Below, piece after piece: positions 1-64,000 of a DNA stretch of 64,000 bases. The notes beneath the pieces were generated by a model. It did no database searches, had not been told where the DNA came from, and was given only the letters and a program-made list of their open reading frames with translations. Source of the stretch: Rikenellaceae bacterium (GTDB taxonomy: Bacteria; Bacteroidota; Bacteroidia; Bacteroidales; Rikenellaceae); contig JBCQUZ010000001.1 in NCBI GenBank assembly GCA_047173645.1, forward strand, positions 219 to 64,218. The letters run 5' to 3'. The position numbers were made by a program, and so were the translations under genes. The first letter of the stretch is position 1; each line of letters starts with the position of its first letter.

Positions 1-146
1 TGACGGTTCTTCTTAAGGTGACCAGTAAGGTGGCTGATACGGTATGAGAACAATGCGATTTGGCTCTCAGGTGAACCAGTGTCGGTGTTAGACTTTCCGT
101 ACTTACCAAAAATCTCTTGCTTTTTTTCTGCTGTTAAATAAGCCAT
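1..146 (-). CDS. rpsO: 30S ribosomal protein S15 (5' part; runs off window start)
   Basis: Manual translation of the minus strand from ATG at 146: [48 protein letters not shown], containing the S15 motif DTGSPE.QIA. Not in the ORF track. Confidence 0.95.
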
Positions 147-170
147 TGATATATAAATTTTTAAAATTCC

Positions 171-225
171 ACTCTACGACGCATTGCCTTACTGCGCAAT
201 AACGCCAGAGCGTCCTGCAAAGGTA
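171..225 (-). promoter_or_regulatory. rpsO promoter (-7 TACCTTTG) and structured 5' leader hairpin
   Basis: Minus-strand TACCTTTG at 225-218; leader GCTCT-GGCG-TT-ATTGC...GCAAT-G-CGTC-GT-AGAGT folds into an interrupted stem. Confidence 0.6.
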
Positions 226-445
226 CAAATAAAACCCTAAGAAACAAGCAGAAAAGTGTAAAAAAGGGGGTGAATTTATTAATTTTTAGTGAAATATGGG
301 GGAGAGGGGGTTGGGTGAGGGATTAATTAACTTCGAAAGGGTTGGTGTCTCTTAGATCTAATCAAAAATCTAATCAAAAAAAATCACAAAAAACTACAAA
401 TAACTAGATTTTTTGTGTAATTTTGTGGCAAAATAGTTGAATTTT

Positions 446-1492
446 ATGGTAAAACGTACCCTTAAAATATCTCTCTACTCCTCAATTGTATTAATCGTAG
501 CGCTATTGTATGGTTGCGCCACACCTAATGCGGAGTATCAAAAGATTCAAAATGTGCCGATGTTGGGTACAACATTAACTATAATTGCCGATATTTCAGC
601 CGATTCTCTCACCTCTCTTTTGGATGGTGCGATGGCTATAGATTCGACTATGAAGGCTCAAATGTCGATTTTTGACAAACAATCTCTTATTAGTCGAATA
701 AATAGAGGCGAGGCAGATTCGCTTACCTCGGATATAATTTATAATATTCGTTTGGCGGATTCCGTTAGTCGGTTGTCGGGGGGTATTTATGACATCACGG
801 TGCTCCCGTTGGTCGAAGCGTGGGGTTTTGCACGCAAGGAGGCGTTGAGTGATCCGAATATAGATTCGTTACTCGAATTTGTGGGGTATCAGAAAATTAG
901 GGTTCAAGGAGGTCGGATCATAAAAGAGGATCCACGCACTAGGTTAGATTTTAACTCTATAGCTAAAGGTTATACGGTTGACAAGGTGGCGGAGCTGGTG
1001 GCTAATATGGGCGCTGAAAATTATCTTGTCGACATTGGGGGTGAGATCAATTGCCGAGGCGTAAATAGTCGAGGTGAGGGGTGGACGATAGGTGTTGAGA
1101 GCCCTATAGATGGCAATATGACGGATGGTGATTATTTGCAAAAGGCGATACAAATATCGGATCAAAGTGCGCTTCGAGGTGTGGCGACATCGGGCAACTA
1201 TCGTAGGTTTTACCTAAACGATGCTGGCGAGAAGATTTGCCACACGATAGATCCGACGACGGGGCTTAGTAAATCGTCGACACTTCTTTCGGTGACGGTG
1301 ATGGCTCCAACTTGTGCTTTGGCGGATGCTTATGCCACGATGTTTTTGGCAGCTGGGGATCAAGGGGCGATGGCACTTGTGCAACAAATTGAGGGAATTG
1401 AGGCTTATTTTATATTTTCGGGTGACGAAAATAGTGAGTATGAATATAGAGAGTATATGACCCCACGAATGGAGGCGATGATAAGAGAATAG
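446..1492 (+). CDS. apbE: FAD:protein FMN transferase (ApbE family lipoprotein)
   Basis: Lipobox LYGC; motifs DITVLPLVEAWGF, LDFNSIAKGYTVD, ATSGNYRRF, H.IDP.TG, ADAYAT. ATG at 446 preferred over TTG 437. Confidence 0.92.
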   Translation: MVKRTLKISLYSSIVLIVALLYGCATPNAEYQKIQNVPMLGTTLTIIADISADSLTSLLDGAMAIDSTMKAQMSIFDKQSLISRINRGEADSLTSDIIYNIRLADSVSRLSGGIYDITVLPLVEAWGFARKEALSDPNIDSLLEFVGYQKIRVQGGRIIKEDPRTRLDFNSIAKGYTVDKVAELVANMGAENYLVDIGGEINCRGVNSRGEGWTIGVESPIDGNMTDGDYLQKAIQISDQSALRGVATSGNYRRFYLNDAGEKICHTIDPTTGLSKSSTLLSVTVMAPTCALADAYATMFLAAGDQGAMALVQQIEGIEAYFIFSGDENSEYEYREYMTPRMEAMIRE

Positions 1493-1503
1493 AGAAGATA
1501 GGA

Positions 1504-2382
1504 ATGGAAAGTATGAAACGTGCAATATTTTTGTACAACAACGACGCAGGGAGATCAAAACTTGATGAACGCGCAAAGGAGATAGTGTCAATCCTCAGGG
1601 AGGGTGGTTATGATGCCTCGTCGGAGATTTTAGATTTTAAGGGCGATCAGCTTGCCAACCGCGCCGATGAATTAGATTTGGTGGTTGTGGCTGGAGGCGA
1701 TGGCACGGTGAATTTTATTGTCAACCAGCTAAAGCAGAGTGGATCGAAGGCGACTTTGGGAATTATACCTTCGGGCACGGCGAATGATTTTGCGTTGGCG
1801 TTGGGGATGAATCGTAATCCGATAAAGGCGGCGCATCAAATTGCGTCGGGGGTTGAGGATTGTGTGGATTGTGGATATGTTAATGGTTTATACTTCGTTA
1901 ATATATTTAGCTTTGGATTGTTTGCCACAACATCGCAACGAACGCCTAATAAGTGGAAGAGAATTTATGGGAAGTTAGCCTATATATTTCAGGGGATTAA
2001 AGAGTTGGAGCAGATGCACGATATGGAGCTCAACATTAACACGGATGAAGATAGTTTCAAGATCAAGTCGTTAATGACTCTTGTGTTGAATGGTCGCACA
2101 GCTGGAGGATGGCGTTTGGCGAATGGAGCGAGTGTCACCGATGGAATGTTTGATTGCTTAATATTGGAGAGCAAGAGTTTTGTGAGTTCTCTGCTTGCGG
2201 CGCTTTGGTTTTTGGTGGGGGGCAACCCTTCGGGCATTAGGCGTTTGCGTTCGCGCAATATTCAGATTTTGTCGACAGAGAATGAGCCTACGGATGCTGA
2301 TGGTCAGAGAGGTGTGGATTTCCCGCTCAATATTGAGTGTTTAGAACGCGAATTAAAGGTTATAATACCTAATAGAAAATAG
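1504..2382 (+). CDS. YegS/DAGK-family lipid kinase
   Basis: GGDGT, GIIPSGTANDFA and DADG motifs. Confidence 0.9.
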   Translation: MESMKRAIFLYNNDAGRSKLDERAKEIVSILREGGYDASSEILDFKGDQLANRADELDLVVVAGGDGTVNFIVNQLKQSGSKATLGIIPSGTANDFALALGMNRNPIKAAHQIASGVEDCVDCGYVNGLYFVNIFSFGLFATTSQRTPNKWKRIYGKLAYIFQGIKELEQMHDMELNINTDEDSFKIKSLMTLVLNGRTAGGWRLANGASVTDGMFDCLILESKSFVSSLLAALWFLVGGNPSGIRRLRSRNIQILSTENEPTDADGQRGVDFPLNIECLERELKVIIPNRK

Positions 2383-2471
2383 ACACAGGCTGCACTAAAA
2401 CAGGCTGTATTAAATAGATATAGATACCATTATTACATACATATATTTTATAACAACGACAATCTCATATT

Positions 2472-3377
2472 ATGCGCCCTCAAAAAATAACAACTCCTAC
2501 AACAGCTTTACGCAAAATCTCGATCTCTAAAATAAAGAAGGAGATGAGCGACGTGAGTTTCCTAAGCAATGATATGGTAATTACTAATATCACTGCTGAG
2601 ACAAATTATACGCTGACTCAGCCTGTTGCATTTAATGGCTTTTCGGCTATTATTATGATGTGTGGCGAGGCGAGGGTGTCGATTGATTTGAAGGAGTTTG
2701 TTGTAAAGCCTCGTGATATTGTTGTATTTTCGCCTCAAACGGCGATCAAGACGGTGAGTTGTTCTAACAATGCGGCGGCATATTTAATATCATTTTCTAA
2801 ATCTTTTATCGACGATTTGCAGATTGATTTATCGACGACGCTTCCGTTATATATGCGTTTTGGAAAGAATCCAGTGTTGCATCTCGATCAAGAGGATATA
2901 GATGAGATTCGTCAGCTATTTCGTCTAATAAAGACTATGCTCAAGAGCAATAAGGAGAAGTATCGTACGGAGATCATCAAGACTCTTTTTACGACGATGT
3001 TTTATATTCTCACCGAGCTGAACAATCGTGATGGGGAGGATCTTGGCAAAAAGGGGCGTTGCGAGGTGATATTTGATGAATTTTTGGATCTTCTTCAAAA
3101 ACATAGTCGCACGGAGCGTAATGTTAAATTTTATGCCGACAAGCTAAACATATCGACTAAATATTTGTCAGCGGTGGTGAAGGATGTGAGTGGTAAGACT
3201 GCCGCGAAGTGGATTGATGAGTCGGTGATACTTGAGGCTAAGACTTTGTTGAGATATTCGGGGCTTAGTATTCAAGAGATTGCAAATCATTTGAATTTTT
3301 CGACTCAATCGTTTTTTGGTAAATATTTTAAGCAACATACTGGGTCATCGCCTTCGAGGTTTAAGCGTATGGGTTAA
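2472..3377 (+). CDS. AraC-family transcriptional regulator
   Basis: C-terminal double HTH (FYADKLNISTKYLS...SIQEIANHLNFSTQSFFGKYFKQHTGSSP). Confidence 0.92.
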   Translation: MRPQKITTPTTALRKISISKIKKEMSDVSFLSNDMVITNITAETNYTLTQPVAFNGFSAIIMMCGEARVSIDLKEFVVKPRDIVVFSPQTAIKTVSCSNNAAAYLISFSKSFIDDLQIDLSTTLPLYMRFGKNPVLHLDQEDIDEIRQLFRLIKTMLKSNKEKYRTEIIKTLFTTMFYILTELNNRDGEDLGKKGRCEVIFDEFLDLLQKHSRTERNVKFYADKLNISTKYLSAVVKDVSGKTAAKWIDESVILEAKTLLRYSGLSIQEIANHLNFSTQSFFGKYFKQHTGSSPSRFKRMG

Positions 3378-3409
3378 AAATTGAGATAACATAAACATAT
3401 TTTATAGTT

Positions 3410-4048
3410 ATGAAACTTTATATTCCAACTTTTGGTGAGGAGATTGCCAACACCATATCGCATGGGGTTATGGCGCTATTGATTTTGCTTTTTATACCAT
3501 TTGCATCGGTGTGGTCGTATCTGCATGGAGGCGTGATGGAGGCGGTGACGGTATCTATATATCTTATTTCGATATTTGGGATGACTCTCTGTTCGACGCT
3601 TTATCACTCTATGGCTCCGCAATCTAAACATAAAGAGGTGTTTCATATTCTTGACCATATATTTATATATGTGGCGATTGCTGGCACTTATACTCCTATT
3701 GCGTTGTGTGTGATTGGAGGGTGGCAAGGGATTCTAATCACGGCGTTGCAATGGGCGATGGTTGTGTTTGGGGTGTTTTATAAGTCGTTGTCGCGAAGGT
3801 CGATACCTGCGGTGAGTCTCACGATTTATTTGGTTATGGGGTGGACTGTGGTGTTGTTTCTTCCGTTGTTTATAAACAATGCTTCGACCTCTTTGTTGTG
3901 GTTGATTGGTGGAGGCGGAGTGTTCTATTCGGTTGGGGCGTGGTTTTATGCGCGTAAAGGTTTTAGGTATCATCATTTGGTGTGGCACCTGTTTATTAAT
4001 ATCGCGGTGTTGATGCACTTTATAGCGATTATATTTTATTTGTACTAA
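3410..4048 (+). CDS. Hemolysin III / PAQR-family membrane protein
   Basis: EEIANTISHG, STLYH, LDHIFIY..IAGTYTP, HLVWHLF; about 7 TM segments. Confidence 0.92.
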   Translation: MKLYIPTFGEEIANTISHGVMALLILLFIPFASVWSYLHGGVMEAVTVSIYLISIFGMTLCSTLYHSMAPQSKHKEVFHILDHIFIYVAIAGTYTPIALCVIGGWQGILITALQWAMVVFGVFYKSLSRRSIPAVSLTIYLVMGWTVVLFLPLFINNASTSLLWLIGGGGVFYSVGAWFYARKGFRYHHLVWHLFINIAVLMHFIAIIFYLY

Positions 4049-4056
4049 TTTGTTTA

Positions 4057-4473
4057 ATGGAAGTAAATGTAGAAGAGCGCGTGGAGATGGCGCGTAAAAA
4101 TTTCTCGTCGGGGTATAATTGTGCTCAATCTGTGGTGTTGGCGTACAGCGATATTATGGATGTTGACCCTAAGATTCTCGCGACGCTTTCGGCATCTTTT
4201 GGCGGAGGGATGGGTCGTCTTCGCGAGGTGTGTGGTGCGGTGAGCGGTATGTCGATGGTGGCGGGGGCGTTAGCTCCAGCTTTTGACCCTGCGGAGCGTG
4301 CTGCGAAGAGTGCGAATTACACTTTGGTGAAAAATTTGGCGGATGAGTTTAAGAGTCAGAATGGTTCGATAATTTGTCGCGAATTGCTTCTTCATGGGGC
4401 TAAGAGACCTTGTGCAAAGCTTGTTGAGATGGCGGCTGAGATTGTTGCACATAGTATCAATAATGGCAATTAG
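4057..4473 (+). CDS. C-GCAxxG-C-C family putative redox protein
   Basis: YNCAQSV, FGGGMG, CGAVSG, GSIICRELL, C-terminal Cys. Confidence 0.88.
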   Translation: MEVNVEERVEMARKNFSSGYNCAQSVVLAYSDIMDVDPKILATLSASFGGGMGRLREVCGAVSGMSMVAGALAPAFDPAERAAKSANYTLVKNLADEFKSQNGSIICRELLLHGAKRPCAKLVEMAAEIVAHSINNGN

Positions 4474-4577
4474 GATTATCGGTTTTTGAAATAATTTTTG
4501 TTGATTTAGGTGGGGGCTGATTGATGGTTGATTTTTTTAACCATATTGCTACTTTTTAACCTTTAAATTTGGGATTG

Positions 4578-4612
4578 AGCCCGACTGACATTTTTGTTGG
4601 TCGGGCTTTTTT
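4578..4612 (+). terminator. Rho-independent terminator
   Basis: AGCCCGAC...GTCGGGCT stem followed by a T run. Confidence 0.85.
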
Positions 4613-4730
4613 GTGTTCGTATGGTTGAGTATTTGGTTGAAATGGAGATATTTTTTTTGATTTTAAAGAGGGTGTAATTCAACCAGTTAGTTCAATTAAT
4701 GAATATTTGAGTTAAAAATAATTGTTAAAA

Positions 4731-4981
4731 AACTTGACAAACGTGTTTTGATGTTGTATATTTGTGATGTCAAAGGTTGTTTGTTTGATGTTGGATTTAG
4801 TTTTTTTATTGTTTGTTTTTTGGAGGGTAGTTGGCGGAGTTATTAACATTTGTTTTTATTTATTAACATTGTGATTGAAAAGTTATTAACATTTGCCAGC
4901 TGCCTTATTTTCAGATTTAAATTCAATATATAGCGTGGGTTATTATTAGTTATTGACAATGAATATTAAGTTATTAACAAT
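4731..4981 (+). promoter_or_regulatory. Promoter (TATATTTG at 4757-4764) and leader with five TTATT(A/G)ACA repeats upstream of the phage-like operon
   Basis: Bacteroidota -7 consensus TAnnTTTG; repeats at about 4840, 4860, 4883, 4950 and 4971. Confidence 0.6.
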
Positions 4982-4998
4982 ATATTAAGATGTAGATT

Positions 4999-5904
4999 AT
5001 GTTTGTGAGTGAGCCAGAGGCATTCGCCTCATTTAGGGGAAAATTACTATTTGAGTATGAGCAGGAGGAGGAATCGGAGTTGGTTTTTGAAATTGAACTT
5101 GCGGAGGATGGGGATTATGTAGAGGTTAAAAAATTGTATGGAGTGGATGGTGCGACAATAAATGTTGCTCATGTGGTTGCCAACAGATTTATGACCGAGC
5201 CATCGAGCGGAGTTTCGTCGTTGGAGACTCCTCAGAGTGGTTATGGATTAGTGGCGGTGAAGTGTGGCGATGAGTCGACGGAGGCGCAATATTTTGTGGC
5301 GGCAAAGAGTCCACTGCCCGAGGTGGGTGTGTTGGCAACGATGCCTTTGGATAGGATCATAAGTTATGGCGAAGCGGATGAGGTGTGGATACGCGCTGGC
5401 GAAGGTGCTCAGGTGTTGGTTATGGTGGAGTGTGAAGATGAGGGTGGCACGACATCGACAACATTTGAACATACGGTAGAGGGGTGTGGACTTGCGAGGT
5501 TTAGGTTTGCGACCGAGGATTTTAGCTGTTACACGAAGATTGCCCATGTGGAGATATATTGCGATGGAGAGAGTTTGGCGCAGATGCGATATTGTTATGT
5601 GCCTTCGGTGTGGGGCGCTGTGAGGTTGGCATGGATTGGTGAGTGGGGAGGTGTGGAGCATTACACTTTTCCTGTGACAAATTCGCTGTCGTTATTGGCA
5701 AATGGAGCGCGTCATTATGAGGTTGAATCGGCATATGAGTCGTCGTCGGTGGTGGAGGCATTGGCGGAGATTGTGACATCGGAGAGGGTGTGGATCGTGG
5801 AGGATGGCGAATATATCGAGGTGGATATGTTGAGCGAATTGGTTTTGTTGAATAAGCGTCGAGAGTTGGCGACTGCGGAGTTTAAGTTTGCGAGGTATGA
5901 TTGA
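4999..5904 (+). CDS. Hypothetical protein, resembles Bacteroidota phage tail/distal-tail proteins
   Basis: C-terminal VRLAWIGEWGGVEHYTF...ALAEIVTSERVWIV pattern recalls Bacteroidota prophage tail proteins; overlaps next gene. Confidence 0.5.
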   Translation: MFVSEPEAFASFRGKLLFEYEQEEESELVFEIELAEDGDYVEVKKLYGVDGATINVAHVVANRFMTEPSSGVSSLETPQSGYGLVAVKCGDESTEAQYFVAAKSPLPEVGVLATMPLDRIISYGEADEVWIRAGEGAQVLVMVECEDEGGTTSTTFEHTVEGCGLARFRFATEDFSCYTKIAHVEIYCDGESLAQMRYCYVPSVWGAVRLAWIGEWGGVEHYTFPVTNSLSLLANGARHYEVESAYESSSVVEALAEIVTSERVWIVEDGEYIEVDMLSELVLLNKRRELATAEFKFARYD

Positions 5905-8194
5905 GTTGCTGATAGATGGGGTTAGTTGCGATGTTGATAGTGGGTCGACAATTGTACTTAGCTATGATTCTCAGAGGCTTGAGGATCTGGACACGATGAG
6001 CGACGGAGAGTCGGCGAGTGTGGTGATACCATCGTCGAGTGTGAATGATGCGATATTTGGCGACGATGGTTGGATTCATGCTCCCAAGAGGTTTAATGCT
6101 GTGGAGCACACGGCGGAGGTGTGGTGCCAGGGCGAGATGTTGTTTAGTGGAGCGGCATATTTGCAGGAGGTTGTGTGGGATGGCGGCAAGATGAGTTATG
6201 AGGTGTTGATAAGGGCGCAGAGGGCTTTATGGGCACAGACGGCGGCGGAGTCGACATTCAATGAGTTTGCGGTGGATCTGAATATGTATTTGGCGAAGGC
6301 GTACATCAAAGCGCAATGGGAGAGTGATGATGCGGTGAAGTTTGTCGCGGTGAGAAGGGACACTTACGAGGCGGTGCAGTCGGCGGTGTCGAATGAGGTG
6401 GTGCGCGAGATTGTGTCGTTAGAGGATTATCATCCGTTTTTGAGCGTGGAGGCGATGATGAGGTCGGTGTTCGAGAGTACGGGGTATACGGTGAAGAGTG
6501 ATTTTATGGAGAGTGATTACTTCAAGTCGTTGTATATGAGTGGGTCGTATGGGTCGTCGACAAATAGTACGGAGACTAAGAATGCGATGGATTTTTATGT
6601 GAAGCGATCGAGTGATTGTACGGTGAATGGCGATTATCGGGGTCGGGTATATATGACTCCATATTATGCGGCGAACACGGTGGGGATGGTGGTGGATCCC
6701 GACACGGTGAACACGGATAAGGATTGTTATTCGTATAGCGGTTGTTTTCAGACCTATAATACTGTTCCTGCGTTTGTGCCTACGGTGCAGGTCTATGTGG
6801 GGTTTGAGGTGAGGTTGTGTTATATTACCCCTTACAAGATTAAGAGTCGGGAGTTATTGACCGCTTATAATTCGGTTCATTTGTGTGTGGGGCACGATTA
6901 TGAGTTGGATATTGTCAACAATTTTGAGGATAAACGGGGGTCGTTATCGTCGTCGTTTAGTTATATGCTCTGCATTTTTGATTTTGACGAATCGACAGAT
7001 AATGTTAGTTTGTATTGCCGATTGGAGAGTGGGTCAATGTTGCATTATGGCGCGATAACGGAGAGGGTAACATATTTTACAACTCCATCGCAGCCGATTG
7101 CTGAGTTGGTGTTGGTCTATAACTTGAGTGATGGTAGTCAAGAGATATTTGCCAAGGATTGGGCGATATATAATGGTTATATCGAGGAGACTGGATCTAC
7201 GGAGGTGGATGTGACATTGAAGATAACACCAGAGCTTATATCGCCATCGTCGCCCAAGAAGTTCGATGAGATGTATATTGATTGTGGCGAAGAGGGGTGG
7301 GAGTTTACACTGCTCGAAGCAACTTCGATAACTCCATATTTTGCGAAACATCCTGGGGTTAATGCCAAACTTTCGTTTGCCGATGTGGCACAACACGATA
7401 AATTTCAATCGTCGTTGGTGGAGTCGATAGCTCATATGTATAATTTGAGGTTTTGGACGGATGACATAAATAAGGTGGTGTATGTGGAGCCTAATGATGA
7501 TATGTGGGACACGACGACAGTGTGGGATTGGAGTGATAAGATTGATCCCGATTCGGCAATTGAGATTGGAGATTTGGCGGAGGAGGTTTATCGCATACGC
7601 AAGTGGGGCTACAGGGATGGTGATGGAGTCACGGCGCGTGGAGATGGAGATATTCCTGCGGATGATGAGTTTGGATTTTGGTCGGGAGAGATAAACTCTA
7701 TGATTGCCAAAGAGGGGACAGAGTCGTTGCTTAGTCCATTGTATTCGCCTACGCAGAATGACGATCAGGGGTTGTTGCAGGTGGGCGATAGAGATGATTT
7801 GGACAATGTAAATTCGTTTGATTTTACGCCTCGGATTGTTAGGTGTGAGGGGCGATTGTTGTATGAGGGGTCTCAGATGCCATATATGGCTTTTTATCAA
7901 CCCGATATTGGGGTGTCGTTATGTTTTGAGGATCGTGGCGGAGTTGAGGGGTTGAATAGTTATTATGCGGAGCAAATTGCCACGGAGGAGCGCGCTAGGA
8001 TTGTGTCGTTGAGGTTGAGGTTAGAGCCGTTTGATGTGGCTAATTTGTTTATGAAGAGTGGTGTAGCTCCTAATATTACATCTACTTTTGGGTTCGATTT
8101 GGGAGGTGATTGGACTCGGTGTCGATTGAAGGAGATTGTGGAGTATGATCCTTTGAAGGAGGTGACGGTTTGTAGGTTTATTGTGGTGGATTAG
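5897..8194 (+). CDS. Large phage tail/baseplate-hub-like protein
   Basis: N-terminus MIELLIDG..CDV...LSY....LED......S..VVIPSS..ND.IFG and later SIAHMYNL.F / VYVEP / WDWSDKID, typical of Bacteroidota siphophage tail proteins (from recall). ATG 5897 overlaps the upstream stop. Confidence 0.55.
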   Translation: MIELLIDGVSCDVDSGSTIVLSYDSQRLEDLDTMSDGESASVVIPSSSVNDAIFGDDGWIHAPKRFNAVEHTAEVWCQGEMLFSGAAYLQEVVWDGGKMSYEVLIRAQRALWAQTAAESTFNEFAVDLNMYLAKAYIKAQWESDDAVKFVAVRRDTYEAVQSAVSNEVVREIVSLEDYHPFLSVEAMMRSVFESTGYTVKSDFMESDYFKSLYMSGSYGSSTNSTETKNAMDFYVKRSSDCTVNGDYRGRVYMTPYYAANTVGMVVDPDTVNTDKDCYSYSGCFQTYNTVPAFVPTVQVYVGFEVRLCYITPYKIKSRELLTAYNSVHLCVGHDYELDIVNNFEDKRGSLSSSFSYMLCIFDFDESTDNVSLYCRLESGSMLHYGAITERVTYFTTPSQPIAELVLVYNLSDGSQEIFAKDWAIYNGYIEETGSTEVDVTLKITPELISPSSPKKFDEMYIDCGEEGWEFTLLEATSITPYFAKHPGVNAKLSFADVAQHDKFQSSLVESIAHMYNLRFWTDDINKVVYVEPNDDMWDTTTVWDWSDKIDPDSAIEIGDLAEEVYRIRKWGYRDGDGVTARGDGDIPADDEFGFWSGEINSMIAKEGTESLLSPLYSPTQNDDQGLLQVGDRDDLDNVNSFDFTPRIVRCEGRLLYEGSQMPYMAFYQPDIGVSLCFEDRGGVEGLNSYYAEQIATEERARIVSLRLRLEPFDVANLFMKSGVAPNITSTFGFDLGGDWTRCRLKEIVEYDPLKEVTVCRFIVVD

Positions 8195-8253
8195 TTTTTT
8201 TGAGTTTTGGGTCGGTTTTGGGGTGGGTTGAGGGGTATCTTATTTTTAAAATT

Positions 8254-9195
8254 ATGGAAAATATTAGGATTCAGAATGCTCTCGATCTCTGTGTGATAGA
8301 TATTGAGGGAACCATAGGTGTGCCCGAAGAGTGGCAGTTTGATGACCCTCAACAGAGGGTGGCAACTTATGAGAAGTTTAGATCTGTAGTGGCGCAGATT
8401 GAGGAGTTGGAGGCGCAACAGGTGGTTGTGAATATTCGCTCGACGGGGGGCGATGTGAATGATGCACTATTAATATATGAGGCTTTGGTGTCGTTGGGTG
8501 CGCAGATCACGACTCGTTGTTATGGTTATGTGGCATCTGCCGCGACGGTGATTGCGCAGGCGGCATCGGAGGGGAAGCGTATGATCTCGGCAAATTCGCT
8601 CTATTTGATTCACAACTCTAGTTGTGTGGCGGAGGGAAACATTGATGATTTGAATGCTAGGGCAGAGCTATTGCGCAAGACCGATGAGCAGTTGGCTAAT
8701 TTGTATTCTGTGCGTGGCGGTCATTCGGTGGATGAGTATGTGGCACTAATGGCGAGCGATGGTGGTCGAGGCACTTGGTTGTCGGCACTTGAGACTATTG
8801 AGGCTGGTTTGGCAGACTCGATTATTGATGTGTCGTCGGTGGAGAGTGATGAATCTCAGGTCGAAGATCCACAGGTCGAAGAGGTCGAGCAGAGTGGTGT
8901 GAAGGCTATTTTTAAGGGTCTCACGCGTCGACTTGGATTTGAGTCGAAGGATCAAAAGGAGAAAGATCAGAAGGAGAAGGCGAAAATTGTGGGATTGCCT
9001 AAGTGCAGGCACAATATTTTGCATGATCCTATTAAAAATCAGAGTGATAGTTATTCGGCTATCGCTTTGGAGGAGGGGCAGAAGAGTATTTCGGCATCGA
9101 GGGTGATGCCCACAGAGGATGCTTCGTTGGGCGAGGCGATGATAAGTGCCAATGAGGCGGCTTATAGATATGATGCACAGCGATTTGCTAGATAG
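8254..9195 (+). CDS. ClpP-like phage prohead (head maturation) protease with charged C-terminal extension
   Basis: VNIRSTGGDV, YVASAATVI (catalytic Ser), LIHN (His), TWLSALETIEAGLAD. ATG 8254 follows an A/T-rich initiation region. Confidence 0.85.
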   Translation: MENIRIQNALDLCVIDIEGTIGVPEEWQFDDPQQRVATYEKFRSVVAQIEELEAQQVVVNIRSTGGDVNDALLIYEALVSLGAQITTRCYGYVASAATVIAQAASEGKRMISANSLYLIHNSSCVAEGNIDDLNARAELLRKTDEQLANLYSVRGGHSVDEYVALMASDGGRGTWLSALETIEAGLADSIIDVSSVESDESQVEDPQVEEVEQSGVKAIFKGLTRRLGFESKDQKEKDQKEKAKIVGLPKCRHNILHDPIKNQSDSYSAIALEEGQKSISASRVMPTEDASLGEAMISANEAAYRYDAQRFAR

Positions 9196-9353
9196 ATAAT
9201 TATAGGGTATCTAAATTTTATAGACATTAAAAAGCTCCATTTTGATTAAGAAAACTTGGGGGAGTAGGGAGCGGAATGGGCTTATTTTAGGTGTCTATTT
9301 GGGGGTGCTTATCTTTAAATATTTTAACATTTTTATTTTAGAAGAAAAAAATT

Positions 9354-10346
9354 ATGAGTTACATTGAATCAACAAAGAGCTACACAGGATCGGAGCTTGA
9401 GGTAGTATTTTTTAAGCCAATGCTTACGGGCGCAGCGGCTAACGACATCGGCGTGAAGGTGTTGTATAATATGCCTGTGCCAACAACGATTCACCATTGG
9501 GCGGGTCGAAGTGATATTTTGCAGAGCTACACCCAAGCTGGATGGAGCGCAGAGTCGGCAAACACGCGCACTCAAAAGACAATCGACATGAAGCGCGTAA
9601 AGGCGGAGATGGGATTCTCGGCAGCGGATTACTTCTCGCTTGTGTTTGAAAATGTGGCGACTAAGTCGGACATCGACAATTTGGATGATCTCACGGGGAC
9701 AGAGTTGGAGGCTGCCGAGACGGAGTTGTTCCGCAAGTCAATTGCCGAGTCGTTGCGTGTGACGATGTGGGCTGGCGACACTACGTCGAGCACAGCGCCA
9801 AATACATTTGATGGATTCTTGAAGATGATCGCTGCTGGCGTGAGCGACAAGAGTATCGCATCGACGACATTCACCAAGGGGTCGAACACTTCGCCAGAGT
9901 ACACATTGGAGCTGTTTGCTTCGCTTTGGGATCAAGCATCGACAACGCTGAAGGATGCTAAGTCGGAGGGTGAGTTGGCGATATTCGTGACTTCGGATAT
10001 TTACAACCACTACGAGATGGCGTTGGATGCTGTAGGTGCCGAGGGTGCTTATGTTGATGCACAGAGTGGTCGTATGAAGTTGATGTATCATGGTATGGAG
10101 GTGATCGATATGCACGTGGCTCCTTATGTAGATGCTTTAGGTTTGGAGGATACATTTGCGTTTATGACCGACAAGCGCAACTTGGTGATGGCGGTGAACA
10201 CGGCAGATTTCCCAGGGTCGGAGATTCGCATGTGGTACAATCCCGATGAGATGCAGAATCGTCAACGCGCCACATTTGCGGTGGGTTGCGAGATTGTCGA
10301 TGAGGAGTTGATTTCGTTTGCAACAACTTCATCTAGTAGCAATTAG
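9354..10346 (+). CDS. Putative major capsid protein
   Basis: 330 aa, directly after the prohead protease; MWAGDT...FDGFLK pattern seen in HK97-fold capsids; strong initiation region and expression-type codon bias. Confidence 0.65.
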   Translation: MSYIESTKSYTGSELEVVFFKPMLTGAAANDIGVKVLYNMPVPTTIHHWAGRSDILQSYTQAGWSAESANTRTQKTIDMKRVKAEMGFSAADYFSLVFENVATKSDIDNLDDLTGTELEAAETELFRKSIAESLRVTMWAGDTTSSTAPNTFDGFLKMIAAGVSDKSIASTTFTKGSNTSPEYTLELFASLWDQASTTLKDAKSEGELAIFVTSDIYNHYEMALDAVGAEGAYVDAQSGRMKLMYHGMEVIDMHVAPYVDALGLEDTFAFMTDKRNLVMAVNTADFPGSEIRMWYNPDEMQNRQRATFAVGCEIVDEELISFATTSSSSN

Positions 10347-10351
10347 AAGAT

Positions 10352-10801
10352 ATGGCAACAAGTAGCAGATCGAATGTTGGAGGGGTATTCAGCGTTGTGA
10401 TGTGGCTTGGCGGAGATAGTGGGAGGAGTGATCCTCCCACATCTTTAGATAGCGGAGTTATGGCGGTGAGGGTGCCTTTGATTTCGGAGATGAGCAGTTA
10501 CTCCGAATCGGTCGAGATAGATGGCGGAGTGCGACGAGTGGAACAGACACTAAATATTGTGACACATGCGCAGGATGATTTTTGGCGTAGGGCGGAGCTC
10601 TTTGGTGCGGAGCGCACGGGGTGTATTGCCGAAGTGGAGGTGTCATCTTTGGGGCGTATACTTTTGGGTTGGAGCTCTCGATTGGGTTACGATCAACCAC
10701 TTAGGTTGGTGCAGACATCGACACAGAGTAGCAGTTCGGTAGCACAGGGGTGTACCAAAAAGTGGGTGTTTAAGGCATATTCGACCCAATCATTAATTTA
10801 A
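10352..10801 (+). CDS. Hypothetical phage structural protein (possible tail tube/neck)
   Basis: 149 aa, beta-rich, N-terminal NVGGV motif; position after capsid gene. Confidence 0.4.
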   Translation: MATSSRSNVGGVFSVVMWLGGDSGRSDPPTSLDSGVMAVRVPLISEMSSYSESVEIDGGVRRVEQTLNIVTHAQDDFWRRAELFGAERTGCIAEVEVSSLGRILLGWSSRLGYDQPLRLVQTSTQSSSSVAQGCTKKWVFKAYSTQSLI

Positions 10802-10823
10802 GGTTAAGATTTATTGTTAAGGT

Positions 10824-12026
10824 ATGGCAAAGAGTAAAATTGCGGTGACCAATCGCGCCGATGATCCATATATTGGAGGTGGAGGTGTGGTGACGCAAAA
10901 GAGAGAGAAAGCGAGTAGTGAAAAATTTTGGCGTTGGGGCGATGATAATCTATTTCCCAATGCGTTGGCGGCGATGGCGCGACGATCGTCGACACATCGA
11001 AGGGTGATAAACGACAAGGCGGATTATATCGCTGGAAAGGGTGTGGCGTATGATACACAGGAGACTCTGCTGGGGCGATTTGTCGGAAGAGTAAATTCGC
11101 GCGGGGAGTCTCTGCGTCAAGTGTTGGCGAGGGTCGCTTTCGATAAGGTGTTGTTTGGAAACGCATTTGTGGAGGTGGTGTGTGATGAGGCGCACACGAC
11201 ATTGTCGCTGTATCATCACGACGCTTCGAGATGTCGAGTGTCGGCTGATTCGGAACATATAATTATGCACCATGATTGGTCGAGGTTTAAATTATCGGAG
11301 GCGACAACACTATCTTTGTATCCGAATTTTAGTGTGGCGGAGGATGGGACTCTGCGCGCTATGATTCACTACAAAGATTATGAGCCGATGTTTGAACATT
11401 ATGGTGTGCCAGCCTACATTGCGGGGTTGAATGTGGCAGCTATAGCACACAAGACCGATAGGTGGAATATTTCGAGGTTGGATAATTCGTTCCAGATGTC
11501 GGGTATCATGTTGTTGGACAACGCTGTGGATAGCGAAGCTGAAGCGGAGGAGGTGATCCGCACGGCACAGAGCAAGTTTGGGGGTAAGCCTGGGCAGGTG
11601 TTGTTTGTGATAAAGGATGGTTCGGAGAATGATAATTCGAAGTTTATACCCATATCGTCCGAAAACGATGGCGATTGGTGCGAATTGCATGAGCAGGCGA
11701 AGAGTGATATTGTGGTGGCTCATTCGTGGTTTGTGTCGCTCAGTGGGTTGGATTATTCGTCGGGATTTTCGGCAGAGAGGATTTTGTATGAGTATGAGGT
11801 GGCGCTTAACACCTTGATTTTGGGCGAGCAAGCGGAGTTACTGGAGCCTATAAAGGCGGTGATTGGCAATGTGTTGGGAGTTGATGCTTCGTCGGTCGAG
11901 ATTATCAACAAACCGCCCACCGAAAGCAAACCACAATATATGCGAGTGTGGGAGGCGCGCAAGGCTGATGGGTTGGATTATGATGCGGAGGATGAGCGTC
12001 AGCAATTGTATTTGTCGGAGATTTAA
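10824..12026 (+). CDS. Phage portal protein
   Basis: WG.DN.FP, D..LFGNAFVEV, YGVPAY, N...DNSF..SGI, IVVAH motifs typical of Bacteroidota phage portals; 400 aa. Confidence 0.8.
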   Translation: MAKSKIAVTNRADDPYIGGGGVVTQKREKASSEKFWRWGDDNLFPNALAAMARRSSTHRRVINDKADYIAGKGVAYDTQETLLGRFVGRVNSRGESLRQVLARVAFDKVLFGNAFVEVVCDEAHTTLSLYHHDASRCRVSADSEHIIMHHDWSRFKLSEATTLSLYPNFSVAEDGTLRAMIHYKDYEPMFEHYGVPAYIAGLNVAAIAHKTDRWNISRLDNSFQMSGIMLLDNAVDSEAEAEEVIRTAQSKFGGKPGQVLFVIKDGSENDNSKFIPISSENDGDWCELHEQAKSDIVVAHSWFVSLSGLDYSSGFSAERILYEYEVALNTLILGEQAELLEPIKAVIGNVLGVDASSVEIINKPPTESKPQYMRVWEARKADGLDYDAEDERQQLYLSEI

Positions 12027-12054
12027 GGGGAGTTCTAATTAAAAAGTAAAAGTG

Positions 12055-12465
12055 ATGAGATATAATGTATTGTCGATAATCGAGCCCGAGGAGGTGAAGT
12101 TAATAGCTTTTTCGGATGTGGCATCGGTGCCAACGGATATGATGTGTGGTGCTAATATAGAGTATGCGTTGAGTCGATTTGTGGAGCCTGTGACGGGGCG
12201 CAAATTGTTGGAGGCGGTGGCGCGAGGTGAGTATGAGGAGTTGAAGCGACGATTTTTGCAGGGGGCGGTGGCGCTCTATGTGAGATATATTTCGGGGTAT
12301 GACAGCGAAGAGAGTGCTTTGAGGGTATTGACTCGCGCGCGACACTATCTCAAACAGATGTCGCACTATTTGGAGGTGAATAGTAGCAAGTTCAAGGAGT
12401 ATGATGGCGCGGAGAATATATTAAATAGATGTAAGATTTATGGAGACTTGGTGCAGATACTTTAG
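12055..12465 (+). CDS. Putative head-tail adaptor / phage protein
   Basis: Small helical protein right after the portal; IIEPEEV..IAF and FVEPVTG.KL pattern. Confidence 0.45.
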   Translation: MRYNVLSIIEPEEVKLIAFSDVASVPTDMMCGANIEYALSRFVEPVTGRKLLEAVARGEYEELKRRFLQGAVALYVRYISGYDSEESALRVLTRARHYLKQMSHYLEVNSSKFKEYDGAENILNRCKIYGDLVQIL

Positions 12466-12856
12466 CGGTGCGCTTATGTCGTTGTGCGGATTGTTTGCTC
12501 CGATAACCCCACTTGTGTGGTGTGTGGTGGCATTTATTGCCATTGACTTTGTGACGGGCAATATGGCATCTATGGCTAGAGCGCGACGCGAGGGAAAGGA
12601 GTGGTATTTTCGGAGTTATTATGCGTGGCGCACGATATATAAGTTGGGATTTTCGATTATTGCCATCGGGATGGCGTGGTTGATTGATGAGTGTGTGATG
12701 ACATTTGTGGTGTTGAATTTGGCGAGGTTCGTCGCGGGGTTTGTGTGTGGAGTCGAGATGTGGTCGTTTTTGGAGAATGCGGCGCAAATATCTAATGCTC
12801 CGTTGTTTAGGTGGTTACAGAGGTTCGTCTATCAAAAGGTTAAGGATAGGTGTTAG
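12440..12856 (+). CDS. Phage holin family protein
   Basis: About 3 TM helices; FAPI, IAIDFVTG, RTIYK, E.WSFLEN motifs of holin-4-like proteins. Confidence 0.8.
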   Translation: METWCRYFSGALMSLCGLFAPITPLVWCVVAFIAIDFVTGNMASMARARREGKEWYFRSYYAWRTIYKLGFSIIAIGMAWLIDECVMTFVVLNLARFVAGFVCGVEMWSFLENAAQISNAPLFRWLQRFVYQKVKDRC

Positions 12857-12882
12857 AGGGGACTAGTGGTGAGTTAGTTTCG

Positions 12883-12952
12883 GGTGAGGATTTTCGGGCT
12901 GTGGCGGTCGTTTAAGGGCGATCGGAGGGCGGTTGAAGATCCTCACCTTTTT
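12883..12952 (+). terminator. Terminator-like long hairpin closing the phage-like operon
   Basis: GGTGAGGATTTTC (12883-12895) pairs with GAAGATCCTCACC (12935-12947), followed by TTTTT. Confidence 0.7.
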
Positions 12953-12988
12953 GTGTGTATTATTAAAAAAAATAAAAAACAATATTGA

Positions 12989-13081
12989 AAAATACCTTAA
13001 ATCGGTTATAAAACCGAAAAATGCCTCTTAAAAATACCTAATTTCGGTTATTGTGCGATTTTCACACTTACTTTACCTTTG
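12989..13081 (+). promoter_or_regulatory. Promoter of TonB operon with 21-bp direct repeats
   Basis: AAAATACCTTAAATCGGTTAT (12989) and AAAATACCTAATTTCGGTTAT (13031), 42 bp apart; TACCTTTG at 13074-13081. Confidence 0.65.
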
Positions 13082-13144
13082 CAACATCGCTTTTAGTTTA
13101 TAAAAAAACATAAAAGATTAGAATAGGTTGTTAAAATAAAGGTT

Positions 13145-15616
13145 ATGAGGTTGGGAAGAATTTTATTATTTTTGATGGCGAGTGTGATCTCTTTGAGTCA
13201 CTCAACGCTATTTGCTGTTGAGAGAGGTGGCGATAGAGGTAGAATGGCTGAGGTTAAGGGTATAGTGACATCGGGAGAGGATGGAGCTGCGATAGCTTAT
13301 GCCACGGTACATGTTGATGGAACGAATGTCGGAACCTCAACCGACGAGAAGGGTCGTTATCACTTGCGATTGCCACAGGGCGAATACACATTAGTGGCGA
13401 CTTATGTGGGTTACGAAAGCTACTCTCAAAAGGTAGATATGCCACAAAGAGGTGAAATTGTGGTTCACATGTCGCTCACACCATCGACAACAGATATTGA
13501 TGCTGTGGAGGTGAAGAGCGAGAGCCAAATGCAACGCATAAATAAATCTGCATACAATGTACAATCTCTTTCGCTCGAAGGGTTTAAAAATTCGGCGGCG
13601 ACAATGACCGATGTTTTGGCAAAGATGGGAGGTGTTAAGATTCGTGAGGCTGGAGGAGTTGGTAGCGATACCAATATTTCGATAAATGGATATTCGGGCA
13701 ATCATGTCAAGATATTTATAGATGGAGTGCAGTTGGATCAAAACAACTCATCATTCTCGTTGAGTAATATGCCCACGAACTTTGCTGAGAGAATTGATGT
13801 ATATAGCGGAGTTGTGCCCATTGAGTTTGGAACAGATGCCATCGGAGGTGTTATCAATATTGTTACCGACAAATCGCAACGATTCAGAGCGTTTAATCTC
13901 GATGCGTCGTACTCTTATGGTTCGTTCAATACACACTCTACATATCTAAACTTTGGTCAAACATTCGAAAGTGGTTTTATGTATAATATCAACGCATATC
14001 AAAATTATTCGGATAATGATTATTGGATTGATGCTATGATGTGTGATTTGAACAGTGTCGGTGGTATTGCATCGATGACAGTTAGCGGAGAGACTAAGCG
14101 AGTTAGACGCTTTAATGATGCCTATCACAACGAAACTGTGATTGGGACAATGGGTGTGGTAAACAAATCATGGGCAGATCTATTGACTTTGAAGTTTAAC
14201 TATTCACAATACTTCAACGAGATTCAAAATGGAACGATCCAAGATCACCGCGCTTATGGACAAAAGGAGCGTAACGGATACTCTATAACTCCAACTTTGG
14301 AGTACTCAAAAAATAATCTATTTACCGAGGGTTTGGATGTTCGTTTTAGTGCCAACTATTCGTCGGGATATACTCGCAACTACGATCCAGGGGGTGTGAC
14401 CTACAACTGGTTGGGCGAGAGTGTTACAAACAATCAAATCTCGATGACCGACACCGAGATGCAAAATAATAGCTACAATGTGAATTTTGTAACTAAGTAT
14501 CACTTCATGGATCGCCACGAGTTTGCATTCGCCTCGACTTTGAGCTCTGCATCGCGCGAGACTCGTTCGATTATAGAGTCTACATTGAAGTATGATGTGT
14601 GGAGCGACCCTTTGGTAAATCTCAAAAATATCGCAGGATTATCTTATAGATTTAATATAAACGAAAAGTTTGATGCTTCGTTATTTGCAAAGAACTATTG
14701 GCAACTCAACGAGGGTAATATCTATGATAGCGACACTGCAGAGTATGAGTGGATGACATCGACAAGCAGTCTATGGGGTTATGGAGCTGCTGCGACATAC
14801 TTCCCATTTGAGAGCGTGCAGATTAAAGCCTCATACGAAAAGGCGTATCGTTTGCCAACAACAACCGAAATATTTGGTGATAATGATCTTGAGAATGGAG
14901 AGTTTACACTTAAGCCTGAGTCGAGCGATAATTTGAACCTCAATTTGAAGTACACTCTTGAGGTAGGCAAACACACACTCACAGCGGATGCGAACCTAAT
15001 CTACCGCTACACGAAGGATTATATATATCGTTCGACAACAAGTACATACAATATATATGTATCATCGGCATCATACGAAAACTTCGGTCAAGTTAAAACT
15101 AAAGGTTACACAGCATCTTTGCGCTACAACTATGATGATTTCTTTGATGTGGGAGGAACCTTCAATCAGCTCAATGCTCGCAACAACGAGAAGAATGTAG
15201 TGTCGGCAGGTACAAGTTTTACGAGCGTAACTTATGGCGTGCGACTTCCTAACACTCCTTATCAATATGCTAACCTCGATGGTGAGTTGAACGTGTCGAA
15301 GATGTTGGATAGTGGGTCTCAATTCTTTGCTAAGCATAACTTTGCAATCACCTATGATCTGTTCTATCAACATGAGTTCCCATTGCATTGGGAGAATCTT
15401 GGAGATCCGGCAACTAAGGCAAAGGTACCAAGTCAAATATCACATAGCTTGATGCTTAACTATTCGTTCCAAAAGGGTAAGTATAATGTGTCGTTCGAGG
15501 CTCGCAACCTAACAGATGCTAATTTGTACGACAACTATTCGCTCCAAAAACCTGGACGTGCATTCTACGCTAAGTTAAGAGTGAATATAAATAAAGCAAA
15601 AAAGGTAACAGAATAA
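13145..15616 (+). CDS. TonB-dependent receptor (iron/siderophore type)
   Basis: Signal peptide, CarboxypepD_reg-like N-domain, plug (ERIDVYSGVVP..FG.DAIGGVINIVT), C-terminal NLTD..LYDNYSLQKPGR.FY. Confidence 0.92.
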   Translation: MRLGRILLFLMASVISLSHSTLFAVERGGDRGRMAEVKGIVTSGEDGAAIAYATVHVDGTNVGTSTDEKGRYHLRLPQGEYTLVATYVGYESYSQKVDMPQRGEIVVHMSLTPSTTDIDAVEVKSESQMQRINKSAYNVQSLSLEGFKNSAATMTDVLAKMGGVKIREAGGVGSDTNISINGYSGNHVKIFIDGVQLDQNNSSFSLSNMPTNFAERIDVYSGVVPIEFGTDAIGGVINIVTDKSQRFRAFNLDASYSYGSFNTHSTYLNFGQTFESGFMYNINAYQNYSDNDYWIDAMMCDLNSVGGIASMTVSGETKRVRRFNDAYHNETVIGTMGVVNKSWADLLTLKFNYSQYFNEIQNGTIQDHRAYGQKERNGYSITPTLEYSKNNLFTEGLDVRFSANYSSGYTRNYDPGGVTYNWLGESVTNNQISMTDTEMQNNSYNVNFVTKYHFMDRHEFAFASTLSSASRETRSIIESTLKYDVWSDPLVNLKNIAGLSYRFNINEKFDASLFAKNYWQLNEGNIYDSDTAEYEWMTSTSSLWGYGAAATYFPFESVQIKASYEKAYRLPTTTEIFGDNDLENGEFTLKPESSDNLNLNLKYTLEVGKHTLTADANLIYRYTKDYIYRSTTSTYNIYVSSASYENFGQVKTKGYTASLRYNYDDFFDVGGTFNQLNARNNEKNVVSAGTSFTSVTYGVRLPNTPYQYANLDGELNVSKMLDSGSQFFAKHNFAITYDLFYQHEFPLHWENLGDPATKAKVPSQISHSLMLNYSFQKGKYNVSFEARNLTDANLYDNYSLQKPGRAFYAKLRVNINKAKKVTE

Positions 15617-15637
15617 ATATTAAATTAAAACAAAAAA

Positions 15638-17359
15638 ATGATGAAAAAAAATGTAACAATTTCGAGATTGTTTGTTGCAGCAACAGCTGTAGCAGTCGCA
15701 ATGTCATCTTGTACAAAAGATGATGCAGCAGGTAGCAGTAGCAGTAGCGATGATTATGATGCTTTCGCAACCGATTTTTACCCAACAGCGATCTATTTTA
15801 CTCAGATTAATCCAAACAACACTACAAGTACAGAGTATTTTACATATCAACTTGCTGAGGATTTCTTGTTGGGAGATTATGTGGAGGCAGGTGAGAGATC
15901 TCCAGAGACGGTAAACTTCCCTGGTTTTGTTCAAGCTAATGGTAAGACTTATGTGTCGGTTGCTACAACTGGTGTTACTGGTTACTCTGTAGCTTCAGCA
16001 GATTTCGAGACTAACATGCAAACTTTGCTCGACAACGAGGGATTCGGAGGTGAGCCTTGGGATTATGTATCGTTGAACTACTCTGTGGCTTACATGAGCT
16101 ACGAGGGTGACACTAGTGGTTCTGGTTACTCTTCGTCTGGTTCATACTCAAGCGGTATTGCTTACCCACTTACTCCACACAAAGCTCGTGTTGCGGTATA
16201 TGGTCAATCAGCACCATTTGATTTGATGGCAACTACTCCATCAAAGGTTCTTACTACAGATCTTATCGGTCAAGCATATGGTCGCTACCTTGGTAACCCA
16301 TACAACACAATGATGACTAACTCTGATGAGTCATTCGTATATGTATTCTCTCCAGGATCAACTCGTAAGTTCGACTGTGTTAGAACCACAAACGAGGCTG
16401 ATGGCACCGAGATTCTTCAAGAGTACACCGAGAAGACAACCTATACAGAGACAGCTGATCGCACAGTGCGCAAGGTTGCTAACGGTGGCGCTACAGCTGG
16501 TGTTATCCGTATCAACACTACAACAGATGCAATTGATACTAGCTTTGGTACTAATGGTGTTGTTGAGCTTGAGGATACCTACTTCAACGGATGTACATTC
16601 TCTCAAGTATGGCACATAACGGGCGACAAGTACCTTCTTCGTGTGATGGATGAGGCTAACACAACTGCTCACGGTTTCTACTACGCATTCCACAAAAATC
16701 AACCATGGGATACTCGTTTCTTCATCTTCGATGCTGCGACTGTAACTATGACAGAGATCTCTGCTCTTCCAGTATATGAAGATTTGATGGCTGCTTCGAA
16801 CACTATCGGTGAGCCATTGTGTACAGATAGCAAGGTCTACATCCCATACTCTCTTGCTACAGGAGCTTGTGTTTATGTTGTAGATATTACAGGTTCTTCA
16901 TACTCAGGTGTAAAGGGTGCATCTTCGGACGCTAACTACATCTATGGTATGGGTATGTTGACATGTGCTACAGATGCTTCAGTAGAGAAGATTATCCTTG
17001 CTACTCGTGTTACTGATGGTGCATTCTACTATCTTGATGCAACAGTTGCGGAGGTTGAGGATCCATCAGAGGTATTGACTATGCAAGGTGATGGTGTCGA
17101 GGTAAACAATGGTCAAGTCATCCACTTCATCGACAATAAGTACCTATTCACTCTTTATGAGGCAGGAGGTTCTGACGGTGTTCAATGTAATGGATACACG
17201 CTTCAGGAGGATGGTGAGCTTAAGGCTTTGATGGGTTCTGGATATTGGACAACATCTGGTTACCACTCAGAAGGAAACCTTGGAGACTACTTCACATATA
17301 TGAGATGGTCGACTCTAAGTAGCGATGTGACTCCTCGTCAATACCCTACACAAGAGTAA
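15638..17359 (+). CDS. Surface lipoprotein, DUF4374/XusB-like beta-propeller (apparently permuted)
   Basis: Lipobox MSSC followed by TKDD export-like signal; DUF4374-like segments GVIRINT..D.ID, QVWHITGDKYLL, VYVFSP. Confidence 0.7.
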   Translation: MMKKNVTISRLFVAATAVAVAMSSCTKDDAAGSSSSSDDYDAFATDFYPTAIYFTQINPNNTTSTEYFTYQLAEDFLLGDYVEAGERSPETVNFPGFVQANGKTYVSVATTGVTGYSVASADFETNMQTLLDNEGFGGEPWDYVSLNYSVAYMSYEGDTSGSGYSSSGSYSSGIAYPLTPHKARVAVYGQSAPFDLMATTPSKVLTTDLIGQAYGRYLGNPYNTMMTNSDESFVYVFSPGSTRKFDCVRTTNEADGTEILQEYTEKTTYTETADRTVRKVANGGATAGVIRINTTTDAIDTSFGTNGVVELEDTYFNGCTFSQVWHITGDKYLLRVMDEANTTAHGFYYAFHKNQPWDTRFFIFDAATVTMTEISALPVYEDLMAASNTIGEPLCTDSKVYIPYSLATGACVYVVDITGSSYSGVKGASSDANYIYGMGMLTCATDASVEKIILATRVTDGAFYYLDATVAEVEDPSEVLTMQGDGVEVNNGQVIHFIDNKYLFTLYEAGGSDGVQCNGYTLQEDGELKALMGSGYWTTSGYHSEGNLGDYFTYMRWSTLSSDVTPRQYPTQE

Positions 17360-17383
17360 TCTAACAAATATTATAATAAATAT

Positions 17384-17426
17384 AAAGGAGGGATTCTCTG
17401 AGCCTATTTTGAGAATCTCTCCTTTT
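17384..17426 (+). terminator. Hairpin/terminator between lipoprotein and reductase genes
   Basis: AAAGGAGGGATTCTC...GAGAATCTCTCCTTTT. Confidence 0.7.
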
Positions 17427-17460
17427 CACTAATTCAAACATTTAAACAAAAAATAAAGAT

Positions 17461-18495
17461 ATGTTAACAGCACTATTTGATCTTCTCGATTTCTTGCGCT
17501 CTAACTTCTCGATGCTTTTCGCACTTGCGTTCTACACGATTTTGGCGGTGGCTTTGGCGAAATCTATCAAGAAGCACTACAAGGTATATTATTGGTTATT
17601 TGGTCTGCTTTCGGCTGGTTTTGTAATCCCTACGGTTTTCCGTTTGTGTGGTTCATCGTTCCCATTTGATTTGGGTAAGATTCCATTCTTTGGGCCTTGT
17701 TTTTCGGAGCTTTCGAGCGCGGCAAACTTTGTTCACCCTGTACTTATCATCATCATGTATATGGGTGCTTTCAGTCCTAAAAATCAATACATTGGTCGTT
17801 TGATGTCTATCCGTAAGGAGCTTTCGATCATCGTTGGTTTCCCAGTTATTGCACACGCTATGAAGCGTCTGTTCGGAACTTTTGTTGGCGGATGGAACTT
17901 CTTCTTTGACCATGAGACCGCTATTCAAAGTCCACGTGTTACGAGTGTTATTGGTTCGGGAATTTCGAGCTTCGTATATGTTTTGGGTCTTGTGATGTTT
18001 GTTTTGTTCCTTGTTTTGTGGATCACATCGTTTGACTCGGTACACCGCAAGTTGGGAACTCAAAAGTGGAAGGCGGTTCAAAAGTGGTCTTATGGGTTGT
18101 ATGCAATGTTGTTTATCCACGCTATGGGTCTTAACTTGGGTGGTTATATCAGCGACAAGGCTCGCGAAGCACAACAAGCACAGCGTGCTCAAACCGAGAT
18201 GGTATCACAAGCTCGTCCAGAGGGACAATCACAAGAGCGTCAAGCTGGACAAGGAGCCTCTCAACAACAAGCGAGTCAAGGTGCGCATGGTGCACAACAA
18301 CAACCTCAAGCGCAAGCGCAACAAGGAGGTCATGGATCTCGTCCACAACCATTTAAGTTCTCGGAGATCGAGATTAGCCGTGGCGCAAAGCGTATTCTTA
18401 ATATGATTATCCTTGTGTTGATCTATGGTTCATATCTATTCTTCCGCCTTTGCAAAGCATCAAAGGCAAAGGCTGCTAAGGTCGCTAGATCTTAG
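17461..18495 (+). CDS. Ferric reductase-like transmembrane protein (MsrQ/YedZ-like) with Gln/Ala/Gly-rich insert
   Basis: RKELSII...IAH, LWITSF....RKLG..KWK.VQKWSY..Y....IH heme-b ligand pattern. Confidence 0.75.
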   Translation: MLTALFDLLDFLRSNFSMLFALAFYTILAVALAKSIKKHYKVYYWLFGLLSAGFVIPTVFRLCGSSFPFDLGKIPFFGPCFSELSSAANFVHPVLIIIMYMGAFSPKNQYIGRLMSIRKELSIIVGFPVIAHAMKRLFGTFVGGWNFFFDHETAIQSPRVTSVIGSGISSFVYVLGLVMFVLFLVLWITSFDSVHRKLGTQKWKAVQKWSYGLYAMLFIHAMGLNLGGYISDKAREAQQAQRAQTEMVSQARPEGQSQERQAGQGASQQQASQGAHGAQQQPQAQAQQGGHGSRPQPFKFSEIEISRGAKRILNMIILVLIYGSYLFFRLCKASKAKAAKVARS

Positions 18496-18512
18496 GTTTA
18501 GCCAATCCATTA

Positions 18513-18585
18513 AATAAAATTTCACCGCATATTGCGGCAGACTCGATTAGATCAACTCTGCAACAATATGCGGTGAAATTTTATT
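18513..18585. terminator. Bidirectional hairpin between convergent genes
   Basis: AAATTTCACCGCATATTG...CAATATGCGGTGAAATTT inverted repeat. Confidence 0.75.
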
Positions 18586-18608
18586 ATTAATAATAGTAGT
18601 AAATAGAT

Positions 18609-19853
18609 CTAGTTATCTCCCGCGTGTGGCGTAAAGGTAAACATATCAAACCAATACCCCTCCGAAGAGTATTTCGATGGCCAATCGTTTGCCTCCAAAA
18701 GGCGAAGCGTATTTGGCATCGACATACCCAATCGATTCACAAAATGGTTATACACCACGCTCCAACACTTATTGTATGATGGCCCATGTTCGGGATCTGC
18801 GGTGCCTATTTTTTGCCATTTGCAATATTTTCCAGAAATATCGCTCCACACATAATATGGAACCTCATCGCCCAAGAGTAACTTTGCGGTGTACTCCAAC
18901 CCCGTGAGAAGTGCGCTTTTATTCTCCAAATATAGATCGGCATTACCTTGGTTATATGCCACCTCGCATATTAATGCTGCACAGCTAAATCCAAATTGTA
19001 CGTGCGCTTGATCGCGTCCAGTCTCTTGGCACTGCCCACTCTCCTCGTCAATATAGTTATAGATGGTTCCATTATCTTTGCCATTGAGATATTGGTTAAT
19101 CGCAAAATCATACATCTCTTGATTTTGGGCAACAACAGCAACCGACATGTATGAAAGTATTGCACACATTCCCCAGTTTCCATTGGTGTAGGGAGGGGCA
19201 GCAAAGAAATCATCGAGAACGGGGATAAAACATCCAATCAAAAGATCATTGACTATTGAATCATATATTTCGTCGGTGAGCCCCTTGCATCCATATTGTT
19301 TGAGCAGAGCCAATGCCGATGCGGCGTGGTATGCTTGACCGCACATAAGTGGAGCATTTGGGGTGTTGCACACCAACTTCACATTCTCGGCATATCCTTT
19401 AAGTATAGCCAACGATTTTGTGGCGTGAGCCTCGGCATCCTTCACATCCAATGCAAAAAGTAGGGCGCTCATATAGGCAGCATCGAAGTGTCGAGTGACA
19501 AGTGTTGCATTCTTCGAGAATGTTATAGGGTATGGATCTCCCCATCTATCGGGTTTGCCCTTCTCTCCCTTATCACGAGCGATATAGGTTGGGATATTGC
19601 CAATATAATCACTCCATGATGATTTTGCATAGGGGTATTTAATAAGATCTTGGTATGATCTATACGCCACGCTTTTCTTGTCGGCTTTGGCGATAATAGC
19701 CTTTAGTTTGTTGATTTGCTCAGATCCATAGACCACCACAGGGTACTCTTTGTTTGTAATGGAGCTACTCTTTGTTGTGGCACCACACACCGTGGGGTTG
19801 CTAAAGAGGGTAAATCCAAATGTCATTAGGATTAAAAAAAATAGGTTTTTCAT
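18609..19853 (-). CDS. Secreted alginate-lyase-family (alpha/alpha barrel) protein
   Basis: Signal peptide; NGNWG, GQCQETGRDQAH.Q.G, E.AYNQG..DLY, GLEYTAK motifs. Confidence 0.8.
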   Translation of the reverse strand: MKNLFFLILMTFGFTLFSNPTVCGATTKSSSITNKEYPVVVYGSEQINKLKAIIAKADKKSVAYRSYQDLIKYPYAKSSWSDYIGNIPTYIARDKGEKGKPDRWGDPYPITFSKNATLVTRHFDAAYMSALLFALDVKDAEAHATKSLAILKGYAENVKLVCNTPNAPLMCGQAYHAASALALLKQYGCKGLTDEIYDSIVNDLLIGCFIPVLDDFFAAPPYTNGNWGMCAILSYMSVAVVAQNQEMYDFAINQYLNGKDNGTIYNYIDEESGQCQETGRDQAHVQFGFSCAALICEVAYNQGNADLYLENKSALLTGLEYTAKLLLGDEVPYYVWSDISGKYCKWQKIGTADPEHGPSYNKCWSVVYNHFVNRLGMSMPNTLRLLEANDWPSKYSSEGYWFDMFTFTPHAGDN

Positions 19854-19942
19854 GGTTATATAGGTTTAATGTTTGTCTCTTGGAATTACGAAAATTTGGG
19901 ATCGATTCAAAATATGGATCAAAGATAATAATTAAAAGATAC

Positions 19943-19976
19943 AAAAAAAACAGCCACAGAATATTCTGAAGCTGTC
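19943..19976 (-). terminator. Terminator after tRNA-Glu
   Basis: Minus strand ACAGCTTCAGAATATTCTGTGGCTG followed by a T run. Confidence 0.7.
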
Positions 19977-19980
19977 TTAG

Positions 19981-20052
19981 TAGTGGATAGGGGATTCGAA
20001 CCCCTATGTCCTGCGTGAGAGGCAGGTATCCTAGCCCTTAGATGAATCCACC
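19981..20052 (-). tRNA. tRNA-Glu(CTC)
   Basis: GGTGGAT/ATCCACT acceptor stem, CCTGC-CTCTCAC-GCAGG anticodon arm, GGTTCGAATCC T-loop; no encoded CCA; upstream TACCTTTG. Confidence 0.95.
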
Positions 20053-20180
20053 ATTGTTTGGAATTGTGATGCAAAGGTAAGAATTATTTTCTAATTTCCA
20101 AAATAATTGAGTATTATTTTTTCAGCAACAAAACCCCAAAACATAAAACATATTGATTACCAAACATATAGCATGCGAAA

Positions 20181-21023
20181 TTATTTTGCCATACTTTTGA
20201 GTAATTCGATCTCAGTGACCCATTTCGAGTCGTCGGGAGTTTCGAGAACCAGAGGAATATTGTCGAAGCGCGAATCGCCCATGATATATTCAAAGCATGG
20301 CAATCCGATCTCTCCCTCGCCAATTGGAGCGTGGCGATCTACTCTACTGCCGACACCCTTCATTGCGTCGTTGAGGTGCATACCTCGCAAATATTCAAAG
20401 CCGACAACTTCGTCGAACTCCGCAAATGTGCGCTCACACGCTTCGTGCCCCACAAGGTCATACCCCGCGGCAAAGGTGTGGCAGGTATCCAAACACACTC
20501 CCACGCGTGATTTATCGTCGATGCGCTCGATTATAGAGGCTAGGTGATAGAACGAAAAACCTAGGTTTGACCCTTGACCTGCTGTGTTTTCGATTACGGC
20601 GGTGACCCCTTGGGTTTGTGCCAATGCCAAATTTATCGACTCGGCGATGAGTGCCAACGATTCATCGGGCGAGATTTTGCGAAGGTGCGACCCTGGATGG
20701 AAGTTCAAGCGATCGAGCCCCAAGGCGGCGCATCGTTGCATCTCGTCGACAAATGCGTCGCGCGATTTTTGGAGCCCCTCATCTTCGGGGTGACCGAGAT
20801 TTATGAGGTAGCTGTCGTGTGGCAAGATCTGAGCTGGGGTGTAGCCATATGCGGCACATGCCGACTTGAAAGCCTCAATTTGTTTGAGACTAAGTGCTGG
20901 CGAACGCCATTGACGTTGATTTTTGGTAAATAGCGCAAAGGCTGTAGCTCCTAGGGCTGAGGCGTTTGCAGGGGCGTTTTCGACACCTCCCGATGCACTT
21001 ACGTGGGCTCCGATATATTTCAT
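20181..21023 (-). CDS. nfo: Endonuclease IV
   Basis: [41 protein letters not shown]. Confidence 0.96.
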
Positions 21024-21115
21024 AATTGCAAAAAAGTTCTTGTTAATTTGTACAAATATAGGTATTCCGCAAATAAATTCATATTTTTGTCGGAAATTAA
21101 TATAAATAGCCTATT

Positions 21116-22195
21116 ATGAAGCAAATTTTTTTACTATTTACACTACTTGCTATGCCTCTGTCTATATTGGCGCAAAGCGCCGAAGAGAAGGCGGCTATTC
21201 GTAAGGAGCGCAACTCTTTGGAGATAAGCACAGGAATAGAGGGAACGCTCAATAATCTCAACAATGCGTGGATCTCGACATCGGGTGGTGACAACACAAT
21301 ATCGGCAGCTGCGACACTGTTTTTGAAACACAAATTCACAAAAGATAAATTAACCATCGAATCTAAGCTCACGGCGGGTTATGGATATTACAATGTTCGA
21401 GTAGATAGAGTCTCGGCAGATGGCACGACTTATGATGAAGCGGTATGGTACAAAAATCAAGATGAGTTCGAAATCAATATCGCACCGTCATACACAATGT
21501 CGAAAAATTGGTCATATAGTGCAAATATAGGCTTTAGAAGTCAATTCGCAAATGGTTATGTGTCGAGTTCGTCACAAGAGAGTATTCACCTCAAGAGTGG
21601 ATTTTTGGCTCCTGCATACCTCGATGTAGCGGTCGGTTTGAGTTATCAAGCACCCTCAGAGAAGTTCCCAATCAAGATCTCTCTATCGCCACTAGCGGCA
21701 AGTGGAGTGATTGTTGCGAATGACGAGATCCAAACAAATGCTGGGTATGGATATAGCCAGCACACGAGCGACAATTGGGCATATGCCGAGGCGTATGGTG
21801 TCAACCCCAACAAACGCTCTCAATTTGATGGTGGTTCGGCTATTCAATTTGACTTTGATCGCACCTTTGGCAAAAACGCAACTTTTAGATATTTGACATC
21901 TATATATTCATTCTATGGATGGATCACAAATGTGGCATACGACAATATGTACACAGATTATGCTGAGTATCAAGAGGCTGCTACAGAGTATGCAAATAAT
22001 GGTAGCACAGGGGCGGCTCCAAAATATGCTGTCACACCAACTGTGAGATGGAGCAACAAGGTGGAGATCAAAGCGACGAAGTATCTATATACAAATCTAA
22101 ACTTCGAGTTGTATTACGATCGTTCTCAAAACTTCAGCATACAAACCAAAACAATACTTAGTTTAGGTGTATCGTATAAGTTCAAAAATAAGTAA
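21116..22195 (+). CDS. DUF3078-like outer-membrane beta-barrel protein
   Basis: Signal peptide; W..GG.N, FRSQF.NGY, FLAPAY; C-terminal LGVSYKF. Confidence 0.75.
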   Translation: MKQIFLLFTLLAMPLSILAQSAEEKAAIRKERNSLEISTGIEGTLNNLNNAWISTSGGDNTISAAATLFLKHKFTKDKLTIESKLTAGYGYYNVRVDRVSADGTTYDEAVWYKNQDEFEINIAPSYTMSKNWSYSANIGFRSQFANGYVSSSSQESIHLKSGFLAPAYLDVAVGLSYQAPSEKFPIKISLSPLAASGVIVANDEIQTNAGYGYSQHTSDNWAYAEAYGVNPNKRSQFDGGSAIQFDFDRTFGKNATFRYLTSIYSFYGWITNVAYDNMYTDYAEYQEAATEYANNGSTGAAPKYAVTPTVRWSNKVEIKATKYLYTNLNFELYYDRSQNFSIQTKTILSLGVSYKFKNK

Positions 22196-22243
22196 GCGTC
22201 ATAGGACGTTACAATATATATAAGTTATAATAAATAATAAAAG

Positions 22244-23881
22244 ATGTTTAATTTCAAAGGTGCAGCGAGGGATATAATCTTCACAATGCTGATAATATCA
22301 GCTCTATTGTGTGGAATGATTTGGGGTCGATTGTCGGAGCGAAGAGCTAGCAACGAACCAATTATGAACTTTGTCGGAAAGATCGCCTCTGTCCCCACAA
22401 ACAAAATCGGATATACGCTATCTCTTATCGAGAACGAATATGTCGACAATGTGGTGTTGGACTCGCTCGCCGATGATGTTATACCAAAGATCCTCGAAGA
22501 GTTAGATCCCCACTCGTCATATATCGCAGCATCGGAGATGCAACGTGTTAACGAACCGTTGGATGGCGAATTTGAGGGTGTCGGCATAGTATTTAATATG
22601 GCAACCGACACGGTGATTGTGCTCAATGTGATCCCTGCGGGACCAAGTGCCAAGGCTGGAGTCAACAATCGAGATCGAATTATTATGATTGATGATTCGT
22701 TGGTTGCAGGTCAAAATGTACCTCAAAACCAAATCGTTAAGATGCTTCGCGGAGCGCGTGGCACAAATGTTAAATTGTCGTTGGAGCGTCAAGGTATCGA
22801 CGATTTGGTCGATGTGGAGGTTACACGCGATGTTATTCCGCTCAAAAGCATTGGCGCAGCGTTTATGGTCAACGATACGGTGGGTTATATGCGTATGTCG
22901 CAATTTGCACGCACCACACACACCGAACTTTTGGAGGGGGTGTCGAAGCTCCGCAAGCAGGGGATGACACGCCTTATGCTCGATCTACGCGACAATTCGG
23001 GAGGATTCCTCGACCAAGCGATACATATTGCCAATGAGTTTTTACCCAAGGGCACCTTGATAGTATATACCGAAGATCGGTCGGGAAATCAAATCAAGGA
23101 GTTTAGCGACGGGCGCGGAACACTCCAAGATATATCGCTCCAAATCCTTATTAACGAAAATAGTGCATCGTCGAGCGAGATCCTCGCTGGAGCCATCCAA
23201 GACAACGATCGTGGCACAATCATAGGTCGCAGATCGTATGGTAAGGGGCTTGTACAACGACAAATACCATACTCCGACGGATCGGCAATTAGGCTCACCG
23301 TAGCTAGATACTACACCCCCACAGGGCGCTCAATACAAAAACCATATACGATGGGCGATGGAGAGAGTTATGCCGAGGATCTAGCCGCCAGAATAGAGCA
23401 CAAAGAGCTATTCACAGCCGACAGCATACACTTTGTAGACTCCCTCAAAAAGATCACACCAGGAGGGCGTGTGGTCTATGGTGGAGGTGGAATCATGCCC
23501 GACATATTTGTGCCAATCGACACCACCGATGTCACCAAATATTTTGTCGAGGTTTCGGGACGCAACATTCTATATCGTTACACGATTGATTATTCGGATC
23601 GCAATCGCGACAAACTCGCTAAGATTGAGACTTTGGAGCAGCTCGCCGCGCATTGGGATTCGGAGAAGAATATCTTGAATGACTTTGTAAAGTATGCCAC
23701 AGCAAATGGCATAAAGGCTAATTGGTCGGAGATAAACAGATCGCGCAAAATCATCGAATCGCAGATTCGTGCATATGTAAGTCGTAATACGGCACTCGAA
23801 GATAATGGATTCTATATCAATATATTCCCTGTTGATAATATTGTTGGTCGAGCTCTTGAGGATCGAGGGGGTGAAGAGTAA
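22244..23881 (+). CDS. S41 family C-terminal processing peptidase
   Basis: LDPHS, PDZ (GVGI), DLRDNSGG, SASSSEILAGAIQD, SYGKGLVQ, GGGIMPD. Confidence 0.93.
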   Translation: MFNFKGAARDIIFTMLIISALLCGMIWGRLSERRASNEPIMNFVGKIASVPTNKIGYTLSLIENEYVDNVVLDSLADDVIPKILEELDPHSSYIAASEMQRVNEPLDGEFEGVGIVFNMATDTVIVLNVIPAGPSAKAGVNNRDRIIMIDDSLVAGQNVPQNQIVKMLRGARGTNVKLSLERQGIDDLVDVEVTRDVIPLKSIGAAFMVNDTVGYMRMSQFARTTHTELLEGVSKLRKQGMTRLMLDLRDNSGGFLDQAIHIANEFLPKGTLIVYTEDRSGNQIKEFSDGRGTLQDISLQILINENSASSSEILAGAIQDNDRGTIIGRRSYGKGLVQRQIPYSDGSAIRLTVARYYTPTGRSIQKPYTMGDGESYAEDLAARIEHKELFTADSIHFVDSLKKITPGGRVVYGGGGIMPDIFVPIDTTDVTKYFVEVSGRNILYRYTIDYSDRNRDKLAKIETLEQLAAHWDSEKNILNDFVKYATANGIKANWSEINRSRKIIESQIRAYVSRNTALEDNGFYINIFPVDNIVGRALEDRGGEE

Positions 23882-23895
23882 TTCGATCTTTCGTT

Positions 23896-24275
23896 TTGTT
23901 GCAAATCTTTGATTTGCCGCCCTCCTGCGCACTTTTTTGCAAAAAGTGCTTTTTTAGGAGGTGGAGGGCGAGAACATGTTGGGGTTAGTGAGGGGACTGC
24001 CTTTGTGCCAGGCGGGCAGTGCGTAGTCGCACGGGCTAGCGGAAACTTCGTTTCCTAGAGGGTTTCGTGTGAGGTTACAAATGATGTGAACCTCGGGTGG
24101 GCTATCAAACCAAAGGTTTGATAGCAAAAAATAAGAGTTGCGTTTGACGCTGAGAGTGAACTCTCATAAGTCAAACGCAACTCTTATTTTTTGTCGAAAT
24201 GCCAAAGGCATTACGATACCCACTCCGCTATATAAAACTAGCTCAGCTTAAGAGCACTCCGCCCGACGGAGTCAG
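23896..24275 (+). repeat. Modular palindromic repeat element, copy A (about 380 bp)
   Basis: Near-identical inverted copy at 38814-39171 and partial copies elsewhere; built of nested hairpins; lies between convergent genes. Confidence 0.9.
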
Positions 24276-24300
24276 ACCGGCCTCTAAACGAAGCCCAAGC

Positions 24301-25368
24301 CTACTTGTAAACCTTAGCAGTAAGTTTACCGTCGAGGACATTTACGACGCTTCCAGCGAGAGAGCCCAACTCATTTTCGCCAGGGTAGATAACTACAGGT
24401 GCGATGAATTTACATCTATCCGATATAGCCTTTGTGATATGCTCATTGTATGCGATTCCTCCAGTCACAAGGATTGCATCAACCTCGCCACTAACTACGG
24501 TACTCATTGCGCCAACATCCTTAGATACATTGTAGCAGAAAGCATCGAATGTAATCTTTGCCTTTTCGTCACCTTCGAGTGCTGCATTTACCACGTCCAA
24601 CATCGAGTTAGTCTCCATAAGAGCCATCAAACCACCCTTTCCAACGATCATCTTACCGATCTCTTCGTGAGTATATTTGCCCGAAAAACATAGATCTGCA
24701 AGTGCCATAGGTTCCAAACGTCCTGCGCGCTCAGGCGAGAAGCAACCATCTCCCGAGATTGCGTTTGTAGTGTCGACAATGCGTCCATGTTTGTGGATGC
24801 TCACCGAGATACCACCTCCCATGTGAACCACAATAAGGTTCAATGACTCGTATGGTTTGCCACAATCATCAGCATAAGCGTGTGCTATAGCCTTAGAGTT
24901 TAGGGCGTGGAACATAGATGTACGTGGAAGCTCCGCGATTCCACTCACGCGAGCTACAGGCTCCAATTCGTCGACAACAACTGGATCGGCAATATATGCC
25001 TTAACGCCGATTTCGTCAGCAATAGAGCGAGCGATAAGTGCTCCAAGGTTCGATGCGTGTTCGCGAACAGCATGCTTTGTATCCTCTACCAAAGCATCAT
25101 TCACCTCATACACACCACCTTCGATTGGCTTTACCAAACCTCCGCGACCTACAACAGCCGTAAGATCCGCTACATCAAATCCGCGAGCCTTCAAGTCATC
25201 GAGGATAAGCTCCTTTCTCCACTCCAATTGCTCAATCACGTGTGAATATTTTATTAGATCCTCCGCTGTGTGGCGAAGTGTCATGTCGAACAACACCTCT
25301 TTATCTTCGAACAAAGCTGCCTTTGTTGATGTCGATCCTGGATTTATAGCTAAAATTTTGTAACTCAT
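24301..25368 (-). CDS. buk: Butyrate kinase
   Basis: ILAINPGSTSTK, GRGG, HASNLG, FHALN, VHMGGGIS; true start ATG 25368 (the ORF-track extension runs into a repeat). Confidence 0.95.
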   Translation of the reverse strand: MSYKILAINPGSTSTKAALFEDKEVLFDMTLRHTAEDLIKYSHVIEQLEWRKELILDDLKARGFDVADLTAVVGRGGLVKPIEGGVYEVNDALVEDTKHAVREHASNLGALIARSIADEIGVKAYIADPVVVDELEPVARVSGIAELPRTSMFHALNSKAIAHAYADDCGKPYESLNLIVVHMGGGISVSIHKHGRIVDTTNAISGDGCFSPERAGRLEPMALADLCFSGKYTHEEIGKMIVGKGGLMALMETNSMLDVVNAALEGDEKAKITFDAFCYNVSKDVGAMSTVVSGEVDAILVTGGIAYNEHITKAISDRCKFIAPVVIYPGENELGSLAGSVVNVLDGKLTAKVYK

Positions 25369-25412
25369 ATTATTCAACCTTTTTTGTTTAACCTTTTTCT
25401 CATTTTTTATAT

Positions 25413-25582
25413 GCGCCCTCTGGCACTTTTTTATTCTAAAAAAAGTGCTTTCAGAGAGTGAGGGCGCTCTCGTTTGCCCATGGCTGGACTGCCTAACGCC
25501 GGCGGGCGGTGCGAGCCGCACGGGCAGAGAAACTTTGTTTCTCTTGTGTAATATAAGAAAACTTTGTTTCTCTTATATTACA
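25413..25582 (+). repeat. Partial palindromic repeat, copy D
   Basis: 46 bp (25482-25527) identical to 60181-60226; GCGCCCTC...GCACTTTTTT/AAAAAAGTGC...GAGGGCGC hairpin like copy A. Confidence 0.85.
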
Positions 25583-25633
25583 TTGTTTAAAAAAAGGAGC
25601 GACCCAAAAGCCACTCCCTATTTTGAAAACCTC

Positions 25634-26539
25634 TTATTTAACAGCGAGGCAAGCGAGTGCTATAGAGTATAGCTTACTCAAACTAGTATCACCGCGCGAA
25701 GTAAGTACACACGGAACTTTAGTACCCACAACCATCGCCGCAAGCTCACTCTTACAGATGTAAGTTGCCGACTTGAAGAATACGTTTGCCGCCTCGATAT
25801 TTGGGAACAACAAACAATCTGGATCTCCAGCGATAGATGAACCTGTCACCTTCTTGTGCTCAGCAACCTCCTTGTACATAGCAACATCCAACGACAATGG
25901 ACCATCAACCTCAACCTTACCCAATTGACCACGATCAGCCATCTTAGCTAGGATTGCACTCTCAACAGACGAAATAACACCTGGCAAAACTTGCTCCGAA
26001 GGTGCGATACAAGCGATCTTTGGCTTGTCGATACCAATCAACTTAGCAGTATTAGCTAGGTAACCGATCAACTTCATCTTTTGTTTGAAATCAGGAAGTG
26101 GAATAACCGCAATATCAGAGATCGTAAGCAACTTGTGGTAAGCTGGCATCTCAACGATAGTCACGTGGCTAAGTACACCCTTTGGAGGGAACATACCTGC
26201 ATCCTTGTTCAAGATTCCGCGCATATACTTATCTGTAGATACAAGACCCTTCATAAGTACATCTGCATCACCCGCAACAACCGACGCAACGGCACGACGA
26301 ACGCACGCTACATCTGATGGCTCATCGATGATTTGGAATACCGAAACGTCAATACCCTCCTCTTCGCAAACCTTCTCGATTGTCTTTTTGTCACCAAAAA
26401 GAGTCGCCTCTACAATACCCTCTTTGTAAGCTGCATAAACTGCCTCCAAAGTGTGTGAATCTTGACCATAAGCTACGGCCAAACGTTTCTTACCGCGCAC
26501 ACGCGCAGCATCAACGATGTCTGATAATTTTTGTATCAT
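25634..26539 (-). CDS. ptb: Phosphate butyryl/acetyltransferase
   Basis: ADVLMKG, LSH, D.AV.P.P, DGPLSLD.A, P.IEAAN, P.VLTSRGD; adjacent to buk. Confidence 0.88.
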   Translation of the reverse strand: MIQKLSDIVDAARVRGKKRLAVAYGQDSHTLEAVYAAYKEGIVEATLFGDKKTIEKVCEEEGIDVSVFQIIDEPSDVACVRRAVASVVAGDADVLMKGLVSTDKYMRGILNKDAGMFPPKGVLSHVTIVEMPAYHKLLTISDIAVIPLPDFKQKMKLIGYLANTAKLIGIDKPKIACIAPSEQVLPGVISSVESAILAKMADRGQLGKVEVDGPLSLDVAMYKEVAEHKKVTGSSIAGDPDCLLFPNIEAANVFFKSATYICKSELAAMVVGTKVPCVLTSRGDTSLSKLYSIALACLAVK

Positions 26540-26593
26540 GGTTTTTATTTAATTTGGTTGTTATTGTTGTTTTTTATTTTGTTCTCGTTATTT

Positions 26594-27796
26594 CTATTTA
26601 ACGATGTTATATGTATCGGTTGCGATAACCATCTCCTCATCTGTCTCGATCATTGCGATCTTAACTCGTGACGAAGGTTTCGACAAGATAATATCTTCGT
26701 TGCGAGCCTTGTTAATCAAATCAACATCTGCCTCGACACCCATAAACTCCATATTGGTGCTCACCACACGTTTAAGGTTGTGAGAGTTTTCGCCCACACC
26801 GCCTGTAAATACGATAAGATCAAGTCCACCCATGATTGCAGCATATTGAGCCACAAATCTCTTCACGCGAGAGTAGTGCATATCGCGAGCGATGATCGCA
26901 ATCTCGTTGCCCTTGTCATACTCATCGTCGATGTCGCGCATATCACTTGAGATGTGCGTTAGACCCCAAACTCCCGACTCTTTGTTAAGCATTGTAGTGA
27001 GTTCGTCATAATTCATACCCTCCTTTTGAGCGATATATGTCGCAGCACTCACGTCGATACTTCCACTACGTGTACCCATCACAAGACCATCCAATGGAGA
27101 GAAACCCATAGATGTATCGTATGATTCACCATTAAGAATCGCAGTAACCGAACCTCCGTTACCTACGTGGCAAGTTACAATCTTTGAGTTATAGAAATCT
27201 AGCCCTGCCAACTTCGCCGCCTTTTGAGCAACAAATTTGTGGCTAGTTCCATGGAATCCATACTTTCTCACGCGATACTTCTCGTAATACTCATAAGGTA
27301 TAGCATATAGGTAATTTTGAGCTGGGATAGTTTGGTGGAACGAAGTATCGAACACCGCAACTTGTGGAACTCCTGGCAACACCTCATTAATAGATAGGAT
27401 ACCATCCAAGTTTGCAGGGTTGTGAAGTGGAGCGATAGCGAACAATTGACGGATCTTATCCTCTACATCCGCATTAACAAGTGCACTTTCAGAGAAGAAC
27501 TCACCTCCATGAGCCACACGGTGACCTACAGCCTTGATCTCGTCCAATGACTTAATAACGCCATGCTCTTCGTCCAACAACGCTGCGAATACCACGCGAA
27601 GACCCTCCGTGTGGTTAGGGATTGGTTGCTCAGCTCCATATACAGCTTTGCCGACAGGTTTGTGGGTCAAAACACCCACTTCGCCACCAATACGTTCGAT
27701 AATACCTTTTGCTAACAGGGTTGAGTTATTGTCATCCTTATCAATCACTTGATATTTGATAGATGAACTACCGCAGTTTAGTACTAAAATTACCAT
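26594..27796 (-). CDS. ackA: Acetate kinase
   Basis: LVLNCGSSSIKY, GHRVAHGG, APLHNP, FDTSFH, YGFHGTSH, MGTRSG, FTGGVGEN. Confidence 0.95.
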   Translation of the reverse strand: MVILVLNCGSSSIKYQVIDKDDNNSTLLAKGIIERIGGEVGVLTHKPVGKAVYGAEQPIPNHTEGLRVVFAALLDEEHGVIKSLDEIKAVGHRVAHGGEFFSESALVNADVEDKIRQLFAIAPLHNPANLDGILSINEVLPGVPQVAVFDTSFHQTIPAQNYLYAIPYEYYEKYRVRKYGFHGTSHKFVAQKAAKLAGLDFYNSKIVTCHVGNGGSVTAILNGESYDTSMGFSPLDGLVMGTRSGSIDVSAATYIAQKEGMNYDELTTMLNKESGVWGLTHISSDMRDIDDEYDKGNEIAIIARDMHYSRVKRFVAQYAAIMGGLDLIVFTGGVGENSHNLKRVVSTNMEFMGVEADVDLINKARNEDIILSKPSSRVKIAMIETDEEMVIATDTYNIVK

Positions 27797-28057
27797 AATT
27801 TTCCGTTTATTTTAGGTTATTAAATTGTTTTTTGTTACTCTGTTGATTATTTTCATCACTCGACTAACTCTACCCTTGCAACAAAAGTATGTAAAAAAGT
27901 TGAAATTCGCACATCGAAAAGCCCCCTTTTTTCAATTTTTTTTGCTGTTATTTTGTTAACATATTATTGTTATTCAAATAACATCTAAATGGTTGATTTA
28001 ACACTCATTAATTTAGATAGTTACAAGATTTGAATCAATATTTAATGGATGCCTAAG

Positions 28058-30253
28058 TTAGGCATCTTTCTCCTCTACATTTTCGCCACGTTTGGTCACC
28101 ACGCCAATCACATTTTCGATCACATCTTCGATCTTCGACACAGCCGATATAGTTGCTCGGTTGGTGAGGTTTTCGATACTGCTATGTTGGTTGCCTCCGT
28201 TTTGATATGGGTATATTAATATAAAGTTAGTCTCGGTGAAGTATGAATCTATATAGTGTGGAATATGTTCCATATGTTCATCATACGAGGGGTTAAACTT
28301 CTTGCTCATCACAAATATCAATCCATCATCTGCGCGCAACTCCTTACCGATAATTAATATATCTTGATACCTCGTATATTCGATACGTTTGATTGGCAAC
28401 GACACATTTTTATTGATGCGCTCCAAAACCCTTATCGTAGTAGCGTTGGCATATACCAAAGCGCTCGCCCCCGTAGAGCGTAGAAGGTTCCATATCCTTA
28501 CGATCCACGCCCTGAATCCAAGCTCCTTTTCGGCATTTGGCGGAAGGATTATAATGTGGCGTTTGATCGTCTCGACAGGTTGTGCCGAACGATACATGAA
28601 TGTTGTGACGCTACTGCTCTTCATCGAATCGTCAAATATTTTGCTCAGAAGAGTCCCTTTGCTAAACTTCTTGCTATCCACAGCCAACACCAAATCGCTG
28701 ATCTCCGACTCCTTTATCATATTTAGGATTCCACTCGTGTAGCTCACATCGTAACGCATATTTGTCTCTATAGAGCGATCCATCGCCGCGGCGCTATGTA
28801 TAGCGTGTTCGAATATCTTCTTCGCCTTCGAGATCTGCAACGCCTCATCTTTGCTTTCGCCAACAACCGCCGCCACGGTTATCGAACTATTGCTTTGGCG
28901 AGGAACTATAAGGTTGGTAAATGACATTAACTCCGCTGTAGTAGTTGTGTCGTTGATTGGCAGGAGTACGCGCTCTTCGTCGTCGCTACGTGTATCGAGG
29001 TCGATCTGTTCGTTCATCGCGATTTTAGATGCTCCGCGTTGTGCCGATATTGAGGCAACGGAACAGGTGACAAAGATAATTACAATCGTGGCATTGAGGA
29101 TTGCCGAATCTAACAATCTGATCGCTTCACCTTCGGGCGTATATCCCAATATTATATTGTGTCCCACCAATACCACCGCCAAAGTTGCCGCCGCATGGGC
29201 TCCACTAAGACCAAATATTAGGGAGCGCTCGTTGGCTGTATATCCAAAACTCTTTTGGGTAGCTAAAGCCGCTATATATTTGGTTATTAGCGCCACAGCA
29301 GTCATCACAACCGATATGTAGATTGCGTTCCAATCCGCTATAAACACACGATAATCTATAAGCATACCCACCCCAATAAGGAAGAATGGGATAAATATAG
29401 CGTTGCCCACAAATTCGATTCTATTCATCAGCGCTGACGAGTTAGGAATCAATCTATTGAGCGCTAGTCCCGTAAATAGAGCACCTATGATACCTTCCAA
29501 CCCTGCAAGTTGAGCCAATGTAGAGCCCAAAAACAACATAAACAGAACGAATATATATTGGGTCATACCTTCGTTGCAACGCTTCAAAGTGTAGCGCGCA
29601 ATAATCGGGAATCCCACAAATATAACCAACGAGAAGGCGATAAATTTAGCCAACATCAAGATCCAAAATATCGCCCCGACATCCCCCTCGCCACTGGTGA
29701 GCCCCACGACTATCGCCAACACCATAAGTGCCGCGGTTTCAGCTATCACCGTACCTCCAATTGTGATCGTTACAGCTCGATTACGCTTCACTCCAAGTTT
29801 CGATATTATGGGGTATGCGAGCAACGTGTGGGTCGAAAACATTCCTGCCAACAACACCGATGTCATCATCGAAAAGTGGAGGATGTGTAGACAAGCTAAA
29901 GTGCCCAGGATCATCGGGATAACAAATGTGTAGAGTCCAAATACAATGCTTCGCCAACGATTCTTCATAAATTCGTTCATGTCGATTTCGAGACCCGCCA
30001 AGAACATGATATACAAAAGACCAGCTGTTCCCGACATCACGATTCCGTTGTCTCGCAAAACGAGATTGAGACCATGAGGTCCTATGATCGCTCCAGCGAT
30101 TATAAGACCCAAAATATGAGGCACACGAATCCGATTGAATAGCAGAGGAGCGAAGAAGATTATCGAAAGGATAATCAAGAACTTGAGCTCTGGGCTATCA
30201 ATTGGTGTCTGAAAAAGCGATGCGTGTGAATATAGAAAATTGAACATTGGCAA
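28058..30253 (-). CDS. Cation:proton antiporter (CPA2) with C-terminal USP-like domain
   Basis: GAIIGP, MFLAGLE, FIPFF..VG; about 12 TM segments plus soluble tail; exact start uncertain. Confidence 0.85.
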   Translation of the reverse strand: MPMFNFLYSHASLFQTPIDSPELKFLIILSIIFFAPLLFNRIRVPHILGLIIAGAIIGPHGLNLVLRDNGIVMSGTAGLLYIMFLAGLEIDMNEFMKNRWRSIVFGLYTFVIPMILGTLACLHILHFSMMTSVLLAGMFSTHTLLAYPIISKLGVKRNRAVTITIGGTVIAETAALMVLAIVVGLTSGEGDVGAIFWILMLAKFIAFSLVIFVGFPIIARYTLKRCNEGMTQYIFVLFMLFLGSTLAQLAGLEGIIGALFTGLALNRLIPNSSALMNRIEFVGNAIFIPFFLIGVGMLIDYRVFIADWNAIYISVVMTAVALITKYIAALATQKSFGYTANERSLIFGLSGAHAAATLAVVLVGHNIILGYTPEGEAIRLLDSAILNATIVIIFVTCSVASISAQRGASKIAMNEQIDLDTRSDDEERVLLPINDTTTTAELMSFTNLIVPRQSNSSITVAAVVGESKDEALQISKAKKIFEHAIHSAAAMDRSIETNMRYDVSYTSGILNMIKESEISDLVLAVDSKKFSKGTLLSKIFDDSMKSSSVTTFMYRSAQPVETIKRHIIILPPNAEKELGFRAWIVRIWNLLRSTGASALVYANATTIRVLERINKNVSLPIKRIEYTRYQDILIIGKELRADDGLIFVMSKKFNPSYDEHMEHIPHYIDSYFTETNFILIYPYQNGGNQHSSIENLTNRATISAVSKIEDVIENVIGVVTKRGENVEEKDA

Positions 30254-30576
30254 AACGAGGTATAAATGTGTAAATAAATAAACAATTGGGGTGTAAATAG
30301 TTAAAAAAATGCTCTTTCGAGATTGTCGCTAAGGTAGTGAAAATTGTCGGGATTTGCAACCCTCCACACAGCATTTTTTATAGCCAAAGTTTAATTTACT
30401 GCTATTGAAACCATAAAGGTTCAAAAAAAGTAGAAAAAATAGGAAGAAAAAATAGGACTCTATGTTTAAATTTGGTTTAAAATTGCTTATATTTGCAGAT
30501 TAAAATATATAATTGGGCAAAATACCCAACTTACGCAGTATAAACTTATTTGAGAGTCTTATAAAACAACGAGACG

Positions 30577-32475
30577 ATGGTCAGCGAAAATTTAACCCCT
30601 TCTGCTCTAAATGAGCAACTCAGCCCAGCTGAGGATGTGAAAACAACAGTTTCGGCAAACGAGACAACACAACTAACTATTGAGGCAGAAGAACCTCAAC
30701 AATCCAACGACACCCCAACTGCAACAACAGATGATGTTGCAATCGAAGATGACGCTGCCAACGAAGATACCTTCGCAGGTAAATCAAAAGCGGAGTTGGT
30801 CGATTTGATGGCGATGGTTCTTTCGACAGAGCCTGTGCAGTCGTTGCGTAGAACAATCGAAGCGATCAAAATCGCATTCTACAAACTTCATCGTGCCGAA
30901 CTAGACGAACAACGTCGCTCAACCGCAGAGGGCGAGGGCGAACAAGTCGCAGAGCCTGTGGCACCAATAGTAGATGAATTAGAGTTGCGTTTGAAGGATC
31001 TACTCAAAGAGTATCGAATTAAGCGAGACGAATATACATCCAATATGGAGGCGATCAAGGAGGCTAACCTCAAAATCAAACTCCAAATCATCGAGGAACT
31101 TAAAGATTTGGTTGAGTCGGATGAGACTCTAAACCACACATTCCCTAAATTCCGTGAATTGCAAGCTCGTTGGAAAGAGACAGGCAATGTGCCGATGCAA
31201 GATGTGAAGGATATTTGGGAGAGATACCACCTCCACACTGAACACTTCTATAACTTCATAAAGATCAACAAGGAGCTTCGCGATCTTGATCTCAAGAAGA
31301 ACTTGGAGCAAAAGATCCTCCTTTGCGAACAAGCCGAAGCGTTGGTTGGCGAAGGATCTGTTGTCGAGGCGTTCCACAAACTCCAAAAGTTGCATGACTC
31401 ATGGCGCGAAACAGGTCCCGTGGCAAACGAACTTAAGGAGGAGATCTGGACTCGATTCAAAGATGCTTCGAGCCAAATAAACAAACTTCACCAAGGTCAC
31501 TTCGAGCAAATCAAGGGGGATCAAATCAAAAACCTAGAGCTCAAAGAGGCGTTGTGCCTACGTGCCGAAGAGCTGTTGACTAGAGGCGGCTCATCGCACA
31601 AGGAGTGGAGCAAGGCGAGCGATAAGTTGCTCGAAATCCAAAAGGAGTGGAAGACAATCGGTTTTGCTCCCAAGAAGGATAACAACCGCATATATGATCG
31701 TTTCCGCACCGCATGTGACTCATTCTTCGAGGCTAAGCGTCAATTCTATGTGTCGCAAAAGGGCGAGATGGAGCAAAACTTGACACTCAAAACTCAAATT
31801 TGTGAGCGTGCCGAAGCATTGGTATCGAGCGAGGATTGGAAAGCTACAACAGATCAAATCATCGCATTGCAAGCGGAGTGGAAGAGCGTTGGCGCAGTGT
31901 CACAACGTCACTCAGATCAAATCTGGAAGAGATTCCGCGCGGCGTGTGACGCATTCTTCGAATCAAAGTCAGCTCACTTCTCGTCACAAGACAACGAGCA
32001 GGAGACAAACCTTAAGGCTAAGGAGGCTTTGCTTGTCGAGATGGCGGAGTGTGACATCGTTGCAGCGGGAGGTTTCGATGCAATCAAGGCGTTCCAACGC
32101 AGATTCTCGGAGATTGGTTTTGTGCCTATCAAACAAAAGGATGCTATCGCAAAGAGATATAAAGAGGTGGTTGATGGATTGTTCACAACCCTTAGAGGTC
32201 AAGAGCGTGATCGTTCGATGAATAGATTCAAGGATAGAGTCTCGTCGATGAAGGGCGCAGGTGATAACCGTATGAGAGGCGAGAGAGATCGTATGTTGGG
32301 CAAGGTTAAGCAGTTAGAGAGCGAAATTGCATTGTTGGAGAACAACATCGGTTTCTTCTCTAAATCAAAGGGTGCCGAGGCGTTGATTGCCGACGTGAAC
32401 CGCAAGATCGAAAAGGCTCGCCAAGAGAAGGCGGACATCATCGCTAAGATCAAACTCATCGACAAAGCGGAGTAA
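30577..32475 (+). CDS. DUF349 domain protein
   Basis: Repeated LQ..WK..G.VP...W.RF..AC..FF helical units. Confidence 0.88.
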   Translation: MVSENLTPSALNEQLSPAEDVKTTVSANETTQLTIEAEEPQQSNDTPTATTDDVAIEDDAANEDTFAGKSKAELVDLMAMVLSTEPVQSLRRTIEAIKIAFYKLHRAELDEQRRSTAEGEGEQVAEPVAPIVDELELRLKDLLKEYRIKRDEYTSNMEAIKEANLKIKLQIIEELKDLVESDETLNHTFPKFRELQARWKETGNVPMQDVKDIWERYHLHTEHFYNFIKINKELRDLDLKKNLEQKILLCEQAEALVGEGSVVEAFHKLQKLHDSWRETGPVANELKEEIWTRFKDASSQINKLHQGHFEQIKGDQIKNLELKEALCLRAEELLTRGGSSHKEWSKASDKLLEIQKEWKTIGFAPKKDNNRIYDRFRTACDSFFEAKRQFYVSQKGEMEQNLTLKTQICERAEALVSSEDWKATTDQIIALQAEWKSVGAVSQRHSDQIWKRFRAACDAFFESKSAHFSSQDNEQETNLKAKEALLVEMAECDIVAAGGFDAIKAFQRRFSEIGFVPIKQKDAIAKRYKEVVDGLFTTLRGQERDRSMNRFKDRVSSMKGAGDNRMRGERDRMLGKVKQLESEIALLENNIGFFSKSKGAEALIADVNRKIEKARQEKADIIAKIKLIDKAE

Positions 32476-32592
32476 CTCTGCGAGGGTGGTGTTAGATTAG
32501 AATAAGTTTAGGTTAAATATTTATAGGATGCGCTATGTGCACACATATATTAATATGTATGTTATGTTTATATGTGTGCACAATAGCATTAG

Positions 32593-34236
<1,644 letters not shown>

Positions 34237-34302
34237 GTCAAAATATTGAGGGCGTAAGCCTAATTTAAGAGAGATAATAATTTACATATATAATAATAGG
34301 TA

Positions 34303-36234
34303 ATGAATAAAAATTCTATAGGAGCCATAGCAATCATCATTCTACTTTTTGCAGGTTTCGTATATTGGAACTACAAGGAGAATACACGCTACCAAGCAGA
34401 GTTGGCAGCATACGAAGAGCGCATGGCTATTTTGGAGGTTGAACGTGCAGAGCGAGCAGCTGCCGAGGCGTTGCTCATAGGCGAGGTGACCGAGGTATCG
34501 GACTCCACAGCTGTAGCTATACAGAAGGCTAAAAGCGTGATGATGATCGGTGAATCACTCACCGCAGCGAAGATCGCTAAAAGCGAAGTTATCACCCTTC
34601 AAAATGATGTGTTGACACTCGAATTGTCGACCAAAGGAGCTCAACCCCAAAGTGTTACACTTAAGGACTATACAAAGTATGCACCTAAGGGCGAGCGCAC
34701 AGAGCTAATCCAAATGTTCGACCCAGCGTCGGCAAAGATGGATATGTCGTTCTATATTCGCAATGGTCTCAACAATGTGAAGGTCAATACTTCGGAATAT
34801 ACCTTTACGGCTCTACCCAAACAGAGTGTCGAGGGTGGAGTACGTCAAAGTTTCATGCTTGATTTTGGCGAGGGCGCTAAGTTGGAGTATATCTACACGC
34901 TCTACAATACCGAAGATTTGAGCCGTAACTACTTGTTGGATTTCGATGTTAAGTTCCACAATATGAACCCAATAATGGCAAACCAAACATCGGTTGCAAT
35001 TGATTGGGCGGCGACAACTTACCAAAACGAACGTGGTTTCACCAACGAAAATACCTACACTACACTCTCGTATCACTTCGAGGGCGAGAGAGGCATCAGC
35101 GAACTTGGTGTGAGCAAGGAGGATAAGGCAGATAATGTTACAGGCAAGATCAATTGGGTGGCTTTCAAACAACAATTCTTCACATCGGCATTCGTTGCAC
35201 CATCAAACTTTGCAACAGCAAATATGGGCTACACAACTGCCGAGGAGGGTTCGGGATATATGAAGTCATTCTCGTCGGTTATGACTGTGCCTTATGATGT
35301 TACAAGCGAAGCGTATAACTTCGCACTATATTTTGGGCCCAACCAATACTACACACTTAAGGGTGTCGAGGATTTGGGCTATGGAGAGCTTCGCATGCAG
35401 GAGCTTGTGCCACTTGGCTGGGGAATCTTCGGTTGGGTGAATAAGTTCTTCACTATTCCGATTTTTGACTTTTTGCGCGAATATATCGCGAGCTTTGGAC
35501 TTATTATCTTGATCCTCGCATTGTTGGTTAAGTTGGTGATCTCACCAATGACCTATAGTAGCTATGTGTCGATGGCAAAGATGCGCGTTATGAAACCCGA
35601 GGTGGAGAAGATCACCGAGAAATATCCAAAGCAAGAGGATGCTATGAAGCGTCAACAAGCAACTATGGAACTGTATAAAAAGGTGGGAGTTAACCCAATG
35701 GGTGGATGTTTGCCGATGTTGATCCAAATGCCGATCATCATTGCGATGTTTAGATTCTTCCCCGCATCTATTGAACTTAGGGATCAATCATTCTTGTGGG
35801 CGCACGACCTTTCGTCGTATGATAGCGTGTTGCAACTACCATTCACGATCCCCTTCTATGGCGATCATGTGAGTTTGTTTGCACTCTTGATGACCGTTGT
35901 GATGTTCTTCTATTCGAAGATGAACTACGACCAAAGTGCATCTTCGCAACCTCAAATGGCAGGTATGAAGTTTATGATGTTGTATATGATGCCAGTCATG
36001 ATGTTGTTGTGGTTCAATAGCTACTCGAGCGGTCTTTGTTACTACTACTTCCTAGCGAACTTGCTCACCATAGCGCAGACACTTATCATCCGCAGAATGG
36101 TGGACGATACGAAGATCCACGCGATACTTCAAGCCAACGCCGCAAAGAAGAAGAACTCAAAGAAGTCGAAGTTCCAACAACGCTACGAAGAGATGTTGGC
36201 ACAGGCTCAAGCTCAACAAAATTCAAAGAAATAA
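34303..36234 (+). CDS. yidC: Membrane protein insertase YidC
   Basis: YFGPN, GWG.FG, NPMGGCLP.LIQMPI, FLWA.DLS. Confidence 0.96.
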   Translation: MNKNSIGAIAIIILLFAGFVYWNYKENTRYQAELAAYEERMAILEVERAERAAAEALLIGEVTEVSDSTAVAIQKAKSVMMIGESLTAAKIAKSEVITLQNDVLTLELSTKGAQPQSVTLKDYTKYAPKGERTELIQMFDPASAKMDMSFYIRNGLNNVKVNTSEYTFTALPKQSVEGGVRQSFMLDFGEGAKLEYIYTLYNTEDLSRNYLLDFDVKFHNMNPIMANQTSVAIDWAATTYQNERGFTNENTYTTLSYHFEGERGISELGVSKEDKADNVTGKINWVAFKQQFFTSAFVAPSNFATANMGYTTAEEGSGYMKSFSSVMTVPYDVTSEAYNFALYFGPNQYYTLKGVEDLGYGELRMQELVPLGWGIFGWVNKFFTIPIFDFLREYIASFGLIILILALLVKLVISPMTYSSYVSMAKMRVMKPEVEKITEKYPKQEDAMKRQQATMELYKKVGVNPMGGCLPMLIQMPIIIAMFRFFPASIELRDQSFLWAHDLSSYDSVLQLPFTIPFYGDHVSLFALLMTVVMFFYSKMNYDQSASSQPQMAGMKFMMLYMMPVMMLLWFNSYSSGLCYYYFLANLLTIAQTLIIRRMVDDTKIHAILQANAAKKKNSKKSKFQQRYEEMLAQAQAQQNSKK

Positions 36235-36253
36235 TATAAAAATATATAAGGTA

Positions 36254-37798
36254 ATGACACAAGAAGAGTTATTCAAAAAGCTTATAGCACACTGCAAAGA
36301 GTATGGTTTTGTATTCCCATCGTCAGAGATCTACGACGGATTGGGTGCAGTGTACGATTACGGACAAAATGGAGTTGAACTTAAGAACAATATCAAGAAG
36401 TATTGGTGGGATTCGATGGTCAAACTACACGAGAATATCGTAGGTTTGGACGCTGCAATCTTCATGCACCCACGCACTTGGGAGGCTTCGGGACACGTCG
36501 GAGCATTCAACGACCCTCTCATCGACAACAAGGACTCAAAGAAGAGATACCGCGCCGATGTACTGGTCGAGGAGTGGTTGGCAAAGCAAGATGATAAGAT
36601 CCAAAAGGAGGTTGAAAAGGCTCGCAAACGCTTCAAGGAGTCGTTCGACGAGGAGCAATTCCGCGCAACATCGCCTCGCGTATTGGAGATCGCCACTAAG
36701 CGCGATGCTCAACACAAACGTTTTGCCGATGCTTTGAATGCAAATGATTTCGAGGAGGTGCGCCAAATAATCTTGGATTGCGAGATCGTTTGCCCTATCT
36801 CGGGTACTCGCAACTGGACAGATGTGCGTCAATTCAACTTGATGTTCTCGACTCAAATGGGTGCAACATCGGAGGGTGCAAATACAATCTACTTGCGTCC
36901 CGAGACTGCACAAGGTATCTTTGTGAACTTCTTGAATGTTCAAAAGACAGGTCGCATGAAATTGCCTTTTGGTATTGCACAGATCGGTAAAGCATTTAGA
37001 AATGAGATCGTTGCACGTCAATTTATCTTCCGTATGAGAGAGTTTGAGCAAATGGAGATGCAATTCTTCGTTCGTCCAGGCGAGGAGATGAAGTGGTGGA
37101 ACGAGTGGAAGACTACACGTATGGCATGGCACAGAGCTTTGGGCTTTGGTGACGCGAACTACCGCTACCACGACCACGATAAGTTGGCTCACTACGCAAA
37201 TGCAGCGGCAGATATTGAGTATAACTTCCCATTCGGATTCAAGGAGGTGGAGGGTATCCACTCACGTACAGATTTCGACTTGGGTAGCCACCAAAAATTC
37301 TCGGGCAAGAAGATCCAATACTACGATCCTGAGACTAAGGAGAGTTATGTACCATACGTTGTCGAGACCTCAATCGGTGTTGACCGTATGTTCTTGCAAG
37401 TGATGTCGGCATCGTACAAGGAGGAGGCATTGGAGGGTGGCGACACACGCGTTGTGTTGAGCTTGCCAGCATCGTTGGCTCCAACGAAAGTTGCTGTTAT
37501 GCCGTTGGTTAAGAAGGATGGACTTCCCGAAATCGCACGTTCGATTATCGACTCATTGAAGTTCGACCACGTGGTGGCATACGACGAGAAGGACTCTATC
37601 GGTAAGCGTTATCGTCGTCAAGATGCTGTGGGAACCCCATTCTGCGTCACAGTCGACCACCAATCGGCTGAGGATGGTACCGTGACACTTCGTCACCGCG
37701 ACACGATGGCTCAAGAGCGCGTAGTAATCGCGGATCTTGCCTCAATCGTTGGCGAGGCGGTATCTATGCGTCCATTATTTGCAAAGATCAAGGAGTAA
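36254..37798 (+). CDS. glyQS: Glycyl-tRNA synthetase (alpha2 type)
   Basis: YDYG..G, FNLMF, YLRPETAQG, GKAFRNE, RMREFEQME, IGKRYRRQD. Confidence 0.96.
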   Translation: MTQEELFKKLIAHCKEYGFVFPSSEIYDGLGAVYDYGQNGVELKNNIKKYWWDSMVKLHENIVGLDAAIFMHPRTWEASGHVGAFNDPLIDNKDSKKRYRADVLVEEWLAKQDDKIQKEVEKARKRFKESFDEEQFRATSPRVLEIATKRDAQHKRFADALNANDFEEVRQIILDCEIVCPISGTRNWTDVRQFNLMFSTQMGATSEGANTIYLRPETAQGIFVNFLNVQKTGRMKLPFGIAQIGKAFRNEIVARQFIFRMREFEQMEMQFFVRPGEEMKWWNEWKTTRMAWHRALGFGDANYRYHDHDKLAHYANAAADIEYNFPFGFKEVEGIHSRTDFDLGSHQKFSGKKIQYYDPETKESYVPYVVETSIGVDRMFLQVMSASYKEEALEGGDTRVVLSLPASLAPTKVAVMPLVKKDGLPEIARSIIDSLKFDHVVAYDEKDSIGKRYRRQDAVGTPFCVTVDHQSAEDGTVTLRHRDTMAQERVVIADLASIVGEAVSMRPLFAKIKE

Positions 37799-37809
37799 GA
37801 GTCACAATA

Positions 37810-38238
37810 TTGGGACGTATTCTCGCTATAGATTATGGAGTTAAACGTACGGGGATTGCTGTAAGCGATCCCCTACAACTCATAGCTGGTGGATTGGATA
37901 CCCTAGACACCAAGCAGTTAGAAAAGTGGCTTGTGGAGTATTGCTCCAAAAACGAAGTCACGATAATCGTTGTGGGGATGCCTAAACACACTACATCGGC
38001 AGAACCTGCCCAAACATGGAAATATATAGAGCCATTGGTGTTGCGCATAAAGCGTGCACACCCCACAATCGAGGTGGTGTTGCATGACGAACGCTACACA
38101 TCGGTGCTCGCTCACCGCACGATGTTGGAGAGTGGCATCGGCAAGATGGCAAGACGCAACAAAGCGTTAGTAGATAAGATCTCGGCGACGATAATCCTCC
38201 AAAGTTATATGGAGTCGAGGGAATTTAAAATGAAATAG
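37810..38238 (+). CDS. ruvX: YqgF/RuvX pre-16S rRNA nuclease
   Basis: ILAIDYG.KR.GIAVSD, VVG.P, DERYTS, VDKISA..ILQSY. Confidence 0.93.
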   Translation: MGRILAIDYGVKRTGIAVSDPLQLIAGGLDTLDTKQLEKWLVEYCSKNEVTIIVVGMPKHTTSAEPAQTWKYIEPLVLRIKRAHPTIEVVLHDERYTSVLAHRTMLESGIGKMARRNKALVDKISATIILQSYMESREFKMK

Positions 38239-38240
38239 TA

Positions 38241-38786
38241 ATGATCTATCCAATAGTAATTTATGGATCTCCCGTGCTTCGCAAAGAGTCGGAGGATATA
38301 GATAACACATATCCCGAACTGCCCAAGCTCATCGAGGATATGTTTGCCACCCTCACCGTATGCGAAGGAGTGGGACTTGCAGCACCTCAAATAGGTAAAA
38401 ATATCCGCCTATTTATTGTGGATTGCACCCCATGGGCAGAGAATAATCCAGAGCTTGCAGAGTATAAAAAGGTATTTATCAACGCAGAGATTTACGAAGA
38501 GTCCGAAGATACGGACACCTTCGAGGAGGGTTGCTTGTCGTTGCCTGGAATCCACGAAAATGTACGCCGTCCAATAACTATTCGCATGCGATATATGGAC
38601 GAAAACTTCGTGGAGCACGACGAAGAGTTCACAGGGCTTCCAGCAAGGGTTATTCAGCACGAATATGACCATATAGATGGCATGGTGTTTACCGACCACC
38701 TAGTACCCCTAAAACGCACGATGCTCAAGAATAAACTCTCAAATATGGCGAAGGGTAAATATCGTTGCTCCTACAAAACTAAGTAG
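38241..38786 (+). CDS. def: Peptide deformylase
   Basis: GVGLAAPQ, EGCLS, QHEYDH. Confidence 0.97.
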   Translation: MIYPIVIYGSPVLRKESEDIDNTYPELPKLIEDMFATLTVCEGVGLAAPQIGKNIRLFIVDCTPWAENNPELAEYKKVFINAEIYEESEDTDTFEEGCLSLPGIHENVRRPITIRMRYMDENFVEHDEEFTGLPARVIQHEYDHIDGMVFTDHLVPLKRTMLKNKLSNMAKGKYRCSYKTK

Positions 38787-38813
38787 ATAGGGGTCGGTTT
38801 GCAAATGTTGGGG

Positions 38814-39171
38814 CTGACTCCGTCGGGCGGAGTGCTCTCCACGGAGCTAGTTTATATTGCGGAGTGGGTATCGTAATGCCTTTGGCATTTCGACAAAAAA
38901 TAAGAGTTGCGTTTGACTTATGAGAGTGAACTCTCAGCGTCAAACGCAACTCATATTTTTTGCTATCAAACCAGCCCACCCGAGGTTGTAACTTTACTCG
39001 AAACCCTCCAAGGAAACGAAGTTTCCGCCAGCCCGTGCGGCTACGCACTGCCCGCCTGGCACAAAGGCAGTCCCCTCACTAACCCCAACATGTTTTCGCC
39101 CTCCACTCCTAAAAAAGCACTTTTTGCAAAAAAAGTGCGCAGGAGGGCGGCAAATCGAAGATTTGCAACAA
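38814..39171 (-). repeat. Modular palindromic repeat element, copy B (inverted relative to A)
   Basis: Reverse complement aligns to 23896-24275 with few substitutions and short deletions; lies between convergent def and korB. Confidence 0.9.
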
Positions 39172-39390
39172 CCCACTAGGATACGCCATCTCCCCCTCAA
39201 ACCGCGAGGAGCAACGATAATAAAAAAGAGAGAATTACCCCAATTTACTAGGTGGTAACCCTCTCTTTCTTAATTATTTATATCTAAAAGCTCAATACCC
39301 TAACAACTAGTCTATCTAGCTCCATGTGAGTACCCATCTTCCACCTTACACTATGCGCAGGGCAACCCTATGAGTACATCGCGAATTAGC

Positions 39391-40416
39391 CTATATAGTC
39401 CAAGTCTCGCCAGAGTTCAAAAGATCCTCCATGCAAGTAACCTTAGCTGTAGCCTTCACCTTCTCGACTTGCGCCGCAACCTCTTGGTCGTACACTGGGG
39501 CATCTACAGAGCGGATAACTCCCACTGCTACAGGATACTCTGGATACTTCATAGCCGCCAACATCGTGTGAAGGATTGTAGACTCCTCCTTAGCATCATG
39601 CGTTAGGATGTCGTCCATAGTGTAGCCATCCTCACCAATAGTCACCGCCTTAAGCTTTAGACCATCGAGAACAAGACCCTTCTCTCCGTTTGCGCCATAT
39701 GTCATCTTCTTGCCATGCTCCAAAGTGATAAGGTTTGCTTGACGCAATGCCTTAGATCCTGCAAACTCAGCAAATGTCTTATCGTTGAAGATCACACAGT
39801 TAGTAAGAACCTCTACGATAGATGTTCCCTCGTGACATCCGCCCTCTACGAGCATCTTTTGAGTTAGAGCAACCTCAGCATCTACCGAACGAGCGAAAAA
39901 TGTACCCTTAGCTCCGATCACCAACTCACCTGGGTTGAATGGGTGCTCTACGGTTCCGAATGGTGAAGTCTTTGTGATCTTACCCAACTTTGAAGTTGGT
40001 GAGTATTGACCCTTTGTAAGACCATATATCTCGTTGTTGAACAACACAACATTGAGGTCGACATTACGACGAATAGCGTGTATAAAGTGGTTACCACCAA
40101 TAGCCAATGAGTCGCCATCACCTGTTGCAACCCAAACACTTAGATTAGGGTTTGCAACCTTTACTCCAGTTGCAATAGCGTTTGCACGACCATGGATTGT
40201 GTGGAATCCGAAGGCATTCATATAGTAGATAAAGCGCGAAGAGCAACCAATTCCCGAAATGAATGCGAAATTGTGGTGTGCGATCTCCTTCTTCTCGGCG
40301 ATCTCGGCACAAGCACGTTGCACGGAGTTGATGATTGCGTGGTCGCCACATCCAGGGCACCAACGAACCTCTTGATCGCTCTTAAAATCTGCGGGGGTAT
40401 ATTTGTATATTGACAT
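39391..40416 (-). CDS. korB: 2-oxoacid:ferredoxin oxidoreductase beta subunit
   Basis: WCPGCG, SGIGCS, HGR, GDGD..AIGGNH, YGLTKGQYSPT. Confidence 0.93.
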   Translation of the reverse strand: MSIYKYTPADFKSDQEVRWCPGCGDHAIINSVQRACAEIAEKKEIAHHNFAFISGIGCSSRFIYYMNAFGFHTIHGRANAIATGVKVANPNLSVWVATGDGDSLAIGGNHFIHAIRRNVDLNVVLFNNEIYGLTKGQYSPTSKLGKITKTSPFGTVEHPFNPGELVIGAKGTFFARSVDAEVALTQKMLVEGGCHEGTSIVEVLTNCVIFNDKTFAEFAGSKALRQANLITLEHGKKMTYGANGEKGLVLDGLKLKAVTIGEDGYTMDDILTHDAKEESTILHTMLAAMKYPEYPVAVGVIRSVDAPVYDQEVAAQVEKVKATAKVTCMEDLLNSGETWTI

Positions 40417-40421
40417 GACTT

Positions 40422-42278
40422 TTACTCTTTACAAATTTGCATAAATTTCTCCTTTAGCTCAACCACAGTGAATGGTTGACCTTGAACCTTGTTGTATTGC
40501 TCATATTTGAACTGTGGAAGGTTTTGACGCAAGTAATCTGCGAATTGACCCATATTAAGTTCACAAACAACAATCTTCTTAAACTTCGAGAAGATCTCCT
40601 CAACACCATGTGGAAGTGGGTTGATAAAGTTGAAGTGACAAAGCGATACGCTTGCTCCTTGCTCCTTTTTAAGTTGGCTTACAGCACTTTGCAAGTGTCC
40701 CTTGGTTCCTCCCCATCCAACAACTAGCAAATCGCCCTCAGCGTCGCCCTCGACAGTTTGAGTTGGGATATAATCTACAACCTTCGCAACTTTATTTGCG
40801 CGATTCTCGGTCATAATTTGGTGGTTCTTAGGATCGTGTGAGATATTACCCTTCAACGCATCCTTCTCCAAACCTCCGATTCGGTGCTCCAAACCTTCGG
40901 TTCCTGGGAATCCCCAGCTACGTGCCATCTTCTCGTCGCGAGCGTATGGCATAAATGGAGTGCCATCGGTGCGAGGTTGTGCGATAGGTGCAGTGATAGT
41001 AGGGTAGTCACCCATTGATGGGATCTTCCATGGCTCCGAACCATTAGCGATAAATCCATCAGTAAGAAGAACTACTGGGGTCATGTGCTCCAACGCAATG
41101 CGACTAGCCTCGAATGCGTAGTGGAAACAGTCGCTAGGCGATGATGCTGCCACAACCACAACTGGACACTCTCCGTTACGTCCATAAAGCGCTTGAACCA
41201 AGTCACTTTGCTCTGTCTTTGTAGGCAATCCTGTAGATGGACCACCGCGTTGAACATTCACAACAACCAATGGAAGCTCTGTCATAACAGCCAAACCTAG
41301 CGCCTCACTCTTGAGTGCAAGACCTGGGCCCGAAGTTGTAGTCACCGCGAAGTTACCAGCATAAGCAGCACCAACTGCTGTACATATACCAGCGATTTCA
41401 TCCTCTGCCTGAACCGTCTTAGCGCCCATTCCCTTGTGCTTAGCGAGCTCTTCGAGGATCACAGTTGCAGGGGTGATAGGGTACGAACCACAGAACAAAG
41501 GAAGGTTTGCCTTCTCAGCTGCTGCGAGTAATCCCCAAGCTGTTGCGACGTTACCATTGATAGAGCGGTATTTACCCTTCTCCATTCCCTCGCCATCGAC
41601 AGTTTTGTATGTGTTAGCAAAGGCGTGAGTGTTAGCACCGTAGTTGAATCCAGCCTCGATAACCGCAACGTTAGCCTCAGCGATCACTGGGTTCTTCTTA
41701 GCGAACTTAGCCGTTAGGAAACTTTTTGCGTGATCCTCTGGCAAGTTGAATAGGTAGAAGCAAAGACCAAGTGCGAACATATTCTTACACTTAACCTTCG
41801 ATTTGTTGTCGAGTGAGCAATCCGCTAACGCATCCTTAGTCATTGTGGTGATAGGAGCGAGTACTATATTATAATCTTCCAATCCAAGCTCCTTGATAGG
41901 ATCATTGGTAGTGTAACCAGCCTTAGTGATAAGTTCTTCGGTGAGGGTATCGGCATCTAAAATTACAGTTGCATCCTTCTTAAGCCACACGCGGTTAGCT
42001 TTAAGTGCTGCTGGATTCATCGCCACAAGAACGTCGCAATAGTCTCCAGGAGTTACGATCTTTTCTGAACCAAAGTGAACTTGAAAACCCGATACACCCG
42101 CTACAGTTCCTTGTGGGGCACGAATCTCTGCTGGATAATCTGGGAATGTTGAAATTCCGTTACCAATCAGAGCCGAAGTGTCCGAAAAGAGGGTACCTGT
42201 GAGCTGCATTCCATCGCCTGAGTCGCCCGAAAATCGGATAACAGCGTCGTGCAACTCCTGCACATTTAATTGTTCCAT
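40422..42278 (-). CDS. korA: 2-oxoacid:ferredoxin oxidoreductase alpha subunit
   Basis: GDSGDG, YPAEIRAP, YPITP, QAEDEIA, TSGPG, QRGGPSTG.PT. Confidence 0.93.
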   Translation of the reverse strand: MEQLNVQELHDAVIRFSGDSGDGMQLTGTLFSDTSALIGNGISTFPDYPAEIRAPQGTVAGVSGFQVHFGSEKIVTPGDYCDVLVAMNPAALKANRVWLKKDATVILDADTLTEELITKAGYTTNDPIKELGLEDYNIVLAPITTMTKDALADCSLDNKSKVKCKNMFALGLCFYLFNLPEDHAKSFLTAKFAKKNPVIAEANVAVIEAGFNYGANTHAFANTYKTVDGEGMEKGKYRSINGNVATAWGLLAAAEKANLPLFCGSYPITPATVILEELAKHKGMGAKTVQAEDEIAGICTAVGAAYAGNFAVTTTSGPGLALKSEALGLAVMTELPLVVVNVQRGGPSTGLPTKTEQSDLVQALYGRNGECPVVVVAASSPSDCFHYAFEASRIALEHMTPVVLLTDGFIANGSEPWKIPSMGDYPTITAPIAQPRTDGTPFMPYARDEKMARSWGFPGTEGLEHRIGGLEKDALKGNISHDPKNHQIMTENRANKVAKVVDYIPTQTVEGDAEGDLLVVGWGGTKGHLQSAVSQLKKEQGASVSLCHFNFINPLPHGVEEIFSKFKKIVVCELNMGQFADYLRQNLPQFKYEQYNKVQGQPFTVVELKEKFMQICKE

Positions 42279-42621
42279 CTCTACTTTCTTTTAAATATTT
42301 ATACTAATCTAACCTTACATATCATATATGTCCGTCTGCAAATTTATGAAAAATTTAATTAAAAAAGAAGATTTTTAGCCTAAAACTCTGCATTTTATAT
42401 AGTGTAGTTGCTAATTTATCAAAAAACTATATAATTACTTCATAATCGTAACTAATTACCCTAAAAATCTTTTAATGTTCTTTTTTTGATTTTCGCAGAT
42501 AACGGGAGTTGACTTGCGCTTGATGAGATCTGTTTTGTAATATTTTTATTTCATACGCTTATAATTCGGAAATTTTATGTAAGTTTGTAGTTACTATTAT
42601 TAAAATGTAAATTTGTAGATT

Positions 42622-43563
42622 ATGGATACAATTTTATTACTCGTGGGACTTCTCCTAATTTTAGGAGGGGCAAATTATTTAACAGATGGTGCAGTGGCGA
42701 TAGCCAAGAGGTTCGAAATATCGGAATTTGTTGTGGGACTTACTATTGTGGCAATCGGTACATCTATGCCCGAGATGGTGGTGAGTGTTATCTCTGCTAT
42801 TCAGGGTAATGGCGATATTGCGGTGGGTAATGTCGTGGGGTCGAATGTATTCAATACATTTGCCATCTTGGGACTCTGTGCTTTTGTGCGTCCTGTATAT
42901 CTTTCGGCAGACAATATCAGAAAGGATATTCCGCTAGGGGTTATCGTCTCGGCTATTTTGGTGCTTGTGGCGATGCCTGGCTACATAAATCGCCCTCATG
43001 GAATGGCGATGTTGATCGCATATTTGGCACTTATGTTCTACTCTATTCGCAAAGGTAAAACTACAACTGTCGACAAAGATAACCAATCGCCACATCAAAA
43101 CAGTGCCCCTCAAATGAGGATGTGGTTGGCTGTGTTGTTGGTCATCGGAGGGTTAGCGGCTCTCATTGGTGGAGGTCAACTATTTTTGGATAGCGCCGTG
43201 CGTATTGCCGAATATTTTGGTATCCCACAAAGTGTAATCGCTATAACGCTTGTTGCAGGGGGTACATCGCTTCCCGAACTCGCTGCATCGGTGGTGTCGC
43301 TCATCAAAGGTAAGAGCGATATTGCGCTAGGTAATGTTATAGGTTCCAATATCGCAAATATATTGTTGGTGTTGGGGGCGAGTTCAGCGATCACTCCTCT
43401 GTCGTTGGGTGGTGTGACTATTGTAGATGTGTTGGTTGTGTTGGGCGGAAGTTTGATGTTATGGGTTGTCCCTACGGTATTTAAGAAGAATCGTTTGTCA
43501 AGACTCGAAAGTGTGATTATGCTTTTGGTTTTTGTGGGATACATATATTATATAGTTGCGTAG
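42622..43563 (+). CDS. Calcium/sodium antiporter (YrbG family)
   Basis: Two alpha repeats GTSMPE...GNVVGSN and GTSLPE...GNVIGSN. Confidence 0.92.
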   Translation: MDTILLLVGLLLILGGANYLTDGAVAIAKRFEISEFVVGLTIVAIGTSMPEMVVSVISAIQGNGDIAVGNVVGSNVFNTFAILGLCAFVRPVYLSADNIRKDIPLGVIVSAILVLVAMPGYINRPHGMAMLIAYLALMFYSIRKGKTTTVDKDNQSPHQNSAPQMRMWLAVLLVIGGLAALIGGGQLFLDSAVRIAEYFGIPQSVIAITLVAGGTSLPELAASVVSLIKGKSDIALGNVIGSNIANILLVLGASSAITPLSLGGVTIVDVLVVLGGSLMLWVVPTVFKKNRLSRLESVIMLLVFVGYIYYIVA

Positions 43564-43640
43564 TTGATAATGATGTAAATAGCACAATTACCGATCAAAG
43601 GTGATTGTGATCCACGAAAAATTTACTATCTTTGCAGAAT

Positions 43641-44741
43641 ATGGAAAATTTTGTCGTCAGCGCTCGTAAATATCGTCCAGCAACTTTTGCAACTGTTGTT
43701 GGGCAGAGTCATATCACCTCTACGCTCAAAAATGCTATTGAGCGAGGTCAATTGGCGCACGCATATCTATTTTGCGGTCCTCGTGGAGTGGGCAAAACAA
43801 CCTGTGCGCGTATCTTTGCCAAGGCGATCAACTGTATGAATCATGATAGCGCCGAAGCGTGCAATGAGTGCGAATCGTGCAGGAGTTTCAATAGTGGGGC
43901 ATCGCTCAATATTCATGAGTTGGATGCCGCATCGAATAACTCGGTCGAAGATATTCGATCTCTAATCGAACAGGTGAGAATCATTCCGCAGATGGGTAAA
44001 TACTCCCTATTTATTATAGATGAGGTTCATATGTTGTCGACAGCGGCGTTCAATGCTTTTCTTAAGACTTTGGAGGAGCCACCAGCTCACGCAATATTTA
44101 TATTGGCAACAACCGAGAAACATAAGATCTTGCCAACGATCCTTTCGCGATGCCAAATCTACGACTTCAGACGCATAAAGGTGGAGGATGCTGTGGAGTA
44201 TCTACGCCACATAGCCCAAAGCGAGGGGGTCACTGCCGATGATGAGTCGCTGAGCCTAATTGCCCAAAAGGCAGATGGCGGAATGCGAGACGCACTCTCG
44301 ATGTTCGATAAAGCGGTGTCGTTTGGTGGGCGAGAGCTCAACTTTCGTAAAGTGGCACAAACGCTCAATGTCCTTGATTATGATACCTATTTTTCGCTTA
44401 CCGATTCTCTCGTTGAGGGCAACTATGTCGAGGCACTGTTGATGCTCGACAGAGTGTTGGAACAGGGGTTTGGTGTGCAAAATTTTATGGTTGGGCTCAA
44501 CAAACATTTTAGAGATTTGTTGGTGGCGAGGGATCCAGCGTCTATAAATTTGATAGAACTTACAGGGTCTCTGCTCGAAAGGTATCGGGCGCAAGCGACT
44601 AAATGCGATATAGCTTTGCTCTTTGGTGCAATATCGGTGCTTACGGATATTGACTCCAAGATCAAGCAATCATCATCACAGAGATTGTTGGTGGAACTGG
44701 GACTCATGAAAATTGCAGGTCTCGGTCAAAAAAAAAAGTAG
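43641..44741 (+). CDS. dnaX: DNA polymerase III gamma/tau, N-terminal (gamma-length) ORF
   Basis: ARKYRP, GPRGVGKTT, Cys4 zinc cluster, IIDEVHML, ILSRC, GGMRDALS; ends GQKKK* at an A10 run. Confidence 0.96.
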   Translation: MENFVVSARKYRPATFATVVGQSHITSTLKNAIERGQLAHAYLFCGPRGVGKTTCARIFAKAINCMNHDSAEACNECESCRSFNSGASLNIHELDAASNNSVEDIRSLIEQVRIIPQMGKYSLFIIDEVHMLSTAAFNAFLKTLEEPPAHAIFILATTEKHKILPTILSRCQIYDFRRIKVEDAVEYLRHIAQSEGVTADDESLSLIAQKADGGMRDALSMFDKAVSFGGRELNFRKVAQTLNVLDYDTYFSLTDSLVEGNYVEALLMLDRVLEQGFGVQNFMVGLNKHFRDLLVARDPASINLIELTGSLLERYRAQATKCDIALLFGAISVLTDIDSKIKQSSSQRLLVELGLMKIAGLGQKKK

Positions 44742-45387
44742 CACAGGGGTAGAGCCAAACTACACCGATGTTGCGGTGGCACTTCCCGAACTAGTGAAGC
44801 GCACTCCGCCACAACAACCTCAACCATCTCAAAAGATTACAGAGGTAGAGGAGCCAAAGGTTGTGGAGAAGGTTGTAGAAGAACCGAAAAAGGTTGAAGT
44901 GGCAACTCCTAAAAAGATTGTTCCCAAGCGTCCATCAATTTTGAATTTGGGGGCGCTCCTTTCGCAAGATGATGCGAAGGTAGATATGGTTGCATCGGGC
45001 AAAGAGTCAGTCGAGGAGTCTAATGTTGATCCTCTTGCGGAGCAGAAGGTTATGAGAGCAAAGGGGGCAATTTTAGAGTTTTTGAATCAGTGGAGGCCAC
45101 GATTTATTGCGGTTTTTGAACCGATGGCATTTCGCGAGAATGCGATATATATAGTTGTTCCAACGCCTGAATTGCGCGACGAGATCGAACGAAACAAGAC
45201 AGAGTTCTTAACTCGTGTGATCGAGATTGCAGGGGTAAAGGGCACCATCGGGTTAGAGGTTGAGGTTAACGAAGCGGAGCAGAGTCGAAAACCTATAAAA
45301 TTGGAGGATAGGATTGCATTTATTATGGAGTTGAACCCTTTGATTGTGGATCTTCGTGAGGCTTTGGATTTGGATGTTGAGGGTTAG
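44728..45387 (+). CDS. dnaX: DnaX tau C-terminal portion in +1 frame
   Basis: Frame opens across A10 (44728-44737); Pro/Glu/Lys linker, then a C-terminal domain ending NP.IV.L...LDL; no convincing start of its own. Confidence 0.75.
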   Translation, partial: KKKSSTGVEPNYTDVAVALPELVKRTPPQQPQPSQKITEVEEPKVVEKVVEEPKKVEVATPKKIVPKRPSILNLGALLSQDDAKVDMVASGKESVEESNVDPLAEQKVMRAKGAILEFLNQWRPRFIAVFEPMAFRENAIYIVVPTPELRDEIERNKTEFLTRVIEIAGVKGTIGLEVEVNEAEQSRKPIKLEDRIAFIMELNPLIVDLREALDLDVEG

Positions 45388-45486
45388 TGAGAGGTTAGTC
45401 AGGGGTCAGTGAGAGGTCAGTGAGGGGACTGCCTTAGCGCCAGGCGGGCGGTGCGAGCCGCACGGGCGAGAGAAACTGCGTTTCTC
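45384..45486 (+). repeat. Partial palindromic repeat, copy E, with 4x 11-mer
   Basis: T(T/C)AGT(G/C)AG(A/G)GG x4, then ACTGCCT...GGCGGGCGGTGCGAGCCGCACGGGC and GAGAAAC-TGC-GTTTCTC. Confidence 0.85.
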
Positions 45487-45521
45487 ATATATGAGTATTA
45501 AGATAAAATATAATAGAAAAA

Positions 45522-46814
45522 ATGGCAACAAAGAATTTTGTAGATGAGCTAGAGTGGCGCGGCATGATCCACACGATAATGCCTGGCGCAAAGGAGCAAC
45601 TCGAAAAAGAGATGGGAACAGCCTACTTAGGAATCGACCCCACAGCAGACTCTCTACACATCGGTCACTTAGTAGGAGTGATGATCCTCAAACACTTCCA
45701 AGAGTGCGGACACCGCCCATTGGCTCTAGTCGGAGGAGCAACAGGTATGATTGGTGATCCTAGTGGAAAATCGCAAGAGCGTAATCTTCTAAATGAAGAG
45801 ACACTCCAAAAAAATCAAGATGGCATCAAGGCGCAACTATCGAAGTTGTTGGATTTCGATTCCGACGCTCCAAATGCCGCGGTGATGGTCAACAACTACG
45901 ATTGGATGAAGAACTTCTCGTTCCTCGACTTTATTCGCGACATCGGTAAGTGCATAACTGTCAACTATATGATGGCGAAGGATTCGGTCAAAAAGCGTTT
46001 CACGGGCGAAGGCGACGGAATGTCGTTCACCGAGTTTACATATCAATTGGTTCAGGGCTACGACTTCTTGCACCTCTACGAAAATATGGGATGTAAATTC
46101 CAATTGGGCGGATCGGATCAATGGGGTAACATCACAACAGGAACAGAACTTATCCGTCGTAAGTGCGGTGGCGAAGCGTGGGCTATAACATGCCCCCTTA
46201 TCACCAAGGCTGATGGTACGAAGTTCGGAAAGACCGAGAGCGGAAATGTATGGTTGGATCCTCGCTACACATCACCTTACAAATTCTACCAATTTTGGTT
46301 GAATGTGAGCGATGAGGATGCAAAACGCTATATCCGTATCTTCACAATGCTCGACAAAGAGACCGTTGAGACACTAACCGCTGAGCACGAAGAGGCTCCA
46401 CACTTGCGCGTACTCCAAAAGCGTTTGGCTAAAGAGATCACAACGATGATTCACTCCGCCCAGGAGTGGGAGCGTGCCGTGGAGGCATCGAACATCTTGT
46501 TTGGAGGGGCTACTTCCGAAGCATTGAAGAATCTCGACGAAGAGACTTTACTCCAAGTATTTGAGGGTGTACCTCAATTCAAATTCACACGCGAGGAGTT
46601 GGGTTGCACATTTATTGATATGTGTGGCGAGAAGGCTAAGATCTTCGCATCGAAGGGCGAGTGTCGCAAGATGGTTCAAGGTGGCGGAGTGTCGCTCAAC
46701 AAAGAGAAGGTGGCAGACGCTATGCGCGAAATCGTGGCGGAGGATCTTATTGCAGGAAAGTATCTTTTGGTACAAAAAGGTAAGAAGAATTATTACTTAG
46801 TTATCTTCGAATAA
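45522..46814 (+). CDS. tyrS: Tyrosyl-tRNA synthetase
   Basis: [29 protein letters not shown]4-like tail. Confidence 0.97.
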
Positions 46815-46815
46815 G

Positions 46816-47169
46816 ATGAATTACGAAATAACCCTAGAGGAGATGGAATTTAGAGCCTTTCATGGCTGCTACGAGCTTGAACAAAGGGTTGGTAACCGCT
46901 TTGCGGTAAATTTAACTGTAACAACTCGTTTGGGTAACATCGCGTCACAAGACGATGTTACCCAAGCTGTTAGCTACCTGACTCTCTATGAAGTTGTCGA
47001 GGAGCAAATGCGTCGTACGCAATGCACAATAGAGGCAGTGGCTGTAAATATTATATCAAAAATCAAGGATGATTTTCCGCAAGTTTTGCGCGTGAAGTGC
47101 GCCGTAAGCAAAATCGCACCCCCTTTGGGAGGTAAGGTTGCGCGTGCTACGGTTGTGCTCGAAATGTAG
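46816..47169 (+). CDS. folB: Dihydroneopterin aldolase
   Basis: F.AFHGC..LE...G..F, VSY, IE..A, K..PP. Confidence 0.9.
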   Translation: MNYEITLEEMEFRAFHGCYELEQRVGNRFAVNLTVTTRLGNIASQDDVTQAVSYLTLYEVVEEQMRRTQCTIEAVAVNIISKIKDDFPQVLRVKCAVSKIAPPLGGKVARATVVLEM

Positions 47170-47227
47170 TGTTGCTACATTTATGCCACAAAACGTATGG
47201 AAAATCGCCACTAAAACAAATTTATTT

Positions 47228-48586
47228 ATGAAAGCACCAAGTGTGAAGAGTAGAGATCTATTTAGTAGTAAACTTAGCGCCGTATTGGTAGCGGCAGGCT
47301 CATCCGTAGGTTTGGGAAACATCTGGCGATTCCCGTTTGTGGCAGCAGAAAATGGCGGAGGCGCATTTTTGTTGGTCTACCTAGGCTGTGTATTGTTAAT
47401 CGGCGTACCTGTTATGTTGGCAGAGTTTGTTGTGGGGCGTGGTACCCACCTCAATGCTGTGGGAGCATACAAAAAATTGGATAGTAGATGGTCGGGAATT
47501 GGATACAATGGCGTGTTGGCGGCATTCCTAATCATGGGATCATACTTTGTTGTGTCGGGATGGACGGCGGAGTATTTCGCAACATCTATCACAGGCGAAT
47601 TGGGACGCCTATCAACCCCTGCGGAGTATAAGAACTTCTTTACTACATTCATCACCCACCCCATACGCCCACTTATCTATACGTGGATATTTATTTGGGG
47701 CACGCACTTTATCATATCGCGAGGTGTGACAAAGGGAATCGAGAAGTTTACGAAGATCTTGATGCCACTCCTTTTCTTGATCCTTATTGTGTTGTCTATC
47801 AATTCGTTGATGATGCCAGGTGCGATGGTTGGACTCAAGCAATTGTTTGCCCCTGATTTCTCGAAGATGTCATCCGACCTATTCTTGGCAGCTATTGGTC
47901 AAGCATTCTTCTCGCTATCTGTTGGTTTGGGTTGTTTGATCGCATACTCATCTTATTTTGACGATAAAACCGACCTGCGCGAAACAGCATTGCAGGTGTC
48001 GATCCTCGATACATTGGTGGCAATCCTCGCAGGAATTATGATCTTCCCAGCGGCAGCAAGTGTCGGAATCGAGACTATGGAGGGGGGACCCGATTTGGTG
48101 TTTGTAACTCTTCCTGGAATCTTTAACACTTTGCCATTTAGTATGTTGTGGTCGTCAATCTTCTTTATGTTGTTGGTTGTAGCGGCACTCACTTCGACTA
48201 TCTCGTTGCACGAAGTTGTGACTCTGTATCTGCACGAACAACACAATATGAGCCGTAAAAAGGCAACCTATGTGACCTCAATTAGTTCGACTATCCTAGC
48301 GACTTTTGCTTGTATGTCGTTGGGTGTATTGCCTGGGTTGGAGCTCTTTGGACTTAGCATGTTCGATTTCTTGGATACGGTGACTGCTAAGTTGTTGTTG
48401 CCATTGGGTGGTCTCTTTACCTGTATATTTGTAGGTTGGAGATTGGAGCGTCGATTCACCGAAGAGCAACTTCTTCGTGAGGGTCAAAAGAGTGATTGGA
48501 TGGTGAATGTGCTTATTGTTTTGCTCAAATACCTGTGTCCAATAATGATATTGGCTGTTTTATTGGAGGGGTTTGGTATAATCTAA
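47228..48586 (+). CDS. Sodium-dependent transporter (NSS/SNF family)
   Basis: AGSSVGLGNIWRFP, GGGAF, QAFFSLS.G; ATG 47228 preferred. Confidence 0.93.
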   Translation: MKAPSVKSRDLFSSKLSAVLVAAGSSVGLGNIWRFPFVAAENGGGAFLLVYLGCVLLIGVPVMLAEFVVGRGTHLNAVGAYKKLDSRWSGIGYNGVLAAFLIMGSYFVVSGWTAEYFATSITGELGRLSTPAEYKNFFTTFITHPIRPLIYTWIFIWGTHFIISRGVTKGIEKFTKILMPLLFLILIVLSINSLMMPGAMVGLKQLFAPDFSKMSSDLFLAAIGQAFFSLSVGLGCLIAYSSYFDDKTDLRETALQVSILDTLVAILAGIMIFPAAASVGIETMEGGPDLVFVTLPGIFNTLPFSMLWSSIFFMLLVVAALTSTISLHEVVTLYLHEQHNMSRKKATYVTSISSTILATFACMSLGVLPGLELFGLSMFDFLDTVTAKLLLPLGGLFTCIFVGWRLERRFTEEQLLREGQKSDWMVNVLIVLLKYLCPIMILAVLLEGFGII

Positions 48587-48636
48587 TGAAAAATTTATAT
48601 CTTTGAGGTTGGAGGAAACTTAAAATAACCAAACCT

Positions 48637-50997
48637 ATGAGATATTTAACCTTAATTATCGCTTGCCTGTTTGCTCTAAGTGCAAATGGGCAAGTTGCGC
48701 AAAAAGCCCTAAAAGGAAAAAAAATTCTTTACATCGAGCGCCATCAATATGGGCGCGACCACCACAATACCGAGACTCTATTTCAGGTGGGCGAGATCAA
48801 TACCGCGAAGTTCAATCCTGGATCGGCTATGCGTATTTATGACGTCGACACCAAACAGATCACAACTCTCATCGAATCTGAGACGGGTGTAGTGCGCGAT
48901 CCAGAGTTGTCGTATGACGCGAAGAAGATTATCTTCTCAATGCGTAAGGATATTAACGATGGATACCATATATACGAGATGAATGTTGATGGTTCGGGGC
49001 TCAAGCAGTTGACCTCGGCTGTGGGGGTGTCGGATATTGACCCTGTATATCTTCCCGATGGGGGAATTATCTTTTCGTCGACTCGCGAACCAAAATATTG
49101 TATGTGTAATCGCCACATTATGGCGAATTTGTATCGCATGAATGCAGATGGTGCAAATATCACACAGTTGGGCGTAAGTACCCTTTTTGAGGGTCATGCG
49201 ACGGTGATGAATGATGGACGTATTTTGTATGATAGATGGGAGTATGTAGATCGTAACTTTGGTGATGCTCAAGGACTCTGGACTGTGAATCCTGATGGAA
49301 CTAAACACGCCATATATTATGGCAATAACTCCTCGCGCCCTGGTGGTGTGATAGATGGTCGTGCGATCCCAGGGAGCGATAAGGTCGCTTGTATTTTTGG
49401 TTCGTGCCACGATTTGCCATGGGGTGCGTTGGTGATCCTAGATCGCAAGCAGGGGGTCGATGGAGTCGATGCTGTGGTGGATATATTCCCTCGCGAGAGT
49501 CGCGAAAAGATTACGACCAAGGGTAACTGGGACACCTTTAGAACCATCACCAAAACTTACGAAGATCCATATCCGCTCAACGAACGCGAATTTTTGGTCG
49601 CTCGCAAGATTGACACCCTAACAAACACAGTCAAAGGAGATATGAGAGTTGCACCAACAGCTCCCGAGAATTTCCGCACAGGATTATACTACCTCACAAC
49701 CGATGGTGTGGAGGAGCAAATATTGCGTAGCGAGACTCAATCGCTCTTTGATCCGATGATTATCGAGCCTCGCATGGTGCCAAATGCGATCCCTTCGATG
49801 CGTAACTATACCGATAATGTCGGAACCTTCTATGTTCAAAATGTATATGAAGGAACCCATATGAAGGGTGTCGAAAAGGGTGTCGCTAAGTGGTTGCGAA
49901 TTATCGAAACACCTCCAAAGCGCACATGGGTAACTCAAAAGTGGGGTGGTCAAGGTGCTCAAGCTCCAGGAATAAATTGGCATAGTTTCGAGGTGAAGAA
50001 TATCTTGGGTGTGGTGCCAATCGAGGAGGATGGTTCGGCAAATTTCGAGGCTCCAGCAGGTACGTTTATCTACTTCCAACTTCTCGACAAAGATATGAAG
50101 ATGATCCACTCTATGCGTAGTGGTGTGTCGTTGATGCCAGGCGAGGTGAATGGATGTATCGGTTGCCATGAGGATCGAATCAATATCCCACCTGCGATGC
50201 CAACTCTCCCCACAGCTCTAAAGAAGCCTGCAATTAAGGCGGAGGAGTGGGTTGATGCCGATCGTAAGAACTTCTCGTTTATGGAGCGTGTGCAACCAAT
50301 CTTCGATCAACACTGTATGAAGTGCCACGATTTTGACCCTAGTGATAGAGGTAGCTTGGTGTTGGCGGGTGATAAAAACCCATTCTTTAATGCGGCATAT
50401 ATAAATCTGTATGTAACGGGTCAACTCAAACTAATTGGAGGAGGTCCTGCCGAGACTCAACAAGCATATGCGTGGGGTTCGCACAAGAGCAACCTAACTC
50501 GCATAATCGAGAATCGCGAACAGCAACACACGAAGCTAAAACTCAGCGATGAGGAGAAGCAGACTCTATATACATGGATGGATATAAATGGAACATACTA
50601 TCCAACATACGAGACTGCTTTTGGCGACAATATGGCAGGTCGTTCGCCTCTCACCGCAGCCGAGATTAAGGAGCTCACGGAGCTTACGGGGGTAAACTTT
50701 GGAAAACTCAATATTCATAGTCGTAAAGTTACGGCTCAAGTGTCGTTTGATCGTCCCGAGATGAGCCCATGTTTGGATGGTATAAAGCTCGATGTAGCTA
50801 AATATAAACGAGCAGTGGAGATAATTGCTTTGGGTGGCGAGAGATTAAAGACAACCCCACGTGGCGATATAGAGTCGCAATTGGTGGTGTGCGAACAGCA
50901 ACGTAAACAACTCGAAAACTACTCACGACGACTTAGCGAAGAGCTACAAAACAGCTGTAATATCGATACATCTACAAAGCGATATGACCAAAAATAA
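48637..50997 (+). CDS. Secreted HzsA-related protein (TolB-like propeller, hydrazine synthase alpha middle-like domain, two CxxCH)
   Basis: Signal peptide; DPELSYDAKKIIFS and DPVYLPDG.I.FSSTR blades; G.VP.EEDGSA.F.APAG..IYFQLLD...MRS; CIGCH and CMKCH. Own promoter TATCTTTG at 48598. Confidence 0.75.
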   Translation: MRYLTLIIACLFALSANGQVAQKALKGKKILYIERHQYGRDHHNTETLFQVGEINTAKFNPGSAMRIYDVDTKQITTLIESETGVVRDPELSYDAKKIIFSMRKDINDGYHIYEMNVDGSGLKQLTSAVGVSDIDPVYLPDGGIIFSSTREPKYCMCNRHIMANLYRMNADGANITQLGVSTLFEGHATVMNDGRILYDRWEYVDRNFGDAQGLWTVNPDGTKHAIYYGNNSSRPGGVIDGRAIPGSDKVACIFGSCHDLPWGALVILDRKQGVDGVDAVVDIFPRESREKITTKGNWDTFRTITKTYEDPYPLNEREFLVARKIDTLTNTVKGDMRVAPTAPENFRTGLYYLTTDGVEEQILRSETQSLFDPMIIEPRMVPNAIPSMRNYTDNVGTFYVQNVYEGTHMKGVEKGVAKWLRIIETPPKRTWVTQKWGGQGAQAPGINWHSFEVKNILGVVPIEEDGSANFEAPAGTFIYFQLLDKDMKMIHSMRSGVSLMPGEVNGCIGCHEDRINIPPAMPTLPTALKKPAIKAEEWVDADRKNFSFMERVQPIFDQHCMKCHDFDPSDRGSLVLAGDKNPFFNAAYINLYVTGQLKLIGGGPAETQQAYAWGSHKSNLTRIIENREQQHTKLKLSDEEKQTLYTWMDINGTYYPTYETAFGDNMAGRSPLTAAEIKELTELTGVNFGKLNIHSRKVTAQVSFDRPEMSPCLDGIKLDVAKYKRAVEIIALGGERLKTTPRGDIESQLVVCEQQRKQLENYSRRLSEELQNSCNIDTSTKRYDQK

Positions 50998-51024
50998 ATA
51001 TTAAAAAAATGTTAAGACAAAAAG

Positions 51025-51055
51025 TTTGAAAAATAAAAAAATATCTATATCTTTG
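51025..51055 (+). promoter_or_regulatory. pyr operon promoter
   Basis: TTTG (51025-51028) and TATCTTTG (51048-51055). Confidence 0.75.
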
Positions 51056-51071
51056 TGTCGAAATTAAAACA

Positions 51072-51170
51072 ATGATGAAAAAGTTCACTCAAATATTGGC
51101 AGCTTGCTGGCAGCGATTTGGCACCTTTAATGGAGCTACTATTTCTGTTTATTTGGGTAATTGTTTATAA
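51072..51170 (+). CDS. Putative 32-aa pyr leader peptide
   Basis: MMKKFTQILAACWQRFGTFNGATISVYLGNCL*, with an A-rich start context, between the promoter and a terminator. Confidence 0.6.
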   Translation: MMKKFTQILAACWQRFGTFNGATISVYLGNCL

Positions 51171-51174
51171 TACT

Positions 51175-51204
51175 AAGGGTAACCATTTGGTTACCTTTTT
51201 TTTT
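51175..51204 (+). terminator. Attenuator-type terminator upstream of pyrC
   Basis: GGTAACC-ATTT-GGTTACC followed by T9, ending about 40 nt before the pyrC ATG. Confidence 0.8.
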
Positions 51205-51245
51205 GCACGCGCTAATGTAGCACTAATATATAGAGAGCTTAAGAG

Positions 51246-52514
51246 ATGAAAACGATAATTAAAGGGGCAAAATATTATACTCCTCAAGGGAGCAAAATCG
51301 GCGATGTAGCTATCTCTGAGGGGGTAATTACAGCCATCAGCAACCAAATCACACCCGAAGAGGGGGATCAAATCATCTCTTTGGATGGTGGGTATTTGAT
51401 GCCTGGATTGGTCGATGTTCATGTCCATTTGCGAGAGCCTGGATTTGCAAAGAAGGAGACTATCCTAAGCGGAACCAAAGCAGCGGCAAGAGGTGGTTTT
51501 ACGACCGTTTTCTCGATGCCAAATCTATATCCTGCGCCCGATTCGCCCGAGACTCTAAAACAGCAAACCGATATTATAGATCGCGATGCGGTTATCGAGG
51601 TGATCCCCTACTCATCAATCACGATGGGGCAGATGGGTAAAGGCGAACTTGTCGATTTCGAGACGATGGCTCCTATGGTTGGGGGATTCTCGGATGATGG
51701 TCGCGGAGTGCAAAGCGCGGAGTTGATGTTGGAGGCTATGCAGATGGCAACAAAGGTTAACCGACCAATCGTGTCGCACTGCGAAGTAGATGAACTTTTG
51801 CATGGCGGATATATTCACGATGGGGAGTATTGCAAAGCGAATGGTCACAAGCCAAATTGCTCCGAGAGCGAATGGGGGCAAGTGGTGCGCGATATGGCGC
51901 TAGTCGAGGAGGCTGGATGTCAATATCATGCGTGTCACATCTCGACAAAGGAGAGTGTGGAGGCTATCCGCCAAGCGAAGGCGAAGGGACTAAGAGTTAG
52001 TTGCGAGACGGCACCTCACTACCTATTGCTCACGGATGATGATTTGCAGGAGGATGGACGCTTCAAGATGAACCCTCCAATCCGCTCTGCTCAAGATCAA
52101 TTGGCGCTAATTAACGGAATTAAGGATGGCACAGTTGAGGTTATTGCGACCGACCATGCGCCACATACCGCCGAGGAGAAGGGTAGTGGACTTGCTACAA
52201 GCGCCTTTGGAATCGTAGGAATCGAGTGCTCTTTTGCACTCTGCTATACTTACTTGGTGCGTCGAGGCGTTATAACATTAGAGAAGTTAGTGGAGTTGAT
52301 GGCTATAAACCCACGCAAACTATTTGCTATGGAACCAGTGGCGATAGAGGTGGGATCCAAAGCAGACCTCACAGCGTTTGATTTGGATGCAGAATACACC
52401 ATCGACCCCAACGAATTTGTGTCGATGGGGCGCGCAACACCCTTTGCGGGGTGGAGAGTTTGTGGACGCACGATGCTCACAATGGTGGGTGGGGATGTAG
52501 TTTACAAAGCCTAA
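51246..52514 (+). CDS. pyrC: Dihydroorotase (type I)
   Basis: DVHVHLREPG, AARGGFTT, MPN, KMNPP.R, IATDHAPH. Confidence 0.96.
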   Translation: MKTIIKGAKYYTPQGSKIGDVAISEGVITAISNQITPEEGDQIISLDGGYLMPGLVDVHVHLREPGFAKKETILSGTKAAARGGFTTVFSMPNLYPAPDSPETLKQQTDIIDRDAVIEVIPYSSITMGQMGKGELVDFETMAPMVGGFSDDGRGVQSAELMLEAMQMATKVNRPIVSHCEVDELLHGGYIHDGEYCKANGHKPNCSESEWGQVVRDMALVEEAGCQYHACHISTKESVEAIRQAKAKGLRVSCETAPHYLLLTDDDLQEDGRFKMNPPIRSAQDQLALINGIKDGTVEVIATDHAPHTAEEKGSGLATSAFGIVGIECSFALCYTYLVRRGVITLEKLVELMAINPRKLFAMEPVAIEVGSKADLTAFDLDAEYTIDPNEFVSMGRATPFAGWRVCGRTMLTMVGGDVVYKA

Positions 52515-52570
52515 ATTTAGAGAAGAAAAATTAAAAATAAACAACGAACAATAATAGACAACGAAAAAAG

Positions 52571-53662
52571 ATGAGACCCTACACGAAAAAAATCGTCTTG
52601 GAGAATGGCCGCGAATTTTACGGCTATGGCTTCGGAGCAGACCGTGAAGCGATCAACGAGATCGTATTCAACACCTCGATGGTGGGATACCAAGAGATCC
52701 TTTCGGATCCTTCGTACACCGATCAGATGGTTGTGATGACCTACCCATTGATAGGAAACTACGGAACTGCCGATGAAGATTACGAAACCAAATTCCCATC
52801 AATAGGTGGAATGATCGTTAGAGAGTATAACGATATGCCGAGTAACTTCCGATACACAAAGACTTTGAACGAGGTTTTTGAGGAGCACAACATCCCTGCA
52901 ATCGAGGGAATCGACACACGTCTGCTCACTCGTATAATTCGCGATGAGGGTTCTCAAAGAGTTATGATTACATCGATCGATACCCCTGTTGAGGAGGCTT
53001 TGGAGCGCATGGCGGCAACTCCAATTCCAACAGATATGGTATCACGTGTAAGTTGCAAGAAGAGATGGTTCTCGCGCACGCCCAACCACCAATATGATGT
53101 TGTGGCTATCGACTGCGGAATCAAATATAATATCATCCGCAAATTCAACGAGAAGGATTGCAATGTGATTGTGGTACCTTATAACACCCCAATCGAGGAT
53201 ATTTTGGCACTTAAACCCGATGGAGTATTCTTGTCGAATGGACCAGGTGATCCAGAGTATGTTACGCCAGTTATCAACTTGGTGAAGGAACTTAAGGGTA
53301 AACTTCCAATCTTTGGAATCTGTATGGGTCACCAAATGGTATGTTTGGCTTATGGAGCTTCGACTTTCAAGATGAAGTTTGGACACCGCGGAGGAAACCA
53401 CCCTGTGAAGTGTCTAGCATCGGGCAAGGTCGAGATCACCAGCCAAAACCATAGCTACGCTGTGGAGGCGGATTCGCTCAAGCGTACAAAGTTGGAGATG
53501 ACTCACGTAAATATTTTGGACAACACCGCCGAAGGTGTTGAGTGTGTTGAAGATAAGATCTTCTCGGTTCAATACCACCCTGAAAGTGCGCCAGGACCAC
53601 AAGATAGCGCATACCTTTTCGATAAGTTTATTAAAATGATGGAGGAGAATAGAAATGCCTAA
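52571..53662 (+). CDS. carA: Carbamoyl-phosphate synthase small subunit
   Basis: [34 protein letters not shown]. Confidence 0.97.
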
Positions 53663-56600
53663 GCGTACAGATATTAAGAAAGTTATGGTGATCGGATCGG
53701 GTCCGATCGTTATTGGTCAAGCAGCGGAGTTCGACTATTCGGGAACTCAAGCATGTTTGGCACTCAAGGAGGAGGGTTATGAAGTAGTGTTGGTTAATTC
53801 CAACCCTGCAACTATCATGACCGATACCAACATCGCCGACAAAGTATATATGGAGCCACTAACTTTGGAGTATGTGGCAAAGATCATTCGCTTCGAGCGC
53901 CCAGATGCTATCATCCCAGGTTTGGGAGGTCAAACGGGACTCAACTTGGCGGTTCAATTGGCTAAGAAGGGAGTACTGAAGGAGTGTCAAGTCGAGATCT
54001 TGGGAACATCGTTCGAGAGTATCGAGGAGGCTGAGGATCGTGAGCTTTTCAAGGAGTTGTGCGAAAGATTGGGCGAGCCAGTGTTGCCTTCGGTTATCAC
54101 AACAACTATCGAGGAGGCGGTAGATGCCGCTAAGGAGATCGGCTACCCAGTGGTGTTGCGCCCTGCATTTACGTTGGGTGGAACAGGCGGTGGTTTTGCG
54201 GATGACGAACCACAACTTCGCGATATGATGCGTACCGCGTTGGCTCTTTCGCCCGTGCACCAAGTGTTGGTCGAGAAGAGTATCAAGGGTTACAAAGAGA
54301 TTGAGTATGAGGTGATGAGAGATGCTAACGATACGGCTATCGCAATCTGTAATATGGAGAATATCGACCCTGTGGGTGTCCACACGGGAGACTCTGTGGT
54401 TGTTGCTCCATCGCAAACTTTGACCAATAGAGAGTATCAAATGCTTCGCGATTCATCATTGAAGATTATCCGTGAGCTTAAAATCGAGGGTGGATGTAAT
54501 GTGCAATTTGCGTTGGATCCATTGTCGTTCCAATATTTCCTTATCGAGGTGAACCCTCGTGTGTCGCGTTCGTCGGCTTTGGCATCGAAGGCTACGGGTT
54601 ACCCAATTGCGCGCGTGAGTGCGAAGATTGCGGTGGGTATGCACCTCGACGAGATCCAAATCGCAAATACCCCTGCGTCGTTTGAGCCTGCGTTGGATTA
54701 TGTTGTTACCAAGATCGCACGCTTCCCATTCGATAAATTTACCGATGTATCGAATAGCCTTGGTACTCAAATGAAGGCAACAGGTGAGGTGATGTCTATC
54801 GGTCGCACAATGGAGGAGTCTCTGCTTAAGGCGGTGCGTTCGTTGGAGACTGGTGTTTGCCACTTGTATCACAAGAAGTTCGATAGAATGTCGGATCGCG
54901 ATATGTTGCGTTACATTAAGGATGGAACAGATGATAGATTGTTCGCGGTGGCTCAACTTATCCGCAATGGAATTGATTTGACACTTATATATAGCGCCTC
55001 GAAGATTGATATGTTCTTCCTCGAGAAGTTTAAAAATATCGTTGAGTTCGAGAGTGTTGTAGCATCAAATATTGATGATGTGGAGACTCTTCGCGACGCT
55101 AAGAAGATGGGATTCTCCGACAAATATATCGGCGAGTTGTGGGGCAAATCGGAGCACGATATGTACTATATGCGCAAGGAGAATGGAATCTACCCTGTAT
55201 ATAAGATGATCGACACCTGTGCAAGTGAGTTTAGCTCATATGTACCATACTTCTACTCTACTTATGAGATTGAGAATGAGTCGATTGTGTCGAACCGCGA
55301 GAAGATCGTAGTGTTGGGTTCGGGACCAATCCGTATTGGTCAAGGTGTGGAGTTTGATTACTCTACAGTTCACGCTATTTGGTCTATCCAAGAGGCTGGT
55401 TTCGAGGCTATTATCATCAACAACAACCCCGAGACTGTATCGACCGACTACACAACTTCAGACAAACTATACTTCGAGCCTCTAACAGTGGAGGATGTAA
55501 TGAATATCCTCGATTACGAGAAGCCAAAGGGTGTGATCGTAACTTTGGGCGGACAAACCGCAATCAACTTGGCGGAGCCATTGGCTAAGCTAGGGGTGCC
55601 AATCATCGGAACAGGTGTCGAGGGAATCCGCAACGCAGAGGATAGAGGTTACTTCGAGAGAATCATGGAGGAGCTCAAAATCCCACAACCTATGGCTGAG
55701 GCTGTTACCGAGATCGAGGCTGGAGTTGCTGCTGCTGAGCGCATTGGCTATCCAGTTTTGGTACGTCCAAGTTATGTGTTGGGAGGTCGTGCGATGCAGA
55801 TCGTATCGTGCGAGGAGCGTTTGCGCCACTACCTACACACCGCGGTTGAGGTGAATGTGGACTCGCCAGTTTTGGTCGATCGCTACATCATGGGTAAGGA
55901 GTTGGAGGTAGATGCAATTTGCGATGGCAAGAAGGTATTTATCCCTGGAATCATGGAGCATGTCGAGCGCACAGGTATCCACTCTGGTGACTCGATAAGT
56001 GTTTATCCAACATTCTCGGTGAGCGAAAATGTGAAGTCGAAGATCATCGAATATACAACCGCACTAGGTCTACGCATCGGAATCATCGGTCTTTACAACA
56101 TCCAATTTATCGTCGACGATAAGGATGAGGTATATGTGATCGAGGTGAACCCACGTTCGTCGCGTACCGTTCCATTCCTTTCGAAGGCTACAGGTGTGCC
56201 AATGGCAGACATCGCAACACGTGTGATCTTGGGTACATCGCTTAAGGATCAAGGAATTATCCACACTACAGCGCCACTTAAGGATCGTTGGTATGTGAAG
56301 GCTCCAGCATTCTCATTTGCTAAGATTCGTGGTATGGAGTCATACCTCTCACCCGAGATGAAGTCAACGGGAGAGGCTATCGGATATGATAAGAGATTGA
56401 CACGTGCGCTTTATAAGGCGCTCCAATCATCGGGTATGGCGGTTGCGAACTATGGAACAATTTTGGTAACTATTGCCGATGATGATAAGGATCGCGCACT
56501 TCCACTTGTGCGCCGTTTTTACAACCTTGGATTCAACATCGAGGCGACACCTGGAACAGCAGAGTATTTGCGCGAAAAGGGTATCAGAACTCGCGTGCGT

Positions 56601-56837
56601 CGCAAGATCTCTTCGGGAAGCAACGAGATCATAGAGTCGCTTCGTCAAGGTCATGTAAACTATATCATCAACACCAACGACATCAACCAACACAGCTCAC
56701 GCTTAGAGGGTTATGATATTCGTCGTGCAGCGGTTGAGAATAATGTTACGGTGTTTACAGCCCTCGAAACAGTAAAAGTTGTCCTCGACGTATTAGAGGA
56801 GATAACCTTTGGAGTATCGACAATTGACGCAGAGTAA
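53655..56837 (+). CDS. carB: Carbamoyl-phosphate synthase large subunit
   Basis: [17 protein letters not shown], duplicated ATP-grasp domains, EVNPR, MGS domain. Confidence 0.98.
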
Positions 56838-56839
56838 AT

Positions 56840-57577
56840 ATGTATAAAAAAAATATATATACTGTAACATCCAATGAGGCGTTGACTTCCAACGTCTTTA
56901 GGATGGTGCTGGAGGGTGATGTTCAATACATCACCTCTCCTGGGCAGTTTGTAAATATAGCTTTGGAGGGTCGTTTCCTGCGTCGCCCAATCTCGGTTTG
57001 TGACTATGACGACAAGAGCTTTACCATAATATATAAGGTGGTGGGCGAAGGAACTGCCGACATGAGCCGTATGGAGGTGGGCACACAGCTCGACATCCTC
57101 ACAGGTCTAGGCAATGGATTCTCGACTAAGAACCACTTCCAACGACCACTTTTGGTTGGCGGTGGAGTTGGAGTGCCTCCATTGTATAACCTCTGTAAGG
57201 TGCTCCTAAATCAAGGTAAGCAACCAACTGTTGTGTTGGGGTTTAACACGGCCGACGAGGTATTTATGAACGAGGAGTTTGCCGCTTTGGGAGTCGATGT
57301 TATCGTCACAACAGCCGATGGATCGTTTGGTCAAAAGGGGTTTGTGACGGCAGCGTTACCTGCAATTAAGTTCAACTACCTCTACACTTGTGGGCCACTT
57401 CCGATGCTTAAGGCGCTGTGGGACGCAACGCTAAATGTGCGTGGAGAGTATAGCTTCGAGGAGCGCATGGGTTGCGGATTTGGAGCGTGTGTGGGTTGCA
57501 CCTGCAAAACAAAATATGGTAATAAGCGCATCTGCAAGGATGGGCCAGTATTAGATAGGGAGGAGATTATATGGTAG
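56840..57577 (+). CDS. pyrK: Dihydroorotate dehydrogenase electron transfer subunit
   Basis: RRPIS, GGGVG.PP, CGP..M, MGCGFGACVGC...CKDGPV. Confidence 0.95.
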   Translation: MYKKNIYTVTSNEALTSNVFRMVLEGDVQYITSPGQFVNIALEGRFLRRPISVCDYDDKSFTIIYKVVGEGTADMSRMEVGTQLDILTGLGNGFSTKNHFQRPLLVGGGVGVPPLYNLCKVLLNQGKQPTVVLGFNTADEVFMNEEFAALGVDVIVTTADGSFGQKGFVTAALPAIKFNYLYTCGPLPMLKALWDATLNVRGEYSFEERMGCGFGACVGCTCKTKYGNKRICKDGPVLDREEIIW

Positions 57578-58494
57578 TGAATGGCAAAGATTTAGGCGTT
57601 GAGTTGTGTGGACTTGCGCTCGATAATCCAATCGTTCCAGCGAGTGGAACATTTGGTTTTGGCGAAGATTTCAAAGATTTTTACGACATTAATATCCTCG
57701 GGTCATTCTCGTTTAAGGGTACCACGCGTGAAGCGCGCTTTGGTAACCCAACACCTCGAATTGCGGAGTGTAGAGAGGGAATGATTAACTCTGTAGGTTT
57801 GCAAAATCCTGGTATTGATGCTGTTATACAAAACATCATGCCCGATATGCGCAAATATTTCCGCAAACCTGTTGTTGCTAATATCAGCGGTTTTTCGATC
57901 GAGGAGTATGTATATTGCTGTGAGCGAATAGATAAGCTCGACCAAGTGGGAATCATCGAGGTGAATGTTAGTTGCCCAAATGTGCGCCACGGAGGTATGA
58001 GTTTTGGAACATCGCCCGAACACGCAGCGGAGGTTACGCGTGCGGTGAAGGCGGTGACTACCAAGCCTGTGTTTATTAAGTTGAGCCCAAATGTAACGGA
58101 TATTGTCGAGATCGCAAAGGCTTGTGAAGAGGCAGGAGCCGATGGTATATGTCTTATAAACACTCTGTTGGGTATGCGTATTGATACTTTGCGTCGTCGT
58201 CCAGTGATCGCCAATACAATGGGTGGATTCTCAGGTTCGGCAATCTTCCCAATCGCTCTTCGCATGGTTTATCAGGTTAGCAAGGCGTGCAAAATCCCAG
58301 TTATGGGCTGCGGAGGAGTTGCGTCGGCAGCGGATGTTATCGAGATGATGATGGCAGGAGCCACAGCGGTGCAGGTGGGAGCAGAGAATCTGCGTAACCC
58401 CTATGCTTGTAAGGAGATTATCGAGGCTCTGCCAGCCGAGATGGAGCGATTAGGTATTGAGTCACTTCGCGACATTATCGGAATTGTAAAGTAA
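57571..58494 (+). CDS. pyrD: Dihydroorotate dehydrogenase family 1B catalytic subunit
   Basis: ASGTFG, GN.TPR, NSVGLQNPG, EVNVSCPN, KLSPN, INT. Confidence 0.96.
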   Translation: MVVNGKDLGVELCGLALDNPIVPASGTFGFGEDFKDFYDINILGSFSFKGTTREARFGNPTPRIAECREGMINSVGLQNPGIDAVIQNIMPDMRKYFRKPVVANISGFSIEEYVYCCERIDKLDQVGIIEVNVSCPNVRHGGMSFGTSPEHAAEVTRAVKAVTTKPVFIKLSPNVTDIVEIAKACEEAGADGICLINTLLGMRIDTLRRRPVIANTMGGFSGSAIFPIALRMVYQVSKACKIPVMGCGGVASAADVIEMMMAGATAVQVGAENLRNPYACKEIIEALPAEMERLGIESLRDIIGIVK

Positions 58495-58516
58495 ACTACC
58501 TAAAACCTAATAGAAT

Positions 58517-59221
58517 ATGACAAAGAGAGATGTAATTATAGCGTGCGACTTTGCGAGCGCAGAGGAGACATTCGTGTTTCTTGACAAATTTAAGGATCAA
58601 CCACGCAAACCATTTGTAAAGATCGGAATGGAGCTCTTCTATGCCGAAGGTCCAACTATCGTGCGCGAAATCAAGGCGCGCGGACACCAAATATTTTTGG
58701 ATCTTAAGCTCCACGACATCCCAAACACCGTCAAAAAGGCGATGAGCGTACTCTCGCGCTTGGATGTCGATATGTGTAACCTCCATGCGGCAGGAACCAT
58801 CGAGATGATGAAGTATGCTGTGGAGGGTCTCACTCGTCCCGACGGCACACGCCCACTTTTGTTGGCTGTTACGCAACTAACATCGACTAGCGAGGAGCGT
58901 ATGCAGAAGGATTTGTTGATCGGATCGACTATCCAAGAGACTATAGTTCACTATGCTAAAAATGCCAAGGAGGCAGGATTGGATGGTGTGGTATGTTCGC
59001 CTTTGGAGTCGGGAATGGTTCACTCAGCGTGTGGCGATGAGTTCTTGACAGTGACTCCTGGAGTACGTTTTGCCGATGGCGAAGTGGCAGATCAAGTGCG
59101 AGTTACAACCCCTGCAAAGGCTAAGGAGATCGGTTCGAACTATATTGTTGTAGGTCGTCCAATCACCGCAGCGGAGGATGTTGTGGCAGCATATTTGCGT
59201 TGTGTTGCAGAATTTTGTTAA
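58517..59221 (+). CDS. pyrF: Orotidine-5'-phosphate decarboxylase (short type)
   Basis: [30 protein letters not shown]. Confidence 0.96.
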
Positions 59222-59242
59222 CATACATACACACACACAACC

Positions 59243-59506
59243 ATGAAAAAGATCACACTCTTCGTACTCGAAAACTGCCCATTCTGCAAAAAGGCACTCC
59301 GTTATATTGACGAAGCAAAGGCAGAGAATCCAGCCTTCAATGACCTCGAAATAGAGATCATCGACGAAGGTAAGGAGCCCGAATTGGCAGATACATACGA
59401 TTATTATTACGTTCCAACTTTCTATTTCGGACGCGAAAAGATCCACGAAGGAGGCATCTATCCACCCGAAGTGAAGGAGATACTCACAAAAGCATTAGAA
59501 CAATAA
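59243..59506 (+). CDS. Glutaredoxin/thioredoxin-like protein
   Basis: CPFC motif and YYVPTF cis-Pro; 87 aa. Confidence 0.88.
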   Translation: MKKITLFVLENCPFCKKALRYIDEAKAENPAFNDLEIEIIDEGKEPELADTYDYYYVPTFYFGREKIHEGGIYPPEVKEILTKALEQ

Positions 59507-59518
59507 AATCATAAATAA

Positions 59519-60148
59519 ATGGAGAATATTATAGCAAAAGATCTACTCTCAATTGGAGCAGTATTTCTTCGCCCTCAAGAGCCCTTCACATGGGCGAGTG
59601 GCATCAAAAGCCCTATCTATTGCGACAACCGCCTAACCCTCTCAGCTCCCGACGTGAGAGACCACGTAGAGGCTGGATTGGCTAGAATCGTAAAGGAAAA
59701 ATTTCCTGAAGCAGAGATCCTTATGGGAACTTCAACAGCTGGAATCGCACACGCTGCTATCACCGCAACGATCCTCGACTTGCCGATGGGTTACGTGCGT
59801 AGCGGATCTAAGGATCATGGTCGTGGCAACCAAATTGAGGGTAAGATAACCCCAGGTCAAAAGGTCGTTGTAATCGAGGATTTGATCTCGACAGGTGGAT
59901 CATGTATCGACGTTGTTACGGCTCTTCGCGACGCTGGAGCAGAGGTTCTAGGAATCGCAAGTATCTTCACATATGGCATGAAGAAGGGTGTAGATCGCCT
60001 AGCAGCAGCTAATGTTATCAACTATTCACTATCGAACCTCGACGCTTTGGTAGAGGTTGCAGCAGCCGAAGGATATATCCAAGCAGAAGATAAGGATCGC
60101 CTTATCCGCTTCCGCAACAACCCTTCGGACGAGAGTTGGATGGAGTAA
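59519..60148 (+). CDS. pyrE: Orotate phosphoribosyltransferase
   Basis: [29 protein letters not shown]. Confidence 0.96.
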
Positions 60149-60180
60149 ATAGTCGTTATTCGTAAATAGTCGTTGTGTAA

Positions 60181-60650
60181 GGCTGGACTGCCTAACGCCG
60201 GCGGGCGGTGCGAGCCGCACGGGCAGTTTTATATAGCGCTTTGGGATACGAGCCTGCGGCTCTAAAAAACAGAGAGACAATATTTTGGTTTCGAATGAAT
60301 TCGACCAAAATATTGTCTCTCTGTTTTTATTAAACACCTATGGTGTTTAATCCCAAATCGAGGGCAACCATGATGTAACCACGATGTAATCATATGGTAA
60401 CTATAATGTGTGCAATTTGACATACGATTTGGCATTGTAAACCTCGGGTTACCAGATACATTGCAACCTCGGGTGGGCTATCAAACCAACGGTTTGATAG
60501 CAAAAAATATGAGTTGTGTTTGACGCTGAGAGTTCACTCTCATAAGTCAAACACAACTCATATTTTTTGTCGAAATGCCAAAGGCATTACGATACCCACT
60601 CCGCTATATAAAATCAGCTCTGCGGGGAGCACCCCGCCCGACGGAGTCAG
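60181..60650. repeat. Composite palindromic repeat locus C (divergent cruciform module plus A-type module, in opposite orientations)
   Basis: 60181-60226 equals 25482-25527; 60465-60650 matches 24089-24275; 60226-60363 has the same architecture with different sequence. Confidence 0.88.
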
Positions 60651-60683
60651 TCCCATAGTAGTAGGCCTCATCTCTTTTGCCGA

Positions 60684-62555
60684 CTACCGACCAAATCGCA
60701 CCAAAAGCACATTGACATCAGCAGGAGATACTCCAGGGATGCGAGCTGCTTGACCGATGGTTCGGGGGCGGATCTTGGTAAGTTTTTGGCGAGCCTCTAT
60801 CGTTAGGGCTTGGGCTGAATGATAGTCAAAAGAGTCTGGTATAGAGATATTTTCGAGACGCTGTAGCTTGTCGGCTATGGCGCGCTCACGCTCTATGTAT
60901 CCGCGATATTTAACCTGTACCTCCGCCTGCTCGATAATCTCGGATGAGGGGAGTTGCTCCGCAAGGAAACGCTTTAGTTTGGGTATATATTTCGATATTT
61001 CGACAATCGACACGCCATTGCGAATCAATATGTCGGAGATTTTTTTGCCCTGAGTCAGAGGGTATTGACCCAATGAAACAAGATACTCTTCGACCTGAGC
61101 TGGCTTTACACTCACATTGTTGAGTATATCCATCAATGCGTCGAGCATGGTGCGCTTTTGGTCAAACTCTGCATATCTTTCATCCGAAATCATACCTATG
61201 CGACGAGCTATTGGCGTGAGACGCATATCGGCATTATCTTGACGTAGAAGTATGCGATACTCCGCTCGCGAGGTGAACATTCGATATGGCTCATCAACCC
61301 CCTTGGTCACAAGGTCATCAATCAAAACACCGATGTAAGCCTCATCGCGCGAAAGGATCAATGGCTCTTCGCCACGCAACGAAAGTGCGGCGTTTATTCC
61401 AGCTATAAGACCTTGTGCTCCAGCCTCTTCATAGCCTGTTGTTCCATTTATTTGACCTGCAAAATAGAGCCCTTCGATTAACTTTGTCTCCAATGAATGG
61501 CGCAATTGCGTTGGCGGAAAGTAGTCATATTCAATGGCATATCCTGGGCGATAGATATGCAAATCTTCGAACCCTTCGATCTTGTGCAGAGCCTCCCATT
61601 GCACCTCCCACGGTAGGGACGAGGAGAATCCATTGAGGTAATATTCATTTGTATCGCGACCCTCAGGCTCAAGAAATAGTTGATGTTGATCCTTGTCGGC
61701 AAAGGTGCGGAGCTTATCTTCGATACTTGGGCAATATCTCGGGCCAATGCCATGAATCGTACCATTAAAAAGTGGTGAGCGCGAGAACCCATCCTTTAGC
61801 GTATCGTGCACATCGACAGATGTATATACTAGGTAACAAGGCATCTGATTCTCGACCGCCACGGTTTGTGACGAATATGAGAATTTAGATGGCACCTCGT
61901 CGCCATATTGCGCTTCGAGTTTCGAGAAGTTTATGGTGCGAGCATCCAATCGCGAGGGGGTTCCCGTCTTCATGCGTCCCGCTTCGAAACCCACCTTTAT
62001 GAGCGATTCGGTAACCCCCACAGAGTGAGAATCTCCAGCGCGACCACCATTGGCTTGGGCATCGCCACAGTGCATAAGACCACCAAGGAATGTGCCACTC
62101 GTCAATATCACCTTCGAGGCATGAAACTCCACCCCCATTTGGGTGCGCACACCCTTCACCTTCGACCCCTCGAAGAGTACCTCCACTACGCTATCTTGCC
62201 ATATATATAGATTCTCCTGGTTTTCGAGTCTACGTCGCCACTCTGCCGAAAATTGAGCTTTGTCGCACTGTGCACGAGGGCTCCACATCGCGGCTCCTTT
62301 GCTACGATTAAGCATACGGAATTGTATGGTGCTAAGGTCGGTAACGATACCCATCTCGCCACCTAACGCATCTATCTCGCGCACGATTTGCCCTTTGGCA
62401 ACTCCTCCCACCGCAGGGTTGCACGACATATTTGCAAACTTGGTCATATCCATTGTCAACAACAAAGTTCGCGCACCGAGCTTTGCCGCCGCCGATGCCG
62501 CTTCGCACCCTGCATGACCTGCTCCAACAACTATTATTTCGTATTGTAAAACCAT
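60684..62555 (-). CDS. mnmG: tRNA uridine-5-carboxymethylaminomethyl modification enzyme
   Basis: GAGHAGCEA, MSCNPAVGG.AKG, R.KTGTP, GPRYCPSIEDK, AGQINGTTGYEEA; ATG 62555. Confidence 0.97.
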   Translation of the reverse strand: MVLQYEIIVVGAGHAGCEAASAAAKLGARTLLLTMDMTKFANMSCNPAVGGVAKGQIVREIDALGGEMGIVTDLSTIQFRMLNRSKGAAMWSPRAQCDKAQFSAEWRRRLENQENLYIWQDSVVEVLFEGSKVKGVRTQMGVEFHASKVILTSGTFLGGLMHCGDAQANGGRAGDSHSVGVTESLIKVGFEAGRMKTGTPSRLDARTINFSKLEAQYGDEVPSKFSYSSQTVAVENQMPCYLVYTSVDVHDTLKDGFSRSPLFNGTIHGIGPRYCPSIEDKLRTFADKDQHQLFLEPEGRDTNEYYLNGFSSSLPWEVQWEALHKIEGFEDLHIYRPGYAIEYDYFPPTQLRHSLETKLIEGLYFAGQINGTTGYEEAGAQGLIAGINAALSLRGEEPLILSRDEAYIGVLIDDLVTKGVDEPYRMFTSRAEYRILLRQDNADMRLTPIARRIGMISDERYAEFDQKRTMLDALMDILNNVSVKPAQVEEYLVSLGQYPLTQGKKISDILIRNGVSIVEISKYIPKLKRFLAEQLPSSEIIEQAEVQVKYRGYIERERAIADKLQRLENISIPDSFDYHSAQALTIEARQKLTKIRPRTIGQAARIPGVSPADVNVLLVRFGR

Positions 62556-62567
62556 AACTGAATCACT

Positions 62568-62621
62568 AATTTTCGACAAAGATAGCTATTTTCTAAGATT
62601 TTCGTACCTTTGTCGAAAATT
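62568..62621. promoter_or_regulatory. Back-to-back divergent promoters within a 14-bp inverted repeat
   Basis: AATTTTCGACAAAG...CTTTGTCGAAAATT; TATCTTTG on minus and TACCTTTG on plus. Confidence 0.65.
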
Positions 62622-62648
62622 AAACCTCTATTAAACCCCCATAAATTT

Positions 62649-63155
62649 ATGAAAGATCTAGTAGCCAATATCGCAATTGAATATTATAGTCGTTTTCCAG
62701 AACTTATGCGTGACGATATTTTGCACACGCAGGAGGTTGTATGTTATACTCGCTTGATTGCTGTGGGCGAAAATATCCCTACAACAGAGGTCGATTTATT
62801 GGAGGCAGCAGCATGGATGCACGACATTGGATGCCCTCGATCGAAGGAGATATATGGCAACTCATTGCCCGAAAATCAACAACGCGTGGGTAAAGTCGTG
62901 GCGGATGAGTTGCTAGCTGATCTAGAGGTTCTAAACAAAGAGGAGAAGCAGTGGATTGCGGATGTTGTGGCATCGCACCATCAATTTTCTAAGGTCGAAG
63001 AGTTGGGTTTTGCCCCTCTATTTGAGGCAGATTTGATAGTTAATATTTTGTCGGGTTACCACCCTCTCAACAAAGCGCAACACCTCTATGAATCTATGAT
63101 GCGTACTCAAACAGGCAAAAGATTATTTAGAACATTGATAGGTGTAGAAGAGTAA
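62649..63155 (+). CDS. HD-domain protein
   Basis: HT..V, AA..HDIG, HH, LFEAD; ATG 62649. Confidence 0.85.
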   Translation: MKDLVANIAIEYYSRFPELMRDDILHTQEVVCYTRLIAVGENIPTTEVDLLEAAAWMHDIGCPRSKEIYGNSLPENQQRVGKVVADELLADLEVLNKEEKQWIADVVASHHQFSKVEELGFAPLFEADLIVNILSGYHPLNKAQHLYESMMRTQTGKRLFRTLIGVEE

Positions 63156-63233
63156 CGAGTATTCGAAAATAATATAGGGGAACAGAATAGGAACAGAAGT
63201 GAAATAGAAGGAAGATATATTGAATATATATTT

Positions 63234-63968
63234 ATGGATATTAAAAATTTGAAGAGTTTTAGTGAGATTGATGAATCGTTCACGACATTTGACGACAACC
63301 CAGCATTGCGAGAACTAACGATGCAACTTGCTAGTTCTGTGGCAGTTCTCACATTGCCTCATGAGCTTTATCGTACAGATGATGGGGGGATGATATATGG
63401 CGAGAAGAGTATCGATAAAGATTCCATGCGCATGATTATGGACGAGGAGGAGTATCGAGCAAATGGCTCTTATGAGCAGATTGCAGATTTGGTGGCTGAG
63501 GTATCGACAATCTCGAAGCTCGATGTGTTGAATTTTTGGGAACAGGTGATATTTTGTTGGGTTGCAGGGTGCAGCGACATGGGGCATTTGCAATTTTCGA
63601 TGCACGAACCACACAGGGGGTTATATGCCTTGACTCCAGCGAGCGAGTTTTTACCTATGGCAATTATCAGATCCCAAGGTGAAGGTGCGCAGAATGAAGG
63701 TATGGAGAATGAAGATATGGCGGATAAAGGTATGACGGGTAAAGATATGGCGCTCACGATAAATCGCAAGCGCCACAATATTACACGTCAAGATTTCGAA
63801 ACTGCGATGAAGCAATCGGGGCTTAAGGCTAAAATTATAAATGGAATATTTGCGCGTTACACAGCGATTCTTCCAACATGGAACGAGATTATCGACTCTT
63901 CGTATATTGGTGAGGAGTTGATAATTAACTACAAGGAGTTTGTGGCTAAGAGGGTTGGTTCTTTGTAA
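63234..63968 (+). CDS. HipA C-terminal-domain-like protein with degenerate kinase motifs
   Basis: ELTMQLA, GSYEQIA, F.W..G.SDM, L.PA, ALTIN.K...I...DF pattern of Bacteroidota HipA-like proteins. Confidence 0.65.
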   Translation: MDIKNLKSFSEIDESFTTFDDNPALRELTMQLASSVAVLTLPHELYRTDDGGMIYGEKSIDKDSMRMIMDEEEYRANGSYEQIADLVAEVSTISKLDVLNFWEQVIFCWVAGCSDMGHLQFSMHEPHRGLYALTPASEFLPMAIIRSQGEGAQNEGMENEDMADKGMTGKDMALTINRKRHNITRQDFETAMKQSGLKAKIINGIFARYTAILPTWNEIIDSSYIGEELIINYKEFVAKRVGSL

Positions 63969-63982
63969 TATTGTAATATTAA

Positions 63983-64000
63983 TTGCAAATCTTCGATTTG
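63983..64000 (+). repeat. Start of another repeat copy (F), truncated by window end
   Basis: TTGCAAATCTTCGATTTG is the exact reverse complement of the terminal part of copy B. Confidence 0.7.

Follow-up and report, generated by a model that had tools for sequence, protein, structure and literature searches.

PICIs integrate, replicate and package themselves, and PBSX of Bacillus subtilis is regulated by a phage-type repressor, the feature by which we liken it to the Rikenellaceae element described here. According to the available parts of PMC12946183, PBSX is a resident defective phage that packages host DNA, as the proposed element would, but it has a full tail and tailocin action, whereas the element has no tail. 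The gene transfer agents (GTAs) of the RcGTA type (Rhodogtaviriformidae), as far as PMC9662315 and PMC7296036 are available, resemble the element in their siphophage-derived head, portal, protease, terminase, distal tail protein (Dit) and hub, and in being encoded at several loci that lack replication and integration genes and are inherited vertically. However, RcGTA still has fibres, five tube rings and a tape measure, albeit a short one. The element has no fibres and either no tape measure or only the C-terminal end of one, has lost the tube in many lineages, is of separate origin in a Bacteroidales prophage family, keeps a phage-type S24 repressor and encodes its terminase at a separate locus; in Alistipes, no small terminase was found. 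FpGTA of Faecalibacterium, in the available text of PMC12946183, is likewise carried by a gut anaerobe, in two operons and widely in its genus, and its particles, which show no visible tail, and its small terminase, in which no DNA-binding domain is obvious, can be likened to the element. Unlike the element, FpGTA is described as resembling podoviruses and as having genes for tail fibres and receptor binding; its host is Gram-positive, and both the particles and their 8-9 kb DNA have been demonstrated, whereas the Rikenellaceae element is known from genes alone. A search of open papers, with subscription papers and bioRxiv supplements outside its reach, found no description of the element, the available parts of PMC12946183 and PMC13371034 included, and no characterised GTA for Bacteroidota.

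The DNA studied comes from a Rikenellaceae bacterium whose genome is 89% complete (GCA_047173645.1, contig JBCQUZ010000001.1, positions 219-64,218 of the forward strand); this whole stretch of 64,000 nucleotides is the window, and its coordinates are used below. The element occupies two loci, with the following features.

4690..4704, no strand: imperfect copy of the palindrome TTCAA-N3-4-TTGAA, a candidate operator, like the repressor/orf114 promoter region
4734..4764, + strand: promoter TTGACA-N17-TATATTTG, family-conserved, read in the sequence
4840..4979, no strand: four TTATTAACA repeats in the leader sequence
4999..5904, + strand: g1, 301 aa, two Ig-like domains and a C-terminal split-barrel domain, probable Dit (structure model, gene position)
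5897..8194, + strand: g2, 765 aa, baseplate hub of the gp27/T5-pb3 type (structure model)
8254..9195, + strand: g3, ClpP-type prohead protease (PF00574, E 1e-27; phrog_94)
9354..10346, + strand: g4, 330 aa, major capsid protein (phrog_212, E 8e-5)
10352..10801, + strand: g5, 149 aa, probable tail tube protein (homologue of the prophage gene 3' of the capsid)
10824..12026, + strand: g6, portal protein (PF04860, E 4e-10; phrog_11226)
12052..12465, + strand: g7, DUF6712 family, probable head-tail adaptor (PF20459; position)
12440..12856, + strand: g8, holin, Phage_holin_4_1 (PF05105, E 7.7e-13)
12882..12952, + strand: intrinsic terminator directly 3' of the holin, hairpin 12882-12948, then U4
G000:C143:27003-29596: repressor-orf114-terminase module, second locus of the source genome

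The eight reading frames are intact, all on the + strand and open from 4999 to 12856, and the identities given in the initial annotation (tail-like g1, hub, ClpP, capsid, portal, adaptor-like protein and holin) are upheld, with the ClpP, portal and holin matches all above the Pfam cut-offs. The predicted model of g1 (pLDDT 96) contains Ig folds, and its residues 205-301 match a split-barrel (Z 7.9). Its full-length structural matches are unnamed phage proteins, some from Bacteroidota phages (best TM 0.79); Ig-domain matches fill the Foldseek and VIA lists, with no solved Dit among the matches listed. A g1 homologue precedes the hub gene in prophages, and the model points to a probable Dit. The model of g2 (pLDDT 91) has the T5 tail tip as its best Foldseek match (E 2.5e-6) and matches phage hubs with Z 13.5; a jelly-roll domain inserted at about residues 225-484, which resembles the phi812 knob (Z 9.5), is possibly a receptor-binding module. 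In g3, the catalytic Ser and His are conserved in all 135 aligned homologues, phage copies included, and the C-terminus is probably a scaffold. The match of g4 to the PHROG major head family is weak (8e-5; 22/79 alignment members match), and the protein is 46-50% identical to the product of a prophage gene sited between protease and tail tube; we infer an HK97 fold. Searches from g5 and from the prophage post-capsid gene retrieve the identical 76 sequences, g5 co-occurs or is co-absent with the terminator-like gene c17 at 92/99 loci, and its closest named atlas clusters are tail-tube families (0.84-0.85, a lead only), so that g5 is probably the tube protein. The portal is 53-70% identical to those in the loci of 40 relatives. 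PF20459 is matched by 70 of the 75 g7 alignment members, and the g7 homologue lies 3' of the portal in prophages, consistent with a probable adaptor. Alignment profiles of the capsid, g5 and g7 gave nothing useful against the sequences of solved structures, and c17 and orf114 matched no informative family.

The promoter and terminator reported to bracket the cluster were both confirmed in the sequence. The -7 box TAnnTTTG is presumably the Bacteroidota-type consensus; TTGAC-N15-21-TAnnTTTG occurs in 87/101 structural-operon leaders, the motif with a shorter leader in 77/100 against 0/100 shuffles, and the strict form only once in the source genome. The TTGACA form was not found in the two related prophages examined. 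The palindrome is present in 27/28 aligned Alistipes repressor/orf114 spacers, and a copy with at most one mismatch lies near the structural promoter at 11/87 loci (1.6 expected by shuffling), where it is a candidate operator for the repressor; a genome-wide scan with the operator profile gave no clear regulon. The TTATTAACA repeats, which we take to be DnaA-box-like, occur in 58/100 leaders against at most 8/116 internal controls, and only two 400-bp bins of the source genome hold at least three copies. The terminator hairpin (-38.7 kcal/mol, z -5.8; 0/200 shuffles as stable) is overlooked by a simple scan because of its long loop. In line with the annotation, which saw no att repeats, no near-exact pair among the 20 largest direct-repeat families listed for 3000-15000 flanks the cluster, and no tyrosine integrase lies on the structural or the terminase contig, all 48 genome-wide matches being on other contigs. 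A sequencing-run search with the A. putredinis cluster returned no RNA run among the matches listed.

The absence of a terminase and a repressor holds for the operon itself but not for the genome, since both are found at the second locus, where the terminase adjoins a phage-type S24 repressor. The Walker A and nuclease motifs of the terminase are intact in 33/33 sequences, and the cleavage site, Ser and Lys of the repressor are conserved in 23/25. Usually two loci lie amid host genes (three in G006, G024 and G045), about 0.8-1.7 Mb apart in the closed genomes G086, G116, G128 and G179. In G044, G105 and G010, the terminase gene immediately precedes that of the protease, and in G065 and G108 about 5 kb separate the repressor-orf114-terminase module from the tail-tip genes downstream of it. 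The expectation that the missing parts are encoded elsewhere is thus borne out for the terminase, found in 175/201 family genomes, but not for the tape measure and fibres. Similarly, the lack of an endolysin is confirmed for the source operon but not for most relatives, in which the gene lies 3' of the holin or adaptor; it is present in 12/12 genomes of the same genus and not nearby in 37/111 loci. The endolysin profile has no match in the 89%-complete source genome, nor does c17. Among kin, 26 loci contain comEC, and in 19 of these the gene starts 34-223 bp 3' of the endolysin, on the same strand; the linkage is absent in the source genome.

The element derives from a family of prophages whose genes are arranged identically and has been split into the structural operon and the repressor-orf114-terminase module. 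The initial annotation regarded the order as shuffled; related prophages, including that of G101, and related temperate siphophages share it, and therefore it is inherited and was rejected as a sign of domestication. These relatives, the G101 prophage and Bacteroidales temperate siphophages (IMG/VR G499-G503; G500, a provirus, has a completeness score of 100%), are 46-50% identical to the element in capsid, 58-65% in portal and 58-59% in terminase, and have homologues of the repressor and orf114. They also carry a 1070-1478-aa tape measure, fibres, a tail-completion-like gene, replication genes and a full small terminase. In INPHARED, the capsid matches one unannotated 7.4-kb faecal contig, and portals are otherwise only distant.

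Compared with these prophages, the chromosomal copies are reduced. No tape measure was found at any of 120 chromosomal loci, and ten of them retain a 45-aa C-terminal remnant; in T5, the C-terminal end of the tape measure plugs the hub (available parts of PMC10038345). Elsewhere in five closed genomes, the search gave only weak partial matches, in G179. No tail fibres or replication genes were seen at the chromosomal loci examined; across 184 loci, phage replication genes had no match except one host-like DnaB, and the prophages' putative late-activator gene had none there or in the source genome. The tube and the terminator-like gene c17 are both missing from 54/99 loci; many Alistipes have lost the tube, for which the closed genome G128 gave no match either. 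A small terminase was found neither at Alistipes terminase loci nor in the 89%-complete source genome, and its helix-turn-helix is retained in 2/9 basal copies. Dit and hub are retained in most genera, with the hub missing from the deepest. In g11 and g17, the terminase, protease, capsid and portal are accompanied by a doubled adaptor and a different small terminase; neither genus has a strong hub match, and the 16 genomes of g17 have none at all. Searches outside the loci found no tape measure or fibres and, in many lineages, no tube or small terminase, so that these parts look lost rather than relocated.

The element is family-wide and single-copy, as anticipated: the capsid gene is present in 167/201 Rikenellaceae genomes, nearly always once, and the hub in 145 (5 of them weak), while the orphan terminase has the matching distribution and is absent from the same genera as the capsid. 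Genera g5, g12, g15, g19, g23 and g31 lack capsid, terminase and hub, and genus g21 has one terminase among 7 genomes; ten genomes drawn from six of these seven genera group together in the RpoB phylogeny (a single clade, support 0.98). The 99%-complete G110 and G151 retain the terminase with no capsid or hub match. Order-wide, the portal matches 7/301 genomes, the close matches being Rikenellaceae members only. With RpoB as the single marker of host phylogeny, Mantel r was 0.85 (n 36) for the structural and 0.78 (n 34) for the terminase locus, against a best of 0.23 and 0.30 in 999 permutations; 10/15 and 8/15 strong host splits were recovered, and two strong conflicts remain between the capsid-plus-portal and RpoB trees. 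One branch (SH-aLRT 95) separates three prophage entries from 35 chromosomal copies. The element is inherited mostly vertically, co-diversifying with its host, as had been proposed. The purifying selection expected of it was also found, median dN/dS between nearest-neighbour pairs being 0.08-0.41 for 13 genes with no usable pair at or above 1. The repressor is lowest (0.08); among the structural and packaging genes, constraint is strongest on terminase, portal and protease, and open frames are kept despite about 50% protein divergence.

Of the points of the six-point GTA definition in the available parts of PMC9662315, we found caudoviricete-derived proteins, endogenization at several loci among host genes and mostly vertical inheritance. 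Judged by its closest relatives, which are Bacteroidales prophages, and by loci that have neither tape measure nor fibres, the element appears to fall outside the Rhodogtaviriformidae. It differs from a functional temperate prophage in having no integrase, att, replication genes or tape measure block, and from tailocins and contractile injection systems in having kept head and terminase and lost the tape measure. The head-only gene set of genera g11 and g17 resembles that of capsid-forming PICIs, but the element has no integrase or replication module at its loci, tracks the host tree and is not patchy.

We infer from sequence that the element is probably a GTA, which would be of a new kind. 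With a probability of roughly 55%, the structural operon makes up one half of a temperate siphophage that was domesticated long ago, and it encodes a small, DNA-damage-inducible, stub-tailed or tail-less GTA-like particle that packages host DNA and would hand it to relatives. DNA damage would trigger self-cleavage of the S24-type repressor and free the terminase promoter and, in the source subclade, probably the structural promoter too. Protease, capsid and portal would form the head, which the large terminase would fill with non-specific chromosomal DNA; Alistipes has no small partner for this enzyme, and the small partner of other lineages often lacks its DNA-binding head. Adaptor, Dit and hub, together with no more than a few tube rings, would close the portal, the Ig and jelly-roll domains serving attachment. 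Holin and endolysin would free the particles from a minority of cells, and the DNA would reach the recipient periplasm and enter via ComEC; for RcGTA, the available parts of PMC7296036 describe delivery to the periplasm and a requirement for competence proteins. Delivery to other cells is the weakest step because the tail is reduced: with no tape measure or fibres, 54/99 loci without tube and terminator, and g17 without a hub, its route is not evident. In the available parts of PMC12946183, a human gut survey of three donors, Rikenellaceae rank with the most abundant families of the total DNA, yet the 63 tabulated packaging events contain no GTA-type event for Rikenellaceae; two rows that we read as Alistipes, 'A. 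megaguti' and 'A. avistercoris', are prophage inductions.

The reductions of tail and hub would also fit particles that package host DNA without delivering it and that serve as decoys or adhesins or as vehicles for DNA release, or simply result from programmed lysis. PBSX, which packages DNA without transducing (available parts of PMC12946183), is a precedent, although it kills via a full tail that is missing here. We consider non-delivery unlikely, as most genera retain hub and Dit, and the strong constraint on terminase, portal and protease would be a needless cost for pure lysis. An anti-phage device appears more doubtful still: the repressor would confer immunity to the parent phage family, the head, terminase and tail-tip proteins would poison a relative's assembly or divert its packaging to host DNA, and the holin would be a suicide switch. 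Related prophages with capsid and portal 46-65% identical do circulate, the repressor is the most constrained gene, and the subsets of parts differ between lineages; yet G101 harbours a related, tape-measure-bearing prophage beside its domesticated copy, and retaining the whole head pathway with its active sites intact throughout the family exceeds what interference needs. Capsid-forming PICIs are a precedent for heads that use the tails of other phages, and host-DNA-filled heads might borrow those of co-resident or environmental phages in the same manner, without self-packaging, as the gene sets of g11 and g17 would allow. We hold this to be improbable, since a tail thief would not need the Dit and hub that are under selection in most genera. 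That the element is a decaying prophage with no current function, as gene-by-gene losses, one deleted (L204) and two split (L043, L046) copies among 120 loci and the losses in G110 and G151 might suggest, is largely refuted by open frames at about 50% divergence, dN/dS well below 1, intact active sites, the promoter in 87/101 leaders and trees that follow the host.

Within the GTA reading, a more detailed scenario is offered tentatively and may well be wrong: a long-tailed phage became a DNA-damage-inducible GTA by tail deletion. The Dit of core Alistipes would dock onto the neck, the terminase would work without a small subunit (orf114 perhaps standing in), the DNA would pass to the ComEC encoded behind the lysis genes, and the deepest genera would release bare heads. 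If true, this would give Bacteroidota its first GTA and provide a natural series that leads from siphovirus to tail-less particle. The graded losses, of the tape measure, then of tube and terminator, small terminase and hub, show phage domestication and the minimum particle, with the parent prophages still sequenced alongside. Alistipes and its relatives are abundant gut bacteria, and family-wide inducible DNA packaging, if true, would open a path for gene exchange that has so far been overlooked. It is directly testable, as cultured type strains carry the element (A. putredinis DSM 17216, whose copy includes tube and terminator, A. timonensis and A. muris). The bare operon has also been deposited in IMG/VR as short 'viral' contigs, where it contaminates virome counts.

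From 4999 to 12856 the window carries eight uninterrupted, closely packed ORFs on one strand, for Dit-like, hub, ClpP protease, capsid, tube-like, portal, adaptor-like and holin proteins; matches to Pfam and PHROG are firm for the protease, portal and holin and weak for the capsid. The initial annotation proposed this cluster as a candidate domesticated phage-particle operon resembling a gene transfer agent (GTA), intact, bracketed by a promoter and a terminator, set among ordinary host genes and free of integrase and att repeats, and each of these features was found again here. The upstream flank encodes ApbE, a YegS-type kinase, AraC, HlyIII and C_GCAxxG_C_C, and the downstream flank a TonB-dependent receptor. 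None of the genome's 48 tyrosine integrase matches lies on the window's contig, and no att-like repeat occurs among the 20 largest repeat families listed.

Features of the element in this genome (G000)
4690-4704: imperfect copy of the repressor-locus palindrome, candidate operator
4734-4764: promoter, TTGACA-N17-TATATTTG
4999-12856, + strand: eight structural ORFs
12882-12952: strong hairpin, then U run; operon end, after the holin gene
G000:C143:27003-28490, - strand: large terminase, on a second contig; second locus of the element

After the cluster (13145-19853), the TonB-dependent receptor is followed by lipoprotein, membrane protein and alginate-lyase-like ORFs, these three read by eye. 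The GC skew drops from about +0.4 to near 0 beyond 14 kb of the window.

The reported lack of a terminase and a repressor holds for the cluster but not for the genome. On C143, the terminase is preceded by a 114-aa ORF (orf114), with an XRE/S24 repressor divergent from both, and the locus lies between urease genes and a radA-like gene (labels read from translations). Among 43 chromosomal terminase loci, the repressor adjoins in 39 and orf114 in 35. The terminase stands immediately before the protease in G044, G105 and G010, and G065 and G108 have the repressor-orf114-terminase module ~5 kb ahead of, and co-oriented with, the tail-tip genes; the structural and terminase loci are therefore parts of one element. 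The orf114 gene (G000:C143:28475-28819), which belongs to no known family and is one of the early genes of the parental prophages, has a conserved PVWWEFHT motif and a dN/dS of 0.28. Directly downstream of the terminase, G000:C143:15646-26936 reads in translation as a urea ABC transporter and urease cluster.

We consider it about 95% probable that the element is a real, old and functional domestication of a Bacteroidales siphophage. The capsid gene, at ~50% identity and nearly always in single copy, occurs in 167 of 201 family genomes (115/126 high-quality ones; 24/31 genera), and gene order is constant in 40 loci picked across genera, with differing flanking host genes. The terminase, expected by the initial annotation as an orphan gene of matching distribution, was found in 175/201 genomes and is absent from the same genera as the capsid. 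Across the order, the portal was matched in just 7 of 301 genomes, the four outside Rikenellaceae being distant. Patristic distances follow those of RpoB for capsid plus portal (r 0.85, 36 genomes; maximum 0.23 in 999 permutations) and for the terminase (r 0.78, 34 genomes; maximum 0.30 in 999), in agreement with the proposed vertical inheritance; G000, having no RpoB match, is left out of these tree comparisons. Capsid plus portal recovered 10 of 15 strong host splits with two strong conflicts, and the terminase eight with one. A three-gene IQ-TREE phylogeny separated the three prophage rows from the chromosomal copies by one branch (95) and recovered a genus g1 clade (100); rooted on the prophages, genera g11 and g17 and their neighbours are basal, close to the host tree. 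Ten element-free genomes fall into a single clade of the RpoB tree (0.98), suggesting one loss; genus g5 is without an RpoB match.

Purifying selection, also anticipated, is evident from nearest-neighbour Nei-Gojobori comparisons after exclusion of the 4 to 25 saturated pairs per gene: median dN/dS ranges from 0.08 (repressor) to 0.41 (the terminator-like gene c17), and every usable pair is below 1. The protease Ser and His are invariant across 135 sequences, the terminase Walker A and nuclease motifs are present in 33/33 and the repressor motifs in 23/25. Split core genes occur at two of the 120 loci; one belongs to a genome that also has a frameshifted RpoB. In one A. senegalensis assembly (L204) the hub and protease are affected by an internal deletion.

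Capsids of this type occur at 31 IMG/VR loci, some being host fragments equal to the operon, and 19 (L107-L114, L119-L128, L132) fall in two prophage groups, with a tape measure of 1070-1478 aa where the contig extends far enough. Two prophages read in detail carry fibres and a holin, and one an endolysin; G500 is a provirus (CheckV 100%). The order in G500 and G503 is repressor, early genes with orf114, replication genes, small and large terminase, c55, c17, a 155-aa gene, Dit-like gene, hub, tape measure, protease, capsid, tube-like gene, portal and adaptor-like gene. The operon order, previously called shuffled, is thus inherited. The chromosomal element is the prophage genome stripped of its tape measure, its fibres, the 155-aa gene and the replication block: the tape measure and the 155-aa gene were found at none of 120 chromosomal loci, and no fibre match was found in 184 loci. 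At ten chromosomal loci a short ORF remains whose C-terminus corresponds to the final ~45 tape-measure residues, the end that in T5 plugs the hub, according to the portion of PMC10038345 consulted.

In the G500 prophage (L107, ~4400-6800), four additional copies of the last ~38 tape-measure codons each begin with a similar short motif and apparently separate inserted cargo genes from one another. This 3' end looks like a cassette-integration site, a possible route to the chromosomal remnant. Several 4-11 kb 'viral' IMG/VR contigs (L102, L103, L105, L106, L115-L118, L129) are the bare operon, apparently trimmed host DNA, as is probably GenBank MT838736.1 (L328; 7.4 kb, capsid 52% identical). 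Two others (L130, L131) have capsid genes damaged by a 6-8 kb interruption, and in G101 a domesticated copy coexists with a related prophage that has tape-measure sequence (L069, L070).

The predicted structure (pLDDT 91) makes the hub a gp27-type baseplate hub carrying a jelly-roll insert. The Dit-like model (pLDDT 96) combines two Ig domains with a C-terminal split barrel; its full-length matches are unnamed phage proteins, and these matches and the gene position point to a Dit. The tube-like gene is homologous to the prophage gene 3' of the capsid, whose nearest named clusters, as a lead, are tail-tube families, and the adaptor-like protein, a DUF6712 member, is a putative adaptor. Co-occurrence with the tube-like gene suggests that c17 is the tail terminator: the two agree at 92 of 99 loci (54 without both, 38 with both), which are kin and so not independent. 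The window lacks c17, and its small subclade is an exception that keeps the tube-like gene without it. RcGTA, of the Rhodogtaviriformidae, builds stopper, terminator, tube and Dit on one common fold (PMC7296036, in part), so that a direct neck-to-Dit joint is conceivable.

Reduction has gone further in some lineages. The hub had no match in 16 genomes of genus g17, and G110 and G151 keep the terminase and have lost capsid and hub. Genera g17 and g11 (L042, L044, L045) have a head-only version of terminase, protease, capsid, portal and adaptor, the last of 319-379 aa with two DUF6712 stretches in 2/3, and a small terminase of a different short type; this version is possibly a separate domestication.

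The element quite probably makes DNA-filled heads, and we lean slightly towards a working GTA. Of the six hallmarks in the GTA definition of PMC9662315, as excerpted, the three genomic ones are all present. The element falls outside the RcGTA family, and its tail is more reduced than that of RcGTA. The 65 chromosomal terminase loci examined include nine with a homologue of the G503 small terminase and three (g11, g17) with the different short type; none was found at Alistipes terminase loci or in this genome. Two of the nine have a helix-turn-helix, two are without a Pfam match and the other five have no helix-turn-helix by inspection. Since the small terminase in most phages selects the phage's own genome (PMC6854486, in part), the erosion seen here is in line with non-specific packaging, although inefficient packaging is another possible reading. 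In the sections of the long-read survey PMC12946183 consulted, Rikenellaceae are abundant in total DNA and have no GTA-type row among 63 events, and the main text of PMC13371034 does not mention them. This absence counts against constitutive production and could be explained by tight repression, by light particles or by fragments shorter than the 3-kb cut-off. The literature searched, mostly at the level of listings, yielded no published description of this element.

Of 101 leaders, 87 conserve the structural promoter pattern. In its strict form the pattern occurs once in this genome, and its TTGACA form was not found in two prophages. The repressor/orf114 spacer (~140 bp) contains a palindrome, TTCAA-N3-4-TTGAA, as well as two opposed -7 boxes; the palindrome recurs near the structural promoter at 11/87 loci versus 1.6 expected. 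For part of the family, these motifs make it plausible that the repressor directly controls both loci. S24 family repressors are inducible by DNA damage, so the element may be induced likewise. In this genome, clusters of TTATTAACA/TGTTGATAA repeats are confined to the window leader (4840-4979) and G000:C170 ~20100-20250, an intergenic site after fabH that might be the replication origin.

Across 111 loci, holin and endolysin (phrog_873) are both present at 52, one only at 41 and neither at 18. The operon of this genome ends at the holin, and phrog_873 had no match in the genome, versus 12/12 same-genus genomes with it. Other prophage pieces could supply a lysin. Three small contigs (G000:C70, C160, C224) carry unrelated phage genes (DUF6549-like, holin and lysin-like, capsid-like). 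In RcGTA, DNA is ejected into the periplasm and competence proteins are required (PMC7296036, in part). Near the operon, comEC occurs at 26 loci (including L034:13175-14653), and at 19 of these it starts 34-223 bp past the endolysin on the same strand.
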